IMG/VR virus record: IMGVR_UViG_3300009103_000041 | Span: 1-56,198 of that record | DNA from: a virus | Lineage: Duplodnaviria; Caudoviricetes | Length of the DNA: 56,198 nt | Reading direction: 5' to 3' (one strand) | Shown here: positions 1-56,198 of the stretch, piece by piece | Numbering within the stretch: the stretch's first letter is position 1 | Layout: each line of letters opens with the position of its first letter | Translations under genes and position numbers: made by a program | The notes under the pieces: model-generated | Databases searched by the model: none | The model's input: only the letters and a program-made list of their open reading frames with translations | Told to the model about the DNA's origin: nothing

Positions 1-1
1 T

Positions 2-24
2 AAAAACCCGCCTTTCGACGGGTT
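2..24 (-). terminator. Rho-independent terminator after gp32
   Basis: Minus strand AACCCGTC-GAAA-GGCGGGTT hairpin followed by a U-tract, just after the gp32 stop. Confidence 0.8.
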
Positions 25-31
25 CTCAAGA

Positions 32-913
32 TTAAGCTTCAGCCGCTAGTTTAGCGAAATAACTCATTGTGTCATCTTCAGCCTCAGCCTTTTGAACTGG
101 GTCAGCCGCGACAGCAACTGGGTCTGAAACAGACGGTTCATCATTGAATGGTGAATCATCTTCAGGTACAGACATTTTAACATCCTCACCCAACACTCTA
201 GTCAACTTAAGATTAAGCTCACTATAAGATTTGAATGTATCAACATCTGTAAACTCAGTAAGAGAATGCTGCTTATTATAGATATCTTCTAAAACAGCAT
301 CATCTGTATGGAGAGCTTCAGCTTTACCAAATTCAGAACGGTCATAGTTGCGGAATCCCGCTACCTGAGCAATCTTCATTTTAAAGTTGGCTCCCTTCCA
401 TAAGTCAAATGGATTAACAGCAGTTTCATCCTCATACTGTGGTTGCATGCTATTCATAATCTTTTCAAAGATTTTAGCACCATAGGTATATAGGAATACT
501 TTGCCATTGTTTTCTGGACTTTCAGGGTCAGAAACAACATAGATATTTGACACATAATGCAAACGACGCTTACGCTTACGTGCAATATCCTTATCAGCTT
601 CTATGCCTGTGTTCCATAGTTTTGAATTCATTTCGGAAACAGGGTCGTCCTTACCAATGGTTGTCAAAGATTTTTCAACATACCATTGACCAGTAGGTCC
701 TTGAAAGAAATGGTCCCAGTATTTAGCCCAAGGCAAATCATCACCTTCGACTGCCGGCAAGAAACGAATAACGGCATAACCGTTACCTGCTTTATCTACC
801 GTGGGTTTCCACATACGTTCATCAACGTATGATTTCTTTTCTGTGGTGCTTTCAGCCGCACCGACTAATGCGCTCATGTCATTAGCCTTAGCTTTTAAGT
901 CTGCAAAACTCAT
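32..913 (-). CDS. gp32: Single-stranded DNA-binding protein (T4 gp32 family)
   Basis: DERMWKP..DKAGNGYAVIRFLP, NPFDLWKGANFK, NYDRSEF, acidic C-tail. Confidence 0.97.
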   Translation of the reverse strand: MSFADLKAKANDMSALVGAAESTTEKKSYVDERMWKPTVDKAGNGYAVIRFLPAVEGDDLPWAKYWDHFFQGPTGQWYVEKSLTTIGKDDPVSEMNSKLWNTGIEADKDIARKRKRRLHYVSNIYVVSDPESPENNGKVFLYTYGAKIFEKIMNSMQPQYEDETAVNPFDLWKGANFKMKIAQVAGFRNYDRSEFGKAEALHTDDAVLEDIYNKQHSLTEFTDVDTFKSYSELNLKLTRVLGEDVKMSVPEDDSPFNDEPSVSDPVAVAADPVQKAEAEDDTMSYFAKLAAEA

Positions 914-967
914 TGTACATCTCCTTTAAATATTAGTATTAATTTATATTTCTTTGTATCATTATAT

Positions 968-996
968 ATTATAACATACTTTTCTCAAAAGTAAAC
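968..996 (-). promoter_or_regulatory. T4-type early promoter (class A) for gp32
   Basis: Minus strand GTTTAC-N17-TATAAT with extended TG; motif recurs about 13 times in the window. Confidence 0.8.
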
Positions 997-1001
997 AGCT
1001 T

Positions 1002-1574
1002 TTACTTAAAAACATCTAAAATAATTTTCCTCATTTTACTATCATCAACCTTTAGAAATGATTGGTATTTAGATATTTTTTTATATAAGTCAGGCCAAAG
1101 AATGGTCTCACTTATTTTTAAGTTGGCTTTCTCAATAAAACCTGTTAGCCTATTTACTATGCATACGGTCTCCAGGGAAACCATATCTTCCAGATAGTGG
1201 TGGATAATTTTTGGATATGTTTCTTCTATCTCCAAAAGGGTATCAAATCCATTATCTGAAATTCCTTCTAATTCATTTTTAAATAAATAAGATATACTAT
1301 CTATACGTTTTAAAAACTGGGTGTATGTATCTTCGTCCCTAATCATATCACCACTAAATTTATTACCAGCTACTTGATGAGCTGCAAAGTATAGTATTAT
1401 ATCATCTCTATTTTTAAATCTTTTTCCTATCTTAGTTAACTGAAATTTATCTGGTCTTTTCCAATATGTTTTTTCAGTTATATTTGTTTTGAAATTATAC
1501 TTAAAACAATCGTAAGTTCCATTGAAATGGAGGTTAATAGCGTGATGTAATTTGAATGCTGAATATCCATCCAT
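1002..1574 (-). CDS. gp59: Helicase loader (gp59)
   Basis: LHF..YDCFKYN N-terminus, SLET motif, position between gp33 and gp32 as in T4. Confidence 0.9.
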   Translation of the reverse strand: MDGYSAFKLHHAINLHFNGTYDCFKYNFKTNITEKTYWKRPDKFQLTKIGKRFKNRDDIILYFAAHQVAGNKFSGDMIRDEDTYTQFLKRIDSISYLFKNELEGISDNGFDTLLEIEETYPKIIHHYLEDMVSLETVCIVNRLTGFIEKANLKISETILWPDLYKKISKYQSFLKVDDSKMRKIILDVFK

Positions 1575-1807
1575 TATATTGGTAATACATAAGTTGGATT
1601 ACCACCCTGTAGTAAGTTAAGTTCCTTAGCCTCAAACTCTACATGTTGTATAATCTCTTTTGAGATAAGCTTTTTGCTATCTCTTAAATCAATTTCATTT
1701 TCTTCACATACATCTATAATGGCATCAATATATGGACAACCTTTATGTGTTCTAACATATGTTTCTACTAACCGTGAAAACGATTTTTTATTAAGGTCAT
1801 CACTCAT
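1574..1807 (-). CDS. gp33: Late transcription coactivator (gp33)
   Basis: YIDAIIDVCEENEID..KLIS..EAKELNLL; synteny. Confidence 0.9.
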   Translation of the reverse strand: MSDDLNKKSFSRLVETYVRTHKGCPYIDAIIDVCEENEIDLRDSKKLISKEIIQHVEFEAKELNLLQGGNPTYVLPI

Positions 1808-2190
1808 TTTCTAAACCCCTCATCATCATATGCCGGAGCAATTGTTTGGTGGTAGACCGGATGCTCTTCATCTTCTCCATAGAAATTAAATGGAAACATA
1901 CCATCTCTCAAATATGAATGCAAACCTCTTAGGTATGCTTGAGAAGCTGTCAATTTAGCTAATGCACCCCTTTCATTATTATGTACTGCCTTTTTTAATA
2001 TACTAATTTTCTCTTTAGTGGCTTTAATATATTGTTTTACATTTACCATAGACAACCCGTGGTCATCATCTAATGCTTGAACACTAGGCGCAATACTTTT
2101 ATATGCTGCTGGTTTTTTAGCTGCTCTTGCTTTAGCTAGATTAGCGGCCACTACTTTCTTTTGCTCTTCACTCATCTTACGTTTAACCAT
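1804..2190 (-). CDS. Hypothetical basic protein
   Basis: 128 aa ORF with SD (AGGAG), coupled to its neighbours. Confidence 0.7.
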   Translation of the reverse strand: MVKRKMSEEQKKVVAANLAKARAAKKPAAYKSIAPSVQALDDDHGLSMVNVKQYIKATKEKISILKKAVHNNERGALAKLTASQAYLRGLHSYLRDGMFPFNFYGEDEEHPVYHQTIAPAYDDEGFRK

Positions 2191-2857
2191 TATATTCTCC
2201 TTTAATCAATGGAACAAATCTTACACCTATTAATTTTTCTGTCCAAGTACCACCACCCTTTTTTCTTTTATGTATAAGGTGTAGCTTTTCATCAGAACCA
2301 AACATATTTCCACCAACGGCCTGCTTCATTGGTATAATCATTTTTCCATCAACAGCTAATTGTTCTATTAATGCTTTTGGTGGTATAAGTTCTTGTGATG
2401 TTGCAGTTACAATAATTCTGTCATAAGGTGCATGTGCTTTCCAACCCTCACAACCATCATCTAATTTTGTCTTAATATGTTTATGTTGTTCTATTGTTTG
2501 AAATAGTTTACTAGTTTTCATTGCTAGTTCTGGAACTCTTTCAACTGTATAAATCTTATTAGCTAAATAAGATAATACCGCAGCCTGATATCCAGACCCT
2601 GTACCAATTTCTAACACCTTATGATGCATCTCTACATCTAACATTTGTGTCATATATGCTACAATAAAGGGTTGGGAAATGGTTTGTTCATGACCTATTG
2701 GAAGTGGTCGGTCTGCGTATGGAACATTATTTTCGACAAAGAGATGCCTAGGGGTTTGCTCTAATGCATATTTAACCTTTTGATTAAGAGGACCTCCATA
2801 CTTTAGGAAGTGCTCATTAACCGTGTTAATCATTTCATCTAACTGTTCTTTATACAT
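2183..2857 (-). CDS. pcm: Protein-L-isoaspartate O-methyltransferase (PIMT)
   Basis: TISQP, VLEIGTGSGY, APYDRIIVTA and VRFVPL motifs. Confidence 0.95.
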   Translation of the reverse strand: MYKEQLDEMINTVNEHFLKYGGPLNQKVKYALEQTPRHLFVENNVPYADRPLPIGHEQTISQPFIVAYMTQMLDVEMHHKVLEIGTGSGYQAAVLSYLANKIYTVERVPELAMKTSKLFQTIEQHKHIKTKLDDGCEGWKAHAPYDRIIVTATSQELIPPKALIEQLAVDGKMIIPMKQAVGGNMFGSDEKLHLIHKRKKGGGTWTEKLIGVRFVPLIKGEYNG

Positions 2858-2872
2858 TATATAAGTGTTAAA

Positions 2873-3121
2873 TTATCCTTTATAAATTTTTAATATTTGA
2901 CCTTCAAATGCTTCTACCTTGTCAACTCTATTAGGCCATTTAATATATTCTTTTTCAGGATTAGCCTTAAGGTTATTGAGCAATGGTGTGATAGCATTAT
3001 ATAAGTTGTCTAATTTAGTTTGTGCGCTTGCTGCTGATGCTGATGACGTTGCTACTTCTTTAGCTACATCTAATTCATCTTCATCTACTAGCGTAAAACC
3101 AAAATCAAAATCTACTGCCAT
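2873..3121 (-). CDS. Hypothetical phage protein
   Basis: FDFGF N-terminus, KEYIKWPNR; SD present. Confidence 0.75.
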   Translation of the reverse strand: MAVDFDFGFTLVDEDELDVAKEVATSSASAASAQTKLDNLYNAITPLLNNLKANPEKEYIKWPNRVDKVEAFEGQILKIYKG

Positions 3122-3125
3122 TTTT

Positions 3126-3368
3126 TTACTCCGTTAATAATTGTTTAATTCCTAGTGTCCAGTTTTCTGCTGCATCCTCAACGTAGCTTAAAGATTTATA
3201 TTTAAAATCTTCAGTTGTTATTCGCAAACCGGAGGCGTCCTTATATGTTATTGAAAAAAATGAATGTTCACCATCCATTCCATTTATAACTTGATATATC
3301 TTAGCGACACTACCATCATCTTTGTAGTATTCACCCATCAATTTTCTGTGATTCATTACTGCGTCCAT
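3126..3368 (-). CDS. Hypothetical phage protein
   Basis: ORF directly behind an early promoter; EDAAENW C-terminal motif. Confidence 0.75.
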   Translation of the reverse strand: MDAVMNHRKLMGEYYKDDGSVAKIYQVINGMDGEHSFFSITYKDASGLRITTEDFKYKSLSYVEDAAENWTLGIKQLLTE

Positions 3369-3390
3369 AATATTTCCTTTGATTAATACT

Positions 3391-3420
3391 ATTATATCAT
3401 AGTTTGGTATAAATGTAAAT
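3391..3420 (-). promoter_or_regulatory. Early promoter (class A)
   Basis: TTTACA-N17-TATAAT with TGn extension. Confidence 0.75.
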
Positions 3421-3430
3421 AGTATTCATA

Positions 3431-3466
3431 AAATAAAAAGGGGACTTACATAAATGCAAATCCCCT
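3431..3466 (-). terminator. Rho-independent terminator after the porin-like gene
   Basis: GGGGATTTGCA-TTTA-TGTAAGTCCCC hairpin then TTTTTATTT. Confidence 0.8.
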
Positions 3467-3491
3467 GAAGTTACTTAATAGTTAAGTTCCT

Positions 3492-4244
3492 TTAAAATGC
3501 TAAACTAGCTTTAAGAGTAGTAACACCATCTGCGCTTCCTACTTTTTCCCACTCGCCTGTCCAGATACCACGTGTTAAACTAAATGTTTTAGTTGTAACA
3601 CCAGCGCCTGTCTTAGACATTTCAGCTTTAACTGTACCTAAACCTTCTAAAGCTTTAGATACTGAACCGCCGTTTTCCGAGGTGCCATCTGCATTTGAAT
3701 CGTGATTAGCACTTAGGGTTAACCCTGCAAGTGTAGTCGCGATTGTTGTATCAATATTATTACCTGCTGTAACTTTGTTATGCACAACTGTAGCTTTAAC
3801 ACCGGCTACTTCATAAGTTGCTGTTGTTTCCCTTTCGGAATTTGTAACATCAGTCACATTAAATGTAATACCTGCAAGTGCGCCACCAACATTAAGTTCG
3901 GTACTTTCACCTGAGTCTTGACTAAGTCCTACTGTAAATCCACCTGATGTTGCTGTAACACCGATAGATACTACATCTGGGTCATCCCCAGAGGAATCAC
4001 CTAACTTAAATGTTAGAGGACCAGTAGTAGTTTCAACATACATATCATGTATATCAAAAGCGCCATCCAAAACCACAGTAACTGTGGAACTTCCAGATGT
4101 GCCTTTCATAGTAGTGGTTATATCTTGGGTATATGCACCGTGTGAATCTAGTGTACCCTCGTACAAACCCGAAAGACTAATACCAGCAAACGAAGTTGCG
4201 GATATTGCCATTGCCGCCGTCGCGACTAGTAGTTTTTTAAACAT
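3492..4244 (-). CDS. Porin-like outer-membrane beta-barrel protein
   Basis: Sec signal peptide (MFKKLLVATAAMAISATSFA), alternating beta-strand pattern rich in G/T/S, C-terminal Phe beta-signal (LKASLAF). Confidence 0.7.
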   Translation of the reverse strand: MFKKLLVATAAMAISATSFAGISLSGLYEGTLDSHGAYTQDITTTMKGTSGSSTVTVVLDGAFDIHDMYVETTTGPLTFKLGDSSGDDPDVVSIGVTATSGGFTVGLSQDSGESTELNVGGALAGITFNVTDVTNSERETTATYEVAGVKATVVHNKVTAGNNIDTTIATTLAGLTLSANHDSNADGTSENGGSVSKALEGLGTVKAEMSKTGAGVTTKTFSLTRGIWTGEWEKVGSADGVTTLKASLAF

Positions 4245-4299
4245 ATGTTTTCCTTTTTTATTTTTTAAAAAATATCCTTTTTATAGTAGGGATTAGCTA

Positions 4300-4617
4300 C
4301 TAGGAATTATTTATATACTTTCTATATAAACCTTCCTCTTTTTCATAAGCTTCATTTTCATCAAGCTCACGATTTTCGTGTAATTGGAGAACGTGTACCA
4401 TTTCATGGCATACCGTTATGATGGTTTCTTTAAACCCAAGACGTGTATCTATTTCAATATCATATTCATCATCCTCAGCGGAATCAGTGGTCCAACCTTT
4501 AACATTATCTTCTGATATATCTTCCCGCTCAACAGATACTAAAACATCCTGCGGAATATTTAATTCCTTTTTACAAAAATCAACAATATCTTCTAGTAAC
4601 GCCATAGTTACCTCCAC
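4300..4617 (-). CDS. Small zincin-like metalloprotein (HExxH)
   Basis: CHEMVHVLQ plus downstream ENEAY. Confidence 0.6.
   Translation of the reverse strand: MEVTMALLEDIVDFCKKELNIPQDVLVSVEREDISEDNVKGWTTDSAEDDEYDIEIDTRLGFKETIITVCHEMVHVLQLHENRELDENEAYEKEEGLYRKYINNS
4308..4315 (-). promoter_or_regulatory. T4 late (gp55) promoter for the porin-like gene
   Basis: Exact TATAAATA 64 nt upstream of the ATG. Confidence 0.65.
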
Positions 4618-4651
4618 TATATCTCCTCAATGTGATATAGTTTTATTTATA

Positions 4652-4873
4652 TTATCTATTCATTAGACACTCACCATTCGCGACAGAATCACCATAGCCT
4701 GTAAGGTATTCCTCATGCCATCTTTCAACAACAATATTACCCTTACATTCTTCAGGCATTTCTTGTGGATTTTCACATTCACGGTTTGCTATCCAACCCG
4801 CAACATAAAAACGTGATTTACCACGCAAATGCTCAGTTTCTTCAGCCTTATTAGTCACTAAATTAACCGCCAT
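4652..4873 (-). CDS. Hypothetical protein
   Basis: ORF with SD (AGGAG), adjacent to the upstream stop. Confidence 0.65.
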   Translation of the reverse strand: MAVNLVTNKAEETEHLRGKSRFYVAGWIANRECENPQEMPEECKGNIVVERWHEEYLTGYGDSVANGECLMNR

Positions 4874-5473
4874 TTATTCTCCTGTAATAATATTATAAAT
4901 TTCTTTCCATGTCTTGACTCTTTTAAAATCAACACAATCTTTATTCCAATGGTGGTCCATTAGAATTCCATCAAGTCCAGCAACCTCTCCCATTTCAAGG
5001 TTTGCTACTTTGTCCTCAATCCAAAAACATTCGGTGCCTTCCCATTTAGCAAGGACTTTGTCTTTGTTTTGTCCGGTCTTAAGTATAGTAAATCCATCAA
5101 AAACATCTCCAAAGACATTTCTTAAGTTTTCCTTACGGTACTTTTGAGCGGTTGGGTCATCACTTTGTGAAGTAATAATATGGAATATATATCCATGCTC
5201 CTCATGTAATTTACGGACATATTTAACTGCATCTCGTAATGGAGATAATTTTCTCATCATTTCAGATTCATTAAATTCTTTAATTATTAAAGCGCTATCT
5301 TTCCAAGGAATTTCTAAAGCTTTGGCAACACTGTATATACTTTGCTTTTGCTCTAATCCATGAGTCTCAAGAACCCATTTATAGAAATGGTATTCCCAAT
5401 CTAATAGAACTCCATCGCAATCAGTTAATATAACTTTGTCCCTAACACTTCTTAAAATTTTACTTTCGCGCAT
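4874..5473 (-). CDS. HAD-family 5'(3')-deoxyribonucleotidase-like protein (T4 30.2-like)
   Basis: TDCDGVLLDW motif I, WIED motif IV. Confidence 0.8.
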   Translation of the reverse strand: MRESKILRSVRDKVILTDCDGVLLDWEYHFYKWVLETHGLEQKQSIYSVAKALEIPWKDSALIIKEFNESEMMRKLSPLRDAVKYVRKLHEEHGYIFHIITSQSDDPTAQKYRKENLRNVFGDVFDGFTILKTGQNKDKVLAKWEGTECFWIEDKVANLEMGEVAGLDGILMDHHWNKDCVDFKRVKTWKEIYNIITGE

Positions 5474-5696
5474 ATTTACTTCTCCTTGCTAATTCCATAT
5501 CTGCAATATCCATCATATCCCAAGCTTCTTTTGGAAGGTCTTCATATTTACATCCCATGCTTTTTTCTAAATCTGGTTTAATCAATTCGTCTTGGTCTAA
5601 AAAAGGATGGAAACCTTTTGCGTCAAGCCAGAGTCTGCAAGACCTAAGACGAATACCTTCTAAATCATAAATCGTTTTACGTTGTGCCCATCTCAT
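5460..5696 (-). CDS. Hypothetical protein
   Basis: 78 aa ORF with SD (GGAGG), overlapping neighbours. Confidence 0.6.
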   Translation of the reverse strand: MRWAQRKTIYDLEGIRLRSCRLWLDAKGFHPFLDQDELIKPDLEKSMGCKYEDLPKEAWDMMDIADMELARRSKYARK

Positions 5697-6207
5697 TCCC
5701 GCCTCCTATTTTATTTGTTGGCCAAGTAATTTCATACTCAGCAAATAGCCCAGCATTATATCCATTTATTGTATCAAAATTAACTGGACCAGTTGTGTTT
5801 TTCCAACGGAATGAACCTCCATGTGCATTGTCATCTAATTTGGCTCGTTTAAAAAATACTTTTTCTGGAATGATTGATACTCTTCCATTAAGCATATCAA
5901 CAATAGCTATATAATCACACTTACCCTTTTTAACTAATAAACCACCAACAGAAAAATCACCGGTTTTAGCTGAGCCTGTGGTTTTTACTTCATAGGTTTC
6001 ACCACCCTCACCAATAACATCATAGCCAGGACCATGCCTAATAGAACCATTGGTCATAGTACGAATAATCCTTTCACCATTTGCGGCAATCATATGACGA
6101 ATTATGTCATCATTTTTAGACATATTATTTTCATCATTATTATTAATATAATAATTAGCTTGGTCTCTGAGTTGAGCCTCAGTTAAGCTTGTTAATACTG
6201 AGGTCAT
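5677..6207 (-). CDS. Putative PD-(D/E)XK restriction-endonuclease-fold protein
   Basis: GPGYDV...YEVKT motif; start reassigned to 6207 (ATGA overlap with the upstream micro-ORF). Confidence 0.55.
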   Translation of the reverse strand: MTSVLTSLTEAQLRDQANYYINNNDENNMSKNDDIIRHMIAANGERIIRTMTNGSIRHGPGYDVIGEGGETYEVKTTGSAKTGDFSVGGLLVKKGKCDYIAIVDMLNGRVSIIPEKVFFKRAKLDDNAHGGSFRWKNTTGPVNFDTINGYNAGLFAEYEITWPTNKIGGGNEMGTT

Positions 6208-6290
6208 GAAAGAATCCTTAATATTGCCCAACTCCAAACCCATGCATTAATGATTACTAATGCGACTACAAATAAATTTTCAATTGTCAT
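6204..6290 (-). CDS. 28-aa membrane peptide MTIENLFVVALVIINAWVWSWAILRILS
   Basis: Not in the ORF track; SD GGAGG, TAATG overlap upstream and ATGA overlap downstream. Confidence 0.6.
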   Translation of the reverse strand: MTIENLFVVALVIINAWVWSWAILRILS

Positions 6291-6352
6291 TAGACCTCCG
6301 TAATAATAATAACTAAAAATTGCAATAAAACAATTAGAACTGCTGTTTCCAT
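6290..6352 (-). CDS. 20-aa hydrophobic peptide METAVLIVLLQFLVIIITEV
   Basis: Not in the ORF track; SD GGAGG and TAATG overlaps on both sides. Confidence 0.55.
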   Translation of the reverse strand: METAVLIVLLQFLVIIITEV

Positions 6353-6627
6353 TATGGCCTCCCTAAATGTAATTCATCATCATTGTCATAATATATTGCA
6401 AATGTATCAGCAGCAAATTTATGACAAAAGGATTGAGGTCTAGTATAACCAGGTTTACTTGCACCTCTATATTTAATTCGCCTATTTTTAACAGGTAACA
6501 TACGGGTTACCCAACGGAAATGCTCCATTGGTATTCCCTTGAAGGTACTAGTTTCATAAGTAGGACTCTTATAAAGAGATAGGAATGCTTCATCTATACC
6601 ATCTAAGTCTAAATAAATAGTTTTCAT
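6352..6627 (-). CDS. Hypothetical protein
   Basis: ORF coupled by TAATG; SD GAGG. Confidence 0.65.
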   Translation of the reverse strand: MKTIYLDLDGIDEAFLSLYKSPTYETSTFKGIPMEHFRWVTRMLPVKNRRIKYRGASKPGYTRPQSFCHKFAADTFAIYYDNDDELHLGRP

Positions 6628-6884
6628 TATACCACCTCAATCATATTCATTGGTACAGTCCATCGTTGGTCATTTTTAAATTCACGACAAACAGCTTTTG
6701 TATGATTAATTTTTTCAACCACTCCATTGTGACCGGCAAACCAAACTTCTACGCCAACCCTTAAATTTAATTTTTTAGCGTGAGCTAATTTTTTACGTTG
6801 TAATTTGACGATTGGACCGATTTCATTTAATTCATCATTATCCATTTCACCAATTAATTTTGCTAATTTTTCAATTTTTTTCAT
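6627..6884 (-). CDS. Hypothetical protein with SH3/KOW-like C-terminus
   Basis: Likely start MKKIEK at 6884 (AGGA upstream); LRVGVEVWF..GVVEKIN..WTVP pattern. Confidence 0.6.
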   Translation of the reverse strand: MKKIEKLAKLIGEMDNDELNEIGPIVKLQRKKLAHAKKLNLRVGVEVWFAGHNGVVEKINHTKAVCREFKNDQRWTVPMNMIEVV

Positions 6885-6898
6885 AATATATTTTTTTC

Positions 6899-7189
6899 CT
6901 ATTGTGATAATAAATATTTTCTTGAGTATGTGGATAAGCACCAAACTAAATCCAAATCACACTTAAGACCAACTGAATAATCATCTAAGACAACATCAGT
7001 AACTATGCCATATTTTTGCAAGTGTTTGACTTCACTTAATTTGACACCACTTTGTTGAAGTATAGAACGAACTGTTTCTCGTCTAGTATCCCAACCACTA
7101 TATGAAACATGAAGGCTTTTTTTATCCCTTGATGTCCATTGGTAATCAGAGCGATCGACAACTTTGTGTATTATATCTGTTATATGCAT
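6899..7189 (-). CDS. Hypothetical early protein
   Basis: 96 aa ORF in the operon behind the class B promoter. Confidence 0.6.
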   Translation of the reverse strand: MHITDIIHKVVDRSDYQWTSRDKKSLHVSYSGWDTRRETVRSILQQSGVKLSEVKHLQKYGIVTDVVLDDYSVGLKCDLDLVWCLSTYSRKYLLSQ

Positions 7190-7190
7190 T

Positions 7191-7265
7191 TTAAAATTTT
7201 CCTAATGAAACGTGTATTAATAAATTAACTAATAAAACTAAAAAAACTAATATTTCACTTTCCAT
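7191..7265 (-). CDS. 24-aa membrane peptide MESEILVFLVLLVNLLIHVSLGKF
   Basis: Not in the ORF track; first ORF after the promoter, AAGGG SD-like site, stop abuts the next ATG. Confidence 0.5.
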   Translation of the reverse strand: MESEILVFLVLLVNLLIHVSLGKF

Positions 7266-7294
7266 TTTTTGACCCTTTTTTATTATAATATAGA

Positions 7295-7404
7295 TATTAT
7301 ATCATACTTTTGGCGGTTTAGGAGAGTATTTTCAATAAGAATACTAACGGACCATGTTGCTGCAACAACATGAACCGTTAACTGAAGTATATTGTCTGCT
7401 AATT
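7295..7404 (-). repeat. Promoter/stem-loop cassette, copy 1 (class B promoter)
   Basis: Near-identical to 49251-49338: GCAGACAATATACTTCAG, TAACGG..CCGTTA hairpin, AAAATACTCTCCTAA-N11-TATGATATAAT. Confidence 0.9.
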
Positions 7405-7409
7405 TCCCC

Positions 7410-8066
7410 CTAAGAATTGTATTCTCGTATACATTTAAGGAGTTCTTTATCCCAATTATCCCTATGTTCTATAAAGACTTGAGCTGGAGCATCATCTACA
7501 GATATGATTGTTACTAATTGTGTAATTGGTTGTCCAGTTCTCTCTTCCCAGGCAATAGCATAAAAGCATTCTTGCATAAAGTAACTGTCAATCCATTCTT
7601 TCTTTTTTGTCTTACGGCTTGTTTTATAGTCTATAATAGATAATTTGCCATCAAACTCTGCTACGCAATCAACCCTGCCTGCTACTCCTAAGTAGTCAGA
7701 ATATAATGGTAATTCTTGTCCATAGACCGTACCAATACGTTCATCTAATATATTTTTAATTCTATTAAAATCAAATAAGATATTAGGCATTGCATCCTTT
7801 GCATAATCTGGGTGATTGTTAACATACATCTCACACATGGCATGAACCGCAGTTCCTCTTCTTGCCGCTTGACTTGAAATTCTATTTGCTTCCTCATGAC
7901 CAATTCTATCACGCCAAGCCATTATGGCGGCTTTACTTCTTTGGCCAAGGATTGTTGTTATTGAAGAGTATTTTTTACCATCGGGTGTGGTATATTTTCT
8001 TCCGCTTTTTTTGGTTACTGCTTTGAGGTCTTTATATCCTAAGTCAACTGGTTCGTGTTTAAACAT
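7410..8066 (-). CDS. PD-(D/E)XK exonuclease of T4-like phages
   Basis: SITTIL, RGTAVH, AGRVDC, IIDYKTS, YFMQ...YA motifs. Confidence 0.85.
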   Translation of the reverse strand: MFKHEPVDLGYKDLKAVTKKSGRKYTTPDGKKYSSITTILGQRSKAAIMAWRDRIGHEEANRISSQAARRGTAVHAMCEMYVNNHPDYAKDAMPNILFDFNRIKNILDERIGTVYGQELPLYSDYLGVAGRVDCVAEFDGKLSIIDYKTSRKTKKKEWIDSYFMQECFYAIAWEERTGQPITQLVTIISVDDAPAQVFIEHRDNWDKELLKCIREYNS

Positions 8067-8346
8067 TTCCAGTTGCTAAATATTTTAAAGAATGCATAAG
8101 TATTCCATGAAGATAAATCCCAGTAGCTAATGCGTTAATAACTATAAGTGCTCTATCATGCCACATCATACCTACAATAAACCAACCAGTAGTACCAAGA
8201 CCAGCAAATAGAATATTCCACGGATGCATATCAAAATTTGCTGTCATAACCATACTAATAAGAAGTAATACACTTGATAACCATTTTATATACCAAGTTG
8301 CATCAAATCTTGGTGTGATTTTATTTATTTCAATCTTTTTCCACAT
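8059..8346 (-). CDS. Small multi-pass membrane protein (DUF6552-like)
   Basis: WYIKW, PWNI, GW..VG..WHDRALI; three hydrophobic segments. Confidence 0.65.
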   Translation of the reverse strand: MWKKIEINKITPRFDATWYIKWLSSVLLLISMVMTANFDMHPWNILFAGLGTTGWFIVGMMWHDRALIVINALATGIYLHGILMHSLKYLATGNV

Positions 8347-8491
8347 TGTTACGTCTTCCCATAATCTCAGGCACTTTATAAGGTTGCAATTTCATTTTTT
8401 CTAATTTTTGAGCTGTTACTTTGGGTGGTACTACTGTAATCTTTCCACCTTTATCTAAAAAATCTTGAACTTGTTTAGAATACTTTGGCAT
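8330..8491 (-). CDS. 53-aa protein with SutA-like RNAP-binding motif
   Basis: Not in the ORF track; MPKYSKQVQDFLDKGGKITVVPP...; SD AGGAG; TAATG overlap. Confidence 0.6.
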   Translation of the reverse strand: MPKYSKQVQDFLDKGGKITVVPPKVTAQKLEKMKLQPYKVPEIMGRRNNVEKD

Positions 8492-8742
8492 TAAATGCTA
8501 TCTCCTATTGTTACAGGATTATCTGGTGTTCCTTTACCTGCATGCTTTTTAATTTCTCTCATCCTATCTTTAAATCCTTCATCAGTTTTTAAACGCTGTT
8601 CACCAGTACCAGAAATTATTTGAGGTGCACTAACTTGTATAGTGCAATCATTCTCCTTTACATAGTCGTCAAGCTCGGCTATCTTCATAAATTTATCCCA
8701 TTCAGCACCAGTTGTTTTATTTTTGAATCTGTAAGTTGGCAT
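8491..8742 (-). CDS. FmdB-like small regulatory protein (Cys-less variant)
   Basis: MPTYRF start and GFKDRMREIKK typical of the T4-like family. Confidence 0.65.
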   Translation of the reverse strand: MPTYRFKNKTTGAEWDKFMKIAELDDYVKENDCTIQVSAPQIISGTGEQRLKTDEGFKDRMREIKKHAGKGTPDNPVTIGDSI

Positions 8743-8881
8743 CTCTATTCCTTATAACTATTCCTTTCCACCATCTAACTAACCACATAACTTTATGTGG
8801 GTGATGGTCTGGATTTGGTAATTCATTTTTAAAGTATTCCATGAATTCTTTAAGTTCTTCGTCACTATCAAAATATCTCAA
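8717..8881 (-). CDS. 54-aa hypothetical protein (LPNPDHHP motif)
   Basis: Not in the ORF track; TTG start overlapping the rnh stop, SD GGGGAG. Confidence 0.55.
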   Translation of the reverse strand: MRYFDSDEELKEFMEYFKNELPNPDHHPHKVMWLVRWWKGIVIRNRDANLQIQK

Positions 8882-9735
8882 AACTCCCCTGCATTTTCAA
8901 TTAATAATTTCATATTATTCTCTATTAAATAAGTTAAGATATTACTACGTTTTGGATATTTATAATTTTCATATTGATTAATAGCATTCTCTTTAATATA
9001 CGAAGGGGTTCTATCTAGGTCAATCATTTCTCTATTACGAATATAATTTCTAAATACTTCTGGTGGCATAACCTCTTTAAGCTTATCACGATTGTTCCAC
9101 CATTCTTCTATTTTCTTTTTAGTCATGGGACTTTGCCTAATCTTATCAACTAAGCAAGTGTCAGAAGATAACACGTTTGGAACACCGTCACCACTATCAC
9201 CTTTTAAGAGATGTTCAAATAAATACCTTATTGGATTAGGGTCCTTTACCATCTTATTAAACATAGGTGACCATTGAATCACATTACCATGTTTTTGTAA
9301 TTGAATAAAATCTTTGTCTGCTGATATAATAACTACATCCTCACCAATAAGAGGTATGGATTTATGTACAGTTAAAGCTCCAATGATATCATCAGCCTCA
9401 GCTCCAAATACATTGATAACAGCATAAGGAAAATTATTACTAATATCATCTAATGTTGAATCAATTAAGTCAAATATTTTTGGCCAATCATGCTTATCTG
9501 TTTCTCGGGTGGAAGTCCTATTTGCTTTATATGGTGGGAATGTATCTTTACGCCAAGACCTCTCATCAGTACATATTACTATTTTGCCATACTTACCTTC
9601 AGAATATTTTTTCCTATATAACCTAAGGTTATTCAAAATAATATGTTTAACTAAATTTTCAGAGAGTCCTTCACCTCTATTTAAAGAACCCATTATACTA
9701 CCAATTGCTAAACCATTAAAATCTACTAATACCAT
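8878..9735 (-). CDS. rnh: RNase H / 5'-3' exonuclease (T4 rnh)
   Basis: LVDFN, SWRK..FPPYKANR, EADDIIG, SADKDFIQL, KGDSGDGVPN. Confidence 0.95.
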   Translation of the reverse strand: MVLVDFNGLAIGSIMGSLNRGEGLSENLVKHIILNNLRLYRKKYSEGKYGKIVICTDERSWRKDTFPPYKANRTSTRETDKHDWPKIFDLIDSTLDDISNNFPYAVINVFGAEADDIIGALTVHKSIPLIGEDVVIISADKDFIQLQKHGNVIQWSPMFNKMVKDPNPIRYLFEHLLKGDSGDGVPNVLSSDTCLVDKIRQSPMTKKKIEEWWNNRDKLKEVMPPEVFRNYIRNREMIDLDRTPSYIKENAINQYENYKYPKRSNILTYLIENNMKLLIENAGEF

Positions 9736-9742
9736 AATCTAT

Positions 9743-9771
9743 ATTATATCATAGTTTACTGCTTTTGTACA
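9743..9771 (-). promoter_or_regulatory. Early promoter (class A), leaderless for rnh
   Basis: TGTACA-N17-TATAAT; ATG 7 nt downstream of the -10. Confidence 0.7.
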
Positions 9772-10214
9772 TAGTCTTCTGATAAATTTTTCACTGAACC
9801 ATATCCAATCTTAATAGCTATAATACCATTATAATTTTGTGGATTCAATAGAACATCCTCATCAAATTGTATTTTAGCTTCCATATAATTTGTCTCACCA
9901 CGTGTTTTGCATAAACAAATAATCTCACGTTTAAAATTTTCTTTGCCTAAGCCTTCTATATCCTCAGTGAGTCTCTTACTTGAACCCCAATAATCCTGCC
10001 AATCGGTCTCTTTAGCCTTATGCCTTTTATTTTTTCTACCTACGAGGGGTTTAAGCTTTCGTATTGTCCTGAAATACTTACGTCCGATGTAGTCATATCC
10101 GGTGACCAAGTTGGTAATGCGATACACAAAACCATAAAAGTCAGCAATATCAGCAGAAGTAAATTGTCGTTCATTATACGTCCAACTGGGGTCCGTCATA
10201 TTCTTCTGCATCAA
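9756..10214 (-). CDS. GIY-YIG endonuclease (Seg-like)
   Basis: GFVY...YIGRK, YWGSS, FKREI, YN motifs. Confidence 0.85.
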   Translation of the reverse strand: MMQKNMTDPSWTYNERQFTSADIADFYGFVYRITNLVTGYDYIGRKYFRTIRKLKPLVGRKNKRHKAKETDWQDYWGSSKRLTEDIEGLGKENFKREIICLCKTRGETNYMEAKIQFDEDVLLNPQNYNGIIAIKIGYGSVKNLSEDYVQKQ

Positions 10215-10362
10215 AGCCTCCTCTTTGCGCCCATTCTATATTTGCTCCACAAAATGGACAGTGAGTAGCTGGTGTATCCAACTCAATTGACTCAGTAGCA
10301 AATCCCATCTCATCCTTAACCATAACCTCAAAGGGTTGGCTATTACAATCATTACATATCAT
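10174..10362 (-). CDS. Zinc-ribbon protein
   Basis: CNDC...CPFCG. Confidence 0.7.
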   Translation of the reverse strand: MICNDCNSQPFEVMVKDEMGFATESIELDTPATHCPFCGANIEWAQRGGFDAEEYDGPQLDV

Positions 10363-10601
10363 AATCTTAATTCTCCTAATTGCATATGTGTCATTAACAT
10401 ATCATGACCACCTATATATTTTCCATCAATATATATCTGAGGAAATGTTCTGGCGTTTGGAACCGCTTTAAAAAAATCTTCTGGTGTCCAATTAGGTCCT
10501 TCAATATTTCTTTCCTCATAACTAATTTTTTTACTATCTAATAATGCCTTTGCTTTGGTACAAAGACTACAATTATTTTTACTCCATACTACTGCTCTCA
10601 T
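10359..10601 (-). CDS. nrdC: Glutaredoxin (NrdC-like)
   Basis: CSLC active site, TFPQI, IGG; directly after nrdB. Confidence 0.9.
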   Translation of the reverse strand: MRAVVWSKNNCSLCTKAKALLDSKKISYEERNIEGPNWTPEDFFKAVPNARTFPQIYIDGKYIGGHDMLMTHMQLGELRL

Positions 10602-11674
10602 AAGCTTAATCCCTCAAATGATTTTCTATTAACATCTTGTTTGACACCTCCGACAACATAAGATGTGATTTCTGTTTCTTGTGGTGCCACTTGGACAGCC
10701 CCACCACTTATCCATTTTTCAGTCCATGGAAGTGGGTTATGCATATGCACTGAGAATGGTACATGGTAATTAAGACTTTTAATTCTCTTTGCACCAATCC
10801 AACGCACATACTCTTTCAAAAGCTCAGTGTTTAAGCCAATCATTGAGCCATTACCAAATAGGTAATCACACCACTCCTCTTCTTGTATTAATGCATCTTC
10901 AAATAAATTCATTACTTGGTCATGTGTTTCTTCTTTAATTTTTTCAAAATCCTTATCATCTTTAATTAATTGTCTAATTATATTAAGTGATGCAGCTAAA
11001 TGCAAGTTCTCATCCCTTGCAATTAATTTAATTATTTTTGCGTTACCTTCCATTTGTTTTAACTCAGCAAATGCCCATGAACATGCAAAGCTTACATAAA
11101 ACCGTATTCCTTCTAATATGTATATAGAAATCATACAAAGGTATAATAATTTTTTATGTTTATAAGACCCAGTAGGTCCTTTATAATTAATTAGGTTATC
11201 ATAGTGTTCAGATATATCTTTGCCACAATCTAAAATTTCTGGTATAGACTTTATATCATCAAATACTTTAGATGGATTTGGATAAACATTTCTGATTAAA
11301 TGTGTGTATGAGCGAGAGTGAATGGTCTCAAAGAATGCCCAGGTCTCTATTAATAACTCTAGTTCTGGGTTACTCGCTATGGGTAATAATGCTAGGTCCG
11401 GTGACCTGCCCTGTACTGAATCTAAGAGTATTTGTCTTTTAAGGTTTGCTGTAAATATATGTTGTTCATTCTTTGTTAACTTACCAAAATCAATCTTATC
11501 CTTTGTGACATCTATCTCATCGGGTGTCCAATAAAAAGATAGCATCTTCTCATATAACTTTTGTAAGGCTGGGTATTTAACCACATCATATCTTGCTATG
11601 TCCACGCCCTCATCAAAAAATAATGTTTTATCTAAATGGTTTTTGGTGTTTATTTCAAATACTGATTTTTTCAT
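10598..11674 (-). CDS. nrdB: Ribonucleotide reductase class Ia beta subunit
   Basis: WTPDE, DSVQG, ETIHSRSY (radical Tyr), EGIRFY, DENLH, VAPQE. Confidence 0.97.
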   Translation of the reverse strand: MKKSVFEINTKNHLDKTLFFDEGVDIARYDVVKYPALQKLYEKMLSFYWTPDEIDVTKDKIDFGKLTKNEQHIFTANLKRQILLDSVQGRSPDLALLPIASNPELELLIETWAFFETIHSRSYTHLIRNVYPNPSKVFDDIKSIPEILDCGKDISEHYDNLINYKGPTGSYKHKKLLYLCMISIYILEGIRFYVSFACSWAFAELKQMEGNAKIIKLIARDENLHLAASLNIIRQLIKDDKDFEKIKEETHDQVMNLFEDALIQEEEWCDYLFGNGSMIGLNTELLKEYVRWIGAKRIKSLNYHVPFSVHMHNPLPWTEKWISGGAVQVAPQETEITSYVVGGVKQDVNRKSFEGLSL

Positions 11675-11680
11675 TTTTCA

Positions 11681-11992
11681 TCATACTGTAAAACTTTCTC
11701 CACAACCGCACCTTGCCCTTTCCTTTGGATTATAGAATTCAAAGCCTTCATTAAGACCTTTTTTCTTATGGTCTATTTCTGCGCCTTCTACATATACTTG
11801 GCTTTTTCTATCAATAACAATAGGAATACCTCTAACCTTAAAGACATCATCTTGGTCAGTTTCCATTATATTATATTCTAAGTGGTATGCCATACCTGAG
11901 CAACCAGTGCCTTTAACTAAAACTCTAAGCTGCATATTACCTGTGATTAAGGTATTTAATTTTTCAACAGCATTGTCGGTTAGGGTAATCAT
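11681..11992 (-). CDS. iscA: A-type Fe-S carrier (IscA/HesB)
   Basis: GCSGMAY and CGCGESF. Confidence 0.93.
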   Translation of the reverse strand: MITLTDNAVEKLNTLITGNMQLRVLVKGTGCSGMAYHLEYNIMETDQDDVFKVRGIPIVIDRKSQVYVEGAEIDHKKKGLNEGFEFYNPKERARCGCGESFTV

Positions 11993-12006
11993 AATGGTAT
12001 GTATAT

Positions 12007-12292
12007 AAAAAAAAGGACCGGAGTATTGGGTAATAAGGAACCCCGGAGGAAACCCCAGCTAGCTATTAAGCAGCTAGCAAGTAATCGTGTTTGCCGATTA
12101 AATTTTTCATTTTTAAGCCTTTGTTGGCTGACGAGTCTTGGGCGTTTATGCTAACTAGTCGATGCTTTGTCTCCCCCATCAAATATATTCTTTATTTAAT
12201 ATATTTGACATACTACCAAAAATATATTTGGTGGAGGAGGTGGGAGTTGCACCCACGTCCTAATTGCCTCTACCCTTACCTTTACGTCGTTA
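12007..12292 (-). ncRNA. ssrA: Circularly permuted (two-piece) tmRNA
   Basis: Acceptor piece ends ...GTGGG-TGCAACT-CCCAC-CTCCTCC-A-CCA at 12229; 51-nt spacer; coding piece starts GGGGGAG-ACAAAGCATCGAC at 12177 (G3.U70 pair); tag GKHDYLLAA-TAA-TAG at 12095-12063; hairpin plus U8 at the end. 5' boundary approximate. Confidence 0.9.
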
Positions 12293-12315
12293 TTCACTTC
12301 ATTTTTGAATGAATG

Positions 12316-12543
12316 TTATGCATCATCATGTGAGAGTAATTTCCACAAAATTCCTGCGGCAATTAATCCAACTAAACCTGCGTCACCAAGCTGAGCTACG
12401 ATACCAATGATTGTACCAATGACGTCTCCGCCAAGGAAAGGTACGCTTCCACCAAAAACGATTTGCAAAACAATCGCTAAGCTTATTAGTGAAACACCAA
12501 TACCTGTTGCAGCGGCTACGCCGCTTGTGATTTTATCTAACAT
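12316..12543 (-). CDS. Small Gly-rich membrane protein
   Basis: 75 aa, two or three hydrophobic helices, SD AGGAG. Confidence 0.75.
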   Translation of the reverse strand: MLDKITSGVAAATGIGVSLISLAIVLQIVFGGSVPFLGGDVIGTIIGIVAQLGDAGLVGLIAAGILWKLLSHDDA

Positions 12544-12579
12544 ATATTCTCCTATGTCGTTGTTGTAAATAGTTTAGCC

Positions 12580-12726
12580 TTATTTCGAAGGTATATCTTC
12601 CTTAAAATTATTATTTAACTTATCATTTGCTTTAAGGAATAGTGGGAATAAAGTATTTGATAACACCCCAATAATTGCTAGTGTTAATATAAATCCTATT
12701 CCCGCACTTTGAAAAAATTCTGTCAT
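12580..12726 (-). CDS. 48-aa single-TM peptide
   Basis: Not in the ORF track; MTEFFQSAGIGFILTLAIIGVLSNTLFPLFLK...; follows a promoter. Confidence 0.45.
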   Translation of the reverse strand: MTEFFQSAGIGFILTLAIIGVLSNTLFPLFLKANDKLNNNFKEDIPSK

Positions 12727-12762
12727 AATTATATATAGCTTTTTTTATTTCAATATGAGTAT

Positions 12763-12792
12763 ATTATAACATATTTTTATATAAAAGTAAAC
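12763..12792 (-). promoter_or_regulatory. Early promoter (class A) for the membrane-peptide/tmRNA unit
   Basis: GTTTAC-N18-TATAAT with TG extension. Confidence 0.75.
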
Positions 12793-12809
12793 AGTTTTTT
12801 TGATATTTT

Positions 12810-15104
12810 TTATAAAGAACAGCTTTCACAGTACTCTTCATAGTCCTTTTGACTATCAAAGTCCTCTCTAGATAGGGTTGATTCATCCTCAGTGGTTAAA
12901 TCATTTGTATTAAAATAATATAATTGTTTACCACCATACTTATAAAATGTAATTAAATCCTTAAGCATTATAGACAATGGGATTTTATTATCTTCATATT
13001 GAGCTGGATTATAACTGGTATTAACAGATATTCCTTGGTCAACATACTTTTGAATTATAGCCATAATTTTAAGATAGCCCTCTGGTCCTTGTTGGTCCCA
13101 CAATAAATCATATTTATTTTTAAGGTTATACATATTAGGTACTACTTGAGGCATTACACCATCTTTAGATTGCTTATAAGATACAAGAGCCCTTGGTGGT
13201 TCTATACCATTGGTTGAATTACTTATCTGAGCTGAGGTTTCAGCCGGCATAACGGCCATTAAAGTTGAGTTTCTAATACCTTTTTTCTTAAGCTGTTCCC
13301 TTAATGCCTTCCAAGGCATCCTTTGTTTTGGTTTGACTAACTCATCCACCTCTTTTTTATAGGTGTCTATAGGTAAGATTCCGTGTCCGTACTTGGTCTC
13401 CATGTTCTTATAGCAACATCCTTGCTCTTTAGCCAAATCTGCAGAGGCTTTAATTAGATAATATGACCACGCTTCTGCATATTCATCAACGGTTTTTAAG
13501 GCCTCGTCATTATATTTAAGACCTCTTTTAGCTAAGAAATATGCAAGGTTAATTATACCAACACCCAAAGGTCTCCTATTCATTGTTGACCGCTGTGCCG
13601 CAATAATAGGATAGTTCTGATAATCCAATAAAGAATCTAAGGCACGTACTGCTAATTCACAGTAATGTTTAAATTGAGATGGTTCATTTATTAATCCCCA
13701 GTTAATTGCAGATAATGTACATAAAGATATCTCACCTTTATCAGTATCATCATAAGCTTCTAATCCATAACTTGGTAAATCTATTTCACAACATAAATTA
13801 CTTTGGTGAATAGGTGCTTGTTGTTCTATAAATGCACCATGTGTATTTGCATGGTCAACATTTTGTAAGTATATCCGACCAGTCTCTTTGCGTTCTGTAA
13901 GAAATTGTGAGAATACTTCTAAAGCTGGTAAAGATTTTTTCCTAATTGAATATGCCCTTTCATACTTCTCATATAATTCTTGGAACTTATCTTGGTCCTC
14001 AAAAAATGCATCATATAATCCTGGGACATCGTCTGGACTAAAGAATGTTATCTTACCACCAGTTAATAATCTCTCATACATAAGCTTATTAAATTGGAAT
14101 GCATAGTCCATATTACGTACACGGGTTTCTTCAGTACCTCTATTATTTTTAAGGACTACTAAGTCCTCAAATTCATAATGCCATACTGGTAGATATACAG
14201 TTGCTGCTCCACCTCGTACTCCACCTTGACTACAACTTTTAACTGCACTTTGAAAATATTTAAGGAATGGAATTAATCCAGTATGTACAACAGAGCCATC
14301 ACCAATGTGACTACCCACCGCTCTAATCTTTCCAGCATTAATTCCTAAGCCGGCTTTCTTACTAATATATTTAACAATGGATGTTGATGTTGCATTAATT
14401 GAGTTTAAAGAATCATTAGATTCTAATACTACGCATGAGGAAAATTGTCTTGTTGGAGTTCTACAACCAGCCATGATTGGTGTTGGAAGAGAGATATAAA
14501 ATTGACTAATAGCATTATAAAATTCTCTTATAAACTTCATACGTCTTCCATTATATCTAGCAAATAATGTCATAGCAATCATAATATATAATATCTGAGG
14601 TGTTTCGTATAGTGTGCCATCCGTTCGGTTTTGAACTAAATACTTTGATTGCATTTGCTCCATACCAGCATATGTGAATTCATCATCTCTGTTATGGTTA
14701 ATAATATGGCTATTAATATAATCTATTTCAGCCTCTGAATATTTATTTAATATTTCTGGGTCATATACACCAGCATCAATATTATGATTTATAATATCAA
14801 TAAGAGGCCAAGGGTCTTTGTCACCATATACTATTTTTTTAAGCTTATAATTAATAAGCCTTGCCGCTACAAATTGGTAGTTAGGTGTATTTTCAGTTAT
14901 GAGTTCGGCTGTGGATTTGATAAGAAGGTCATGGATTTTAATAGTTTCCATGTGTTCATATAGTTGAACATTAGCCCTAAGTTCTATTTCAGAAACAGAG
15001 ACACCAACTAAATCATCACAAGCCCATTCAAGAACGCGGTGGATTTTATTAATATTAAATGGCTCAGTTTCACCACTGCGCTTGGTTACAAAAATTGACG
15101 TCAT
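12810..15104 (-). CDS. nrdA: Ribonucleotide reductase class Ia alpha subunit
   Basis: ATP cone (VTKRSG), SSC, SNLCCEI, CTL, MPAETS, C-terminal CESC; no intron or intein evident. Confidence 0.98.
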   Translation of the reverse strand: MTSIFVTKRSGETEPFNINKIHRVLEWACDDLVGVSVSEIELRANVQLYEHMETIKIHDLLIKSTAELITENTPNYQFVAARLINYKLKKIVYGDKDPWPLIDIINHNIDAGVYDPEILNKYSEAEIDYINSHIINHNRDDEFTYAGMEQMQSKYLVQNRTDGTLYETPQILYIMIAMTLFARYNGRRMKFIREFYNAISQFYISLPTPIMAGCRTPTRQFSSCVVLESNDSLNSINATSTSIVKYISKKAGLGINAGKIRAVGSHIGDGSVVHTGLIPFLKYFQSAVKSCSQGGVRGGAATVYLPVWHYEFEDLVVLKNNRGTEETRVRNMDYAFQFNKLMYERLLTGGKITFFSPDDVPGLYDAFFEDQDKFQELYEKYERAYSIRKKSLPALEVFSQFLTERKETGRIYLQNVDHANTHGAFIEQQAPIHQSNLCCEIDLPSYGLEAYDDTDKGEISLCTLSAINWGLINEPSQFKHYCELAVRALDSLLDYQNYPIIAAQRSTMNRRPLGVGIINLAYFLAKRGLKYNDEALKTVDEYAEAWSYYLIKASADLAKEQGCCYKNMETKYGHGILPIDTYKKEVDELVKPKQRMPWKALREQLKKKGIRNSTLMAVMPAETSAQISNSTNGIEPPRALVSYKQSKDGVMPQVVPNMYNLKNKYDLLWDQQGPEGYLKIMAIIQKYVDQGISVNTSYNPAQYEDNKIPLSIMLKDLITFYKYGGKQLYYFNTNDLTTEDESTLSREDFDSQKDYEEYCESCSL

Positions 15105-15124
15105 GTCACTCCAATTAAATTATG

Positions 15125-15655
15125 TTATAATATGTTGCCTGCAGATATATAAATATTTTCTCTTGTTTTATATATAGGAACACCCGCAAAGTAAGATACG
15201 GGTTCTATAGAATCTAAATTCACAATAGTTCCTTTGGTTCTTTCCAAAATATCATGATTTAGTATGTGTTGACCCGTATGAATATCTTTAACCTCTTCAT
15301 TAAGGTCAAGGGAAACGTCATAACCTAAGTCTTCCAATACTTTTAAAATATCTTCTTCAGCCATACCAGTTTCTTCTTTTAATAATAAAAGAGCAGCAGC
15401 ATAAGAAGCTATTTTAGATTTACCAAATGGTACTTTTTCAAGTATTCTTTTTATATTAAAGACTAACCTATGAAAAACAGTATAAGCTTTCTTTTGAGCA
15501 GAGCTTTGGTCTTTTACTGCTACTAACAACTTACCCTTACTATCAATCACGCCTTCGTCATAGGCCTCGGTTTTTTTCCAGGGAGTTACTAGTAGTTTAA
15601 TAAACTTATATGTTATGAATAAATCTACAGCACCTTCTTTTAAATATTCTTTCAT
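15125..15655 (-). CDS. Conserved T4-like late protein
   Basis: FIKLLVTPW, AYTVFHRLVFNIKRI, YAAALLLLKE; CTS-like N-terminus MKEYLKE. Confidence 0.7.
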   Translation of the reverse strand: MKEYLKEGAVDLFITYKFIKLLVTPWKKTEAYDEGVIDSKGKLLVAVKDQSSAQKKAYTVFHRLVFNIKRILEKVPFGKSKIASYAAALLLLKEETGMAEEDILKVLEDLGYDVSLDLNEEVKDIHTGQHILNHDILERTKGTIVNLDSIEPVSYFAGVPIYKTRENIYISAGNIL

Positions 15656-16008
15656 ATTTTCCTTAATACATCTATAATTGTGTCATCCAATGGTATTTCA
15701 ACATAACTATCTTCCGGTAAATAATTTAAATATACCAAGAAGGTTTTAACAATACTTTGTAAAGTATCATCTGTCTTAGACATTAATATCTCAGCACACA
15801 CATCTGGTCCCAAGACATTTCCTAAAATAATAATATGGTTAAGTATTAACCGTTCTTTTAATTCATCATCACGATAGTATCTATTGATTAAGCGATTAAT
15901 ATATTTAAATCTAGATATATCCTCTTTAAAATCTTCAGTTGTCGCCCATTTATCTCTTTGGTAATGCTTCGCAGCATATAACTCGAAGTTATTTTTACTT
16001 AATTCCAT
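15652..16008 (-). CDS. Conserved T4-like hypothetical protein
   Basis: YAAKHY, FKEDISRFKYI, RLILNHII. Confidence 0.75.
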   Translation of the reverse strand: MELSKNNFELYAAKHYQRDKWATTEDFKEDISRFKYINRLINRYYRDDELKERLILNHIIILGNVLGPDVCAEILMSKTDDTLQSIVKTFLVYLNYLPEDSYVEIPLDDTIIDVLRKI

Positions 16009-16022
16009 AATATTATTTATGT

Positions 16023-16307
16023 TTATTTTTTAACGAAGTCTTTTAATTGCTTCAATAAACTTTTTTTACTCTTACGCTTATCTAGTTCAATCCCAATAGT
16101 TCTACCATACTCTTCTAAGTCATCCTTTGAGGACCTATTGGAATATGATGCAGCTTCAGATTTTTTCTTCTTTGGTTTAACACCATTAAATTTATCTTGC
16201 TCTTCTTGAGTTAAAGCAGCCGCAACCAATCTTTCTCCGGTTGGACTAACAATACCTCCAGCATCTGCTATACCATTGGATAACCAACCAACTTTTTCTA
16301 GTGGCAT
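16023..16307 (-). CDS. Hypothetical protein with C-terminal HeH/Rho-N-like motif
   Basis: SKDDLEEYGRTIGIELDKRKSK. Confidence 0.6.
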   Translation of the reverse strand: MPLEKVGWLSNGIADAGGIVSPTGERLVAAALTQEEQDKFNGVKPKKKKSEAASYSNRSSKDDLEEYGRTIGIELDKRKSKKSLLKQLKDFVKK

Positions 16308-16316
16308 ATATTTCTC

Positions 16317-17138
16317 CTATGTAGTAATAATATCTGAAAGCCAGAAGTTTTTAAACCTTCCATCTCCTTTCAGTTTCACTTCAACGTGATTGCTTCCTAG
16401 TTTATTGATTGTACCTTTTTGTCCATCATTAGTTACTATGTCATCATTCACATTAAATAGTTTGCCAGCCGCATACTTCTCGCGAAGTTTTGAGACTGGA
16501 CTTAATTTTATATCTTGTCTATAAAATTTTGATTCCTTTATACCCATACCTTTTTGAACTGCTTTCATAAGTCCCTCGGCATCTTTAAATCTTTTTGGTA
16601 GACCACTAGTAAATGCAATTAAGTCATTGTCTGCAGCAGCCGCTCTCATCTTGGAGGCTGACATACCTTCAGCACCTTCAGCGTCTGGGTCTCTTTGACC
16701 AGCACTTATAACATCTATTACATCAAATTCATAAAATCCATGTCTAGCTTTTCTGCCATTAAAATCATCTAAAAGTTTAACAAATTCTTGGTGTCTATCA
16801 TCACCAACAACTAATTCAAATTCTGTATATCCATCTTTATATGCGGTAACTGCTACATCCCAAATTGTTTTAACTTTTTTATCCATAAGAATATGCCTAG
16901 CATGCACAGGGAATACCTTACGCATATATTTAATTTTGGTTTTCCATTCTAATGGATTCTTTTTAGCATCTTGTGATTGGGATGCATATACCCTATGGTC
17001 ACCAGTACCTTTTTTCATACTAACATCTAAGAGTTTTTCATGGCCAATAGTGGGAGGATTAAACCGGCCAAAGTTTACCGTGACCGTCTTTGCCTTGGCC
17101 TCTTTAATTAAATGTTCTTTAAAAGTTCTTAATGTCAT
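16317..17138 (-). CDS. HIGH-superfamily nucleotidyltransferase (cytidylyltransferase-like)
   Basis: FGRFNPPTIGH, VVGDDR, MSASKMR; C-terminal KOW-like domain. Confidence 0.85.
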   Translation of the reverse strand: MTLRTFKEHLIKEAKAKTVTVNFGRFNPPTIGHEKLLDVSMKKGTGDHRVYASQSQDAKKNPLEWKTKIKYMRKVFPVHARHILMDKKVKTIWDVAVTAYKDGYTEFELVVGDDRHQEFVKLLDDFNGRKARHGFYEFDVIDVISAGQRDPDAEGAEGMSASKMRAAAADNDLIAFTSGLPKRFKDAEGLMKAVQKGMGIKESKFYRQDIKLSPVSKLREKYAAGKLFNVNDDIVTNDGQKGTINKLGSNHVEVKLKGDGRFKNFWLSDIITT

Positions 17139-17470
17139 TAATCTGGGTGCTTTATTTTTGCAGCATCTTTTACTGCTAGGTCAAATAGGTCAAGTGCAGT
17201 TATCATTCTGTCATATATAGCCATATATAATCCAGAATTTCTACTCATACTTGGACCAACATCTGCATCCATTTGAAATATAAAATCTGCATGTTGTCTT
17301 AATTCAAATGCTGCTTTTTTAGTTCTTGCGACTTGCGTATACATTTGTTTTGGTGTCCAAAGGCCTTTAATAGGTCTTATCCTTTTAGCCTCATTAATAT
17401 CTGTATATGGTATGGGTCTATCACCCATTTGTTCTAATGCATGTTGGACATTTATTGGTTTTTCTTTCAT
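17138..17470 (-). CDS. Hypothetical protein
   Basis: Coupled ORF (ATGA/TAATG overlaps). Confidence 0.65.
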   Translation of the reverse strand: MKEKPINVQHALEQMGDRPIPYTDINEAKRIRPIKGLWTPKQMYTQVARTKKAAFELRQHADFIFQMDADVGPSMSRNSGLYMAIYDRMITALDLFDLAVKDAAKIKHPD

Positions 17471-18696
17471 CGTGATTCGGACTCCCAGCCTTTGATTATG
17501 TTTTTACTAAAATTATTATAACTGAATTCCATTCGGTCAACAATTTTGACGGCACCGTTAGTTAAATGGTCAATAGCAACATATCCTTCGGCACCTGTTA
17601 CTTTAAACCCATCTTTAGTCTTTACAAAAGTATTTATACTATCCATGCTATCTAAATGTGTTAATAGCTTCCTCTTAGCGTACACAAGTTCATTCTGCAT
17701 GTCAAACATGGTTATTAAATTAGCTTTATTATCATCATTAAACCATTCAAGAGCGGCTATCTTTGCTGCTTCTTTCTTGGCTTTGCCAGCATCTGACTTT
17801 AATTTTTCTATTTCATTATCAAATCTATTATGAATCCATTGAATTAATTCTTCAGCGTGTTGCGACGTGTTGCTAATCTCACTTTGCGTTCTAACCTTCG
17901 TGTTTCGAAAGGTATTAATAAATAAATTAATATCTTTATTTGTAGATACGTCTTTAAGCGCGTTAGCGGAGATTTTCTGAAAGAGTTTTCCAGCATTGGA
18001 TATATGTGTGGTAATTTCATCTGTTTCCTTTTTGGTTAATGTGGCAACACCAGAAATATCTGGGAAGCTAGCAGATTTCTGCCATACACTCCTAGGTTTT
18101 TTAAATGCTGCTATAGATGGAGCGAAGCTTGCACTCATTGATGCAAAGTCAGCTCCTGAGTAATAAGTATGCCACACTACGCCAATCTTTGCCGCTTTAA
18201 TTTCTTTAGCCGCTTCAATGGGTACTGCATATACTATAGTGTTTGGGTGGAAAGTGACATATTTCTTTCCATCAATTGTCTGTGTCTTAAGGTCTTTTTT
18301 AGTAAACATAATGTCACCTTGGTAGACCCCTTGTCTTATACCAAGTTTCTTTAATTCTTGAAATGCTACTGTAAGTTTAGCTGCTAAATCACCCTTTGTA
18401 TCGGCTTTAACTTCTTTAACGCTCTTATATACCATAGGATTCTTATTGAATATTCCTTTTTTAGCAACAAAAAATTTACCATCACTTGGGTCAATACCAG
18501 CAAATACCGCAGGTGCTCCATCCCATTTAACAGTAACTTCTTTATTAGCATTAGTGGTACCAGCCAACATATCTCTTAAATCTCTTAAAGCAAATATTGC
18601 GGCACGTGCACCAGTCACACCACCATCTATAACCATATCTTCTATATGGACCATGTGTGTGTTCTTAGCTTCTACTATATGTTTTTTAAAATTCAT
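17467..18696 (-). CDS. ATP-dependent ligase/nucleotidyltransferase-fold protein (DUF6267-like)
   Basis: VKWDG (motif I), YQGD (III), EGYV (IV), VKIV (V). Confidence 0.7.
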   Translation of the reverse strand: MNFKKHIVEAKNTHMVHIEDMVIDGGVTGARAAIFALRDLRDMLAGTTNANKEVTVKWDGAPAVFAGIDPSDGKFFVAKKGIFNKNPMVYKSVKEVKADTKGDLAAKLTVAFQELKKLGIRQGVYQGDIMFTKKDLKTQTIDGKKYVTFHPNTIVYAVPIEAAKEIKAAKIGVVWHTYYSGADFASMSASFAPSIAAFKKPRSVWQKSASFPDISGVATLTKKETDEITTHISNAGKLFQKISANALKDVSTNKDINLFINTFRNTKVRTQSEISNTSQHAEELIQWIHNRFDNEIEKLKSDAGKAKKEAAKIAALEWFNDDNKANLITMFDMQNELVYAKRKLLTHLDSMDSINTFVKTKDGFKVTGAEGYVAIDHLTNGAVKIVDRMEFSYNNFSKNIIKGWESESR

Positions 18697-20729
18697 ACTG
18701 GAAATTCCGTTATTTTATCTTCTGGAACAGTTGATGTACCTTCAATATTAAAATTGAATGCACTTGCTCCACTCTTTTTAAATGCTATCTTATGGTACTT
18801 TGCTATACCATTATCTAACTCAGCAAATATCCACATATTAATTACCCAATATGGATTTATTTTATGTGGTAATACAGCAGCCTTTAATACTTTAATTTGT
18901 TTACCATCTAACTCTGGATTTTTTTGGGTGATTTTACCAACAGTAATAACTTCATAATCGGCGGCACTTGGATTACCATACACCTTAACAACCGGCAAAT
19001 TGGTATCTCCCATAGACATAGCCTGATTTAAATCATTAATAACCTTTATACCATTTTTATTAACATCACTTATAATATCATTAATAATTTGGAAAGATAT
19101 TACATTAGCCACTAAGAAATTAATAGCACCTGGTTCTGTAATATCAAACTTTTGATTTTCTATTCTTACATCACATACATCAGTATTTTTATTTTTTGCA
19201 ACCGTGTTATAATGCTTCTTAATAACATTAGCATATTTTCTTGTAATAGCTGAGTCTTTAACAATAGCATTAAGCATTGCTCCCTGGGACATTTCATTTA
19301 ATACATCTTCTGCAATATATCCTTCACCAAGGAATTTACTTCTTTTAGTCATCCTTTCAATTTCTGTGAATGTAGACTTTTCATATCTCTTTGCTAACTT
19401 ACTTATAAATCCTTTAATCCTATTCCAATATTTAAGTACTGCAACCGCGGCTACTTTGAATTTTTTAAGAGCAGCGCCGCCAATTTGTTTCATTTTAGCA
19501 GCAGCACTTCCAAAAAATCCTTCTCGTAATAGTTGTTGATATTCAAGTTCTTCTCCAAACCAACTGGTATCAATACCAGCTCTAGCCATATTGTCTTGAG
19601 TATCTCCATCAACTGGGTATTTACCTTTAAGTAAGAATGTAATCTTACCAAGTTTAGCTTTACCCATTCCAAGTTTTAAAGATATTTGGTACCATTCAAT
19701 ACCATTACATGATAATTTACCGGTCTTTTCATCCATTATAATTGGACTATCACTCTTTAATGCCTTATATAATTCTGTTTCTGTACCATCAACAAGGACA
19801 CAGTCCGATGTGTTGTCTTTAATTGTACCCTCTATACCTTCTTTGTTTTTTAAGTTTGTATAATATGTTTTAATACCGGTCCAAATTACGTATGGTCTTT
19901 TAACATCAATTTTGTTTTTATAATAATGACTACCATTAACTAGGCTTATAACATCACTACCTAATGTTTTATCTGCATCAAGGTAGTCAACAAATTTCTG
20001 CCATTCTTTAATATAACTACGTATTTGGAAATCACCAACAATTTTTAAATCAGTTAATTGTTTTTTAAAGGTATTAGGAGTTAATGGACTTGGTATGAAT
20101 AATCCAATTGCTTGAAAGAATTCTAAAAAGTCTGTATTTGTAGCAATACCAAAATCAGATAACATCACAGATTTTTTATTTGAAACTGACCCCGTTCCCC
20201 ATATAAGTAATTCTGCTCCTCTTGCGGTATGTAAACTAGGAAATTCTTTATGTAAATCATCTAATTTATATTTCTTATTTAAAGTTGTATTAACTTTAAT
20301 CTTTCCACCTTTAGGATTAAATACTAAAGAACCTGGACCTAATTTTTTAAATAATTTATCAATATCGTCTTTCTGTTTAGAAGAATATGGTAAGGACTTA
20401 ATATCAGATTTATTTTCATATTCTAAATTATATGCTTCTGTAATACTCCAATCTTTTACTGCTTCATATCTGGTTTTTCTATTTAATACTTTAGCAAACT
20501 CTCTATGATTTAATTTAAAATGGTCGGCTGCTATGTCTCTCATTTTTTGGTCAGATACACCTCGCTTTTTCATATCTGCATTTTTCTTAAAGGAATGATA
20601 CATTGCTAATGCGCCTTTATACTTATCGGCATGAGCTATTCTATAAATTTTGCGCTTTATTTTTTTAGGAAGTAAGTCAACTAATCGCATTTGTGTTGTT
20701 TCATCTATGTGTTCTCTAAATCCTTGCAT
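18693..20729 (-). CDS. Large putative internal virion protein with nuclease-like core
   Basis: CTS-like N-terminus; NTSDCVL...YQISLK resembles a PD-(D/E)XK variant. Confidence 0.5.
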   Translation of the reverse strand: MQGFREHIDETTQMRLVDLLPKKIKRKIYRIAHADKYKGALAMYHSFKKNADMKKRGVSDQKMRDIAADHFKLNHREFAKVLNRKTRYEAVKDWSITEAYNLEYENKSDIKSLPYSSKQKDDIDKLFKKLGPGSLVFNPKGGKIKVNTTLNKKYKLDDLHKEFPSLHTARGAELLIWGTGSVSNKKSVMLSDFGIATNTDFLEFFQAIGLFIPSPLTPNTFKKQLTDLKIVGDFQIRSYIKEWQKFVDYLDADKTLGSDVISLVNGSHYYKNKIDVKRPYVIWTGIKTYYTNLKNKEGIEGTIKDNTSDCVLVDGTETELYKALKSDSPIIMDEKTGKLSCNGIEWYQISLKLGMGKAKLGKITFLLKGKYPVDGDTQDNMARAGIDTSWFGEELEYQQLLREGFFGSAAAKMKQIGGAALKKFKVAAVAVLKYWNRIKGFISKLAKRYEKSTFTEIERMTKRSKFLGEGYIAEDVLNEMSQGAMLNAIVKDSAITRKYANVIKKHYNTVAKNKNTDVCDVRIENQKFDITEPGAINFLVANVISFQIINDIISDVNKNGIKVINDLNQAMSMGDTNLPVVKVYGNPSAADYEVITVGKITQKNPELDGKQIKVLKAAVLPHKINPYWVINMWIFAELDNGIAKYHKIAFKKSGASAFNFNIEGTSTVPEDKITEFPV

Positions 20730-21394
20730 TAATTATCCCTCATCCATTGTTGAGCTATCTTATTCTTTGGCATAGTCTTAGACCATTTAGATATTGTACC
20801 ATATAATCTGCGTGTTTGTGCTGGTGTTTTTTCAAATACTGAATTATCTACTTCAAAAAATAATTTACCAAACATTTTTCTGTATCTATTAATATTTTTT
20901 TCAACTGATTTATGCATTGAAGTTATCATTTTAGGACCAAGACTTCTACCACCAGTTGCGCCTCTCATATCGTCGTTCTCAATAGCAGATTCTAAACTTG
21001 TTGAGACATATATCATAGCACATTCATAACCCTTTGCTTCTAATTCTTTCTTTTGAGTTGCAATTTTACCTACATTACGAGCAGTTCCATCAATAACAAG
21101 ACCTAATCTACCTATCTCGGCATGCCTTTTCTTTGATTGACTATGTTTTTTTGCAACGGCTCTTGTTACATCTCTTTGGAATTGCTGGTCAACATTTAAT
21201 ACTAAATCTAAAAAAGCATCTTTCATATAACGAGTAAATTCATTATCTGAATTAATTTCTTTATATCCAAGCTGGCCAGGCAAAGCTAGTTCTTTTGCGA
21301 CATGAGATTTACCTGCTCCAGGTGAGCCGGCCATAAATACTGCGTGGAAAATTGATGGGTCGTTCCTACCCTCAAAAACTTTAAATGACTGCAT
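20729..21394 (-). CDS. P-loop kinase (zeta toxin/PNK-like)
   Basis: MAGSPGAGKS Walker A, INSD, VIDGT. Confidence 0.8.
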   Translation of the reverse strand: MQSFKVFEGRNDPSIFHAVFMAGSPGAGKSHVAKELALPGQLGYKEINSDNEFTRYMKDAFLDLVLNVDQQFQRDVTRAVAKKHSQSKKRHAEIGRLGLVIDGTARNVGKIATQKKELEAKGYECAMIYVSTSLESAIENDDMRGATGGRSLGPKMITSMHKSVEKNINRYRKMFGKLFFEVDNSVFEKTPAQTRRLYGTISKWSKTMPKNKIAQQWMRDN

Positions 21395-21425
21395 TAATAA
21401 ACCTATATAAAATTAGATATAAAGC

Positions 21426-21433
21426 TATTTATA
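21426..21433 (-). promoter_or_regulatory. T4 late promoter heading the 21394-15125 operon
   Basis: Exact TATAAATA 32 nt upstream of the kinase ATG. Confidence 0.7.
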
Positions 21434-21436
21434 TCT

Positions 21437-21709
21437 TTATAGGTTTTTAATGATTTTATTCAGATTTCTAATCTTACTATATTTTTTTAGCTTTTGCAGC
21501 TTAGGTTCTATATTATCATGAATGTTATTGAACTTAACGTATCCATAAAATTCAAGAATCATCATTACAGCCATTAAATCGCCTAGTTCTTTTTCTAATT
21601 TAGCGACATTTACTTCATCATAAGGGCCAAATCTAATTAATTTTGCGGTTGCTTGACTAACTTCAGCAGCCTCTTCTGACAATATAGTCAGTGTTTCTTT
21701 AATATTCAT
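21437..21709 (-). CDS. MazG-like NTP pyrophosphohydrolase
   Basis: EEAAEV...EKELGDL (ExxE...ExxD). Confidence 0.7.
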   Translation of the reverse strand: MNIKETLTILSEEAAEVSQATAKLIRFGPYDEVNVAKLEKELGDLMAVMMILEFYGYVKFNNIHDNIEPKLQKLKKYSKIRNLNKIIKNL

Positions 21710-22032
21710 TATTTTTTAGGACCTAATATATAGTCCTGTTTCTCCATAGCATCATCCAAGATGCTTTTTAATATATCTCCTGCAGCAGCATTAAATTCAG
21801 GTTTACCATGAGGGTCATCTAAATTTGGATAATCTACTATTTCATAATCAAAATTTATAGATTGAGTGGTCTCATTAAGTTTAATAGATTCATATCTATA
21901 AATCACACCATGAAATTCGCCACCATCTAATCTTATATACCAATGGTCATCATTTCTACCGTGTTGGTCTACAAACGTCCATCTATTAAATGGAATAAAT
22001 TTAGGTTTTCTCTTGGCCATTTCTTCTCTCAT
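21709..22032 (-). CDS. Hypothetical T4-like protein
   Basis: GEFHGVIYRY...FDY...GDIL; true start may be MAKRK at 22020. Confidence 0.65.
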   Translation of the reverse strand: MREEMAKRKPKFIPFNRWTFVDQHGRNDDHWYIRLDGGEFHGVIYRYESIKLNETTQSINFDYEIVDYPNLDDPHGKPEFNAAAGDILKSILDDAMEKQDYILGPKK

Positions 22033-22222
22033 AAGGTATTGCTACCCACCAATCAATTACCATTGCCACTAAAGATATAACAATCATAATAATATATAAT
22101 ATTATAAAGGCAACTATAAAGATTGGTAGTATTATTATTGATGCTATCCATTCCTTTGTATTATCGATGTCCACTTGTGCACCTTTTGGAATTTGGATGA
22201 CGCTTACATCTAAACGTACCAT
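22001..22222 (-). CDS. Small membrane protein (start uncertain)
   Basis: Long hydrophobic stretch. Confidence 0.45.
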   Translation of the reverse strand: MVRLDVSVIQIPKGAQVDIDNTKEWIASIIILPIFIVAFIILYIIMIVISLVAMVIDWWVAIPYERRNGQEKT

Positions 22223-22301
22223 GACTTAAACGTTTTTTAGAGATTATATTTTTATTATGGTCCCTTTTAAATTTAACATGTGGTATTAATGTTTTACTCA
22301 T
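22161..22301 (-). CDS. 46-aa basic Cys/His peptide
   Basis: MSKTLIPHVKF...FRCKRHPNSKRC; start reassigned because an upstream ORF occupies 22294-22470. Confidence 0.5.
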   Translation of the reverse strand: MSKTLIPHVKFKRDHNKNIISKKRLSHGTFRCKRHPNSKRCTSGHR

Positions 22302-22470
22302 CGTCATTATCCTTTGGGTGACCAGTCTTAGGGTCAACTGGATGTAATTTTTTAAATAAATCAACATGGTCATGAGGGTGGTCTTTACTATGGACAACCT
22401 CTGGTAATCCATCCCAGAATTTCTTATACTTATATCCTTTATATTTTGCGTTGTCTGATAGTTTAGTCAT
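22294..22470 (-). CDS. 58-aa His-rich hypothetical protein
   Basis: Not in the ORF track; MTKLSDNAKYKGY...HPHDH; fills the gap and overlaps the dCMP deaminase stop. Confidence 0.5.
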   Translation of the reverse strand: MTKLSDNAKYKGYKYKKFWDGLPEVVHSKDHPHDHVDLFKKLHPVDPKTGHPKDNDDE

Positions 22471-22960
22471 CTTCTACATCTACTAAATACATTACTTCAG
22501 CCTCTGCAAAAATTGCTTCAGCCAGCTTATTTGATTTATCCCATTCAGAATTATATATTTTAGGTCTTGTAGCAATGACTTTTTTAATTCCAACTTGAAT
22601 AATACCCTTAGCACATTCATTACAAATAGGTAATCCATAAACATATAGAGTGGCATCCTTTAAAGATACACCAGTAAGAGAAGCATTATATATAGCATTC
22701 ATTTCTGCATGAACAACTAATTCATATTTTCTTTCCCTATCAGCCCATCTTTCTTCAGTATCGCGTATTCTTCTTGGGAAACCATTATACCCTTGAGTTA
22801 ATACTTGACCATCTTTACCAATAATAACTGCACCAACTTGTGTGCTTGGGTCCTTTGACCATGTAGATATTTCTTTTGCCAAATCTTTATATCGCTGTCC
22901 CCATTCTTGTGGTGATATTGAATTTACGTTTTGGTAGTTACTCATATTTAAATCCCTCAT
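22463..22960 (-). CDS. cd: dCMP deaminase
   Basis: SKDPSTQVGA, GYNG, HAEMNA, PICNEC. Confidence 0.93.
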   Translation of the reverse strand: MRDLNMSNYQNVNSISPQEWGQRYKDLAKEISTWSKDPSTQVGAVIIGKDGQVLTQGYNGFPRRIRDTEERWADRERKYELVVHAEMNAIYNASLTGVSLKDATLYVYGLPICNECAKGIIQVGIKKVIATRPKIYNSEWDKSNKLAEAIFAEAEVMYLVDVEDD

Positions 22961-24305
22961 ATTTATTTATTGTCTCTGGCTCGTCCCTTACATTTAATTC
23001 ATGCTTAACACCCAAAGTTTGAGCACTATCTTCCACATCATATAATCTCATCTTAGCCCTATCAACACCTATAACAAACTTTTTATTTTTACCAGTTGGG
23101 TCATTATATCTATTCTTAAGTTGTTTAATCATTAATTGATTTAAGTCTTCTAACTCATCAGTAGATATAATAGCAAACATTAAATCTGCTGTTGCTGGCA
23201 AACCAAATGATTCTGATGTATCTTCAAGTCCAATATCTGAACTGGCGAACCCAGAACGAGTGGTTTGTGTGGCAGTGACAATAGGTAAATTATACTCTAC
23301 TGCCATGCCACGCAATTCTTCAGCAATTGCTTTCACATAAGTATATGAATTAATTGCTCCACCAAGAGCCTTCATTCTTGAACTTGCACATATATTTAAA
23401 TAATCTACACAAATTAAATCAGGTTTAAAGTCTCTCTTAATTTTTAATTCTTTTAATAATGCTCTAAAGTGAATAGCACTTGCTGCTCCTGTAGGATATT
23501 CCTTAACAATTAATTTACCTACACCTTTATCGGTTAGCTTATGCATCTTCTTATCAAACATATCCTTTGACAAATTTTCTAACTGGTCAAGAGGAACATT
23601 CATAAGGTTAGCATCTATTCTCTCAGCAATCCGTTCTTCAGCCATCTCCATAGTTATATATAAAACATTTTTAAATTGGGTTAAAGCGCCGGCTGCTACG
23701 TGACACATAAATAGTGATTTACCTACACCAGTACCTGCCAGAGCCACGTTCAGTGACTTATTAACTAAGCCTCCTTTGGTTATCTCATTGAATTTTACTA
23801 AGTCAAATGGTAGATGTTCCTCTGCTCTATGGTAAAATTCATACCTAGCATCTGAATCATCAACATAATCATGCCCAACCCTTAAGTCAAAATTAACTTG
23901 AAGAGCTTCAGATAATACCTCGGGTAATGCATTCTTGTCTAATGTATCGTGTTTGCCCTCTATAATATTAATAGAGTCCATGATTGCTAGATAGATTGCC
24001 CTATCTTGACACCATTTTTCTGTATGTTCTATTAACCATTCAACAGTTTGCTCACCTTCTTGAACACTAATTTCAGGAATAAGAGCTAAAGAATCTGAAC
24101 CAACCTTTGGATTATTTCTAAGTTCGATTGATAATGCATCGGCACTTGGTAACTTAGAAAATTTATTGACAAAAGAAACTATCTCATTAAAGACAGCCCT
24201 ATAAGGTTCTTCAAAGTATTTAAGTTTTAAGTGTGGGATTACATTTCTAGTATAATCCTCATTCAACATTAAATTTCTAAGGATTAATGTCTCAATCTTC
24301 ATCAT
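22938..24305 (-). CDS. gp41: Replicative DnaB-like helicase (gp41)
   Basis: AGTGVGKS, EMAEE, KEYPT, VDYLNI, ATQTTR, SESFGLP. Confidence 0.97.
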   Translation of the reverse strand: MMKIETLILRNLMLNEDYTRNVIPHLKLKYFEEPYRAVFNEIVSFVNKFSKLPSADALSIELRNNPKVGSDSLALIPEISVQEGEQTVEWLIEHTEKWCQDRAIYLAIMDSINIIEGKHDTLDKNALPEVLSEALQVNFDLRVGHDYVDDSDARYEFYHRAEEHLPFDLVKFNEITKGGLVNKSLNVALAGTGVGKSLFMCHVAAGALTQFKNVLYITMEMAEERIAERIDANLMNVPLDQLENLSKDMFDKKMHKLTDKGVGKLIVKEYPTGAASAIHFRALLKELKIKRDFKPDLICVDYLNICASSRMKALGGAINSYTYVKAIAEELRGMAVEYNLPIVTATQTTRSGFASSDIGLEDTSESFGLPATADLMFAIISTDELEDLNQLMIKQLKNRYNDPTGKNKKFVIGVDRAKMRLYDVEDSAQTLGVKHELNVRDEPETINKYEGFKYE

Positions 24306-25353
24306 CCCAACCTTCTTCTAGGTGTGAGACTTTAATCATATCGGCATGGCCTATTTCATACTTACGTTTTAGAAAATCTTTAAAGTCTGTATTAGCAAAG
24401 ATAGGTTTCCAAAATGATTCCTTAAGTGTTTCAGCTTGACGAACCTTTTTATCTTCTATCTCTCCAGTCTTTTTATCAACCTTAGAGTACCAGCCCATAG
24501 TAGGTTTAACTACATAACCACCTTCCATTGCTGCATCTAATAGACCAGAATATGTTTCAATACCACCTTCCCATGTTACAGATATAGGAATCTTAGATTT
24601 TTCTTTAACAAACCTAGACTTTTCTACATTAATAATAAAATGATAACCTTGAATTTCAGTTCCCTTTTTCTCTTGTTGTCTACCAAGAATCCAGATATTA
24701 TCACTTGAGTAATAAATACCAGTACCACCTGATACAATAGCCTTAGGGAATAAACCAATCTCTTGATATGTGTGATTGACAGCAAGTAATGGAATATCTC
24801 TCATTGTGAGATATGGTGTGGTCATTCTAAATAAACCTTTAAGAGCTTTTGCTCTTGACATATCTGCTACGGATTTCTCACTCATAGTATCATCTAATTC
24901 TTTTTTAGAAGCTAAGTTACCAATAGAATCAATCATAATAATAACTTTATCTTTGCGTTCGATATTCTCTAATTGATTAATTAAATCAAACTTCAGTTCC
25001 TCAACATTAGTAATGGGACTATGGAGTACTCGGGAAGTGTCAATACCGAACGACTTAAAGTATTGCTGGGGTGAGCCAAATTCTGAATCATAAAATAATA
25101 GAACGGCATCTTTATATTTTTCTAAATAAGCAGCCGCTATTAATAATCCAAATGATGTTTTAAAATTCTTTGATGGTCCTGCCAATACAGTTAATCCCGA
25201 GGTTAGTCCACCATCAGGGTCGCCTGATAAAGCGACATTAATCATTGGAACCTTTGTTGGTACCATTTCTTGATTAGAAAAAATCTTGGATTTGTCAAGA
25301 GTATCAGTCTCTTTAATCCTAGAATTCTTTTGTAGTTTATCCATTATACCCAT
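24292..25353 (-). CDS. uvsX: RecA-like recombinase UvsX
   Basis: AGPSKNFKT, YDSEFG, DSIGNLASKKE, DMSRAK. Confidence 0.97.
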   Translation of the reverse strand: MGIMDKLQKNSRIKETDTLDKSKIFSNQEMVPTKVPMINVALSGDPDGGLTSGLTVLAGPSKNFKTSFGLLIAAAYLEKYKDAVLLFYDSEFGSPQQYFKSFGIDTSRVLHSPITNVEELKFDLINQLENIERKDKVIIMIDSIGNLASKKELDDTMSEKSVADMSRAKALKGLFRMTTPYLTMRDIPLLAVNHTYQEIGLFPKAIVSGGTGIYYSSDNIWILGRQQEKKGTEIQGYHFIINVEKSRFVKEKSKIPISVTWEGGIETYSGLLDAAMEGGYVVKPTMGWYSKVDKKTGEIEDKKVRQAETLKESFWKPIFANTDFKDFLKRKYEIGHADMIKVSHLEEGWDDED

Positions 25354-25517
25354 TATTTAGCCCTCATACCTTCATTAATTAATTCATCAATACGATTATT
25401 TAATACACCAATAGTTGTATGTAAATGTCCTGTTCCAGCAGGCTTAATTCTTTTAGTTAAAACTTCTACCTCTTTGCGAAGTACTTTAATTGCATTAATG
25501 ATTTCTTCATTTGCCAT
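25353..25517 (-). CDS. 54-aa hypothetical protein
   Basis: Not in the ORF track; MANEEIINAIKVLRKEVE...TGHLHTTIGVL; SD AGGAG; TAATG overlap with uvsX. Confidence 0.65.
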   Translation of the reverse strand: MANEEIINAIKVLRKEVEVLTKRIKPAGTGHLHTTIGVLNNRIDELINEGMRAK

Positions 25518-25548
25518 TTATATCTCCTATTATTTCAAGTATACTACT

Positions 25549-25578
25549 ATTATATCATAAATCTAAACAAAAGTAAAT
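25549..25578 (-). promoter_or_regulatory. Early promoter (class A) for the uvsX-gp41 unit
   Basis: TTTACT-N17-TATAAT with TG extension. Confidence 0.75.
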
Positions 25579-25582
25579 AGAT

Positions 25583-26818
25583 TTACATAAATTTATCTAA
25601 AGTTAATGGCTCACTTTCTAGGGATTTTGATTTATTATCTTGTATTATAAAGTCATCATATATCATTTCACATCCACCTTCTAAAAATCTTTTAATATTA
25701 TATGCCATATCCTCAGCAGTAGTCACTGGAACATTTTGACATAAGTGATTAAGATTTCTCTTTGGGTCTATCATAATAAAATCTTCTGGCAACTTCATAA
25801 CTGCCATTGCCTCTCTATATGTCAAGTATCTATCTTCATCTGGGTGAGTTAATTTAAAAGGTAGGTGAGCAACAAAAGCTCCAATAAAATCACATGGGAT
25901 TTCAGTACCTCTTCTCATTATATTAGCACCTTTAACTGATAATTTTTTATACATGGCTCTAGCTTTTTCAGCCTTTTCATTTTCATTAATAGTATCTAAC
26001 CAATCTGCATAGTCATTATAATTACTATGAACTTCTATATAGTCTTGAACATTAACACTTCTTTTTAGTGTCTTTTGAAAATCATAATGGCTCATACCAT
26101 TATGCAATACTTCCAATATATATCTGTAATGCAAATCATCTTTACTTGGTATATTTGGATTAGTTAATTCTGACATAGGGTCAGCCATATCAAATTTAGT
26201 ATTACGTATTAAGTCTTCTATTCTCTCATTAGGTCTATCATACCAATCAAACATAGGTATGGCATCTCCTTTCCAAAAGAAATAAAATGACCTGTCCCGT
26301 ACTTGACTTAATCCATGTAATATGCTTTTTGTTTTATATAAAGAAAATGTATAGCCATTCTTTTTTGCTAAAGCTCTTAATTTTTTTACAACCGGCTTGC
26401 CCAAATTGGTAGCTAACCTTGGAGCATTTTCTCCCCATAGTACCTTTGGACCTACTTCCTCTAAGATGTACTTTGCGGTCTTAGCCATATAATCATTTAT
26501 TTCTGCTTCACCTGATGGTGCAACATTTAAAGAAGAGAGACCAGCACATGGACATATAGTATTAACTACATCAACGTACTTTCCATTTTCACCTATTTGT
26601 TGACCATGCCAGATAAATGGTTCTTCTAATATATAATAAGGAACATAGTTTCTACCATCTTCAGGGTCACTGCATTGTTTCCTATAGTGTTCTACTATAT
26701 GCCTATCATTATTTACAAATTCTCTATATGACATCATGTATGCTGGCCTTTTGCCAAATACATTTTCCATTGCTATGGTTCCACCTCCAATAAGAGGTAC
26801 TATACTAGCCCATTTCAT
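25583..26818 (-). CDS. C5 cytosine DNA methyltransferase-like protein (atypical motif I)
   Basis: ICPCAGLS (IV), WGENAP (VI), QVRDR (VIII), RYLTYRE (IX), QNVP (X); motif I reads VPLIGGG. Confidence 0.75.
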   Translation of the reverse strand: MKWASIVPLIGGGTIAMENVFGKRPAYMMSYREFVNNDRHIVEHYRKQCSDPEDGRNYVPYYILEEPFIWHGQQIGENGKYVDVVNTICPCAGLSSLNVAPSGEAEINDYMAKTAKYILEEVGPKVLWGENAPRLATNLGKPVVKKLRALAKKNGYTFSLYKTKSILHGLSQVRDRSFYFFWKGDAIPMFDWYDRPNERIEDLIRNTKFDMADPMSELTNPNIPSKDDLHYRYILEVLHNGMSHYDFQKTLKRSVNVQDYIEVHSNYNDYADWLDTINENEKAEKARAMYKKLSVKGANIMRRGTEIPCDFIGAFVAHLPFKLTHPDEDRYLTYREAMAVMKLPEDFIMIDPKRNLNHLCQNVPVTTAEDMAYNIKRFLEGGCEMIYDDFIIQDNKSKSLESEPLTLDKFM

Positions 26819-28283
26819 TTAATACCTTTTGTAAAAATCTTGTTTGTCGTTTAGAATCGTCATAGTGCAATGGAATACATGTAGCAACAAGTAATAATCC
26901 ACCTTTTAATATAATATCTTTTGGTAAATCATATTCATCTAACTTATGAACAAATAATTCTTTTACGTATTTATTATGTGGAACATCAGCAACAGCTGCA
27001 TTATATCCATAATAACAGTCATGTGCTAACTTAGCCCAATCATAAATATCATCTCCTATTGTTCCAACCTTTCCTCCATAGTTTCCTCTTGGGTCAAGGA
27101 GTTTAAACTGGTCTGTCTGTTGGTTATATAATATATTAGCAAAGTGTAAATCACCATGCATTCCAGAAATTGGAGTAGTATTTTTATGAACTTCATAAGC
27201 CCAATCTAATAATTTTTGTTTAATGCCCTTAGGAAAACCACCAATCCTAGATAGTCTTTCTTCTGTTTTGTCAATCCACATTTTTCTAGATAATCCTGAA
27301 AAACTATCAATGTTACCTACGTTTTGTATTCTATTATTAAAATACTTTAATTTAATTTGAAATATTCTATCCATTATATAATCCCAATGGGAATCAGGCA
27401 TATTTTCATATAGCATTATATCACTTAATAATGTACCAGATTCATATGACATAATTAAATCAACTTTATGTGGTAATATTCTTGGTGTAAATAATGATTG
27501 CTCTGGAGTGAGTGTATCATACCAGGCTTTTTCATCTCTTAATGTTTTTATACTATGTTCATTATGATAGTCAGGACCTTTTCTTATTGTGCCAAGGTCT
27601 GCATCAAAATGTAAATTATTAAATGCGCGAGCTTTTGTATTTAAAAGAGCAGCACAGGTTTTAAAATACCTAGGCAAATCGCCAATGTCGTACCATAGAT
27701 TAGTGGTTACGTTACTAAACTCTCCATATATTTTTAGGGCGCCTGATATATCAGAATCAGCAGTTTCACGAAATGCATCTCTAGCACGGCCGCCATCTTT
27801 AAATGAATATAATCCAACCAATGCTGTACCATTTGGAATTGGTTTATCCGGTTTATTATAATAATCTAAACCATCCCACATACACCAGTTTTTATGGTCA
27901 TCTACAATTTTAGTTAAGAGAAAATCTGTGCCTAATGGCATATCTTTTTCTAAAATAATTGCATCACCTAACCAAACTACAACTGGTTTATCTGGGTCTT
28001 CTAAAGCATTCATACCAATCTTAATAGCATCCCTTGGTCCATCAAAACTTGGTTGATTAGCAAATTTTATGTTTGGATGTTTTACCTCACAGTACTCTCG
28101 GATATCTGAAAATTTTCCATCAATAATAACAATCTCATCAACACTACCATTGACGGCCTCTATTATATAATCAAGGGTTGGTTTACCATTAACACGTACC
28201 ATAATCTTTGACGTGTTGGAAGATAACGGTCTTAATCTTGTTGCCGCTCCGGCCGCTGGTATTACTAAATTGAATCTGTCCAT
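26805..28283 (-). CDS. Sugar-phosphate nucleotidyltransferase fused to an APH/choline-kinase-like domain
   Basis: VIPAAGAATRLRPL..K, WLGD, WYDIG; C-terminal HGDLHFANI, LDPRG, DWAKL. Confidence 0.85.
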   Translation of the reverse strand: MDRFNLVIPAAGAATRLRPLSSNTSKIMVRVNGKPTLDYIIEAVNGSVDEIVIIDGKFSDIREYCEVKHPNIKFANQPSFDGPRDAIKIGMNALEDPDKPVVVWLGDAIILEKDMPLGTDFLLTKIVDDHKNWCMWDGLDYYNKPDKPIPNGTALVGLYSFKDGGRARDAFRETADSDISGALKIYGEFSNVTTNLWYDIGDLPRYFKTCAALLNTKARAFNNLHFDADLGTIRKGPDYHNEHSIKTLRDEKAWYDTLTPEQSLFTPRILPHKVDLIMSYESGTLLSDIMLYENMPDSHWDYIMDRIFQIKLKYFNNRIQNVGNIDSFSGLSRKMWIDKTEERLSRIGGFPKGIKQKLLDWAYEVHKNTTPISGMHGDLHFANILYNQQTDQFKLLDPRGNYGGKVGTIGDDIYDWAKLAHDCYYGYNAAVADVPHNKYVKELFVHKLDEYDLPKDIILKGGLLLVATCIPLHYDDSKRQTRFLQKVLNEMG

Positions 28284-28663
28284 TCTTTAAATTCCTCTAA
28301 GTTCATTGACTTATCATCTACATACCAGGTAGATGAATAGGGTTTACCCCATATAATTTCATCGTATGGAACGTCATGTTCCTTTAACCAATTAATAGTT
28401 ATATCACCTACATCTGCTATGATTGCTTCTACATCACCATCATGTGTTAACATCCTTCTGGCTGTAAGTAAAATAATTTTAAATCCCTTTTCCTTTAATC
28501 TTCTCATACCATTTATAACATCATGGTTTGGAGTTGATAATCCAAACCTTTCTGCTGAACTTACCAAATCCAACCTGGGAAATGATATTGTATGGTCTAT
28601 ATCTATTACTACCGATTCTCTATTTTGTTTTTTAACTAAATCCACGGGTCTCCTAATAACCAC
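28265..28663 (-). CDS. HAD phosphatase (capsule-biosynthesis type)
   Basis: IDIDHTI, LTAR, GKP, YVDDK. Confidence 0.85.
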   Translation of the reverse strand: MVIRRPVDLVKKQNRESVVIDIDHTISFPRLDLVSSAERFGLSTPNHDVINGMRRLKEKGFKIILLTARRMLTHDGDVEAIIADVGDITINWLKEHDVPYDEIIWGKPYSSTWYVDDKSMNLEEFKEWTDSI

Positions 28664-29193
28664 ATTACTAATGAATATCTAGTACCCTTTGTTACTGTAT
28701 CCACTTTGTGCCACATATCAGATGGGAATACACAAATGGAACCTTGATGTGTTATTTTTTTATTTTGTATAGGTGTAGTTATACCATATTTTTCTTCAGG
28801 GTCGAAGTACATAGCGCCACCTTCATATCCATCATTTAAATTTACAGTAACACTTAACTTTCTTATTTTACCATCTATTGGTCTGGAAAACGTATCCCTA
28901 TGCCAATTATAAAATTGACCTTTACCATATTTTGTAAACTGAAGTTGTGGTACTGGTTCCCATTGAAAATTCCATTCAGCTTGTTTATTTGCTAAATTGA
29001 CATAAGGATTTATTATACCTATAATCCATTGGTCATATAACCAAGTTATTTCTGAATCTCTATTAATGCTAACATTACCAGTACCAGTTTTTGCTTTCAT
29101 TGATTTTTGTGCTAAACCATGTTCAATTATTTTATCACATGTCTCTTTAGAAAAAGCTTTATCAAATGTCCAAGCCATATTTTTTACTCTCAT
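28636..29193 (-). CDS. 2OG-Fe(II) oxygenase (PKHD/P4H-like)
   Basis: WHRD, RKLS, YEGG, HKV, RYSLV.W. Confidence 0.9.
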   Translation of the reverse strand: MRVKNMAWTFDKAFSKETCDKIIEHGLAQKSMKAKTGTGNVSINRDSEITWLYDQWIIGIINPYVNLANKQAEWNFQWEPVPQLQFTKYGKGQFYNWHRDTFSRPIDGKIRKLSVTVNLNDGYEGGAMYFDPEEKYGITTPIQNKKITHQGSICVFPSDMWHKVDTVTKGTRYSLVMWLLGDPWI

Positions 29194-30560
29194 GCAAAAA
29201 AGTCCTCTAAGGAAATTTGGCCATCATCTTTTAATTCTTGTTTTGATTTATATACTATTCTTTTTTTCTTTTCAAAATAACTTATGGTTTGATTCATAAC
29301 TTCTTTTGCACCCAACGCTGGTATATGATTTTCCATTACATAATTAAAATGTTCTTTTACATCTGTCTTATAAACATTATCTAGGAAAGTATCATGGTCC
29401 CACTTATTTGTTTGCTTACCAACCTTAGTTATATGTTCTAGCATTGGTGGTATTATATTAGAAGCATCAGTTTCTGTTTTAAGAAATTCTATGCCAGCAT
29501 CTAAATATCTATTATAGGCACCTTCATCTTTTGAAATTCTATGTATTTGCTCTTTAGTATTTTCTAAATCATTTCTATCAGACCAAATAGCTATATCATG
29601 GTCAGAGAATGCTTTACCATTTTCAGCCTTATTATATAATCCATAGTCAATATCAAATATTGGAACTGTCCCTACAGCAATTATTTCCATTTGAGCATAT
29701 TCAAATCTATCACCATAGTTATGTCTTTCTTTTGGTAAAGCATAACCACTATATCCAAACATACTATTAGCTATAAGGTTCATACCCTCTTGATATTCAT
29801 AAGGACCAAATGATTCCATTAGTTCTCTACCAGCATAATAAGTATATCCATTAAACTTTGCTTGATATTCTGTTCTATCTATAATATCAAACTTAGCTCC
29901 AATAGACCTTTCAATTCCATGAATCGCATAATGAAAATCTTTATCCATTTCCCAAAGGTCAATTAATCTACTTGGGTGTTTCATTGAAGTCCAACGACTT
30001 GCGTATATACAAGATTTATTTTTGTCCTTAAATGGTATTCTATATTTTTCATAATCAGAAACTGTTATAGGTAATTTCATTCTTGCTATTCTTTCACCAA
30101 GCTTTTTATTGGTTAAAATACCAGCCATGTCCTGTGAGTATGTGGTTTCTGTAGAGAAATTAAATATTATATCAGCAGCATTAGATATTGCTAAGTGAAT
30201 TGGTATTCTGTCATAGTTCATTCTTTTAATCTCATGCATCATACTAACCAATATAGGTTTCTTTATTTGTAGAACTAAATCATAATAGAAACTCTTAATG
30301 GTTTCTCTTTTATGCATGGGACTTGGATAACTATTTAATATTACAATATCATAATTGTCATTTAATCTCTTTGCAATATCTAGCATCTCACTAGGTTTAA
30401 AAGAAATTGATTCTTTAATATGGCCACCCGACCTAACAAAATTTCTTTCAGCTAAATTAAATATATCAATATTGTCTGGGTCATAGCGTTTCCACTCATA
30501 ACCATATTTCTCAACTCCACAGCCATCAAGGCCTTTTCCAAATACTATTGCTATTTTCAT
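29190..30560 (-). CDS. agt: DNA glycosyltransferase, T4 alpha-glucosyltransferase-like (GT-B)
   Basis: GKGLDGCGVEK N-terminus, NSYP, MMHE, RW...K, GIERS, RFEYAQME resemble T4 AGT; adjacent to gp42. Confidence 0.8.
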   Translation of the reverse strand: MKIAIVFGKGLDGCGVEKYGYEWKRYDPDNIDIFNLAERNFVRSGGHIKESISFKPSEMLDIAKRLNDNYDIVILNSYPSPMHKRETIKSFYYDLVLQIKKPILVSMMHEIKRMNYDRIPIHLAISNAADIIFNFSTETTYSQDMAGILTNKKLGERIARMKLPITVSDYEKYRIPFKDKNKSCIYASRWTSMKHPSRLIDLWEMDKDFHYAIHGIERSIGAKFDIIDRTEYQAKFNGYTYYAGRELMESFGPYEYQEGMNLIANSMFGYSGYALPKERHNYGDRFEYAQMEIIAVGTVPIFDIDYGLYNKAENGKAFSDHDIAIWSDRNDLENTKEQIHRISKDEGAYNRYLDAGIEFLKTETDASNIIPPMLEHITKVGKQTNKWDHDTFLDNVYKTDVKEHFNYVMENHIPALGAKEVMNQTISYFEKKKRIVYKSKQELKDDGQISLEDFFA

Positions 30561-31279
30561 TGTGCTGGGCTATAATCAACCCACATTTGTTTAGGTTTAA
30601 TTAAGTCAAAATGTTTTTCATAAACATGGAGGTTTTGAACCTGCCAAATCATATCACCTACATCTACATTTAAATCATTAGCTAATTCATGTAATACAAA
30701 TTGTTGCCATGCATAATCATTTTTATATCCATACACAACATCATTACTGCGCATTGATACTGAACAATTAAGGTGGTCATTACGAATATAATAAGCTACT
30801 GAATTAGTACATATAAAATCAGAACAACCATTCATATTATATTCATTCCAAATTTCTGGTCTATTATAAATCATCATAGCTCTTCTTGAATTAGGATTAG
30901 CTTTTAATTCCTCTAAGCATTTGTCATATTGATTATGATTATCTTCATGCCATATTAAATAACCATAATTGGAATGAATCCAACCCTCATCAGAAGCGGC
31001 ATATTGCCATGCCTCTGGTGGACTTTTACCAAATCCATATATGTCATTAATATTTAAAGACATGGATTGGTACCAATCAATTTCTTTTTTAATGTATTCT
31101 ATATTTGGTGTACCGAATATTGCGGGTTCATCTGCTAGAAATGACGCACCAATTAATTCAATACACTTAACGCCTGTCTTATCTATTGTTTGGCCATAAT
31201 TACCGCCTTGTTTGGCGCCAATAAAATAGTCACGGACATCCGCTACTTTATGTGGTCTTATTAACATTATATCTATCAT
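30557..31279 (-). CDS. gp42: dCMP hydroxymethyltransferase (gp42, thymidylate synthase fold)
   Basis: SNYG, SRRA, DFICT, MRSNDVVYGYKNDYAW with the dCMP-specifying Asp, LHVY. Confidence 0.9.
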   Translation of the reverse strand: MIDIMLIRPHKVADVRDYFIGAKQGGNYGQTIDKTGVKCIELIGASFLADEPAIFGTPNIEYIKKEIDWYQSMSLNINDIYGFGKSPPEAWQYAASDEGWIHSNYGYLIWHEDNHNQYDKCLEELKANPNSRRAMMIYNRPEIWNEYNMNGCSDFICTNSVAYYIRNDHLNCSVSMRSNDVVYGYKNDYAWQQFVLHELANDLNVDVGDMIWQVQNLHVYEKHFDLIKPKQMWVDYSPAQ

Positions 31280-31565
31280 CCATTTCTGGATGCTCCATTT
31301 GGTGTACCATTAAAATTAACATTTGGGTGGTGGCATGAGCTAAATGAGATTTACCAGATTCAGGGTCAATATCTTCACCTTCCCAAAATTTATTGAGGTG
31401 ACGTTGAATAGAAGAATAAGTGCGAGCCCATTCTGTTTTGTCACCATCATCTCGCCAATTATTCATACCATATTTTTCAGCACCAAACCGAAATACATCG
31501 GCTACTTCATAAAGAGGTTCAGGTGGAATTAGAGCCATAGGTGGCTTTTCTTTATCAAATTTCAT
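31248..31565 (-). CDS. dNTP diphosphohydrolase (DUF5664-like)
   Basis: KFDKEK, FGAEKYG..NW, RHL, DPESGKSHLAHA. Confidence 0.85.
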   Translation of the reverse strand: MKFDKEKPPMALIPPEPLYEVADVFRFGAEKYGMNNWRDDGDKTEWARTYSSIQRHLNKFWEGEDIDPESGKSHLAHATTQMLILMVHQMEHPEMDDRYNVNKTT

Positions 31566-31571
31566 AACTAT

Positions 31572-31600
31572 ATTATATCATATTTCATGGTGATTGTACA
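31572..31600 (-). promoter_or_regulatory. Early promoter heading the DNA-modification operon (leaderless)
   Basis: TGTACA-N17-TATAAT; ATG 6 nt downstream. Confidence 0.7.
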
Positions 31601-32013
31601 TAGATTCCCTGTAAAAAATAATTTAATTTATTATCATGTACCCAGATATATAATTTCTTTTCTATATCATATGCTTCATTAGCTCTTTCTAAAACATAAG
31701 GAACATAATGGGGTTGTGAAGTAGCTTTTTGTTCAGCTGGGTCTCCTTCTGGTTCAATTACATCTTTATAATCTCTAGGGTCATCTTTAAAATGTTTAAA
31801 TTGAATTAAATAATATTCAGGTGCATGACCAATTAAAACTGTTTGTAAAATTTTTTCTAAGGTTCTATTCTTACGTGTAGATTTTTTATTATAAATTAGT
31901 TGTGCTTCAGCTTTAGCTCTTGCAACAAATGGACTTTGGTCTAAATCCTTTACATTAAATTTCCAAGGAGAATCTTTTTTAGTGTACTCAATTATTGGAG
32001 TAAACATATTCAA
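31585..32013 (-). CDS. Hypothetical protein, possible PD-(D/E)XK fold
   Basis: GHAPEYYL...YKDVI...AEQK. Confidence 0.55.
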   Translation of the reverse strand: MNMFTPIIEYTKKDSPWKFNVKDLDQSPFVARAKAEAQLIYNKKSTRKNRTLEKILQTVLIGHAPEYYLIQFKHFKDDPRDYKDVIEPEGDPAEQKATSQPHYVPYVLERANEAYDIEKKLYIWVHDNKLNYFLQGIYVQSP

Positions 32014-32917
32014 TTGCTCTATCTGCTTCTTTTTTTAAAGGTCTATTATCATACCAACCACCATTGTCCATATCAATTTGTCTGCATAATTCTGCAATTT
32101 CCTGAGAAGTAATTGGATATTTTTTGCGTATTGCAATACCAGCAATGGATGTCATAATAGCATACATCTTTGCATACCAACCCGTATCAGTTATTTGATT
32201 ATATTCTTTAACTAATTTCTTATTGACAAATGGACAATCTTTATAATTATTCCAAGTGATATTTGTATTTGTCATTGAATTTTTACGGTGAGCGAGTACC
32301 TGTGCTCTCATTTCTGGAGGTAGATTATCTAATAAAGAACCAGTGCGTTCTACATAATCGTGTTTACTTATGATTTCAAGTGGGTCCATGTCAACCCCGT
32401 TAAAATTATTGTATATAAAATTATATGCACCCTCATATTTCCCAGGGATATAATACATCCTAGATAAATCTTTTGTTTGAGGGTCACCAACATCTCCTAA
32501 CTCTTTATTAAGAGCATACCAAAAATGTTTAATTGAATTTTTTCCTAAGGCTTTTTTTAATGGAAAGACCATTCTAAATTTTGGTTTTTCATATGTGGAT
32601 GATGCCGTACTATAGCATATATAGTTCCATTTACTATATTTTTTAACTATCTCTTCTGTAAGGGTATCACCATGCCAATTACCTTCATCTATATCTACAG
32701 CACACCAACCAGCCCAACCTAAGACATTATCATTTGCCCTTGTTGTTTTTTCTGTGTATATGGCAGGTGATATTAAAGGAGCTGATTTTTTATCTTTACG
32801 AGGTTCTTGCGCTAAATCAAAAAACATTTTTTCAAAGGACATATATGAATTAAAGTTTAAACGCTTATGCGTTTTATTGTCATATATTGATTTAAATATT
32901 GTAAGTGAATAATTCAA
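31988..32917 (-). CDS. Archaeo-eukaryotic primase (PrimPol-like) protein
   Basis: AVDID (I), YSTASS..PKFRMV (II), DPQTKDLSRMYYIP (III), helical C-domain; likely TTG start at 32917. Confidence 0.7.
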   Translation of the reverse strand: MNYSLTIFKSIYDNKTHKRLNFNSYMSFEKMFFDLAQEPRKDKKSAPLISPAIYTEKTTRANDNVLGWAGWCAVDIDEGNWHGDTLTEEIVKKYSKWNYICYSTASSTYEKPKFRMVFPLKKALGKNSIKHFWYALNKELGDVGDPQTKDLSRMYYIPGKYEGAYNFIYNNFNGVDMDPLEIISKHDYVERTGSLLDNLPPEMRAQVLAHRKNSMTNTNITWNNYKDCPFVNKKLVKEYNQITDTGWYAKMYAIMTSIAGIAIRKKYPITSQEIAELCRQIDMDNGGWYDNRPLKKEADRAIEYVYSNN

Positions 32918-33084
32918 GTTACTTTCTCTATGTTTCCTTTTTTCCAACCATCATATTCTTTTTTCCATTTAGTATGTTCATTAACAGTGAGGTCATGAAC
33001 AGTTTTACCTTTATACCTTTGCAACCATAAGTCGTAGGTATGTGTTTTAGAAAATATCCAGTCGTTCCAAGATTGTTTAGCCAT
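32914..33084 (-). CDS. 56-aa Trp-rich hypothetical protein
   Basis: Not in the ORF track; MAKQSWNDWIFSKTHTYDLWL...; fills the gap. Confidence 0.55.
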   Translation of the reverse strand: MAKQSWNDWIFSKTHTYDLWLQRYKGKTVHDLTVNEHTKWKKEYDGWKKGNIEKVT

Positions 33085-33086
33085 AA

Positions 33087-33281
33087 TTAATGCACCTTTG
33101 GTATTTCGGGTGTTAAAATATCATCCCGACTTTTTAATATATGTTCAGTCATTACTTTAAATTCATCTTCAGATAACATGGCTTTATAAATTTTCATTGC
33201 TTGTGCCATCATTATTCCTGCAGCCATTAACGGCTCATGATTTATTGTTAATTTTTCATACTTTTCATATAATTCATCCAT
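33087..33281 (-). CDS. Hypothetical protein
   Basis: Coupled 64 aa ORF with SD GAGG. Confidence 0.65.
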   Translation of the reverse strand: MDELYEKYEKLTINHEPLMAAGIMMAQAMKIYKAMLSEDEFKVMTEHILKSRDDILTPEIPKVH

Positions 33282-33895
33282 TATTTTACCTCATCTTTTC
33301 TAATAGTTTCAACTGCTCTACCATATTTTTCAATAGCATCTGGTGTCCACTTAGTATTATACTTACCACTAATTTCAGTTCTAGCTTTATTTGCTTTCAT
33401 TGCTTTTTTTAGTAGCTCTTTGTCATGTATCATTTTTTCTAATGCTGCCTCTTGTTCCTCAGTCCAAATTTCTTCTTGGACATTACCCTTATGGGATTGA
33501 GGTATAAGACCATGATTACCTTCATGACTTGGTGCTTTCCAATCTTTTGGTTTAATCATATCAGGAATTCCTAATGGATTTGGTCGTTCAGGTTTTACTC
33601 CGGCCTCCTTTGCCATATTAGCTTTCATAACTGTATCCCATGCTTTATGTGGATTAACACCTAATGCATCTAACGTACCAATAGCAACAACACACAAATC
33701 AATAAGACCATCAACAAGTTCTTCAGAATCCTCATAAATAATTGCCTCTCGTGTTTCTTCCATTTCCTCTTTAAGAAAATCATATCTAAATTTTATGTAT
33801 TTCCTCAACATAAAAGGACTAGCATTTGCTATCCAATTACGTACGCCAAATTTGGTTTGCATTCTATTAATATCATTTACCCAATCTGCACTCAT
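33281..33895 (-). CDS. MazG/PRA-PH-like NTP pyrophosphohydrolase
   Basis: EEMEE...EELVDGLID, ANMAK, KPKDWKAP. Confidence 0.8.
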   Translation of the reverse strand: MSADWVNDINRMQTKFGVRNWIANASPFMLRKYIKFRYDFLKEEMEETREAIIYEDSEELVDGLIDLCVVAIGTLDALGVNPHKAWDTVMKANMAKEAGVKPERPNPLGIPDMIKPKDWKAPSHEGNHGLIPQSHKGNVQEEIWTEEQEAALEKMIHDKELLKKAMKANKARTEISGKYNTKWTPDAIEKYGRAVETIRKDEVK

Positions 33896-33915
33896 AAATT
33901 TCTCCTTTATGGTAT

Positions 33916-33945
33916 ATTATATCACAATTAATATTAAATGTAAAT
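33916..33945 (-). promoter_or_regulatory. Early promoter (class A)
   Basis: TTTACA-N17-TATAAT with TGTG extension. Confidence 0.75.
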
Positions 33946-33947
33946 AG

Positions 33948-36470
33948 TTAAACGAAAAAAGATTCTAAAGAAATAGTCTTTTCGCTTTTCCAACCAACTG
34001 CATCTAATACTGGTTCAATCGCACTAATAAATGTCTTTTCAAATTGAAGGTTATAATCTATATAATCCTCAAGCTTAAATTGCTTTGGTAAAAAATCAAT
34101 AAATGAAATGACATTCTCTTTTATAGGATTTGGCATAACAAGGTATGTGAATTTAACCTTGTCGCCACTATGTATTTTTTCTATTTTTCTTTGAAGTTTT
34201 TGGTCATCAATTAAATGATTATGTAATATTGCTCCCCTCACATGAATTGGTGTACCCTTTTTATATATAGATTCTTTATCAATCCATTTGCGAATATTTT
34301 GCACAGACCGAGGAAAACTAACTTCCTCAGCTGCCGCTTGAGAGAATACTTTCTTAAAATTTTGTATATCACTTTGGACTGTCTGTTCATCAGTCTCAAT
34401 AATTCTTTTAAACATATCTTTTAATGCTTCCCTGCATATTGCTGGAGTACTTGACTTGATAGCTTCAATACCCATAATTTTTAAATGAGGATTTGTATAA
34501 CGAACACCTTCATTGTCATACACATTTAATATGTATCTTTTCTTTGCTGTCCATATACCTCTATTAGCAATTACTTCTCGTCCCATAACCATTTTATTTT
34601 CATAACCACCAAGTGAAATATATAGCTCATTAAAAGCTTCTTTAAGAGCATCTTCTATTGCGGTGGAACATAATTTATCTAAAAAGTTAATAGGGTTTGC
34701 TGGTTTAAAACGTTTAATAAATTCATCAAGGGTGACATACACTGAATCAGTATCAATAGCAATCACATAGTCTTTGTCAGTTTTTAAAGTCTTATTAAGA
34801 TATTCATTCAAATATTTCTCTGCCCATTTGATAGTTGCTTGGCCAGTAAGAGTAATAGCTTCAGCAATTCTCATATCAAAATACCTAAACCATTTATTAC
34901 CTATAGCGCCATATAAACTATTAAGAAGAATCTTAAGAGCCATTTGCTGATTTTTAGCTAAGGCAATACGCTTTTCAATATCATATTGCTCTGACTTACT
35001 GCCGGACAATTCTAATTCTTGTTCAGCTTTAATTTGTTTTTGTTTGAATTTAACCCGTTCATCATAGATTTTTTGGATTACTTGTGGGAATACACCACGC
35101 TTTTTACAATCAAAGCGGGTACCATTAACAGCTAATCCTGTATAGCGATGCGTATTTTTAATTTTATTATTAAGAACAGATTCAACATTAGTACCAGGCT
35201 CATCATCAAGTAATATAGTCTCAGGTGACATATTGTATTGCATAATGATTGATGGATATAGAGAGTTCAAGTCAAATGAACATACCCAATCATGCATTCC
35301 CACTTGAGGTTCTTTAACATACCCACCAGGATATGCACTTTTAAATGATTCCTCATTTTGTGGTATTGCTATTTTATGCTCATATAGATGTCTATAAATT
35401 AATGAATCCCAAATAGCAACAGTCCCTAGAACTGAATCATAATTGACACCACCTTTATATGCCATTGTCAAACATAAAGTAATAAGTCCAAGCTTATCTT
35501 CCATACGGTCTATAAGCTCAACGTCTTTTATATTATAATCAATAAACTTTTGATAGTCATTTGTATATAATTCATTTAAATTAGAAGCCTCACCGAAGTC
35601 AAGTTTCTTTTCACCAAGAACTATATTAGCAATATGGTCTAACTTATAAGATTCTTGTGGACCATGTTGATAACTAAACTTTTTAAAGATAGCCATATAG
35701 TCAAGAATAGTAATACCCTTTAGTTCATATCTAGTACGAATTTGTCCATAGCCCGTGTTGATTTCTCTTTTGTCTACCATTCTCCACGGAGATAGGAATT
35801 TCATTTTATTCTCACCATTAACTTTAGCTATTCTATTAACTAAGTAAGGAATATCAAAAAACTCTACGTTCCAACCAGTAATAACATCGGGTGATGTCTT
35901 TGCCATGTGATATACAAACTTGTGTAAGAGCTCATGTTCGGTTTGACATTTAATATATCTTACCTCATGAGTTTGCATAAGGGATTTACTCTTGTCATAA
36001 TCGCCACAGCCAAATGTATAATAGACATCATCTATATTGTTTTTCATTGTGATGGCTGTAATCTCTTGGTCGGCTATATCTGGGTCAGGGAAACCATCTC
36101 CATATTTTACTTCAATATCAAGTGAAGTAACATTAATAATATTTCTATCCCATTCTATATTTCCAGGAAATTTCTCATTAAGAAATTGCGCAACATAATT
36201 AGTATTACCATATATTTTAAAGTTAGGAACATCTTTATATTGTTTTATAAAATCAGTAGACTCACTCATACTTCCAAACGCAATTGGTTCTACTGGTGTG
36301 CCATCAAGTGCAGTCCAGCTGATTAGAGTCATTGTTTTATCTTCTTTGCTTGGGACGTATAAGGTTGGTGCGTATGGAACAGTATAGCTTACTTTTTTAC
36401 CATTCTTATAACCAGTATATTTGATTACTTTTCCGTGACGAAAAGCGTTAGTGTAAAAAGTATTATTCAT
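33948..36470 (-). CDS. gp43: Family B DNA polymerase (gp43)
   Basis: LDIE, GWNVEFFDIPY, YNIKD, DLNSLYPS, KILLNSLYG, DTDS, KKRY. Confidence 0.99.
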   Translation of the reverse strand: MNNTFYTNAFRHGKVIKYTGYKNGKKVSYTVPYAPTLYVPSKEDKTMTLISWTALDGTPVEPIAFGSMSESTDFIKQYKDVPNFKIYGNTNYVAQFLNEKFPGNIEWDRNIINVTSLDIEVKYGDGFPDPDIADQEITAITMKNNIDDVYYTFGCGDYDKSKSLMQTHEVRYIKCQTEHELLHKFVYHMAKTSPDVITGWNVEFFDIPYLVNRIAKVNGENKMKFLSPWRMVDKREINTGYGQIRTRYELKGITILDYMAIFKKFSYQHGPQESYKLDHIANIVLGEKKLDFGEASNLNELYTNDYQKFIDYNIKDVELIDRMEDKLGLITLCLTMAYKGGVNYDSVLGTVAIWDSLIYRHLYEHKIAIPQNEESFKSAYPGGYVKEPQVGMHDWVCSFDLNSLYPSIIMQYNMSPETILLDDEPGTNVESVLNNKIKNTHRYTGLAVNGTRFDCKKRGVFPQVIQKIYDERVKFKQKQIKAEQELELSGSKSEQYDIEKRIALAKNQQMALKILLNSLYGAIGNKWFRYFDMRIAEAITLTGQATIKWAEKYLNEYLNKTLKTDKDYVIAIDTDSVYVTLDEFIKRFKPANPINFLDKLCSTAIEDALKEAFNELYISLGGYENKMVMGREVIANRGIWTAKKRYILNVYDNEGVRYTNPHLKIMGIEAIKSSTPAICREALKDMFKRIIETDEQTVQSDIQNFKKVFSQAAAEEVSFPRSVQNIRKWIDKESIYKKGTPIHVRGAILHNHLIDDQKLQRKIEKIHSGDKVKFTYLVMPNPIKENVISFIDFLPKQFKLEDYIDYNLQFEKTFISAIEPVLDAVGWKSEKTISLESFFV

Positions 36471-36476
36471 GGTACC

Positions 36477-36506
36477 ATTATACCATAAATCGCATTAAAA
36501 GTAAAT
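36477..36506 (-). promoter_or_regulatory. Early promoter, leaderless for gp43
   Basis: TTTACT-N17-TATAAT-GGTACC-ATG. Confidence 0.75.
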
Positions 36507-36510
36507 AGAT

Positions 36511-36816
36511 TTATGTAAATATTTCTGCTTGTGTTGGTTCTATTAATTTGATTTTGCCTTTAATCATATCTTCATATTTTGTTTGGAGGCCAGCTTCAGG
36601 TTCACATATAAACATAATATGTTCTTCTTTAATAACTAATTCATCCATCTCACAATAAGACAAATAAGGCATAAAACTTATTCTACCAGTACCTCCTGGT
36701 TCAGGGATTAATATTACTGGGTCTGTTACAACTGTTTGTTTTTCATTTATATCTTTAATACCAACTAGTATTTCCTCACCCGACGTGAGCCGGATTAATC
36801 TAATTAAATCATTCAT
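36511..36816 (-). CDS. Conserved small T4-like protein (Sm-like fold), paralog of 55316-55690
   Basis: IRLTSGEEIL...FMPY versus FKLVSGETIV...MTPW. Confidence 0.65.
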   Translation of the reverse strand: MNDLIRLIRLTSGEEILVGIKDINEKQTVVTDPVILIPEPGGTGRISFMPYLSYCEMDELVIKEEHIMFICEPEAGLQTKYEDMIKGKIKLIEPTQAEIFT

Positions 36817-36819
36817 AAT

Positions 36820-37200
36820 TTACCTGTGTTGTTTTGATTTGTAATCTTTTATTGCCGTTTTAATTGAATCTTCAGCTAAAACTGAGCAATGGATTTTGAC
36901 TGGAGGTAAGTTAAGTTGTTCAACCACCTCTGTATTTTTTATTTGTGTTGCTTCATCAAGGGTCATACCTTTAAGCATTTCTGTTATAATAGAAGAAGAT
37001 GCTATTGCAGAACCACAGCCATAACATTTAAATACTGCATCCTGTATAATATCTTTCTCTACTTTAATTTGTAGCTTCATAACATCACCACAAGAAGGAG
37101 CACCTACCATACCAGTTCCAACATTTTTATCATTAATATCCATCTTACCCACATTGCGTGGATTGTTATAATGGTCTAAAACTGCGCCTGAATATGCCAT
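36820..37200 (-). CDS. iscU: Fe-S scaffold IscU
   Basis: NPRNVG, GAPSCGDVM, YGCGSAIAS, LPPVKIHCS. Confidence 0.96.
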   Translation of the reverse strand: MAYSGAVLDHYNNPRNVGKMDINDKNVGTGMVGAPSCGDVMKLQIKVEKDIIQDAVFKCYGCGSAIASSSIITEMLKGMTLDEATQIKNTEVVEQLNLPPVKIHCSVLAEDSIKTAIKDYKSKQHR

Positions 37201-37219
37201 AGTGCTCCTTAGTATTTAT

Positions 37220-37678
37220 TTACCCAAGCAATAGCTTTTTAGCGTGCTTAGGTAGGTCACCTAAATTGATAGTTTGAGGCTTGTCCTCTTCTGGAATATC
37301 ATTCTCCAAAACAACAACAAGCAATCCATCTATAATGTCAGCTCCAACAACCTTAATTGTGTCGCTTAAAGTAAATGAACGCTCAAACGCCCTTTGAGAA
37401 ATACCACGATGTGTGTAATCTCTCTTATCTGAATCGCTATGTCTGCGACCAGATATAGTTAAAACCCCTTTTTCAAGAGTTAAGTCAATGTCTTCTTTCT
37501 TAAATCCTGCAACAGCGATTTCAATTAAAAAGTGACCGTCATCTCTTTTAACAACATTGTAAGGTGGATACCCTACGCCTCTGGCGGCTTGCATGTTTGT
37601 TTCCGCTAGTGTGTTAAAGAGTGAATCAAATCCCAGGAATGTATCCCTCGGGAAGTTAGTAAATGCTAAGTTTGTCAT
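37220..37678 (-). CDS. hsp20: Small heat-shock protein (Hsp20/IbpA-like)
   Basis: YPPYN, IEIAVAGF, HRGIS.RAFERSFTL, DGLL. Confidence 0.95.
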   Translation of the reverse strand: MTNLAFTNFPRDTFLGFDSLFNTLAETNMQAARGVGYPPYNVVKRDDGHFLIEIAVAGFKKEDIDLTLEKGVLTISGRRHSDSDKRDYTHRGISQRAFERSFTLSDTIKVVGADIIDGLLVVVLENDIPEEDKPQTINLGDLPKHAKKLLLG

Positions 37679-37682
37679 AATG

Positions 37683-37756
37683 ACCTCCTATATATAGCAA
37701 GGTTATAAAATGTGGCTTCATGCCACGGTTATTGACAGCCCTTTCGGCACCGTCAA
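37683..37756 (-). promoter_or_regulatory. ROSE-type RNA thermometer in the hsp20 5' UTR
   Basis: Three hairpins; the last, ACCUUGCUA-UAUA-UAGGAGGU, pairs UUGCU (bulged G) with the SD. Confidence 0.8.
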
Positions 37757-37759
37757 ATC

Positions 37760-37802
37760 TATTTATACATATATTATATCACAGTTTGGTGTAATTGTAA
37801 AC
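37760..37802 (-). promoter_or_regulatory. Tandem early (GTTTAC..TATAAT) and late (TATAAATA) promoters for hsp20-iscU
   Basis: GTTTAC 37802-37797, TATAAT 37778-37773, TATAAATA 37767-37760. Confidence 0.75.
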
Positions 37803-38281
37803 AGTTTTATTAATTTATTTTGCTCTTTTATTTCTTCCATCATTTGTATATCATCTATATACCATTCATAATTTGGGTATGTTATATTCCAGCCACCTGC
37901 TTCTTGCCACCAATTAAAACATTCATTATTATCTCTAACTACTGCAACAATTTTACTTTCTGGAAATAACTCTACAATATCATTTAAGTAATATGCAAAA
38001 TTATGAGATAGTATTACTTTAGTTTGGTCTTTAGGTCCATTAAAACTTTTGTCGATTTCATCAATCCACATTTGTCTGGTACCAAAAGTAGAGCCTAACC
38101 AATTACCATATTGCATCTTTGGTCCATAGTAATTTCCTTTATGACCAGCATATTTATGATGTTTATATATTCTGTCAGGAGTACAGTCAGTCATATCTGC
38201 ATTATGCTCTTCTCTAATTTTTTGAGAAATACCACTCCACATACTTCCTGGAGCACCTGTTACAAAAATCCAGTTTTTCAC
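37763..38281 (-). CDS. Sulfotransferase-like P-loop protein
   Basis: IFVTGAPGSMWS and IVAVVRD resemble the PAPS-binding 5'PSB/3'PB layout. Confidence 0.5.
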   Translation of the reverse strand: MKNWIFVTGAPGSMWSGISQKIREEHNADMTDCTPDRIYKHHKYAGHKGNYYGPKMQYGNWLGSTFGTRQMWIDEIDKSFNGPKDQTKVILSHNFAYYLNDIVELFPESKIVAVVRDNNECFNWWQEAGGWNITYPNYEWYIDDIQMMEEIKEQNKLIKLFTITPNCDIIYV

Positions 38282-39363
38282 CCTCTTAAATCAACTCCTT
38301 CAAGCGCTGTTGGTACCTCAACTTCTATTACAAAATGGTCTTTAAATATGCTTGCTAATCCTAATGCTTCTGTATTAAAACGAATTAAATTCCTAAGAGC
38401 ATCTTCAGTAATGAATGACATAAGGGTATCTCTATGTGCATTACCTTCATCACCAATCTTCCATTCATATTTACCAACTTTAGCTTCAATAGCAGCTACT
38501 GCGTCTGGGTCTAAACTCATTTGATGTAAAGCATTCCTTAAAGCAAATGTATTTGGATTTCCTTTATTTACCCATAAGGCTTTTTGCATACCATCTCTAA
38601 ATGATTTGACAAGCTTATAAGCATCATAAAATTCTCCGCTTGGTGGTGCATCCCAAAGTTCTTCAAATAAAATTTCTAATTGGAATCCAGGATAGTTAGG
38701 GTCATCAGCATGACTTCCATCTGCTTGCAATATACCATGATGGAACCATATTTCTGCTTTATCATTTGGTTCAACATGTTTTTTATATGCAGCTGGGTTT
38801 TCTCTTGTACCATTTAGTTCACCGCGTTTGAATGCAAGTCTACGTTCACCGCCTGACATTCCATTAACCCAAGTCACATGCTCTTTAAAGCATGCAATAT
38901 AATAATCTATTGATGTAGATTTATTACCACATATTAACATGGTCATAGCAAAAGCTTCGGGAACCATACCCGAACCAGCAGCAAAACTTGGATATGTCAT
39001 ATCTGCTCCAATAGCTTTACCGGCTATAATATTTAAATTCATAAGACCAATTGAGTCATAATCATTATAGTCATAGTCAACATTCTCTTGTAAGAAGCTA
39101 ACTCCATTACCACCATGACTTACCATGACAATCTTATCAGATGTTCTTAAAGAGTTATGGAATTCATTAAAGCCAGGAATATCTCTTGCTCCTGGTATAT
39201 GTTTAATGGTTATATTTTCTCCTAAGAATGGTTCAAGTTGGGTGGCTATAATTTGAGCCCATTGGCTTGTTCCAGCTCCAGGTTTTTGTGGTACAACAAA
39301 GATATAATCTGCAAATACAGATGTTGATAATGTTAAAATTAAAAGTGCTAGTAGTTTTTTCAT
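38278..39363 (-). CDS. tctC: Tripartite tricarboxylate transporter binding protein (TctC/Bug-like)
   Basis: Signal peptide, VVPQKPGAGTS, IPGA, adjacent to tctA. Confidence 0.7.
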   Translation of the reverse strand: MKKLLALLILTLSTSVFADYIFVVPQKPGAGTSQWAQIIATQLEPFLGENITIKHIPGARDIPGFNEFHNSLRTSDKIVMVSHGGNGVSFLQENVDYDYNDYDSIGLMNLNIIAGKAIGADMTYPSFAAGSGMVPEAFAMTMLICGNKSTSIDYYIACFKEHVTWVNGMSGGERRLAFKRGELNGTRENPAAYKKHVEPNDKAEIWFHHGILQADGSHADDPNYPGFQLEILFEELWDAPPSGEFYDAYKLVKSFRDGMQKALWVNKGNPNTFALRNALHQMSLDPDAVAAIEAKVGKYEWKIGDEGNAHRDTLMSFITEDALRNLIRFNTEALGLASIFKDHFVIEVEVPTALEGVDLRG

Positions 39364-40781
39364 GCGTACTCCAATTTGTTTTTCTTTATAGACAATGTTG
39401 CCATTGCTATAATTGTTATAATTAAAATAATAAATATTGGCCTAGTCATAAGAGTATCTATAGTATATAAAGCACTTAATTGTAGGGTCAATGTTTCTAC
39501 TTTTATGGCTAAGATGAATGCCATCAGCAAAGCCGGTCTACTATATTTATATTGCTTGCAAAAGACTCCAAGAGCAGAGCATAATATTAATATAGCATAG
39601 TCCTCCCAACCACCAGTGTATTGAGCACAAGCCCAAGTGATAAACACCACAAGGATTGGGAAATAATATTTATATGGCCAAGAAGATATCTTTGAAATGT
39701 ATCTATTAAACACAATGCATAATATACCTACTAAAACCGTAGCCCACATAAATCCAAATGTGAGACTGTCAAAAAATCTTGTATCATAAGCAAGGTCAGG
39801 CGTTCCTAATTCAAAACCTAATACCATAAATAAAGCCATTAGTACTGCAGCAAAAGAAGCTCCAGGGATTCCAAATAAAACTGTGGGAATCATTGATGTA
39901 GCCTTTTGAGAATTATTAGCTCCTTCCGAACCTATAACACCTCTTATATTTCCTTTACCAAATTCTTCATTAGGATTGGCAGCAACGGCTGAACCATACG
40001 CCATCCAATCTCCCATAGCACCACCAAGTCCTGGAAGGAAACCAATAAAGGCTCCTATTGCTCCACCTCTTATTGAATCCCATTTATATTTCCATGCGGC
40101 TTTAATTCCTTCTAATGTTTGGCCTGATGAATTATGTTTAGTTGTTGTTGCATCTCCTTTTCTCCAACCATCTAATATTTCAGGGAAGGCAAATAGACCA
40201 GCAACCATTGGCATAATTTGAATACCAGCTCCTAGATATTCCCAACCAAATGTCCACCTATCAGCATTTGTCACTGGGTCAGTGCCTATGCTTCCTAAGA
40301 ATAATCCAATTAATATAGCAATCAAGCTTCTAATCCAGAATTTATTAGATACAAATCCAACACAGGCAAGAGCTAACATAACAAAAGCCCACATCTCTGG
40401 GACGCCAAAGACCATCATAAGTTTTGTATACCAAGGGAGTAAGGCAAATGTAAGTGTTCCCCATAGGAGACCATTGACAGTTGAGGTTGTTATTGCAGCC
40501 GTAAGAGCATAGGTTGCTTTACCTTGCTTGGCTAGAGGGTGACCGTCGACCATTGTGGCCGCGGCTGAATTAGCACCTGGGATACCTAATAAGATTCCGG
40601 AGTATGTATCACCTGTGGTAGAGGCTGCTACTACAGCCATACAGAATATAACTCCTAAGTACGGGTCTGAGAAATAAGACATAAAACCAAATAGAACTAC
40701 AAGACCCGTGGTGGCTCCAGCAGCTGGTATCAATCCAATTATAAGCCCATACAATGTGCCTAATAACAATGCTAAAATCAT
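39360..40781 (-). CDS. tctA: Tripartite tricarboxylate transporter permease TctA
   Basis: GLIPAAG, GIPGA.SAAATMVDG.PLA, GFLPGLG, EGANN, GIPG, SRPALL. Confidence 0.9.
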   Translation of the reverse strand: MILALLLGTLYGLIIGLIPAAGATTGLVVLFGFMSYFSDPYLGVIFCMAVVAASTTGDTYSGILLGIPGANSAAATMVDGHPLAKQGKATYALTAAITTSTVNGLLWGTLTFALLPWYTKLMMVFGVPEMWAFVMLALACVGFVSNKFWIRSLIAILIGLFLGSIGTDPVTNADRWTFGWEYLGAGIQIMPMVAGLFAFPEILDGWRKGDATTTKHNSSGQTLEGIKAAWKYKWDSIRGGAIGAFIGFLPGLGGAMGDWMAYGSAVAANPNEEFGKGNIRGVIGSEGANNSQKATSMIPTVLFGIPGASFAAVLMALFMVLGFELGTPDLAYDTRFFDSLTFGFMWATVLVGILCIVFNRYISKISSWPYKYYFPILVVFITWACAQYTGGWEDYAILILCSALGVFCKQYKYSRPALLMAFILAIKVETLTLQLSALYTIDTLMTRPIFIILIITIIAMATLSIKKNKLEYA

Positions 40782-40791
40782 AATCTAATTT

Positions 40792-41202
40792 TTACTTTAT
40801 TCCAATATTATACTTGGGACATAATTCCCAATCCCCTTTTTCCTTGTGTGATATTATTTTAATTTGATTTAATGGAGCTGTATCTCCAATTGGTTTAACA
40901 GTTTCTAATAATCCCCAATCAGACATGAGTGTAACAATTGTATTACGTCTTTGGAGGTCATTCTCTGTTAGGTTAGATGGTTTGCCATCTAATAAGAATA
41001 ACTCTTTAAAGTGAGTTATAAAATACCTACCTTGCTTATGAAGGATATGGCATGATTGAAATAGTTGAGAATCTCTTTTGGACGCTACGCCCATACGTGT
41101 TAATGTTTCTCTGATTTTTAAAAAGTCATCTGGCTCAGCTAGAGTTACTTCCAGCATCATGTCTGGTGTCCAGCTAACTAGATTGTCTTTGTGTTCCGCC
41201 AT
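40792..41202 (-). CDS. regA: Translational repressor RegA
   Basis: DDFLKIRETLTRMG, QSCHILHKQGRYFITHFKELF. Confidence 0.97.
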   Translation of the reverse strand: MAEHKDNLVSWTPDMMLEVTLAEPDDFLKIRETLTRMGVASKRDSQLFQSCHILHKQGRYFITHFKELFLLDGKPSNLTENDLQRRNTIVTLMSDWGLLETVKPIGDTAPLNQIKIISHKEKGDWELCPKYNIGIK

Positions 41203-41572
41203 GATTTATTTTCCTCTTTATAATAGTAAGGTTTTCATTACTTAAAAGCGGAAGTACATCACGAGCTTTTTCGTTGCTATAACCATAATATTGTTTTATA
41301 GCATTGATATTTTCAGATTCAATAGATTTATTCCACTTGGAAAAACGATTACGTTTCCTTATGGTATTTATAAGAAATGAGTATTGTAATCGACCTCCAA
41401 GATGGTGGAACTTATTCATTTCATTGGCGTATAAGACAGTATCTGGAAAATAAGATAGACCACGGTTTACCATAAAGGCATTATAGTCTTTTTCATTTTC
41501 AAGTATATCTTTTTTGGTGGAGGATATTGATTTTATTAATTCAAATGGACTCATATTTTTTTCCATACCCAT
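41174..41572 (-). CDS. gp62: Clamp loader small subunit (gp62)
   Basis: FMVNRGLS...D...ANEMN, YYGYSNEKA; likely start 41554. Confidence 0.93.
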   Translation of the reverse strand: MGMEKNMSPFELIKSISSTKKDILENEKDYNAFMVNRGLSYFPDTVLYANEMNKFHHLGGRLQYSFLINTIRKRNRFSKWNKSIESENINAIKQYYGYSNEKARDVLPLLSNENLTIIKRKINHGGTQRQSS

Positions 41573-42147
41573 ACAGCGAGTTGGACTGGTGTTGTGCCAT
41601 CTCTAAGAGATATCATTGTTTCAATATGCATATCTAATACTTTAAATTTATCTTTGAACCATTTGAAAGCACAATTATCAGCGCTCTCTATTGTCCAATG
41701 CGCATATTCTGTATCAGGTTCCATATGAATCTCTGCTCTATTAAGATGAACTCTTACAATACATAGTCCACCTTTTTTTAACCATGAATAAAATTTATCA
41801 AAATGATATAGGTTCTCATTAAGGGTGCCGAAGTTGCATGAACCTAGAGCTAATACAACATCAGCAAAATCTCTATTAAATATATGATGTGCTTGATTAA
41901 AAGTTGCTTGGAAGTCTGCTCCTTCATACGGAGCTGCGTCAAATCCTATAAGGTTATTAATCTTTTCTTTAAATGGATTAATACCACAACCAGCGTCAAT
42001 AACCAAACCATTAGGCTTTACTCCATTTACAAAGTCAGCCAATGCTATGCCTGAGCTATCATGGTTATTAAAGTGGTTTATGTCATACGGCTTTCTGGTA
42101 AAAAAGTCAATGACTTTATTTTCATTCTTAGTGGGTGGTTTTGACAT
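41551..42147 (-). CDS. Class I SAM-dependent methyltransferase
   Basis: VIDAGCG, ADVVLALGS, LKKGG. Confidence 0.8.
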   Translation of the reverse strand: MSKPPTKNENKVIDFFTRKPYDINHFNNHDSSGIALADFVNGVKPNGLVIDAGCGINPFKEKINNLIGFDAAPYEGADFQATFNQAHHIFNRDFADVVLALGSCNFGTLNENLYHFDKFYSWLKKGGLCIVRVHLNRAEIHMEPDTEYAHWTIESADNCAFKWFKDKFKVLDMHIETMISLRDGTTPVQLAVWVWKKI

Positions 42148-42376
42148 ATTGCACGTTATCCACTAAAAAAGAACGCCAACCTATTTTATCTAAATCAAAT
42201 ACATTGACCACATCTAAATTTTCTTTAGCTGTGCTTGTACCTTTAGGTGTGTGTTCCTCAGGTATAAGCTTAGGTTTAAGTGTACATTTCATAACACGTT
42301 CAGTACCATCTTTTTTTGTAAACATTATTTCAGCTACACCATCACGTAATAATTCTTTTATATCTGCTCTATTCAT
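42128..42376 (-). CDS. WYL-like (DUF2693-type) SH3-fold protein
   Basis: FTKKDGTERVMKCTL...VFDLDKIGWRSF. Confidence 0.75.
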   Translation of the reverse strand: MNRADIKELLRDGVAEIMFTKKDGTERVMKCTLKPKLIPEEHTPKGTSTAKENLDVVNVFDLDKIGWRSFLVDNVQYVKTTH

Positions 42377-42506
42377 CTGAAAATCCTTCCTTTAAAATTC
42401 TACTCATTTCTTTTACCAATCTACTGGCCTTATCTAATTGCCATACCACATTGACCATTGCCAACATAAGTATGATTGTTGCATAATTTGCCATGTTATC
42501 TAGCAT
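42369..42506 (-). CDS. 45-aa single-TM peptide
   Basis: Not in the ORF track; MLDNMANYATIILMLAMVNVVW...; SD AGGAG. Confidence 0.55.
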   Translation of the reverse strand: MLDNMANYATIILMLAMVNVVWQLDKASRLVKEMSRILKEGFSDE

Positions 42507-42514
42507 ATTGTCTC

Positions 42515-43447
42515 CTATTTAAATTTAATTTGTGACATTATTTCTGTCATACATGCCACTACATTTAATTCATGGTCAGCTACAAAACTATCTTTATAAG
42601 AATAGTCTGCAAGTATAAGCACTAATTGTGGAATACTATTAGGCGTTACATACTCAACCATATTATCATAAACCATTCTAAATAACTTTGAGGATTCTAC
42701 ATCAATATTGTCATTAACCCACTTGCGCATACTCTTAAAGTTTTTAGATTTTAAATCTTTCATTAATGCCTTAATGCTTGACTCAGATAGAGTAACAAGA
42801 ATGCCGGTATCAATGGTACCACTCATTCCATATCTTTGACATTCATTTAAGATACGTCTCCAATCTGGAATATATTTCATAATCAATTCAGCAAGAACTT
42901 GATTATCATATTTAATTTCTTCAGCATCAAGGATATCTCCTAACCTACGCATAAACGCTGCGGCTATAGGTCCTTTATCCATGCCATAATTAAATTCATA
43001 TATAGAACACCTTGAATGCAAGGGGTCTATAATACGATTCTTAAAATTGCAAGTTAATATAAATCTACAATTAGAAGAGAACTCTTCAATAAAACCCCGC
43101 AAAGCAGGTTGTGTAGATTGAGGATTTAAATAATCAGCCTCGTCGAGTATGACTACCTTTTGCCCGCCATGTAATGATATAGTACTTGCAAATTGTTTTA
43201 TTTTACCACGAAGTGTATCAATGTTTCCATCTTCGGAACCATTAATCATTATATAGTCTAAATCTAATTCATTACACAATGCTCTGGCAACTGTAGTCTT
43301 ACCAACTCCAGCCGAACCAGTGAACATCATATTGGGAAGCTCTCCCTTTTGGACAATACTTTCAAAAGTATCTTTTAATCCTTTAGGGAGAATGCAATCC
43401 TCTATGACTTGTGGTCTATACTTTTCAACGAATAAAAACTCTTTCAT
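42515..43447 (-). CDS. gp44: Clamp loader large subunit (gp44)
   Basis: EKYRP, GSAGVGKT, LDEAD, SRC. Confidence 0.97.
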   Translation of the reverse strand: MKEFLFVEKYRPQVIEDCILPKGLKDTFESIVQKGELPNMMFTGSAGVGKTTVARALCNELDLDYIMINGSEDGNIDTLRGKIKQFASTISLHGGQKVVILDEADYLNPQSTQPALRGFIEEFSSNCRFILTCNFKNRIIDPLHSRCSIYEFNYGMDKGPIAAAFMRRLGDILDAEEIKYDNQVLAELIMKYIPDWRRILNECQRYGMSGTIDTGILVTLSESSIKALMKDLKSKNFKSMRKWVNDNIDVESSKLFRMVYDNMVEYVTPNSIPQLVLILADYSYKDSFVADHELNVVACMTEIMSQIKFK

Positions 43448-43455
43448 AATATAAT

Positions 43456-43485
43456 ATTATACCACAAATTAAGTTAAAAGTAAAC
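43456..43485 (-). promoter_or_regulatory. Early promoter, near-leaderless for gp44
   Basis: GTTTAC...TGTGGTATAAT; ATG 8 nt downstream. Confidence 0.8.
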
Positions 43486-43487
43486 AG

Positions 43488-43754
43488 TTATTTTTCTTCT
43501 GTTTTGGGTGCGGCTTTGGTAGGTGCTGTGTCTTTTGGAGCAGCAGCCTTAATAAATTTTTCTAATCTATTTCTTATTGAGCCAACATCAGCCATTTCAT
43601 TTCCTTCAAAGGCACCACGTTTGGTTACTACATCAATAATTTGAATTACTGCTGCAATATCTGTGAGATTTAAAGTATCACCAGTTGGATTCATTTCAGG
43701 AACAGCTTCATCTGCTACTGTTTCTTCAACTGCTTCTTTAGTTTTATCAGCCAT
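43488..43754 (-). CDS. Hypothetical T4-like protein
   Basis: IIDVVTKRGAF.G.E..DVG motif; SD AAGGA. Confidence 0.7.
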   Translation of the reverse strand: MADKTKEAVEETVADEAVPEMNPTGDTLNLTDIAAVIQIIDVVTKRGAFEGNEMADVGSIRNRLEKFIKAAAPKDTAPTKAAPKTEEK

Positions 43755-43759
43755 ATATA

Positions 43760-44461
43760 TTATTCCTTATATGTTGTTGTCTTATCAAGGGCAACCCAAT
43801 ACTTGATGTTGCCAGCCATTACAGAAGCAATAAGCTTCTTATCAATACCAAATTCATATGAATCGGCACCGATGAATTTAAAATTATTCATATCAAAAAC
43901 AAAATCAAATTCTGCAGAAGTATTTATACTGCAATTTGAGATGTTCATTGTGAATTGATTTGAAGTTGGATTAGATTTATCAACAATGGTGCATTCAATA
44001 AAGTGTGAACCAGTGGTACTTTTTCTTACACTCAATGTGTTTGTCCTAAGAGTTCCAGCTGCTTTTCTTAATTGCATCATTTGGTCATGAGTTAAAGTGA
44101 AAGTTATATCACTACATTCTAACTCAATGTCCTTGGTAGGCACTGTCAACGTGTCAATCTCAGAGAAAAAATACTTAAAGGTTGTGATACCATCTGTAAT
44201 AATCACATACTTTTTATCATCATCAAATGACAATGTTGGGTCATCAAACATATTAAGACAACTTAGGAATTCTCCTAGGTCATATATGCCAAAAGTATAT
44301 GGCCATTGATATGGTACCTCGGGTTCTATGTTCGCCTTCGCCATGAGTGTTTTAGACACCGACATGGTGCGTATAAACCCACCTTCCTCTCCTAAGGCAA
44401 TATTACTATTAATAGATTGAAAGTTATTTAGTGCTTCAATTATTTCATTACTAAGTTTCAC
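43760..44461 (-). CDS. gp45: Sliding clamp (gp45)
   Basis: MKLS...NFQSIN, FGIYDLGEFL, YWVAL. Confidence 0.93.
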   Translation of the reverse strand: MKLSNEIIEALNNFQSINSNIALGEEGGFIRTMSVSKTLMAKANIEPEVPYQWPYTFGIYDLGEFLSCLNMFDDPTLSFDDDKKYVIITDGITTFKYFFSEIDTLTVPTKDIELECSDITFTLTHDQMMQLRKAAGTLRTNTLSVRKSTTGSHFIECTIVDKSNPTSNQFTMNISNCSINTSAEFDFVFDMNNFKFIGADSYEFGIDKKLIASVMAGNIKYWVALDKTTTYKE

Positions 44462-44792
44462 GGTTTGACTCCTTTATATCATGTTCATTCATTGCTAATA
44501 AAGCATAATGAATAATTTTCATTAAGTCAACTCTATTAGCTCCATTTTTCTTACCATATCTTGATGCGTATTTCATTACATTACCAAGACAAAAATCCAA
44601 ACCTCTTCCAGAAGCTGAGATTAAATCCATACTTTGAATTCCATTTGCAGACGTGTAATGACCTGAATAGGTCTTTTCCACATATATTCCAACGTCCAAC
44701 AAATTTTTATGTTCATTAAATTTCATAAGACTATTTTTGTCGTGTTTCATAATGTTATCAATTTCATCACTTGTTATATTATTAAATTTCAT
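44451..44792 (-). CDS. DUF3310-like protein (T7 gp1.7-like nucleotide kinase family)
   Basis: TYSGHY, FCLGNVMKYASRYGKK.G, DLMKIIHY. Confidence 0.75.
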   Translation of the reverse strand: MKFNNITSDEIDNIMKHDKNSLMKFNEHKNLLDVGIYVEKTYSGHYTSANGIQSMDLISASGRGLDFCLGNVMKYASRYGKKNGANRVDLMKIIHYALLAMNEHDIKESNRET

Positions 44793-44801
44793 AATAGTAT
44801 T

Positions 44802-44831
44802 ATTATATCATAAAATAACAGTAAAGTAAAC
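44802..44831 (-). promoter_or_regulatory. Early promoter (class A)
   Basis: GTTTAC-N18-TATAAT with TG extension; ATG 9 nt downstream. Confidence 0.75.
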
Positions 44832-44834
44832 AGT

Positions 44835-45926
44835 TTAATTTAAATTTAATGCTAAAAATAATGCTTCATCTTTAATCAATTCCTTATCAATATTTCTATC
44901 ACAATTACCATTCACTCTTTTATATGGTGAATTGGCAGGACTATCTATTGCCCACCAAGTAATTCCAATGTCTGCTGGATTTAAAGTATCATAAACAACT
45001 TCAACATACTTTGCTCTATCCTCTGGGTCTGGTCCAAGTCCATCACATTTACCATGTAATCCTATTTCACTTAATACCACTGGGACATTATATTTATTTG
45101 AGTAATTAATAAGTTGGCTCATATGTGATTTAACTTCACCTAGGTATGGCATAACTTTTAATTCCTCATGTGCATAATAATGAAAGCCATAAATAATATT
45201 TGTCCTATCAATAGGAAGTAATAAATTTGCTGGATTTCCATGCCTTGCCCATAAGCCTTTATGTATTCCTTCAATTATAATTGTTCTCCCAGGGGAGACT
45301 TTTCTTATAGCATCAACAATTTCTGTTGACCACTCTTGCCATATTTCTCTTTTATTCCAAGCTCTCATTTGTTCAAACTCAGGCTCATTTAAAACATTAA
45401 AGATTAAATTATTATTGGAGATATGCTTTAAGTCTTTTGATATGATTTCCCAAAGCTTATGATATGTCTCTCTAACTTCTTTATCATTTTCAAATGCTTC
45501 ATGCCAGCGTGTTTGGTTCATACCATCTGGTGCTTTATAAAAAGTTTCATATCCAGGCTTTAAGGAAATACCAAACACAGCATCAGGATGCTCAATTAAA
45601 ATCTTTTCAATTTGTTCTCCAATAGATTTAATTTTTTTATGGACTAATAATTCATCAATGGTCTTAAAGTCTTTACTTAAAAATCTATTAAATGCAATTA
45701 TATAAACATAATGAGACCAACCATCATCAAGGACTTGGTCAACTTTTAAGATATCTTCTGAGACTGTCAATGAAGCAAAGTCAATATCACTTGTCCAATT
45801 TGCACTTGAATTTGCTCCAACTTCTGTAAGTTGGTTCATAACATTATTTGGAATATTATTATCTTCCCAAGCACCAGCGTTGGCGTAATGAGAAAATAAT
45901 AATACTAAACTAAGCAGCAACCGCAT
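44835..45926 (-). CDS. Secreted glycoside hydrolase, GH5/clan A
   Basis: Signal peptide MRLLLSLVLLFSHYANA; LNEP acid/base, FHYY, LSEIG nucleophile, TWW. Confidence 0.75.
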   Translation of the reverse strand: MRLLLSLVLLFSHYANAGAWEDNNIPNNVMNQLTEVGANSSANWTSDIDFASLTVSEDILKVDQVLDDGWSHYVYIIAFNRFLSKDFKTIDELLVHKKIKSIGEQIEKILIEHPDAVFGISLKPGYETFYKAPDGMNQTRWHEAFENDKEVRETYHKLWEIISKDLKHISNNNLIFNVLNEPEFEQMRAWNKREIWQEWSTEIVDAIRKVSPGRTIIIEGIHKGLWARHGNPANLLLPIDRTNIIYGFHYYAHEELKVMPYLGEVKSHMSQLINYSNKYNVPVVLSEIGLHGKCDGLGPDPEDRAKYVEVVYDTLNPADIGITWWAIDSPANSPYKRVNGNCDRNIDKELIKDEALFLALNLN

Positions 45927-48069
45927 CTGTAATTTTTCCAACTAATTGCTTAGTGGTTTTCTTAGTTCTATTGAATTTTTTAAATTCACGTTTAATGTCT
46001 TTCAATTCAGTTTTTCCATCTGGTAAAACAAACTCATCATCTGTAACTTTCTTATTAATTTTTATTACAAAATAGTTGTCATAACCTTTTGCTTTTTTGA
46101 ATTCAGAAAAACCTTCTTTTCTCCATTTTTTAATCATAGTTTGAAAATCAAGATAATCATTATATGGGTCATCATCTTTAATTCCATATATTCCTTGACC
46201 AAATGAAGAAGCATCAGTCGCTAAATGGAAACCCATTATAGTAGCACCAGTTAATTCTTTAAGACGCCCTAACATATTTTTATACATTTCTCTAGAACCA
46301 TCAGCTTTAATTAATTTACCATCAAAGTTTATTGTCTTTTTTCCAGAATGAGTTTTAACATCAGCATGCTTATCCTCTTCAATATAAATTCCATCAGGAG
46401 CACCATCAGTTAAGAACATCAAATTTGTATTTTGTATTCCATGTTTTTTAACAAAAGCCTTAGTCAATCTTGAGGCTAACATACATGTTTGGACAAGTGG
46501 AGTTGAACCCATTTGGTCTATTTTTGATAATTCCCTGCTAGACATATAATATGGAATTTGTCTAGAATATGAATGAGCTTTTGAAACTGCAAACATTGTG
46601 AAAGAAGCCTCATCAAAAGTTTTGTTATTCATATATGAAGAAAACATCTCAACAATTTTAGCACCTTTAATATCCATTTCACCTTCAGCTAATGTGACCT
46701 CTGGACGAATATCATCTGAGTAGTAAGAAGTGGTTGTGAATGAATATGCCTCAAAAGGTATATTAACTTTTCTACAAAACATTGCAATAGTAATTGCTTG
46801 GGCCATAACATCTTCTATGATTTCACACATTGAACCTGAAAGGTCTAGGAACATTATAATTCCATGTGATTTAGCTTGAGCTAATTTAGTAGTTGTTAAA
46901 AAGATATCCTCAGTCATTTTATATGAATGAAGCTTTAATGGGTCAAGCTTTCCAGATTTTGCTGTAGTAGCTTTTGAATATTCAAACGCTGCTTTCTTTC
47001 TTTCAAAATCCTTAGCTAATAATTTAGCTGTTGAATTATAACCTGCTTTAGATTTATTCCAATCTTCTTTACACTTATGTGAAACATAAGCACAATATTC
47101 ATAATCTCTTTCTGTTAATTTTTCAACCATAAATTTTTCACGAGCAGCTTCAGCTTCTTTATATGTGAATAACATATTTTTAAGATTAACATCAGAAATT
47201 CCAGAAGAAAACTGTGATTGCCTATTATTATCATAACGGTCAGTTTCTTTATCTAAAAGATTTTCTTCATTTTCTCTAAAAGTATCATCAGTGAAAGTTT
47301 CATGACCAGGCTCAATAGGTGCTTTATCTTTTTCACCATCACCTTCACCATCACCTTTACCACCTTCACTTTCTTGGTCGTCATCATCATCTTCTGGAGG
47401 AGTGGTACCTTTAGGATTTTCAGTTTCAACTTCATCATCGCCGTCCATATCATTACTTGGAAAATCAGCGCCTGTACCTTCAGGCATTTCATCTTCTTCC
47501 TCTTTATTTTCTTCAACAAAGTCATAGAATTTTTTACAAACATTAACAACGTCATCCCAAGTTTCAACTTTCATAGCTTCTTCAACTAATGGAGTTTCTT
47601 CATCTGAGAATTCAACTGGAATATAACCACGACCTTTTGAATGAACATTAAGTCTGTCCATAAGACCAGCCTCATTAATGTCCCTGTCATCTGTACCAAA
47701 TAGGTTATCATTAAAAAGTTTTTTATAACCATTTTTAAAACGACGAACTATTCCAGGATATGTCTCTTGGATTTTACGTTCAATACGGATATCTTCAACG
47801 ATGTTTAAATAAGCTCTAGGAATTTTTCCAATTTTCTTTTCAGAATCATGCCACCCATCAGCTGGGGTATAAAGAGCATGACCAACCTCGTGACCAACTA
47901 GTAAGTCATAAACATCCTTACCTTTGTCTTCCCAAAGTGGTAATCTTAAAACTCTATTTAAAACATCAAAGCTAGCTGTAGAATAATTACCATGTTGAAC
48001 TGATAAATTTTCTTTTGCTAAAAGCTTTGCTAAATATTCTTGTGCTGATAAATTCATTATGCGTTCCAC
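45910..48069 (-). CDS. Metallopeptidase-VWA protein (CobT-like partner of the MoxR ATPase)
   Basis: HEVGH, acidic linker, MIDAS DLSGSM...TP...LTDG. Confidence 0.85.
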   Translation of the reverse strand: MERIMNLSAQEYLAKLLAKENLSVQHGNYSTASFDVLNRVLRLPLWEDKGKDVYDLLVGHEVGHALYTPADGWHDSEKKIGKIPRAYLNIVEDIRIERKIQETYPGIVRRFKNGYKKLFNDNLFGTDDRDINEAGLMDRLNVHSKGRGYIPVEFSDEETPLVEEAMKVETWDDVVNVCKKFYDFVEENKEEEDEMPEGTGADFPSNDMDGDDEVETENPKGTTPPEDDDDDQESEGGKGDGEGDGEKDKAPIEPGHETFTDDTFRENEENLLDKETDRYDNNRQSQFSSGISDVNLKNMLFTYKEAEAAREKFMVEKLTERDYEYCAYVSHKCKEDWNKSKAGYNSTAKLLAKDFERKKAAFEYSKATTAKSGKLDPLKLHSYKMTEDIFLTTTKLAQAKSHGIIMFLDLSGSMCEIIEDVMAQAITIAMFCRKVNIPFEAYSFTTTSYYSDDIRPEVTLAEGEMDIKGAKIVEMFSSYMNNKTFDEASFTMFAVSKAHSYSRQIPYYMSSRELSKIDQMGSTPLVQTCMLASRLTKAFVKKHGIQNTNLMFLTDGAPDGIYIEEDKHADVKTHSGKKTINFDGKLIKADGSREMYKNMLGRLKELTGATIMGFHLATDASSFGQGIYGIKDDDPYNDYLDFQTMIKKWRKEGFSEFKKAKGYDNYFVIKINKKVTDDEFVLPDGKTELKDIKREFKKFNRTKKTTKQLVGKITDAVAA

Positions 48070-49220
48070 TCATCATCATCTTTAAAGGAAGATAAAACTT
48101 CTTCAGTTAAATCCTCCGGATTTAAATTACTTTCCGGTTCACCATTGATTGTCGCATCAACTTTTTCATAAAGGTCTTTAAAAGCATCTTTAGTATCTTC
48201 ATCAAACCTGTTAACACAAAGTGAAATTGCTTTATCACGTTTTTTGAAAATTGAAAATGTTTGAACAATGTGGCATAAACGACGAGTTGAAATAACTTCA
48301 TCAATACCTTCATCATAAAAAGTTTTCCTAATAGCATCTGCCCAACCAACTAAAAGCTTAGCAAATTCTTCATCAATAGTTTCAAACTTTTTCATATGTT
48401 TCATAACAATTTTTTCCTCAGTTTTAATATTAGGAAATGTTTGTTCTAAAGTAATAGTAAATCTTTCTAGGAAAGCATCATCAATAACTGAAGCACCTGA
48501 ATAACGGCCATCTTCTGAACCCTTACCTTTGGTATTCGCTGTAGCAATTATATTAAAACCTTTTTTAGGTTCAACAACTTCACCTGTCTTTTTAATTAAA
48601 ACCGGCTTACCTTCAAGAACACCTTGAAGACACATAATTTTATTTGTACCACGGTCAATTTCGTCAATCATTAAAACTGCTCCAGCTTCCATAGCCTTAA
48701 TAACCGGACCTTTTTGGAAAACTGTCTCACCTTTAATTAGACGGAAACCACCAATCAAATCGTCCTCATCTGTTTCAGGACTTATTTGAACCCTAACATA
48801 TTCACGATTTAATTTAGCACAAGCCTGTTCTATCTGGAATGTTTTACCATTACCTGATAGTCCAGAAACATAAGTTGGATAAAACATTTTTGACCTAATA
48901 ACTTTTACAATTTCTGTAAAGTTACCCCAAGGAACAAAAGTCTCATCAAAATTTGGAACAAAAACTTCATCATTTGTAACTGATTCAACACCTTTGACCA
49001 TAGCTGGTGCTGACTTTTTAGGTAAAGCAGATTTTGGCATCATGCTTTCCAAGTTATAAACTCCACGACGGACCGTAGGACATTTTTTAACATATCTAAT
49101 ATTAACGTAAGCAGACCTTGGGTTTTCCCCAGCTGCTTTAGCGGCTTCTTTAATCATTGCCGCACTAAATTCCGTTTTATTCGGGTATTTTGTCATTAAA
49201 TTTTCAATTGTTGCATTCAT
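48057..49220 (-). CDS. MoxR/CbbQ/CobS-like AAA+ ATPase
   Basis: GLSGNGKT, DEDDLIGG, IDEID, TANTKG, AFLERF, ISTRRL. Confidence 0.92.
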   Translation of the reverse strand: MNATIENLMTKYPNKTEFSAAMIKEAAKAAGENPRSAYVNIRYVKKCPTVRRGVYNLESMMPKSALPKKSAPAMVKGVESVTNDEVFVPNFDETFVPWGNFTEIVKVIRSKMFYPTYVSGLSGNGKTFQIEQACAKLNREYVRVQISPETDEDDLIGGFRLIKGETVFQKGPVIKAMEAGAVLMIDEIDRGTNKIMCLQGVLEGKPVLIKKTGEVVEPKKGFNIIATANTKGKGSEDGRYSGASVIDDAFLERFTITLEQTFPNIKTEEKIVMKHMKKFETIDEEFAKLLVGWADAIRKTFYDEGIDEVISTRRLCHIVQTFSIFKKRDKAISLCVNRFDEDTKDAFKDLYEKVDATINGEPESNLNPEDLTEEVLSSFKDDDEWNA

Positions 49221-49250
49221 ATTTTTCCTCTTTTTTTATTTTATATAGTA

Positions 49251-49338
49251 TATTATATCATAGTTTAACGGCTTTAGGAGAGTATTTTCAATAAAAATAC
49301 TAACGGTTCCGTTAGCTGAAGTATATTGTCTGCCAATT
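49251..49338 (-). repeat. Promoter/stem-loop cassette, copy 2 (class B promoter)
   Basis: Matches 7295-7404 except that the TAACGG/CCGTTA loop is 2 nt. Confidence 0.9.
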
Positions 49339-49513
49339 ATACCATACTCCTGAATTCTTCAAGCCTATTTTCAGGGATTGAAATAGTAATTGAAGGTAAT
49401 GGTAATTCCGGTTGTTCATCTAATGAAATTAAAGTTGCCTCAAAATAAGTTAATGAGCGAAGTAATTCCAAAATTGAGATATTGTGGTCAATATCAGTTG
49501 TAAATGTTACCAT
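49337..49513 (-). CDS. 58-aa hypothetical early protein
   Basis: Not in the ORF track; MVTFTTDIDHNISILELL...; lies between two class B promoters. Confidence 0.55.
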   Translation of the reverse strand: MVTFTTDIDHNISILELLRSLTYFEATLISLDEQPELPLPSITISIPENRLEEFRSMV

Positions 49514-49544
49514 ATTTGTATGCCTTTTTTTATCTTAATGTACC

Positions 49545-49581
49545 ATTATATCATACTTTAAGGCACTTAGGAGAGTATTTT
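49545..49581 (-). promoter_or_regulatory. Class B promoter, copy 3 (core only)
   Basis: AAAATACTCTCCTAA-N11-TATGATATAAT. Confidence 0.8.
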
Positions 49582-49611
49582 TAAAAAAAGAAAGTTTATT
49601 CTATTAAACGG

Positions 49612-51288
49612 CTAATAGAAGGAATAATTTTCTATAGAACTAAAATTGTTTACTTTTTTAAATTCAATTTTAGCTTTGAGTTTATTCTCAAGTAGGTCTG
49701 GCTTATGGGAAATAATAAATGTATTTGTACCATTTTCTAAAGTCAGTAAAATTTTTAATAGGTTATCCACACCATCGTCATCTAGTGATGAGTCAAATGT
49801 TTCGTCAAGAATTAGCAAATTTGTGTTGGTAGAGTTTTTCATCTTAGCTATTTGACGCCAAGCAAATAATAAACTCAAGTCAATCCTCATCTTTTCTCCT
49901 TCTGAGAAATTGTCATATACAAATGTATCCCTATGTCTGGACTTAATTGTCTCTTCAAAATTGTCATCAAGGTGGAATGCTACAAAGAATTCTAAAACTT
50001 GGAGGTACTGATTAATAAGATTATTCATTGCGGGTAGATATTCTTTTATGACTTTAGTTCTTATCCCAGTATCTTTTAGCATTTCTGATGCTATGTCATT
50101 ATATAATAAATCAGTATTTGCTTCATCTCTAAGCTCTTGTAATTCTCCAAGCTTATATGTCAAATCAACTAAATCCTGTAATGGCTTTTTAATATCTACT
50201 TCTTTAACTTTTCTATTTGTCAAATCAGCTATTCTATCTGAACACCAACTAATTTTCCTATTGGTATCAATCATAGAATTAATATCATCTCTCGTTTGTT
50301 CTATTGTTAATGAAGTAGAATTATATTTTGCTTCATTATGGTCCACTTCTTGTTGAGTCTTTTTTGCTTGCTCTTTAACTTCAATAAGCATTGCAGTCTT
50401 TAACTGCTTATTAATCTCTTGAGTACATGTTGGACAATCATCATTATTTTCAAAAAACTTAGCTGTATCAACAAGATGTTTCATAACATGATTGCACTTA
50501 CCCTTTTCAGTAGTTAACTCATCTTTTATATCTCTTAAAGTTTTTAATTTTTGTTCAAGTCCGTATGGATATTTTTCTAATTCTAATTTAAGTACTTTAA
50601 GTTTTTCATCACAGTCTTTAATTTCTTCATCAAAGGATTTTTTTGCTTCTTCATTTATTTTTTCTAATTGGTTGATATGTTTTTTCTGATATTCAATTTT
50701 ATCCTTTTGAGCATTTACAGATATCTTTAAACCCTTAGCATTTTCACGTACAGTAGATGTTCTTGCTTTTAATACGTGTTTCATTTTACTAAATATATTA
50801 ATGTCTAATAAATCTTCAATTACTAATCGCCTTTCATGAGTTCTTAATTGCATAAAGGGTATAAAGTTGCTTGAACCAAGAACTACAATCTGGTGAAAAC
50901 TTTTATGATTTAGTTTCAGTATATTTTGTTCTAAAAATTTTTGGTAGTCGCGTACTGAACTGGTTTGGTCTATCATCTTACCATTCTGCCATACCTCAAA
51001 TTTATTTGGTTTTATTCCTCGTATCACTTTAAAGTCATGACCAGCTGTCTCAAACTCTACTGATACCTCACAGCCTTTTCCATTAACAGAATTTATTAAT
51101 CCATTTTTATTAACATTTCTATGTGCCTTACCAAATAAAGCAAAGGATAATGCATCAAGTATTGTGGATTTACCGGACCCATTGGTGCCTACAACAAGAG
51201 TAGATTTACTCTTATTAAGTTGAATTGTTATGGGATTGTTTCCGGTAGATAGAAAGTTTTTATATACTAACTTCTGGAACTGTATCAA
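49612..51288 (-). CDS. gp46: Recombination endonuclease ATPase subunit (gp46, Rad50-like)
   Basis: KNFLS.G, GTNGSGKS, CPTC hook, FSEGE, LDETFD, ISHK. Confidence 0.97.
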   Translation of the reverse strand: MIQFQKLVYKNFLSTGNNPITIQLNKSKSTLVVGTNGSGKSTILDALSFALFGKAHRNVNKNGLINSVNGKGCEVSVEFETAGHDFKVIRGIKPNKFEVWQNGKMIDQTSSVRDYQKFLEQNILKLNHKSFHQIVVLGSSNFIPFMQLRTHERRLVIEDLLDINIFSKMKHVLKARTSTVRENAKGLKISVNAQKDKIEYQKKHINQLEKINEEAKKSFDEEIKDCDEKLKVLKLELEKYPYGLEQKLKTLRDIKDELTTEKGKCNHVMKHLVDTAKFFENNDDCPTCTQEINKQLKTAMLIEVKEQAKKTQQEVDHNEAKYNSTSLTIEQTRDDINSMIDTNRKISWCSDRIADLTNRKVKEVDIKKPLQDLVDLTYKLGELQELRDEANTDLLYNDIASEMLKDTGIRTKVIKEYLPAMNNLINQYLQVLEFFVAFHLDDNFEETIKSRHRDTFVYDNFSEGEKMRIDLSLLFAWRQIAKMKNSTNTNLLILDETFDSSLDDDGVDNLLKILLTLENGTNTFIISHKPDLLENKLKAKIEFKKVNNFSSIENYSFY

Positions 51289-51772
51289 GTTGAATCTCCT
51301 GTGGGGTTTTTATAAGCATCATATCTAAACCAATACTTTGTGTTTGCTCTAAAAATACATCACAATCATTATATAATGCTGCGGCAAAATGACCGGTTTG
51401 GTATGTCATATTATCTGTTAGTTCATCTGTATTTATATCATGTTTTTCAATAGCCAAATTCATAAAATAATTGCCAGAACCAGACAAAGTTCCACAATTA
51501 TCATACCACCATTTAATACCACCAAGTATCATAATGATTAATTCTCTATCTTCAAAATGCTTTTCATATTTATTTTTATTTAATAACTCTTCTTCTGCAT
51601 CATTTCTTTCAACATAGTCATTAGTAACTATATCTACTTGTGGACTAAAATCTGTCCATACAACTTCTGAGCTTCCTATTTCACCCCATACGGGATAGCT
51701 TATTAAAGCTAATAAAGCTACTGTAAATATAAATTGATAAATTGTCCAAATAACCCACTTGGGTTTAGACAT
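51260..51772 (-). CDS. Membrane-anchored hypothetical protein
   Basis: N-terminal TM helix; likely start MSKPK at 51772 (TAATG overlap). Confidence 0.6.
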   Translation of the reverse strand: MSKPKWVIWTIYQFIFTVALLALISYPVWGEIGSSEVVWTDFSPQVDIVTNDYVERNDAEEELLNKNKYEKHFEDRELIIMILGGIKWWYDNCGTLSGSGNYFMNLAIEKHDINTDELTDNMTYQTGHFAAALYNDCDVFLEQTQSIGLDMMLIKTPQEIQLDTVPEVSI

Positions 51773-51987
51773 TATTCTGTGGTCGTACCACTCTCCACCC
51801 AGCCTTCGCATCCAGTCTCCGTATTGCTTGTACATTCTATAACTTCTGTCTCACCTAAGCCCACTAAACCTTTAGCTTGTGCCATTTTTTCTTCAAACAT
51901 TGCACAACCACTACTCATGAATAGTACCACTATTACTGCTAATGCTAAAGCGCACCATGCTAATCTGTGTCTCATTTGTTGTTTCAT
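51772..51987 (-). CDS. Putative small lipoprotein
   Basis: Basic N-terminus, hydrophobic core, SSGC lipobox-like site. Confidence 0.55.
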   Translation of the reverse strand: MKQQMRHRLAWCALALAVIVVLFMSSGCAMFEEKMAQAKGLVGLGETEVIECTSNTETGCEGWVESGTTTE

Positions 51988-53051
51988 TATTGTATCTCCA
52001 TATCTAAGGCATCGTTATATAAACTATTCATAAGGGTTTTTAATTTCCCTTTATCTAAATCAGTGTTAACACCATCTATATAGCTTGCCATTAAGTCAGT
52101 CGTATTTTCTATTTCTTCTATATTGGTTACTACATTTTCACCCAAGAATTCAGAGAAGTTTTCAGCTATTTTTAAATCATGTGTGTTTAGCTCTGATATT
52201 CGTTCTATAAACTTATCAAACATAAATGGGTTCGACTTATTACCCACTATGACTTTAACAAATTTGTTCGTACATATATTTATATCAAAATTCTCATAGT
52301 CTTGTGTAGTATCATCATAATATATTTTTTCAAACATCCTTAAAGGATTTGGTATTGCTTTAATTTCTTTTGTATCTGTGTCTAATATATGGAAATACTT
52401 TTCATCATGAGCGTCTGCCCAAGTGAATTCCATTTGACATCCAAGATATCTTATATTAGCTTGTTGACTTGAGGCATGATAATGTCCAGATAAAACTATA
52501 TCATAATGCTTAAATGGTTCAACACCCATTCCATTTCCCATTGGTTGTTTAATACCCCTCATCATTTCAAATCCTTGTAACTCTAAATGAGCCATTATCA
52601 TACCATTATTTTTTCTTATAAACTCCATTGAGTGCTTATGGTTATCTGGATTAATCCACGGTAGCAAATGAATATCCAATCCATCATAATTTAATGTGGA
52701 AGGCTTCATTATAATATTAATATTTTTTGTATAGTATCCTAAGAGCTCTTTAAGAGAGCAAAGTTCATTTGTATTTTTATGGAACACATCATGATTCCCT
52801 GGAATAATATCCATTGTCATACCATTATTAGCTAATGGTTCTAAGAAATGTTTTCGGTTAGCATTAAGTGCTTTAAAGTTTACAAACTTCCTATGGTCAT
52901 AATAATCTCCAAGATGTATTATATGTTTAATATTATTAGCTTCGCAATATGGAAAAAAGATTTCTGAATAAAATCTTTCTTGAAAGTCTATGAATATTTT
53001 TGAGCTATTTCTTACACCACAATGGGTGTCATTTAACAATGCGATTTGCAT
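51987..53051 (-). CDS. gp47: Recombination endonuclease nuclease subunit (gp47, Mre11-like)
   Basis: DTHCG, HLGDYYD, GNHD, SGHYH. Confidence 0.96.
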   Translation of the reverse strand: MQIALLNDTHCGVRNSSKIFIDFQERFYSEIFFPYCEANNIKHIIHLGDYYDHRKFVNFKALNANRKHFLEPLANNGMTMDIIPGNHDVFHKNTNELCSLKELLGYYTKNINIIMKPSTLNYDGLDIHLLPWINPDNHKHSMEFIRKNNGMIMAHLELQGFEMMRGIKQPMGNGMGVEPFKHYDIVLSGHYHASSQQANIRYLGCQMEFTWADAHDEKYFHILDTDTKEIKAIPNPLRMFEKIYYDDTTQDYENFDINICTNKFVKVIVGNKSNPFMFDKFIERISELNTHDLKIAENFSEFLGENVVTNIEEIENTTDLMASYIDGVNTDLDKGKLKTLMNSLYNDALDMEIQ

Positions 53052-53742
53052 GCATCCATCCTAATTTGTTTAAAATAGTTGTATCTGCACATGTCCTTAT
53101 ACGTTCATGTGGTGGGTTTTCAAATCTAATTTCAGGTGTGTGGTATGGCATTAATTTTGCAGCTACTTCTTTTAAGTTAATAGATTCCCCAGTTCCAATA
53201 TCAACAACTTTACCTACTATTATATCATAGTTTTCCACTAAAGTAAACAGCCCGTTACAAACATCATCTATATGGGTCCAATCTCTTTCATGCCTTCCAT
53301 TAATATATTTAACAGATTTAGGATTATTAATCATCCTATCATATAACATATCCTCTCTGCCTGGATATACTGTATGAGGTCTAAAACCTACAAAATCTTT
53401 TCCATCATGTTCATTAATCTTTTTGGTTGTGGCATAAGGATTGGTCCACCATTCTATAGCATTTGAAGAGGAAGCATATAAACATTTTACGTTATTCTCT
53501 CTGCATTCTTTAAAAACAGCTTTAGTACCCTCTACATTTGTTTCCCAATAAGCTTCTGGATTGTCAATTGATTTCCTTACCCCTGTTAAAGCAGCAAGAT
53601 GGATTACCATATCATAAGTATCTGCTAATTTAAAATTACATACATCTTTTGTATATGGCCATACATTATGACCTCGTTCTACTAAGTATGGCATAAGGTG
53701 TGAACCTATATAACCATTATAGCCTGTCATTAATATATTCAC
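53029..53742 (-). CDS. NAD-dependent nucleotide-sugar epimerase/dehydratase
   Basis: TGYNGYIG, HLAA, YASSS, YATTK, RDWTHIDD. Confidence 0.9.
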   Translation of the reverse strand: MNILMTGYNGYIGSHLMPYLVERGHNVWPYTKDVCNFKLADTYDMVIHLAALTGVRKSIDNPEAYWETNVEGTKAVFKECRENNVKCLYASSSNAIEWWTNPYATTKKINEHDGKDFVGFRPHTVYPGREDMLYDRMINNPKSVKYINGRHERDWTHIDDVCNGLFTLVENYDIIVGKVVDIGTGESINLKEVAAKLMPYHTPEIRFENPPHERIRTCADTTILNKLGWMHANRIVK

Positions 53743-54596
53743 CCTGGTAAATCTTCCTCTTTATAACCTTGAAAAGCGTCTGCCCATACCATACCAGCTC
53801 TTAGTTCTTTATTTATTTCTGTGGCTTTTTCTAATAACTGCAAAGTTGTAGCTTTATTCTTAGAACTCTTAATGAAGGCTGATGTATCTTTTGGAAAACA
53901 CATACCACCAAATCCAAATTTTCTATCAGGACCTGGTACCATCATATGACTTTTTCCAATTCGTTCGTCCTCAGCAATAAGCTGTGTTAACTCATCAAAT
54001 TCTTCTCCACCACTATTATTATATAAATTATATAACTCATTAAAAAATACAACCTTAGTTGCAAGGAAACTATTAATGGCATACTTTGCATAACATGCGT
54101 TTAACATAGAAGTAAATCTAACGGAATGCATTTTTATACCAGCGTTCATAAATATTGAATACCAATGCCTAGCATTAGCTCCACCAAATATAGTAAACTT
54201 CTGATTAAGAAACTCTTCTTTTGAATCAGCCTCTGTCAAAAATTCTGGATTAAATGTTATTTCTTTGTCGTCTTCTAATAGGGCAATTAGTTCAAGTGAT
54301 ATGGTTGACTTAATAAGGATAGGTACATACGGTGCTACTAAACGAATTTCATGAATGTATTGCTCAACCATCATATCATCACATTCACCTGTTGGTCCTT
54401 GAGGTGTAGGTAAACATATTATAATACCATCATAATAACCATAATCAGCATAGTTATTAATCCCATCATCTAAAGGATTCATATCCTTTGGTGGGTCCAT
54501 AATTTTTATATAATTCATTGAGTCTTTATTTAGACCTTCATATACAGCTTGACCAACTACACCATAACCAATAATTAATAAATCTCTATGCGTCAT
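53739..54596 (-). CDS. ugd: UDP-glucose/GDP-mannose 6-dehydrogenase (short form)
   Basis: GYGVVG, CLPTP, KST, NPEFL, GFGGMCFPKD. Confidence 0.88.
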   Translation of the reverse strand: MTHRDLLIIGYGVVGQAVYEGLNKDSMNYIKIMDPPKDMNPLDDGINNYADYGYYDGIIICLPTPQGPTGECDDMMVEQYIHEIRLVAPYVPILIKSTISLELIALLEDDKEITFNPEFLTEADSKEEFLNQKFTIFGGANARHWYSIFMNAGIKMHSVRFTSMLNACYAKYAINSFLATKVVFFNELYNLYNNSGGEEFDELTQLIAEDERIGKSHMMVPGPDRKFGFGGMCFPKDTSAFIKSSKNKATTLQLLEKATEINKELRAGMVWADAFQGYKEEDLPG

Positions 54597-55167
54597 TCAT
54601 CACCTTTTCTAAACCTTTTTTCTTTTTTTCTTTTTCAGCCTTAGCAAAATCTTTAATAGCTTGGTCTGTTTCTTGAATCCTAGATATTTTCTCTCTAATT
54701 GTGTCAAGAAATGATTGGTCAATAGGACTATTTTTATCAATGCTAGCAGCAAAGTCTTCTATATCCGCTTGAGCCATAAATTTAAATTTAATATCTGTTT
54801 GTTTTTTCTCTTTAACTATACGTCTAATAAAAGCAAAATAAGCTATTTGAGTAAAGTAAGAGAATGCGTTTGGTTTTCCCGTACGGGTTGCTGCTTCAAT
54901 TCGATAATTATATATTGCTTTAAGACAGTTTTCAACTCCATCCATAACCATTTCATCACGATAGGTATACCGAACAAAATTAGGTTTATGGGAAAGGCCT
55001 TCACATATTTTCATAAAGCAAGTGGCTATATAATCTGGAACCACTGGATTTTTATCTCCTCTTTCTTTAGCGGCCTGCGCTTCGGTCACATAATCAACCA
55101 CAGCATATGAAAACTGTCGATTATTTACGTAATGGGGTTTCTCTCTGGGTTTGATTTTTTCACTCAT
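54586..55167 (-). CDS. gp55: Late-transcription sigma factor (gp55)
   Basis: HYVNN, IC.GLS..PNF..Y.YRDEMV.DG.ENCL, NAFSYFTQI...AFIRRI.KEKKQ. Confidence 0.96.
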   Translation of the reverse strand: MSEKIKPREKPHYVNNRQFSYAVVDYVTEAQAAKERGDKNPVVPDYIATCFMKICEGLSHKPNFVRYTYRDEMVMDGVENCLKAIYNYRIEAATRTGKPNAFSYFTQIAYFAFIRRIVKEKKQTDIKFKFMAQADIEDFAASIDKNSPIDQSFLDTIREKISRIQETDQAIKDFAKAEKEKKKKGLEKVMNDA

Positions 55168-55188
55168 ATTATCTCCATGTTTATATAC

Positions 55189-55218
55189 ATTATATCATAG
55201 TTATCCCTTAAAGTAAAC
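55189..55218 (-). promoter_or_regulatory. Early promoter (class A) for gp55
   Basis: GTTTAC-N18-TATAAT with TG extension. Confidence 0.8.
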
Positions 55219-55251
55219 AGTAAATTAATTAATATTTATTTTGTAAAAACT

Positions 55252-55281
55252 GTTTACTTTTGCATATTTATATGATATAAT
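55252..55281 (+). promoter_or_regulatory. Plus-strand early promoter, divergent from the gp55 promoter and antisense to the upstream genes
   Basis: GTTTACTTTTGCATATTTATATGATATAAT; no plus-strand ORF of 60 aa or more follows. Confidence 0.75.
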
Positions 55282-55315
55282 AGAATAGATTGTCGGGGAG
55301 ACCAGAATAGAGCTC

Positions 55316-55690
55316 TTAGTGTATGGTGGAGCCACCTTGTAATCTTCGTACTTCTTCTTTGATTTCTTCCTGGTTTTGTTGGGTACCATCTAATATTATT
55401 TTCATATAATGAGCTTTAACATCAATTTCCACTTCCGAAGTTAACATAATATTAAAATCCTCTAATACATGTAGCTTTTGTGATGCAAATGGTAACCAAG
55501 GAGTCATGACAAAACGTTGGTTATCCTCAACTATTACTTTCATTGGTTCCTCAATACCTATTAATCCTTGAGGAGCTTCTTCTATATCATGGGTGTATGC
55601 AACTATAGTTTCACCTGAAACCAATTTAAATAATTTAACTGGAACATCTTCCAGTCTTTCTGGGAATTTTTTGTTGTTTAAATCTGTCAT
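55316..55690 (-). CDS. Conserved T4-like protein downstream of uvsW (Sm-like fold)
   Basis: FKLVSGETIV...MTPWLPF. Confidence 0.7.
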   Translation of the reverse strand: MTDLNNKKFPERLEDVPVKLFKLVSGETIVAYTHDIEEAPQGLIGIEEPMKVIVEDNQRFVMTPWLPFASQKLHVLEDFNIMLTSEVEIDVKAHYMKIILDGTQQNQEEIKEEVRRLQGGSTIH

Positions 55691-55695
55691 AATAC

Positions 55696-55703
55696 TATTT
55701 ATA
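55696..55703 (-). promoter_or_regulatory. T4 late promoter
   Basis: TATAAATA 5 nt before the ATG at 55690. Confidence 0.6.
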
Positions 55704-56198
55704 ATAATTTGACTTCATGTATCTTAAATTTAAACTTTTCTTTAGCATATATTTCTACCCTATCTTTACTGTGATTTAGCGTATAATTCTTTTTAGATTT
55801 CCAATGTAGGTCGTCAGCTAAGTCATACAACTTAGTATCCTTATCTGTTTTTCTTAATCCTCTACCAATAGATTGTAATACCCTTATCTGACTCTTACTG
55901 GGCGAGGCAAAAATTATATTATTTAAATTAACTATATTGATACCGGTAGAGAATGTACCATAAGAACATACCAATATAGCATCCTTTTCTGTTTCTGTTA
56001 TAGCTCTAATTTCTTCTCTTGTATCTGCTGGGACCTTACCACTTACAAAAAATACTTTTCTTTTACTCATATTCCATATTCCCTTAGCGGCTTCATCAAT
56101 CATTCTAAATAGTGGTTCACCATGTTTTTCAACAAATTGGAATAAGATTAATGTATTACCTTTTTGGTCTAGAGCTAGGTTCTTAATAAATTTATTTC
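55699..56198 (-). CDS. uvsW: UvsW DNA helicase (3' part; runs off the window)
   Basis: Frame open to the window edge; SYGTFSTGINI, QSIGRGLR, LYDLADD. Confidence 0.93.
   Translation of the reverse strand, partial: NKFIKNLALDQKGNTLILFQFVEKHGEPLFRMIDEAAKGIWNMSKRKVFFVSGKVPADTREEIRAITETEKDAILVCSYGTFSTGINIVNLNNIIFASPSKSQIRVLQSIGRGLRKTDKDTKLYDLADDLHWKSKKNYTLNHSKDRVEIYAKEKFKFKIHEVKLL

Follow-up and report, generated by a model that had tools for sequence, protein, structure and literature searches.

The DNA examined here, a viral stretch of 56,198 nucleotides that we call the window, raises the question of whether a segment at positions 12007-12292 of its minus strand is a working tmRNA gene of the phage or something that merely resembles one. 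An earlier note on the sequence had read this segment as a tmRNA gene of a T4-like phage, circularly permuted and in two pieces, and this reading was borne out by an Rfam match, by covariation, by a tag frame kept among relatives and by T4-type replication genes nearby. We put at about 85% the probability that the segment is a functional permuted two-piece tmRNA gene of an uncultured marine T4-like phage, located between nrdA and nrdB.

Identification of the gene

The minus strand from 12289 to 12066 matched the tmRNA_permuted model of Rfam (RF04321) with 79.1 bits, where the gathering score is 47; over the whole window the E value is 1.5e-13. The alignment takes in all 213 positions of the model (1-213). 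The order of the parts is permuted. That is, ACCA at the end of the acceptor strand finishes at 12229, a spacer of 51 nt follows, and GGGGGAG begins at 12177. Every element that had been named from the sequence (T-arm, acceptor, spacer, inter-piece helices, tag, hairpin and the run of eight T) was found at its position when the minus strand was read, and the features are listed in Table 1. The fold energy of the 294-nt stretch was -87.3 kcal/mol (z = -4.53), and none of 200 shuffled sequences was as stable. The gene is real and well conserved, and its structure is far beyond chance.

Table 1. Features of the tmRNA locus and its neighbours, in window positions
Feature	Position	Strand	Elements	Basis or remark
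Upstream neighbour, hydrophobic ORF of 75 aa	12316..12543	minus	no family match	profile scan
Conserved hairpin	12294..12315	minus	CATTCATT / AATGAAGTG, one bulge	directly after stop codon of upstream ORF
5' part of acceptor piece	12260..12289	minus	5' strands of three inter-piece helices: GACG 12288-12285 (pairs with CGTC 12133-12130); GGG 12275-12273; GC and AATTAG 12267-12260 (AATTAG 12265-12260 pairs with CTAGTT 12158-12153)	RF04321 alignment
T-arm	12240..12256	minus	GTGGG 12256-12252, loop TGCAACT 12251-12245, CCCAC 12244-12240	
Acceptor-stem 3' strand and 3' end	12229..12239	minus	CTCCTCC 12239-12233, discriminator A, encoded CCA; predicted mature 3' end of acceptor piece at 12229	sequence and RF04321
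Intervening segment, 51 nt	12178..12228	minus	between ACCA and GGGGGAG	predicted to be removed
Acceptor-stem 5' strand	12171..12177	minus	GGGGGAG	predicted 5' end of coding piece (RNase P site) at 12177
D-arm-like stretch and 3' strands of inter-piece helices	12130..12170	minus	ACAAAGCATCGA; CTAGTT 12158-12153, GC 12151-12150, CCC 12142-12140, CGTC 12133-12130	RF04321, helix table
Small hairpin upstream of tag frame	12116..12129	minus	AGCC-AACAAA-GGCT	RF04321 structure
Resume-codon helix, 5 bp	12082..12100	minus	TAATC 12100-12096 / GATTA 12086-12082, enclosing the resume codon	RNAalifold
Tag frame	12066..12095	minus	GGC AAA CAC GAT TAC TTG CTA GCT GCT TAA	(A)GKHDYLLAA
Stop-codon hairpin	12058..12078	minus	GCTAGCT / AGCTAGC; last tag codons and stop in loop	helix 7
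Proposed H-type pseudoknot	12018..12056	minus	GGGG 12056-12053 / CCTT 12038-12035; CCGGGG 12046-12041 / CTCCGG 12023-12018	
Run of 8 T after last stem	12007..12014	minus		T-rich run conserved in relatives
Downstream neighbour, IscA/HesB-like iron-sulphur assembly protein	11681..11992	minus		PF01521

The check by ARAGORN or Infernal that had been suggested for this locus gave a divided result: the permuted Rfam model was positive, as described above, and ARAGORN called no tmRNA in the window or in a 1-kb excerpt. ARAGORN did call a permuted tmRNA in three relatives (L127, L128 and L138), with the tag in the frame that we also read in the window. A G in the T-loop was considered as the cause of the miss and was ruled out by the called fractions of loci with the permuted signature, which were 43 of 57 for loops with G and 59 of 85 for loops with U; L138, with the loop TGCAACT, is called, and L141, with TTCAACT, is missed. 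Thus a standard gene finder, ARAGORN, fails here on a tmRNA gene that is well conserved and that the newer permuted model of Rfam detects.

In the window, all three Rfam models for particular lineages stayed below their cut-offs. The best of them was the betaproteobacterial model (beta_tmRNA, RF01850), whose gathering score of 84 was missed both by the window (64.2 bits, E = 3e-19, full length 1-331) and by L127 (69.9 bits), for which it was again the best lineage model. The alphaproteobacterial model (alpha_tmRNA, RF01849; gathering score 50) scored below the beta model in the window and was dropped as the lower-scoring overlapping match. L138 fits the alpha model better, with 54.7 bits limited to model positions 58-192. 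Relatives scored 86.9 and 84.6 bits on RF04321.

Conservation of the structure among relatives

Covariation in homologs had been named in advance as a check on the reading, and the sequences now available support the helices. Related loci in viral contigs numbered 59, which together with the window gave 40 distinct sequences. In these, 98.9% of the 1887 cells of the proposed structure are paired, and 11 of the 48 pairs show changes on both sides (82 cells), compared with 1-4 pairs (1-12 cells) in controls with slid partners. Among 500 shuffles, none came up to the observed values for four of the five measures. RNAalifold independently recovered the T-arm, the acceptor stem, the spacer stem, an inter-piece helix and both hairpins. 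Judged from these alignments, selection evidently acts on both the fold and the tag frame, and the covariation of the family supplies a ready structure model.

The evidence is spread unevenly over the molecule. Inter-piece helices 1-3 hold six pairs that are changed on both sides in the 40 sequences. The T-arm stem (5 bp with a 7-nt loop) is paired in 100% of cells, and one of its pairs occurs as five pair types. All seven pairs of the acceptor stem GGGGGAG/CTCCTCC are invariant in 40 of 40 sequences, including G12175 with U12235, that is, the G3.U70 pair, whose U-G (alignment columns 86/228) is kept in all 40. Covariation gives no evidence for three parts that are nearly invariant: the acceptor stem, the larger part of the T-arm and the second stem of the pseudoknot.

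In the coding piece, 24 sequences have UA and 16 have CG at one pair of the small hairpin (helix 6); this hairpin occupies the place of pseudoknot 1 in one-piece tmRNAs. In the resume-codon helix, columns 308/323 pair as UA in 33 sequences and as AU in 7, and the change from UA to AU turns the Asp codon GAT of the tag into the Val codon GTT. Three of the seven pairs of the stop-codon hairpin are changed on both sides. The two pseudoknot stems (helices 8 and 9) are 100% paired with one-sided changes only, and RNAalifold, which is unable to predict pseudoknots, drew another structure there. The pseudoknot loop CCUUAUUACCCAA aligns with the loop of RF01850, and we propose GGGG/CCTT as a model of the first stem. 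A second register for this stem (UGR with YYA in the loop) was prompted by two linked changes noticed by eye; it was left out because it is incompatible with a GGU/ACC alternative and has just these two events behind it.

The tag frame and its meaning

The earlier note had read the tag as (A)GKHDYLLAA, and this reading held up: all 39 complete copies keep the frame open, and it is also the frame that ARAGORN finds in relatives. The C-terminal end is Y(L/A)LAA throughout. The tags are 9 or 10 codons long, so that their lengths differ by whole codons; synonymous changes occur at the Ala and Leu codons, and the stop codon is TAA in 14, TGA in 11 and TAG in 14 copies. In the window a second stop, TAG (12065-12063), directly follows the TAA.

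These observations bear on the idea that the RNA is mainly a decoy or regulator, which would titrate host SmpB, AlaRS or ribosomes and block host trans-translation without any tagging of its own. Such molecules have a precedent, since the RNA of mycobacteriophage DS6A comes close to a tRNA-like domain only, and a similar molecule strongly inhibits tmRNA (PMC4131195, PMC11915505). In addition, the phage copies score much lower on RF04321 (79-91 bits, the window being at 79) than the alphaproteobacterial copies among the matches listed (84-171 bits, mostly 118-171). However, a decoy needs no message, and the message is what has been kept here: the frame is open in every complete copy, its changes are synonymous or of whole codons, the Y(L/A)LAA end persists, and both the stop-codon hairpin and the resume-codon helix covary. 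We therefore regard a decoy as very improbable and read the RNA as a tmRNA that would append its own tag.

The tag itself might have a role peculiar to the phage, through a phage-encoded adaptor or an altered choice of protease. The resume codon is Gly or Asp and never Ala in the 39 complete copies, and the tag of the window has one residue fewer than the usual form of 10 codons, with Lys-His where relatives have Asn-Gln-Asn/Ser. Against this stands the C-terminal LAA, which is invariant in all 39 copies. LAA is the part of the tag that is read by ClpX. The N-terminal part is variable even among close relatives, an argument against a tight partner, and no candidate adaptor was found among the window ORFs scanned. 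A working tmRNA with such a special tag role seems improbable to us. The earlier note had connected a deviant tag with rerouted proteolysis. The tag deviates in no striking way: the 10-codon forms of the family, such as GNQNDYLLAA, agree with the classical tag in length and in the pattern N..Y.LAA, and there is no sign of rerouting. An ordinary rescue tag remains the preferred reading.

The spacer, the RNA evidence and transcription

The spacer together with A12229 forms a stem of 12 bp, and three unpaired bases (GAT) remain before G12177. Relatives differ in the length (26-133 nt) and the sequence of the spacer, yet 28 of its 31 distinct forms make a stem of 10-13 pairs that starts at the last base of CCA; RNAalifold pairs spacer columns 92-97 with 217-222, with compensatory changes. 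The last base of CCA is T in 14 of the 59 loci, with a matching change opposite, so that the 3' end in these loci must come from trimming followed by CCA addition. The variable spacer, including the copies without an encoded last CCA base and those with a nested small ORF, offers a natural series for the study of precursor processing. In some members of the family the spacer is enlarged and holds a zinc-ribbon-like ORF of 50 codons.

A metatranscriptome contig (X3 record 4) covers exactly 12015-12177 without differences, which is the predicted coding piece. Three letters of this contig beyond 12177 are unplaced, it comes from a single study, and assembled contigs cannot prove RNA ends; the exact end at 12177 is thus a weak hint of precursor processing. 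An RNA-library contig of another run spans 12120-12435 and crosses the spacer, and stretches that lack cover by RNA contigs are uninformative in either direction.

The run of eight T is likely, from its place in the sequence, to be an intrinsic terminator or a 3' end region. The terminator scan omitted it (12014-12007) because the loop exceeds the length limit of the scan. An RNA-library contig (X4 record 6, 11917-12071) crosses the run, which means that termination there is incomplete or that the contig is DNA. At the other end of the gene, a sigma-70 scan found nothing specific just upstream and gave 10 promoter-like sites against 6.9 expected; one promoter-like site lies at 12791-12763. The hairpin that directly follows the upstream ORF is also present in the upstream sequence of relatives, and in L138 it differs in sequence (by eye, uncounted). 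It may be the 5' leader of the tmRNA precursor or the end structure of the upstream mRNA, and given its conservation the gene may extend slightly past 12292.

Genomic setting and the search for a bacterial donor

The window carries T4-type replication genes, and its DNA polymerase is closest to those of Kyanoviridae, at less than 50% identity. The isolate with the closest polymerase is phage C48C1 (49.8%), in which RF04321 found no match. The tmRNA gene sits between nrdA and nrdB in the window. A homolog of the 75-aa ORF lies upstream of the gene in 57 of the 59 related loci; iscA lies downstream in 49, and nrdB directly downstream in 8 others. Across the contigs compared, the gene evidently holds a fixed place in this phage lineage.

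The fixed place is important for a further alternative, namely that the locus is a passenger, a copy or fragment of host ssrA that was acquired, for example, at an integration site and does nothing for the phage. Integration into tmRNA genes is common. When 50,697 phage records were searched by BLAST with the 301-nt region, no close copy was found in phage isolates; the only hits were T-arm matches of 45-48 nt in 21 records of temperate enterobacterial phages or ssrA, and these ssrA-like pieces count in favour of a passenger. Capture from prophages is discussed by Buchholz et al. (PMC9004378). However, the gene in the window is complete and is no fragment, its diversification preserves the structure, and it occupies one place in at least 57 of the 59 related T4-like phage loci.

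We also searched about 185,000 bacterial species representatives for the acceptor stem in permuted order. The pattern covered this acceptor stem only, with spacers leaving 14-44 bases between ACC and GGGGGAGA, so that donors whose stem differs or whose spacer is longer fall outside it. There were eight matches: six lacked tmRNA features, one lay after the 3' end of a non-permuted tmRNA-like gene, and one was phage-like. The phage-like match is a 5-kb contig filed in a MAG that has eight permuted-tmRNA matches on eight contigs. Apart from this contig, no bacterial species representative showed GGGGGAG in permuted order within the limits of the pattern, which again argues against a passenger. 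Among 151 sampled genomes of the betaproteobacterial class, none gave a beta_tmRNA match over the cut-off. Taken together, a passenger is scarcely credible, and we retain the view that the gene serves the phage.

It is a different matter whether the gene comes from a line of tmRNAs with a long evolution inside phages rather than being a recent host acquisition. An acceptor stem of its own (GGGGGAG), the lack of an above-cut-off fit to the three bacterial two-piece lineages, the resume-codon helix, the fixed place in the nrd cluster and the ORF-bearing enlarged spacer of some members all point in this direction. We hold this reading to be tentative and on the whole rather unlikely. If it were true, the phages would possess a partly private system of ribosome rescue and tagging, with tag and processing tuned to phage needs.

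Proposed working of the RNA

The following account of how the RNA is processed and charged, of its partners and of what the phage gains is our inference. One minus-strand precursor, possibly including two small upstream ORFs, would start from the promoter-like site at 12791-12763 and fold so that the spacer stem prolongs the acceptor stem. To remove the spacer (12228-12178), RNase P would cut at G12177 and the 3' end would be trimmed back to the CCA at 12229. The acceptor piece would then measure about 60-70 nt and the coding piece, from 12177 to about 12010, about 165 nt; the acceptor stem and three more helices would keep the two together. The RNA might then be charged with alanine by way of G3.U70 and enter stalled ribosomes with host SmpB and EF-Tu. 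Translation would resume at GGC 12095 and append (A)GKHDYLLAA, and through its LAA end the product would reach host proteases, ClpXP for example. In infection, ribosomes stalled on broken messages would be freed.

The use of host SmpB and RNase P, as the earlier note had supposed, is plausible; no SmpB was found among the 64 window ORFs scanned, in a record that represents about 31% of the genome.

Comparison with known tmRNAs

A two-piece tmRNA of Alphaproteobacteria is said to have been first shown working in Caulobacter, by Keiler, Shapiro and Williams in 2000. The genes of this group (RF01849) share with the window the permuted order, the spacer between CCA and G1, and a small hairpin where the first pseudoknot would be. 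The acceptor strand CTCCTCC, which the window has, occurs in none of 30 alphaproteobacterial samples, and their T-loop is GGCRGUA in 30 of 30, whereas that of the window is UGCAACU. The second position is G in both, and also in the loop UGCAAUA of the cultured T4-like Pelagibacter phage HTVC008M. G is present as well in 39 of 75 permuted-looking phage loci, and among the window's close relatives this position is sometimes U and sometimes G. The T-loop had been regarded as atypical and as a possible means of nuclease evasion; it is ordinary for a two-piece tmRNA, and the idea of evasion is unsupported.

The betaproteobacterial two-piece tmRNA was reportedly described by Sharkady and Williams in 2004. 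Its model, the best lineage model for the window, aligned with the post-tag hairpin and the pseudoknot loop CCUU.UUACC.AA, even though the gathering score was missed. An independent permutation had also been suggested for this gene, and this finds no support: the gene can be aligned over its full length with the general permuted and the betaproteobacterial models, the 3' pseudoknot loop included.

The gene opens no new class of system, and the kind itself is not new, because two-piece tmRNAs of marine T4-like phages are already published: 53 are reported in phage isolates by Buchholz et al. 2022 (PMC9004378), whose supplement lists 53 rows marked 'Permuted' and gives no tag sequences. What is added here is a distinct sequence family of 59 viral loci, to date from uncultured phages only.

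We confirmed the two-piece gene of HTVC008M, which scored 90.6 bits on RF04321 and 83.8 bits on RF01849. The HTVC008M/Melnitz group and the window agree in the T4-like phage, in the order 3' tRNA half, spacer, 5' half and tag, and HTVC008M belongs to the same RF04321 family. They also have in common that the tag ends in ALAA or LLAA. The sequence likeness to HTVC008M is confined to 41 nt of T-arm and acceptor (83%). HTVC008M passes the alpha model (83.8 against 50 bits), whereas the best lineage model for the window is beta, below its cut-off, and the window has the acceptor stem GGGGGAG, not GGGGGUG. According to PMC9004378, the ssrA gene of the Methylophilales phage Melnitz comes with a glutamine riboswitch and adjoins a late-transcription coactivator; in contrast, the window gene lies in the nrd cluster, and no glutamine riboswitch matched above Rfam thresholds anywhere in the window. 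The one-piece tmRNAs of mycobacteriophages and of Bacillus phage G are likewise phage-borne ribosome-rescue RNAs, but, as described in PMC4131195, their genes are unpermuted or consist of the tRNA-like domain alone, whereas the gene in the window is permuted.

Gene elements and model match

We read the minus strand of 11800-12500 and found every element that the earlier note had listed for a circularly permuted, two-piece tmRNA gene at 12007-12292; they are collected in the table together with neighbouring genes. A working two-piece tmRNA is in our opinion the most likely reading of this gene, with a probability of about 0.85. RF04321, the general permuted tmRNA model of Rfam, scored 79.1 bits at 12289-12066 (gathering score 47) with all 213 model positions aligned, and it was the sole Rfam family above threshold across the 56-kb window. 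ARAGORN, which the note had also named as a check, called no tmRNA gene in the window. That is, the gene is missed by ARAGORN but detected by RF04321. The 294-nt stretch folded at -87.3 kcal/mol (z -4.53), and 0 of 200 shuffles were as stable.

Coordinates of the tmRNA gene elements, adjoining ORFs and host-like accessory genes in the window
Feature	Position	Strand	Remark
T-arm GTGGG-TGCAACT-CCCAC	12256-12240	minus	sequence reading
Acceptor 3' strand CTCCTCC, then ACCA	end at 12229	minus	sequence reading
Spacer, 51 nt	12228-12178	minus	sequence reading
5' acceptor strand GGGGGAG	12177-12171	minus	sequence reading
Tag frame GGC AAA CAC GAT TAC TTG CTA GCT GCT TAA, then TAG	12095-12066	minus	sequence reading
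Run of eight T, after hairpin and more structure	12014-12007	minus	sequence reading
Two small hydrophobic ORFs	12580-12726 and 12316-12543		upstream of tmRNA gene
IscA-like gene	11681-11992		downstream of tmRNA gene; host-like accessory
NifU_N/IscU	36820-37200		host-like accessory
Hsp20	37220-37678		host-like accessory
TctA-family transporter subunit, 473 aa	39360-40781		host-like accessory
Protein-isoaspartate methyltransferase	2183-2857		host-like accessory
GH5 cellulase-family protein	44835-45941		host-like accessory
Zeta-toxin-like kinase	20729-21394		host-like accessory

A conserved hairpin (12294-12315, minus) lies between the stop codon of a 75-aa ORF and the tmRNA body. It also occurs in the upstream sequence of relatives, that of L138 having a different sequence (alignment A1), and it may be a 5' structure of the precursor or an mRNA end.

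Phage lineage and relatives

The IMG/VR virus record is linear and is estimated to be 31% complete; every large ORF in it is encoded by the minus strand. The label "T4-like" was right, as the window carries T4-type replication genes (gp32, gp59, gp41, UvsX, gp43, gp44/62, gp45, RegA, gp46/47 and RNase H) and NrdA/NrdB. Among phage isolates, the DNA polymerase came closest to that of Phage C48C1 (49.8% identity), with Synechococcus myophages next at about 47%. These results indicate a T4-like phage of an uncultured lineage. The tmRNA gene is placed between nrdA (12810-15104) and nrdB (10598-11674). A SegE-like GIY-YIG homing endonuclease ORF (PF19835, E 1.5e-37; 9756-10214, minus) has the RNase H gene on one side and the glutaredoxin and nrdB genes on the other. 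Among the accessory genes, the TctA membrane transporter is an unusual cargo for a phage.

An exact 32-base pattern matched five viral contigs, a 5'-half pattern 59 viral loci, and a looser pattern of T-arm and acceptor at least 120 viral loci. A homolog of the 75-aa ORF was present upstream in 57 of the 59 loci; L136, which starts at base 1 of its contig, and L145 gave no upstream match to it. The tmRNA gene was followed by the IscA-like gene in 49 and directly by nrdB in 8, and the two loci with no downstream match (L181 and L185) both stop at the contig end. With its neighbours kept in nearly all of these loci, the tmRNA gene is firmly established in one phage lineage. Among the looser-pattern matches listed (at least 120), 75 were followed within 200 nt by the matching 5' acceptor half and 62 were called permuted tmRNA by ARAGORN; with at least 75 such loci among the matches listed, permuted tmRNA genes are common in IMG/VR contigs.

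Selection on the structure

The structure was drawn from the window's sequence and then counted on alignment A2, in which the 59 loci and the window give 40 distinct sequences. Its 48 pairs were paired in 98.9% of 1887 cells. The earlier note had asked about covariation in homologs, and double-sided changes were found in 11 pairs (82 cells), whereas controls with partners slid by 1-3 columns gave only 1-4 pairs (1-12 cells). None of 500 shuffles matched the observed paired cells, double-change pairs, double-change cells or covariation score. The value for "further pair types" was reached in 236 of 500 shuffles, so that this measure is uninformative. Of the 11 pairs with compensatory changes, six belong to the three helices expected to join the two pieces and three to the stop-codon hairpin; the T-stem and the small hairpin ahead of the tag have one each. 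The acceptor stem was invariant, with G3.U70 in 40/40, and it is therefore neutral as covariation evidence, neither for nor against.

RNAalifold, blind to the drawn structure, found an inter-piece helix, the T-arm, the acceptor stem, the spacer stem and both hairpins. It added a 5-bp helix, TAATC/GATTA, round the resume codon (12082-12100, minus), which takes the compensatory form TAAAC/GTTTA in 7 of 40 sequences. As this change also swaps the tag residue Asp for Val, RNA structure and tag sequence are coupled. The drawn pseudoknot at 12056-12018 was fully paired in A2 with one-sided changes only, and so it stays a proposal.

In L138 and L148, about 20 extra bases (GGGGAGAATATCCCTAGTGAC; A2 columns 343-362) directly follow the tag stop codon and sit in the loop of the stop-codon hairpin. 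Both loci are without the IscA-like gene downstream.

Conservation of the tag

In all 39 complete copies, the tag frame was open for 9 or 10 codons from the resume codon and ended in Y(L/A)LAA. TAA and TAG each served as the stop codon in 14 copies, and TGA in the other 11. Leu codons varied, every one of the four Ala codons was in use, and copies differed in length by whole codons. In the relatives that it called, ARAGORN gave the same frame (GNQNDYLLAA, GNQSDYLLAA, DNNVYLLAA). GKHDYLLAA of the window occurred once in the set, and GKNDYLLAA, one residue off, seven times. The RNA might be thought a mere decoy that is not translated, but the frame open in 39/39, the whole-codon length changes and the varied Ala and Leu codons argue against this; judged from these sequences, the conservation is the signature of a translated message. 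The earlier note suggested that the tag might reroute proteolysis. This idea is without support; the 10-codon forms of the family match the classical tag in length and share its N..Y.LAA pattern.

T-loop and origin of the permutation

The T-loop had been regarded as atypical, possibly as a means of evading nucleases. Among the looser-pattern matches listed (at least 120), G at T-loop position 2 occurred in 39 of 75 loci with the permuted signature vs 1 of 45 without it. The cultured Pelagibacter phage HTVC008M, whose permuted tmRNA gene we confirmed directly, resembles the window in this G (T-loop UGCAAUA), and so did 30/30 sampled alphaproteobacterial two-piece tmRNAs (GGCRGUA). In the family the T-loop was mostly TTCAATT, and the close relatives L138 (TGCAACT) and L141 (TTCAACT) differed by one base. 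Nothing here calls for nuclease evasion as an explanation.

The best lineage model was beta_tmRNA for the window (64.2 bits vs a cut-off of 84) and likewise for L127 (69.9 bits), and alpha_tmRNA for L138 (partial, 54.7 bits, positions 58-192); HTVC008M passed alpha_tmRNA clearly with 83.8 bits. The sub-threshold betaproteobacterial alignment of the window gene covers the 3' pseudoknot loop. An independent permutation, which the earlier note had considered, is not indicated: over its full length the gene can be aligned with RF04321 and with the betaproteobacterial model, the latter below threshold.

We scanned one bacterial genome per species (185,579 species) for the acceptor stem of the window's gene, permuted and with 14-44 bases between ACC and GGGGGAGA, and obtained eight matches. 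One was real: L192, which shares its 5-kb contig in the bacterial genome G001 with the neighbour genes seen in the phage. Six others were rejected as sequence without tmRNA features, and another as lying 3' of a tmRNA-like gene in non-permuted form. In the class of G001, RF04321 was above cut-off in 146 of 151 sampled genomes (a tally that takes in G042, flagged unpublished, whose sequence was unused), with scores of 84-171 bits, most 118-171, among the matches listed; the acceptor strand CTCCTCC was found in 0 of 30 loci read. In the class of a second genome, G002, beta_tmRNA was above cut-off in 0 of 151. Up to now, the family has turned up in phage DNA alone. G001, a MAG filed under Rhodobacteraceae, gave eight permuted-tmRNA matches on eight contigs (C169, C57, C69, C173, C105, C172, C256 and C174), one being the phage-like 5-kb contig; this bin probably holds several phage contigs or several organisms mixed in.

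The earlier note's remark that the best-known phage tmRNAs are one-piece agrees with Hudson et al. 2014 (PMC4131195), where those then known were one-piece or TLD-only. Two-piece tmRNA in phages is already published: Buchholz et al. 2022 (PMC9004378) describe a two-piece ssrA in Melnitz, a T4-like OM43 phage, a permuted tmRNA in 17/47 Melnitz-like contigs, and 53 two-piece forms among 133 unique tmRNA structures from 18,146 phage genomes; of the 53, 50 came from phages of marine or aquatic origin. RF04321 was introduced in the paper on the tmRNA database (PMC11915505), which counts 79 phage sequences. In the literature on permuted or two-piece phage and pelagimyophage tmRNA we found no description of this particular family. 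What is added here is a distinct sequence family seen only in phages.

Spacer and predicted processing

The spacer ranged from 26 to 133 nt across the family, and its sequence was free. The self-complementary ends seen earlier were borne out: in 28 of 31 distinct forms, the sequence from the last CCA base onward pairs with the spacer end over 10-13 pairs, leaving three unpaired bases ahead of G1. Such a stem, kept while length and sequence are free, would be expected if this segment directed processing and was then removed. In 14 of the 59 loci (L139, L146, L147, L149, L152, L154, L160, L161, L166, L171, L174, L176, L177 and L182), CCT replaced CCA at the acceptor end, and the opposite base of the spacer stem was changed to match. 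The terminal A is thus untemplated in these loci, and the mature end must arise by trimming and CCA addition.

The sequencing runs compared are all in the form of assembled contigs, from which RNA ends cannot be proved. In the RNA run X3, a 166-letter contig matched 12015-12177 with zero differences; this span, which starts at G1 and stops just short of the T-run, is that of the predicted coding piece. Three more letters at the 12177 side were unplaced. This contig, from one study, weakly hints that the RNA is cut at 12177. A contig of X1, which is labelled metatranscriptomic and is probably DNA, spans 12120-12435 through the spacer, and one of the RNA run X4 (11917-12071) crosses the T-run; both are a warning that there is read-through or that the library contains DNA.

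The sequences show the gene, its fold, selection on both fold and tag frame, and synteny, and from these the processing, charging, partners and gain for the phage are inferred. On the most likely reading, RNase P would cut one precursor at G12177, trimming would produce the CCA end at 12229, and the two pieces would stay joined through the acceptor stem plus three helices. The RNA would be charged with alanine via G3.U70 and, with host SmpB as partner, would add (A)GKHDYLLAA to stalled products, presumably to the benefit of the phage.

Four distinct members (L130, L163, L165 and L179) have spacers of 133 nt vs 26-63 nt elsewhere. These hold an ATG-started 50-codon ORF, MKEIIWHFSCK.C.GWWSIAV.D.W.PKKLFCPHCGKPY.YDGGD.ASIR, whose two CxxC pairs resemble those of a very small zinc ribbon. 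This frame extends 27 nt into the 5' acceptor half; few residues differ among the copies, and the spacer stem is kept. It would be unusual for a protein gene to lie nested in the part of a tmRNA precursor that is discarded.

Follow-up and report, generated by a model that had tools for sequence, protein, structure and literature searches.

A probable cytosine-hypermodification module with an exchangeable sugar cassette in an uncultured marine T4-like phage

The gene cluster for arabinosyl-5-hydroxycytosine (Afh) in phages RB69, DLP3, and HY126 is reportedly the subject of a paper by He et al. The chemistry of RB69-type phages is described as arabinosyl-5-hydroxycytosine (5hoC) rather than arabinosyl-5-hydroxymethylcytosine (5hmC), with RB69 gp51 and gp52:53 (AfhF and AfhE) reported to make UDP-arabinose and all tested 5hodCMP synthases reported to have Asn at the position of E. 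coli D169 (PMC13326640). In T4, the alpha-glucosyltransferase is reported to bind the gp45 sliding clamp (PMC13216743). Other known systems include CmoX, a phage DNA cytosine C5-carboxymethyltransferase with a C5-methyltransferase (C5-MTase) fold and a non-SAM donor (PDB 8yf3; PMC12783734), and reported phage clusters of MT, 5mYOX, and glycosyltransferase (GT) genes (10.1101/2023.12.21.572611). For pelagimyophages, glycosyltransferases, rfaE, and UDP-glucose dehydrogenase have been proposed to remodel surface polysaccharides (PMC7029224).

We analyzed a 56,198-nucleotide stretch of viral DNA (IMG/VR record IMGVR_UViG_3300009103_000041; here, the window), in which seven ORFs lie tightly packed between gp43 and uvsX, all on the minus strand and in one direction (Table 1). 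The best overall explanation, which we consider probable, is that this locus serves an uncultured marine T4-like phage as its cytosine-hypermodification module and works by a two-stage scheme. The phage gp43 was 46-50% identical to polymerases of cyanophages and other marine phages. A first-pass annotation had named the seven genes and their domain families, and our ORF, Pfam, and PHROG calls recovered all of them, along with overlaps between successive genes (32, 4, 4, 28, 19, and 14 nt in 5' to 3' gene order) and the location in the slot of T4 gene 42 and beta-gt. Its reading of the region as a cytosine hypermodification locus is likewise supported. A single promoter driving the cluster found no support: a sigma-70 scan returned 56 sites versus 50.7 +/- 7.2 in shuffled sequence, which amounts to no signal, genes upstream of the cluster are packed as tightly (a 19-nt gap followed by a 26-nt overlap), and the minus strand holds 76/77 non-overlapping window ORFs of at least 70 aa. 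Elsewhere, the window carries other host-like genes such as those for TctA, NifU, and a GH5 cellulase.

Table 1. Coordinates of the module and of context features in the window.
Feature	Position	Strand	Evidence or remark
dGTP_diPhyd_N diphosphohydrolase	31248..31565	-	PF18909 E 4.7e-31; phrog_801 8.2e-39
Predicted dCMP hydroxymethylase, T4 gp42-type	30557..31279	-	Thymidylat_synt 2.6e-21
GT, T4 alpha-GT family, 456 aa	29190..30560	-	PF11440, phrog_2888
GT C-terminal tail, last eight codons	29193..29216	-	L-E-x-F-F type
2OG-Fe(II) oxygenase	28636..29193	-	2OG-FeII_Oxy_3 PF13640 3.7e-16
HAD phosphatase, small	28265..28663	-	phrog_1238 2.4e-21
Nucleotidyltransferase-kinase fusion	26805..28283	-	NTP_transferase PF00483 1.2e-10; kinase half by fold
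C5-MTase-like protein	25583..26818	-	DNA_methylase PF00145 4.9e-13
gp43 DNA polymerase (context)	33948..36470	-	C-terminal tail resembles GT and MTase-like tails
UvsX recombinase, downstream border (context)	24292..25353	-	PF21134 4.8e-16; phrog_97 5e-85
gp45 sliding clamp (context)	43760..44461	-	PF09116 3.6e-07
Short UDP-glucose-dehydrogenase-like gene	53739-54596	-	PF00984 / phrog_9148 1.4e-38
Short SDR epimerase	53029-53742	-	PF01370 / phrog_540 2.6e-44
gp55	54586-55167		phrog_234

The thymidylate-synthase homolog is predicted to be a gp42-type dCMP hydroxymethylase. It was 52% identical to T4 gp42 versus 26% to RB69 gp48, and it matched PDB 1b49 at E 6.3e-71 versus 8.6e-14 for 9iqu/9iqc. 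Residues present included Cys157, Asp154 (E. coli L143), Asp180 (D169 retained), and Asp188 (N177D), the last being the Asp in KNDY that the first-pass annotation had correctly picked out. In our alignment, E. coli position 169 is Asn in RB69 and PhT2 and Asp in the window enzyme. This diagnostic Asp and the 52% identity to T4 gp42 lead us to predict 5hmC as the base and to reject the hydroxycytosine alternative raised earlier. The first gene encodes a small all-alpha NTP diphosphohydrolase that is 98% identical in relatives; in distant relatives (e.g., L031), a DUF1599 protein takes its place. As a guess, it may supply dCMP from dCTP; two further MazG-like genes in the window (21437-21709 and 33281-33895) count against assigning it a dCTPase role. 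Before replication, the diphosphohydrolase and hydroxymethylase would together carry dCTP/dCMP to 5-hydroxymethyl-dCMP, which would be phosphorylated and then incorporated into DNA instead of C.

After replication, the GT would transfer a sugar onto the hydroxymethyl group. This protein scored 46.2 bits against AGT PF11440 (cut-off, 25), with further matches to phrog_2888 (1.3e-70) and PDB 1xv5 (1.2e-20), and shared 26% identity with T-even alpha-GT and 34% with Bacillus phage G gp306. Consistent with the first-pass annotation, this alpha-GT-family enzyme is paired with phage NDP-sugar genes of the RB69 kind, as the HAD and fusion proteins are homologs of gp51 and gp52:53. The HAD protein has a DxDxT motif at residues 21-25 and was 30% identical to RB69 gp51 (E 9e-7); it also matched TIGR01689 (2.2e-21, below cut-off), PDB 1xpj (2.2e-15), PDB 9iqw (0.0036), and Pfam HAD_PNKP (below its cut-off). 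The fusion joins an N-terminal sugar-1-phosphate nucleotidyltransferase to a C-terminal APH/methylthioribose-kinase-like kinase, the architecture of RB69 gp52:53/AfhE. Pfam did not detect the kinase half, and fold comparison with an AF2 model of the fusion (pLDDT 86.6) matched residues 4-218 to RmlA 6b5e (Z 23.4, rmsd 2.1, 209 aligned), residues 208-492 to 3tdv (Z 17.2, rmsd 3.5, 243 aligned), and residues 204-492 to 2pyw (Z 16.6). The fusion aligned end to end with the PhT2 ortholog of RB69 ORF052c (23%, E 2e-15), with which it has HGDxxFxN and DPRG kinase motifs in common, and its H376-G-D378...N383 and D397-P-R-G were invariant across 18 sequences. Relatives in isolated phages share only 23-27% identity with the fusion, too little for the sugar to be read from homology.

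These homologies suggest that the fusion is an NDP-sugar synthase and that the HAD protein, being of the RB69 gp51/AfhF kind, frees a sugar bisphosphate of its non-anomeric phosphate. Following the pathway logic reported for AfhE/AfhF (PMC13326640), the kinase half would phosphorylate a host sugar phosphate at its anomeric carbon, the HAD phosphatase would strip the other phosphate, and the nucleotidyltransferase half would then yield the NDP-sugar, so that the phage itself would make the donor from a presumed substrate of this type.

We compared 54 related loci, a sample biased by the three query proteins, and could assign a cassette type on 35 contigs (A, 14; B, 5; C, 13; D, 2; E, 1). The GT, HAD, and fusion genes form one cassette, which relatives swap wholesale for other sets of GT plus sugar genes; at least four other sugar cassettes occupy this site. 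DNA homology to type-B/type-C relatives stops at window 30514/30591 and is back at 26815/26819, breakpoints that correspond to where the hydroxymethylase gene ends and the MTase-like gene starts, the fixed 5' and 3' cassette borders. Core genes are 89-94% identical across relatives, and identity of the GTs falls to 22-23%. The replacement sugar genes are non-homologous and encode an epimerase, a cytidylyltransferase-like protein, or an FAD oxidoreductase with an isomerase-like protein. Thus, the sugar genes are a module that related phages trade for different ones, and such wholesale replacement implies that the glycan differs between closely related phages. Joint inheritance and exchange of the GT with its sugar genes argues that the GT uses a phage-made donor rather than a host one. 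The dehydrogenase-like gene and SDR gene (53029..54596) sit between genes 55 and 47, the T4 alpha-gt position, and possibly form a second sugar-nucleotide pair related to this system; the SDR and the epimerase that type-C relatives carry within their cassette were 39% identical (E 3e-41).

To our knowledge, all characterized Afh-type phages carry a gene for arabinose-5-phosphate isomerase. A SIS/arabinose-5-phosphate isomerase was found neither among the 64 other ORFs of the window, which spans 56 kb of a larger genome, nor in any of 5 related records, one of them the complete XG4 genome (control, 14/14 genomes). We infer that the attached sugar is other than glucose. The end product could instead be ordinary alpha-glucosyl-5hmC, made with host UDP-glucose or with sugar genes that secure NDP-glucose in an NDP-glucose-poor host, which we regard as unlikely though well short of negligible. 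Membership of the GT in the T4 alpha-glucosyltransferase family, a nucleotidyltransferase half nearest in fold to glucose-1-phosphate thymidylyl-/uridylyltransferases, and the lack of a pentose-specific isomerase in the window ORFs and 5 related records all fit this reading, and the cassette could simply make UDP-glucose. However, the GT is a distant T-even homolog at 26% identity, the kinase half is similar to anomeric pentose and aminoglycoside kinases, the fusion as a whole shows homology to the arabinose enzyme, and in one lineage the GT was swapped along with non-homologous sugar genes, an exchange not easily accounted for if every cassette yields glucose. Arabinose on 5hoC, as in RB69/DLP3, is highly improbable: the HAD and fusion homologies and the common gp43-uvsX slot would fit, but the thymidylate-synthase homolog has Asp instead of Asn and shares 52% identity with T4 gp42 against 26% with RB69 gp48, the arabinose-5-phosphate isomerase was not found in the ORFs and records searched, and the GT is alpha-GT-like versus the GT4-like arabinosyltransferase reported for RB69/DLP3 (PMC13326640).

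We also consider it very unlikely that the GT and sugar genes serve as auxiliary genes for remodeling host surface polysaccharide, as proposed for pelagimyophages. The weak, below-cut-off match of the HAD protein to TIGR01689, a capsule-biosynthesis phosphatase family, and the other host-like genes in the window point in that direction, but PF11440 is a DNA-specific family, and the GT bears a polymerase-type tail and adjoins the hydroxymethylase within the replication module, where T4 has beta-gt. Furthermore, gp42-type enzymes are accompanied by the same gene set in four unrelated phage lineages: Pseudoalteromonas phage XG4, Bacillus phage G, and Enterococcus phage 9183 likewise each have a gp42-type ThyA, a GT, and a sugar nucleotidyltransferase. 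A HAD protein is annotated or matched in phage G and 9183, and the candidate in XG4 (a 131-aa ORF) had no Pfam match.

The 2OG oxygenase is an accessory insertion, a passenger outside the conserved pathway. DNA homology to contigs L008 and L009 skips window 28645-29191 exactly, revealing a clean 547-bp insertion, and the gene is missing from four near-identical contigs (L007, L008, L009, and L010) while L006 has it and L020 has a version 63% identical. The seven genes are thus unsupported as one functional unit. The earlier idea of a further oxidized product had rested on this oxygenase, which is of the PKHD/prolyl-hydroxylase type rather than TET/JBP (PDB 3dkq, 3.2e-5).

The MTase-like protein is a conserved companion with a C5-cytosine-methyltransferase fold and non-canonical cofactor motifs. 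Its AF2 model (pLDDT 79.2) matched 8yf3 (Z 19.6, rmsd 3.7, 280 aligned) and 1dct (Z 19.6). The PF00145 match covers residues 82-376 only, hhalign to a canonical MTase begins only at motif IV, and across 19 sequences the target-cytosine motifs are intact and the SAM-binding motifs are not conserved, which speaks against the methylated product suggested previously. Adjacent MT, oxygenase, and GT genes could recall an MT/TET-type route in which 5hmC is formed after replication and then serves the GT. This route is extremely improbable, as the oxygenase matches PF13640 and PKHD hydroxylases instead of Tet_JBP and is missing from four contigs that keep all else, the MTase-like protein is without conserved SAM-binding motifs, and a pre-replicative hydroxymethylase exists.

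Both the GT and the MTase-like protein end in a polymerase-type tail and are therefore probably recruited by gp45; in our scheme, the clamp would bring both to new DNA via these tails. The GT tail is nearly identical to that of the phage's own DNA polymerase, and only 3/79 window ORFs have an L-E-x-F-F-type tail: the polymerase, the GT, and the MTase-like protein. The tail was present on 7/7 GTs read from cassette types A, B, and C and absent from T6 alpha-GT, and it occurred in 101/115 full-length MTase-like homologs versus 0/120 fusion homologs and 0/120 clamp homologs. Complex prediction for gp45 with the MTase-like tail lent weak support, passing our mark at a score of 0.42 (best of 3 controls, 0.00); this mark was passed by 58/80 solved complexes and 2/110 mismatches, and at scores of 0.60 or less by only 7 of those 80 complexes plus both mismatches. 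At least 53% of contacts agreed between runs, with a partner pLDDT of at least 38. A like complex of a clamp with a polymerase peptide has already been solved, so the pass may reflect a structure known to the predictor.

Among known systems, CmoX ranks among the MTase-like protein's best structural matches, tied with M.HaeIII at Z 19.6, but the MTase-like protein has CPC and Asn in place of the SPPC motif that defines CmoX and of the Arg at M.HhaI position 304, and no CmoA was found among the window ORFs. Phages vB_Psh_XG4 (whose record is unannotated) and G (gp301-gp313), for which our literature search returned no study of the DNA, likewise have clustered genes for a gp42-type ThyA, a GT, and a sugar nucleotidyltransferase, the last joined to a kinase in XG4, along with an MTase-like homolog (29% identical in XG4, 24% in phage G); between these two, a HAD protein is confirmed in phage G only. 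Identity is only 27-34%, the XG4 GT is from another family, and neither phage has clamp-type tails. The Afh cluster of RB69/DLP3/HY126 resembles the window in its distant HAD and fusion homologs, adjoining thymidylate-synthase homolog, and slot, and differs in that the window has a base enzyme of the hydroxymethylase type, an alpha-GT-like rather than GT4-like transferase, and neither an arabinose-5-phosphate isomerase nor a thymidylate-kinase-like gene in its cluster. With T4 gene 42/alpha-gt/beta-gt, the window has in common a gp42-type hydroxymethylase, an alpha-GT-family transferase with possible clamp binding of the kind reported for T4 alpha-GT (PMC13216743), and the gp43-uvsX slot. In contrast to T4, which draws on host UDP-glucose without sugar-activation genes, the window pairs its hydroxymethylase with such genes, its GT has a C-terminal extension and polymerase-type tail, and its cluster adds a C5-MTase-fold gene.

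The window, 56 kb long, is part of the genome of a T4-like phage (31-36% G+C; record of one contig) with T4-like homologs of gp32, gp59, gp41, uvsX, gp43, gp44/62, gp45, gp46/47, and gp55 and a polymerase at most 50% identical to those of isolated phages, the nearest being from marine phages and cyanophages. The seven ORFs of the modification cluster described in the first-pass annotation are real and co-directional, with overlaps of 4-32 nt, and Pfam, PHROGs, NCBIfam, and PDB sequence searches reproduced all of their domain calls. The modification system is real, and it is abundant. The same annotation had a single promoter driving the cluster, for which we found no support: a sigma-70 consensus scan returned 56 sites against 50.7 +/- 7.2 in shuffles, a chance level, and the genes upstream are packed as tightly as those of the cluster. 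No minus-strand terminator was detected in 25200-33400, and megablast of the 6-kb cluster region against 50,697 phage records gave no match. A perfect 12/12 sigma-70 consensus (TTGACA, 17 nt, TATAAT) lies antisense within the 2OG oxygenase gene and may be a chance occurrence in AT-rich DNA. The 142-aa ORF adjoining the cluster is swapped for unrelated sequence in near-identical contigs, with no DNA homology across 31586-31987 to the related loci L008 or L009, and the 319-aa primase-part protein is kept between gp43 and the cluster in all relatives reaching that far.

Features of the window and of related loci, with positions
Feature	Position	Strand	Description
Modification cluster	25583-31600	-	seven genes
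MTase-like gene	25583-26818	-	C5-cytosine-methyltransferase-fold product
Fusion gene	26805-28283	-	492-aa nucleotidyltransferase-kinase protein
HAD gene	28265-28663	-	small HAD phosphatase
2OG oxygenase gene	28636-29193	-	PKHD-type hydroxylase
Sigma-70 consensus	28997-29025	+	
Glycosyltransferase (GT) gene	29190-30560	-	456 aa, alpha-GT family
NTP diphosphohydrolase gene	31248-31565	-	
142-aa ORF	31585-32013	-	no family match; directly upstream of cluster
319-aa protein	31988-32947	-	match to phage primase family phrog_9765 (2.8e-53) confined to the family's N-terminal part
MazG-like gene	33281-33895		
Possible second DNA-sugar locus	53029-54596	-	between gene 55 and gene 47, the alpha-gt position in T4
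Gene 55	54586-55167		
Host-like auxiliary genes	36820-40781, 11681-11992, 2183-2857, 44835-45941	-	NifU-like scaffold, HSP20, TctA tricarboxylate transporter subunit, Fe-S assembly protein, protein-isoaspartate methyltransferase, GH5 cellulase-family protein
MT-A70 adenine-methylase-like gene with 2OG oxygenase copy	L020:1408-2507		inside type-C cassette
TAGT-like protein	L031:7063-7905		280 aa; phrog_842 (beta-glucosyl-HMC alpha-glucosyltransferase), 4e-20
ThyA of cyanophage S-TIM61	L039:5757-6593		

The predicted dCMP hydroxymethylase of the cluster, a ThyA homolog of the T4 gp42 type, has a thymidylate-synthase fold (PF00303, 2.6e-21) with a catalytic Cys157 that is invariant in alignments. 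It matched the T4 dCMP hydroxymethylase structure 1b49 at an E value of 6.3e-71, compared with 8.6e-14 for 9iqu/9iqc, and is 52% identical to T4 gp42 and 26% to RB69 gp48. The rule for dCMP use in the available text of PMC13326640 is Asp at E. coli N177 plus an acidic residue at L143, and the window's enzyme has Asp188 (dCMP rather than dUMP) and the acidic Asp154 at these positions. The same text states that RB69 and DLP3 produce 5-hydroxycytosine (5hoC) via a thymidylate-synthase homolog and that Asn occupies E. coli position 169 in all 5hodCMP synthases its authors tested. A synthase of this RB69 gp48/DLP3 gp80 type is not what we found, the residue at E. coli D169 being Asp180 in the window and Asn in RB69 and PhT2. 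Asp180, Asp188, and Asp154, together with the gp42 identity and the 1b49 match, lead us to predict 5-hydroxymethylcytosine (5hmC) as the base of this phage. Every homolog in the related contigs carries this residue signature, as do the enzymes of phage XG4 and Enterococcus phage 9183 and the second of the copies that Bacillus phage G encodes.

For the NTP diphosphohydrolase, a PDB sequence search gave no match at E <= 0.1. Its gene is 98% identical in contigs whose adjoining hydroxymethylase fell to 72-75%, such that divergence shifts abruptly at the border between the two genes. A tblastn search for a dCTPase with the MazG-like gene hit 146 records, but the matches were to generic MazG hydrolases and in no case spanned 80% of the query; T4 gp56 was not among them.

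Membership of the GT in the T4 alpha-GT family was clear from PF11440 (46.2 bits against a cut-off of 25), 1xv5 (E 1.2e-20), and phrog_2888 (1.3e-70). Its identity to the T-even enzymes is only 26%, and the best relative from an isolate is gp306 of Bacillus phage G at 34%. From the co-inheritance of GT and sugar genes, we infer that the donor is an NDP-sugar made by the cassette itself. The fusion has the architecture of AfhE from the RB69-type arabinosyl-5-hydroxycytosine (Afh) system, an N-terminal sugar-1-phosphate nucleotidyltransferase followed by a C-terminal APH-like kinase. In its predicted model (pLDDT 86.6), the N-terminal part (residues 4-218) matches RmlA (Z 23.4, rmsd 2.1, 209 aligned) as well as MurU and LicC. 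The C-terminal part matches aminoglycoside 2''-phosphotransferase over residues 208-492 (Z 17.2, rmsd 3.5, 243 aligned) and 5-methylthioribose kinase over residues 204-492 (Z 16.6). Foldseek with the whole model returned nucleotidyltransferases only, and the kinase half was seen only in a wide structure search. The fusion also aligned from end to end with the Acinetobacter-phage ortholog of RB69 ORF052c, which is not split (23%, E 2e-15), with shared kinase catalytic-loop motifs; its kinase motifs are invariant in the alignment of its homologs, and it is 27% identical to a 559-aa protein of Pseudoalteromonas phage XG4. The HAD protein carries the nucleophile motif DxDxT as D21-x-D23-x-T25 and matched 1xpj (2.2e-15), 9iqw (0.0036), and RB69 gp51 (30%, E 9e-7).

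As cited from He et al. in the accessible portion of PMC13326640, the RB69-type kinase phosphorylates arabinose 5-phosphate (A5P) at C1, after which the phosphatase takes off the 5-phosphate and the nucleotidyltransferase makes UDP-arabinose. The same three-step scheme, acting on a sugar phosphate that may be other than A5P, is the best reading of the window's HAD and fusion. For the phage A5P isomerase that accompanies AfhE we found no counterpart in the sequences scanned: no SIS-domain isomerase was present in the 64 other scanned ORFs of the window, itself a genome fragment, or in any of five related records (the complete XG4 genome and four related fragments), with the control detected in 14 of 14.

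We compared 54 loci from three IMG/VR scans, two queried with the MTase-like protein or a homolog and one with the GT; same-contig loci were counted once, mapping was by tblastn with Pfam and PHROG scans, and the sample is biased by its queries. A scan with the XG4 MTase-like protein as query gave 8 pattern matches, none confirmed. The slot always has the hydroxymethylase as one border and the MTase-like gene with uvsX and gp41 as the second, with a dCMP deaminase after the hydroxymethylase in distant lineages. The distant loci recovered with the GT provide a check that does not depend on the MTase-like query: in all seven that extend that far, the fusion is followed by the MTase-like gene. 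A cassette could be assigned on 35 contigs, with nine further loci too short for typing. Type A, with the window's GT, HAD, and fusion, occupies 14 contigs, eight of them from a distant lineage at 67-73% identity. Type B (5 contigs) has a 470-aa alpha-GT-family GT, a cytidylyltransferase-like protein, and a 355-aa protein whose start is HAD-like; type C (13 contigs) has a 424-aa alpha-GT and a short SDR epimerase; and type D (2 contigs) has an XG4-like GT and a nucleotidyltransferase-HAD fusion. Type E (1 contig) consists of a 355-aa protein, an FAD oxidoreductase, an epimerase-like protein, and a xylose-isomerase-like protein. DNA homology to type-B and type-C relatives stops at 30514/30591 and restarts at 26815/26819, and gp43, uvsX, and gp41 are 89-94% identical to those of these relatives whereas the GTs are down to 22-23%. 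Therefore, GT, HAD, and fusion are one exchangeable module.

Elsewhere in the window, at the place of alpha-gt in T4, we observed a short UDP-glucose-dehydrogenase-like gene (285 aa, without the C-terminal domain) beside an SDR epimerase of 237 aa, the latter 39% identical to the epimerase within the type-C DNA-glycosylation cassette of relatives. This region may be a second DNA-sugar locus.

The 2OG oxygenase is a passenger of the cluster and not a pathway step. DNA alignment of four type-A contigs (L007-L010) revealed a sole missing piece, window 28645-29191, that is exactly its gene, which is present in the related locus L006 (100%) and in one type-C contig, L020 (63%). Its only Pfam matches were PF13640, PF03171, and PF13661, its best solved relatives are PKHD hydroxylases, and no Tet_JBP-type domain was found, contrary to what a TET/JBP 5-methylpyrimidine dioxygenase would have. 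In L020, the 63%-identical copy and an MT-A70 adenine-methylase-like gene sit together inside the cassette, an arrangement suggesting that the oxygenase travels as a small mobile unit.

The C-terminal tail of polymerases of the T4/RB69 type binds the clamp. The T4 and RB69 polymerase tails were read from the AV119 and RB69 loci, and the window polymerase ends in a tail of this type; the last eight residues of the GT are almost the same, and the MTase-like protein ends in L-x-L-D-K-F-M. The strict motif L-[DE]-x-F-[FML], required to lie no more than three residues from the C terminus, occurred in 3 of 79 window ORFs. It was found on all seven GTs examined from types A, B, and C and on 101 of 115 full-length MTase-like homologs (120 listed, with five shorter than 380 aa left out). 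It was found on none of six further GTs or candidates (one each of type D and type E, two from XG4, and two from phage G), on none of 120 fusion homologs or 120 clamp homologs, and not on T6 alpha-GT. The T4 alpha-GT is nonetheless reported to bind gp45, as cited from Sommer 2004 and confirmed in the available part of PMC13216743.

Complex prediction with gp45 and the C-terminal 40 residues of the MTase-like protein scored 0.42 (best of 3 controls, 0.00), passing a mark that 58 of 80 solved complexes and 2 of 110 mismatches also reach; passes with a score of 0.60 or less came from only 7 of the 80 solved complexes and from both mismatches. Runs agreed in at least 53% of contacts, and partner pLDDT was at least 38. 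This prediction weakly supports a gp45 contact of the tail. Because a similar clamp-peptide complex has been solved, likeness alone may account for the pass. In L031, the one contig of the distant type-A lineage whose ORFs were scanned, a TAGT-like protein with a clamp-type tail is encoded upstream of the main GT, with a TAGT-like gene at the corresponding position in that lineage. A second GT of this kind would allow a disaccharide.

The MTase-like protein belongs to a large family, in which 2144 of 3701 scored candidates passed E <= 0.001, and the Protein Atlas returned only its own family, named C5 methylases. Its predicted model (pLDDT 79.2) resembles C5-methyltransferases at Z 19.6 (8yf3, rmsd 3.7, 280 aligned; M.HaeIII, 1dct, equal). 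Across 19 sequences down to 46% identity, the catalytic Pro-Cys (IV), the motif VI Glu-Asn, the motif VIII Gln/Arg/Arg, and motifs IX and X are invariant, with target-base motifs reading CPC, ENA, QxRDR, RxLTxRE, and QNVP. Motif I reads (I/V)-P-L-(I/V)-G-G in place of canonical FxGxGG, and no conserved motif II Glu (ribose) or motif III Asp (adenine) is seen at those places; in an hhalign profile comparison with a canonical phage methylase, the alignment begins only at motif IV. With its target-base motifs retained, the protein departs from canonical SAM-dependent C5-cytosine methyltransferases on the cofactor side (motifs I, II, and III) and may still bind SAM. A CmoX carboxymethyltransferase, for which the available text of PMC12783734 specifies SPPC and an Arg binding the carboxymethyl group at the M.HhaI N304 position, does not fit a protein with CPC and Asn362.

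Among isolated phages, MTase-like homologs occurred in 9 records: XG4, five from S-TIM5-group cyanophages, two from Bacillus phage G, and one canonical streptococcal methylase. The XG4 and phage G homologs have a gp42-type ThyA, GTs, and sugar nucleotidyltransferases as neighbors. In cyanophage S-TIM61, about 2.4 kb from the homolog, is a ThyA whose Asp at the N177 position points to dCMP use; this one record examined hints at a modified cytosine in S-TIM5-group cyanophages.

DNA in which C is replaced by 5hmC would offer a cytosine methylase no substrate, and C5-methyltransferases can act on 5hmC without SAM. In a reading that we put forward as improbable, the slot between hydroxymethylase and uvsX in a very abundant marine T4-like family would be a glycan-switching locus with a different GT-plus-sugar-synthesis cassette per lineage, clamp-tethered enzymes with polymerase-like tails would modify at the replication fork, and the constant C5-MTase-fold partner, having lost its canonical SAM pocket and being non-methylating, would flip out 5hmC or glycosyl-5hmC and process it chemically through addition of its Cys at C6. 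If true, this partner would represent a new DNA-modifying activity. The MTase-like protein itself, clamp-tailed and conserved with more than 2,000 homologs, is a well-defined candidate for new chemistry.

Glycosylated cytosines govern the cutting of phage DNA by restriction enzymes, CRISPR nucleases, and type IV systems. The swapping of GT and sugar genes as a unit between uncultured marine phages with approximately 90% identical core genes lets an arms race over DNA glycans be seen directly in genomes. Pelagimyophage sugar genes and GTs are interpreted as surface-modifying in the accessible text of PMC7029224, and our findings suggest that marine myophage sugar genes read as surface-remodelling may serve DNA modification.

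That phages make their own NDP-sugars for modified cytosine is a general principle already in print. Among the papers found in our literature searches, none described the combination of 5hmC with Afh-like activation, cassette exchange, or the tailed MTase-like protein. Known pairings are 5hmC with host UDP-glucose in T-even phages and 5hoC with phage-made UDP-arabinose in RB69 and its kind. The window's system is like that of T-even phages in base and transferase and like the Afh system in sugar activation, so that, judged from sequence, a predicted gp42-type 5hmC route is joined to an Afh-like sugar-activation route in one locus.
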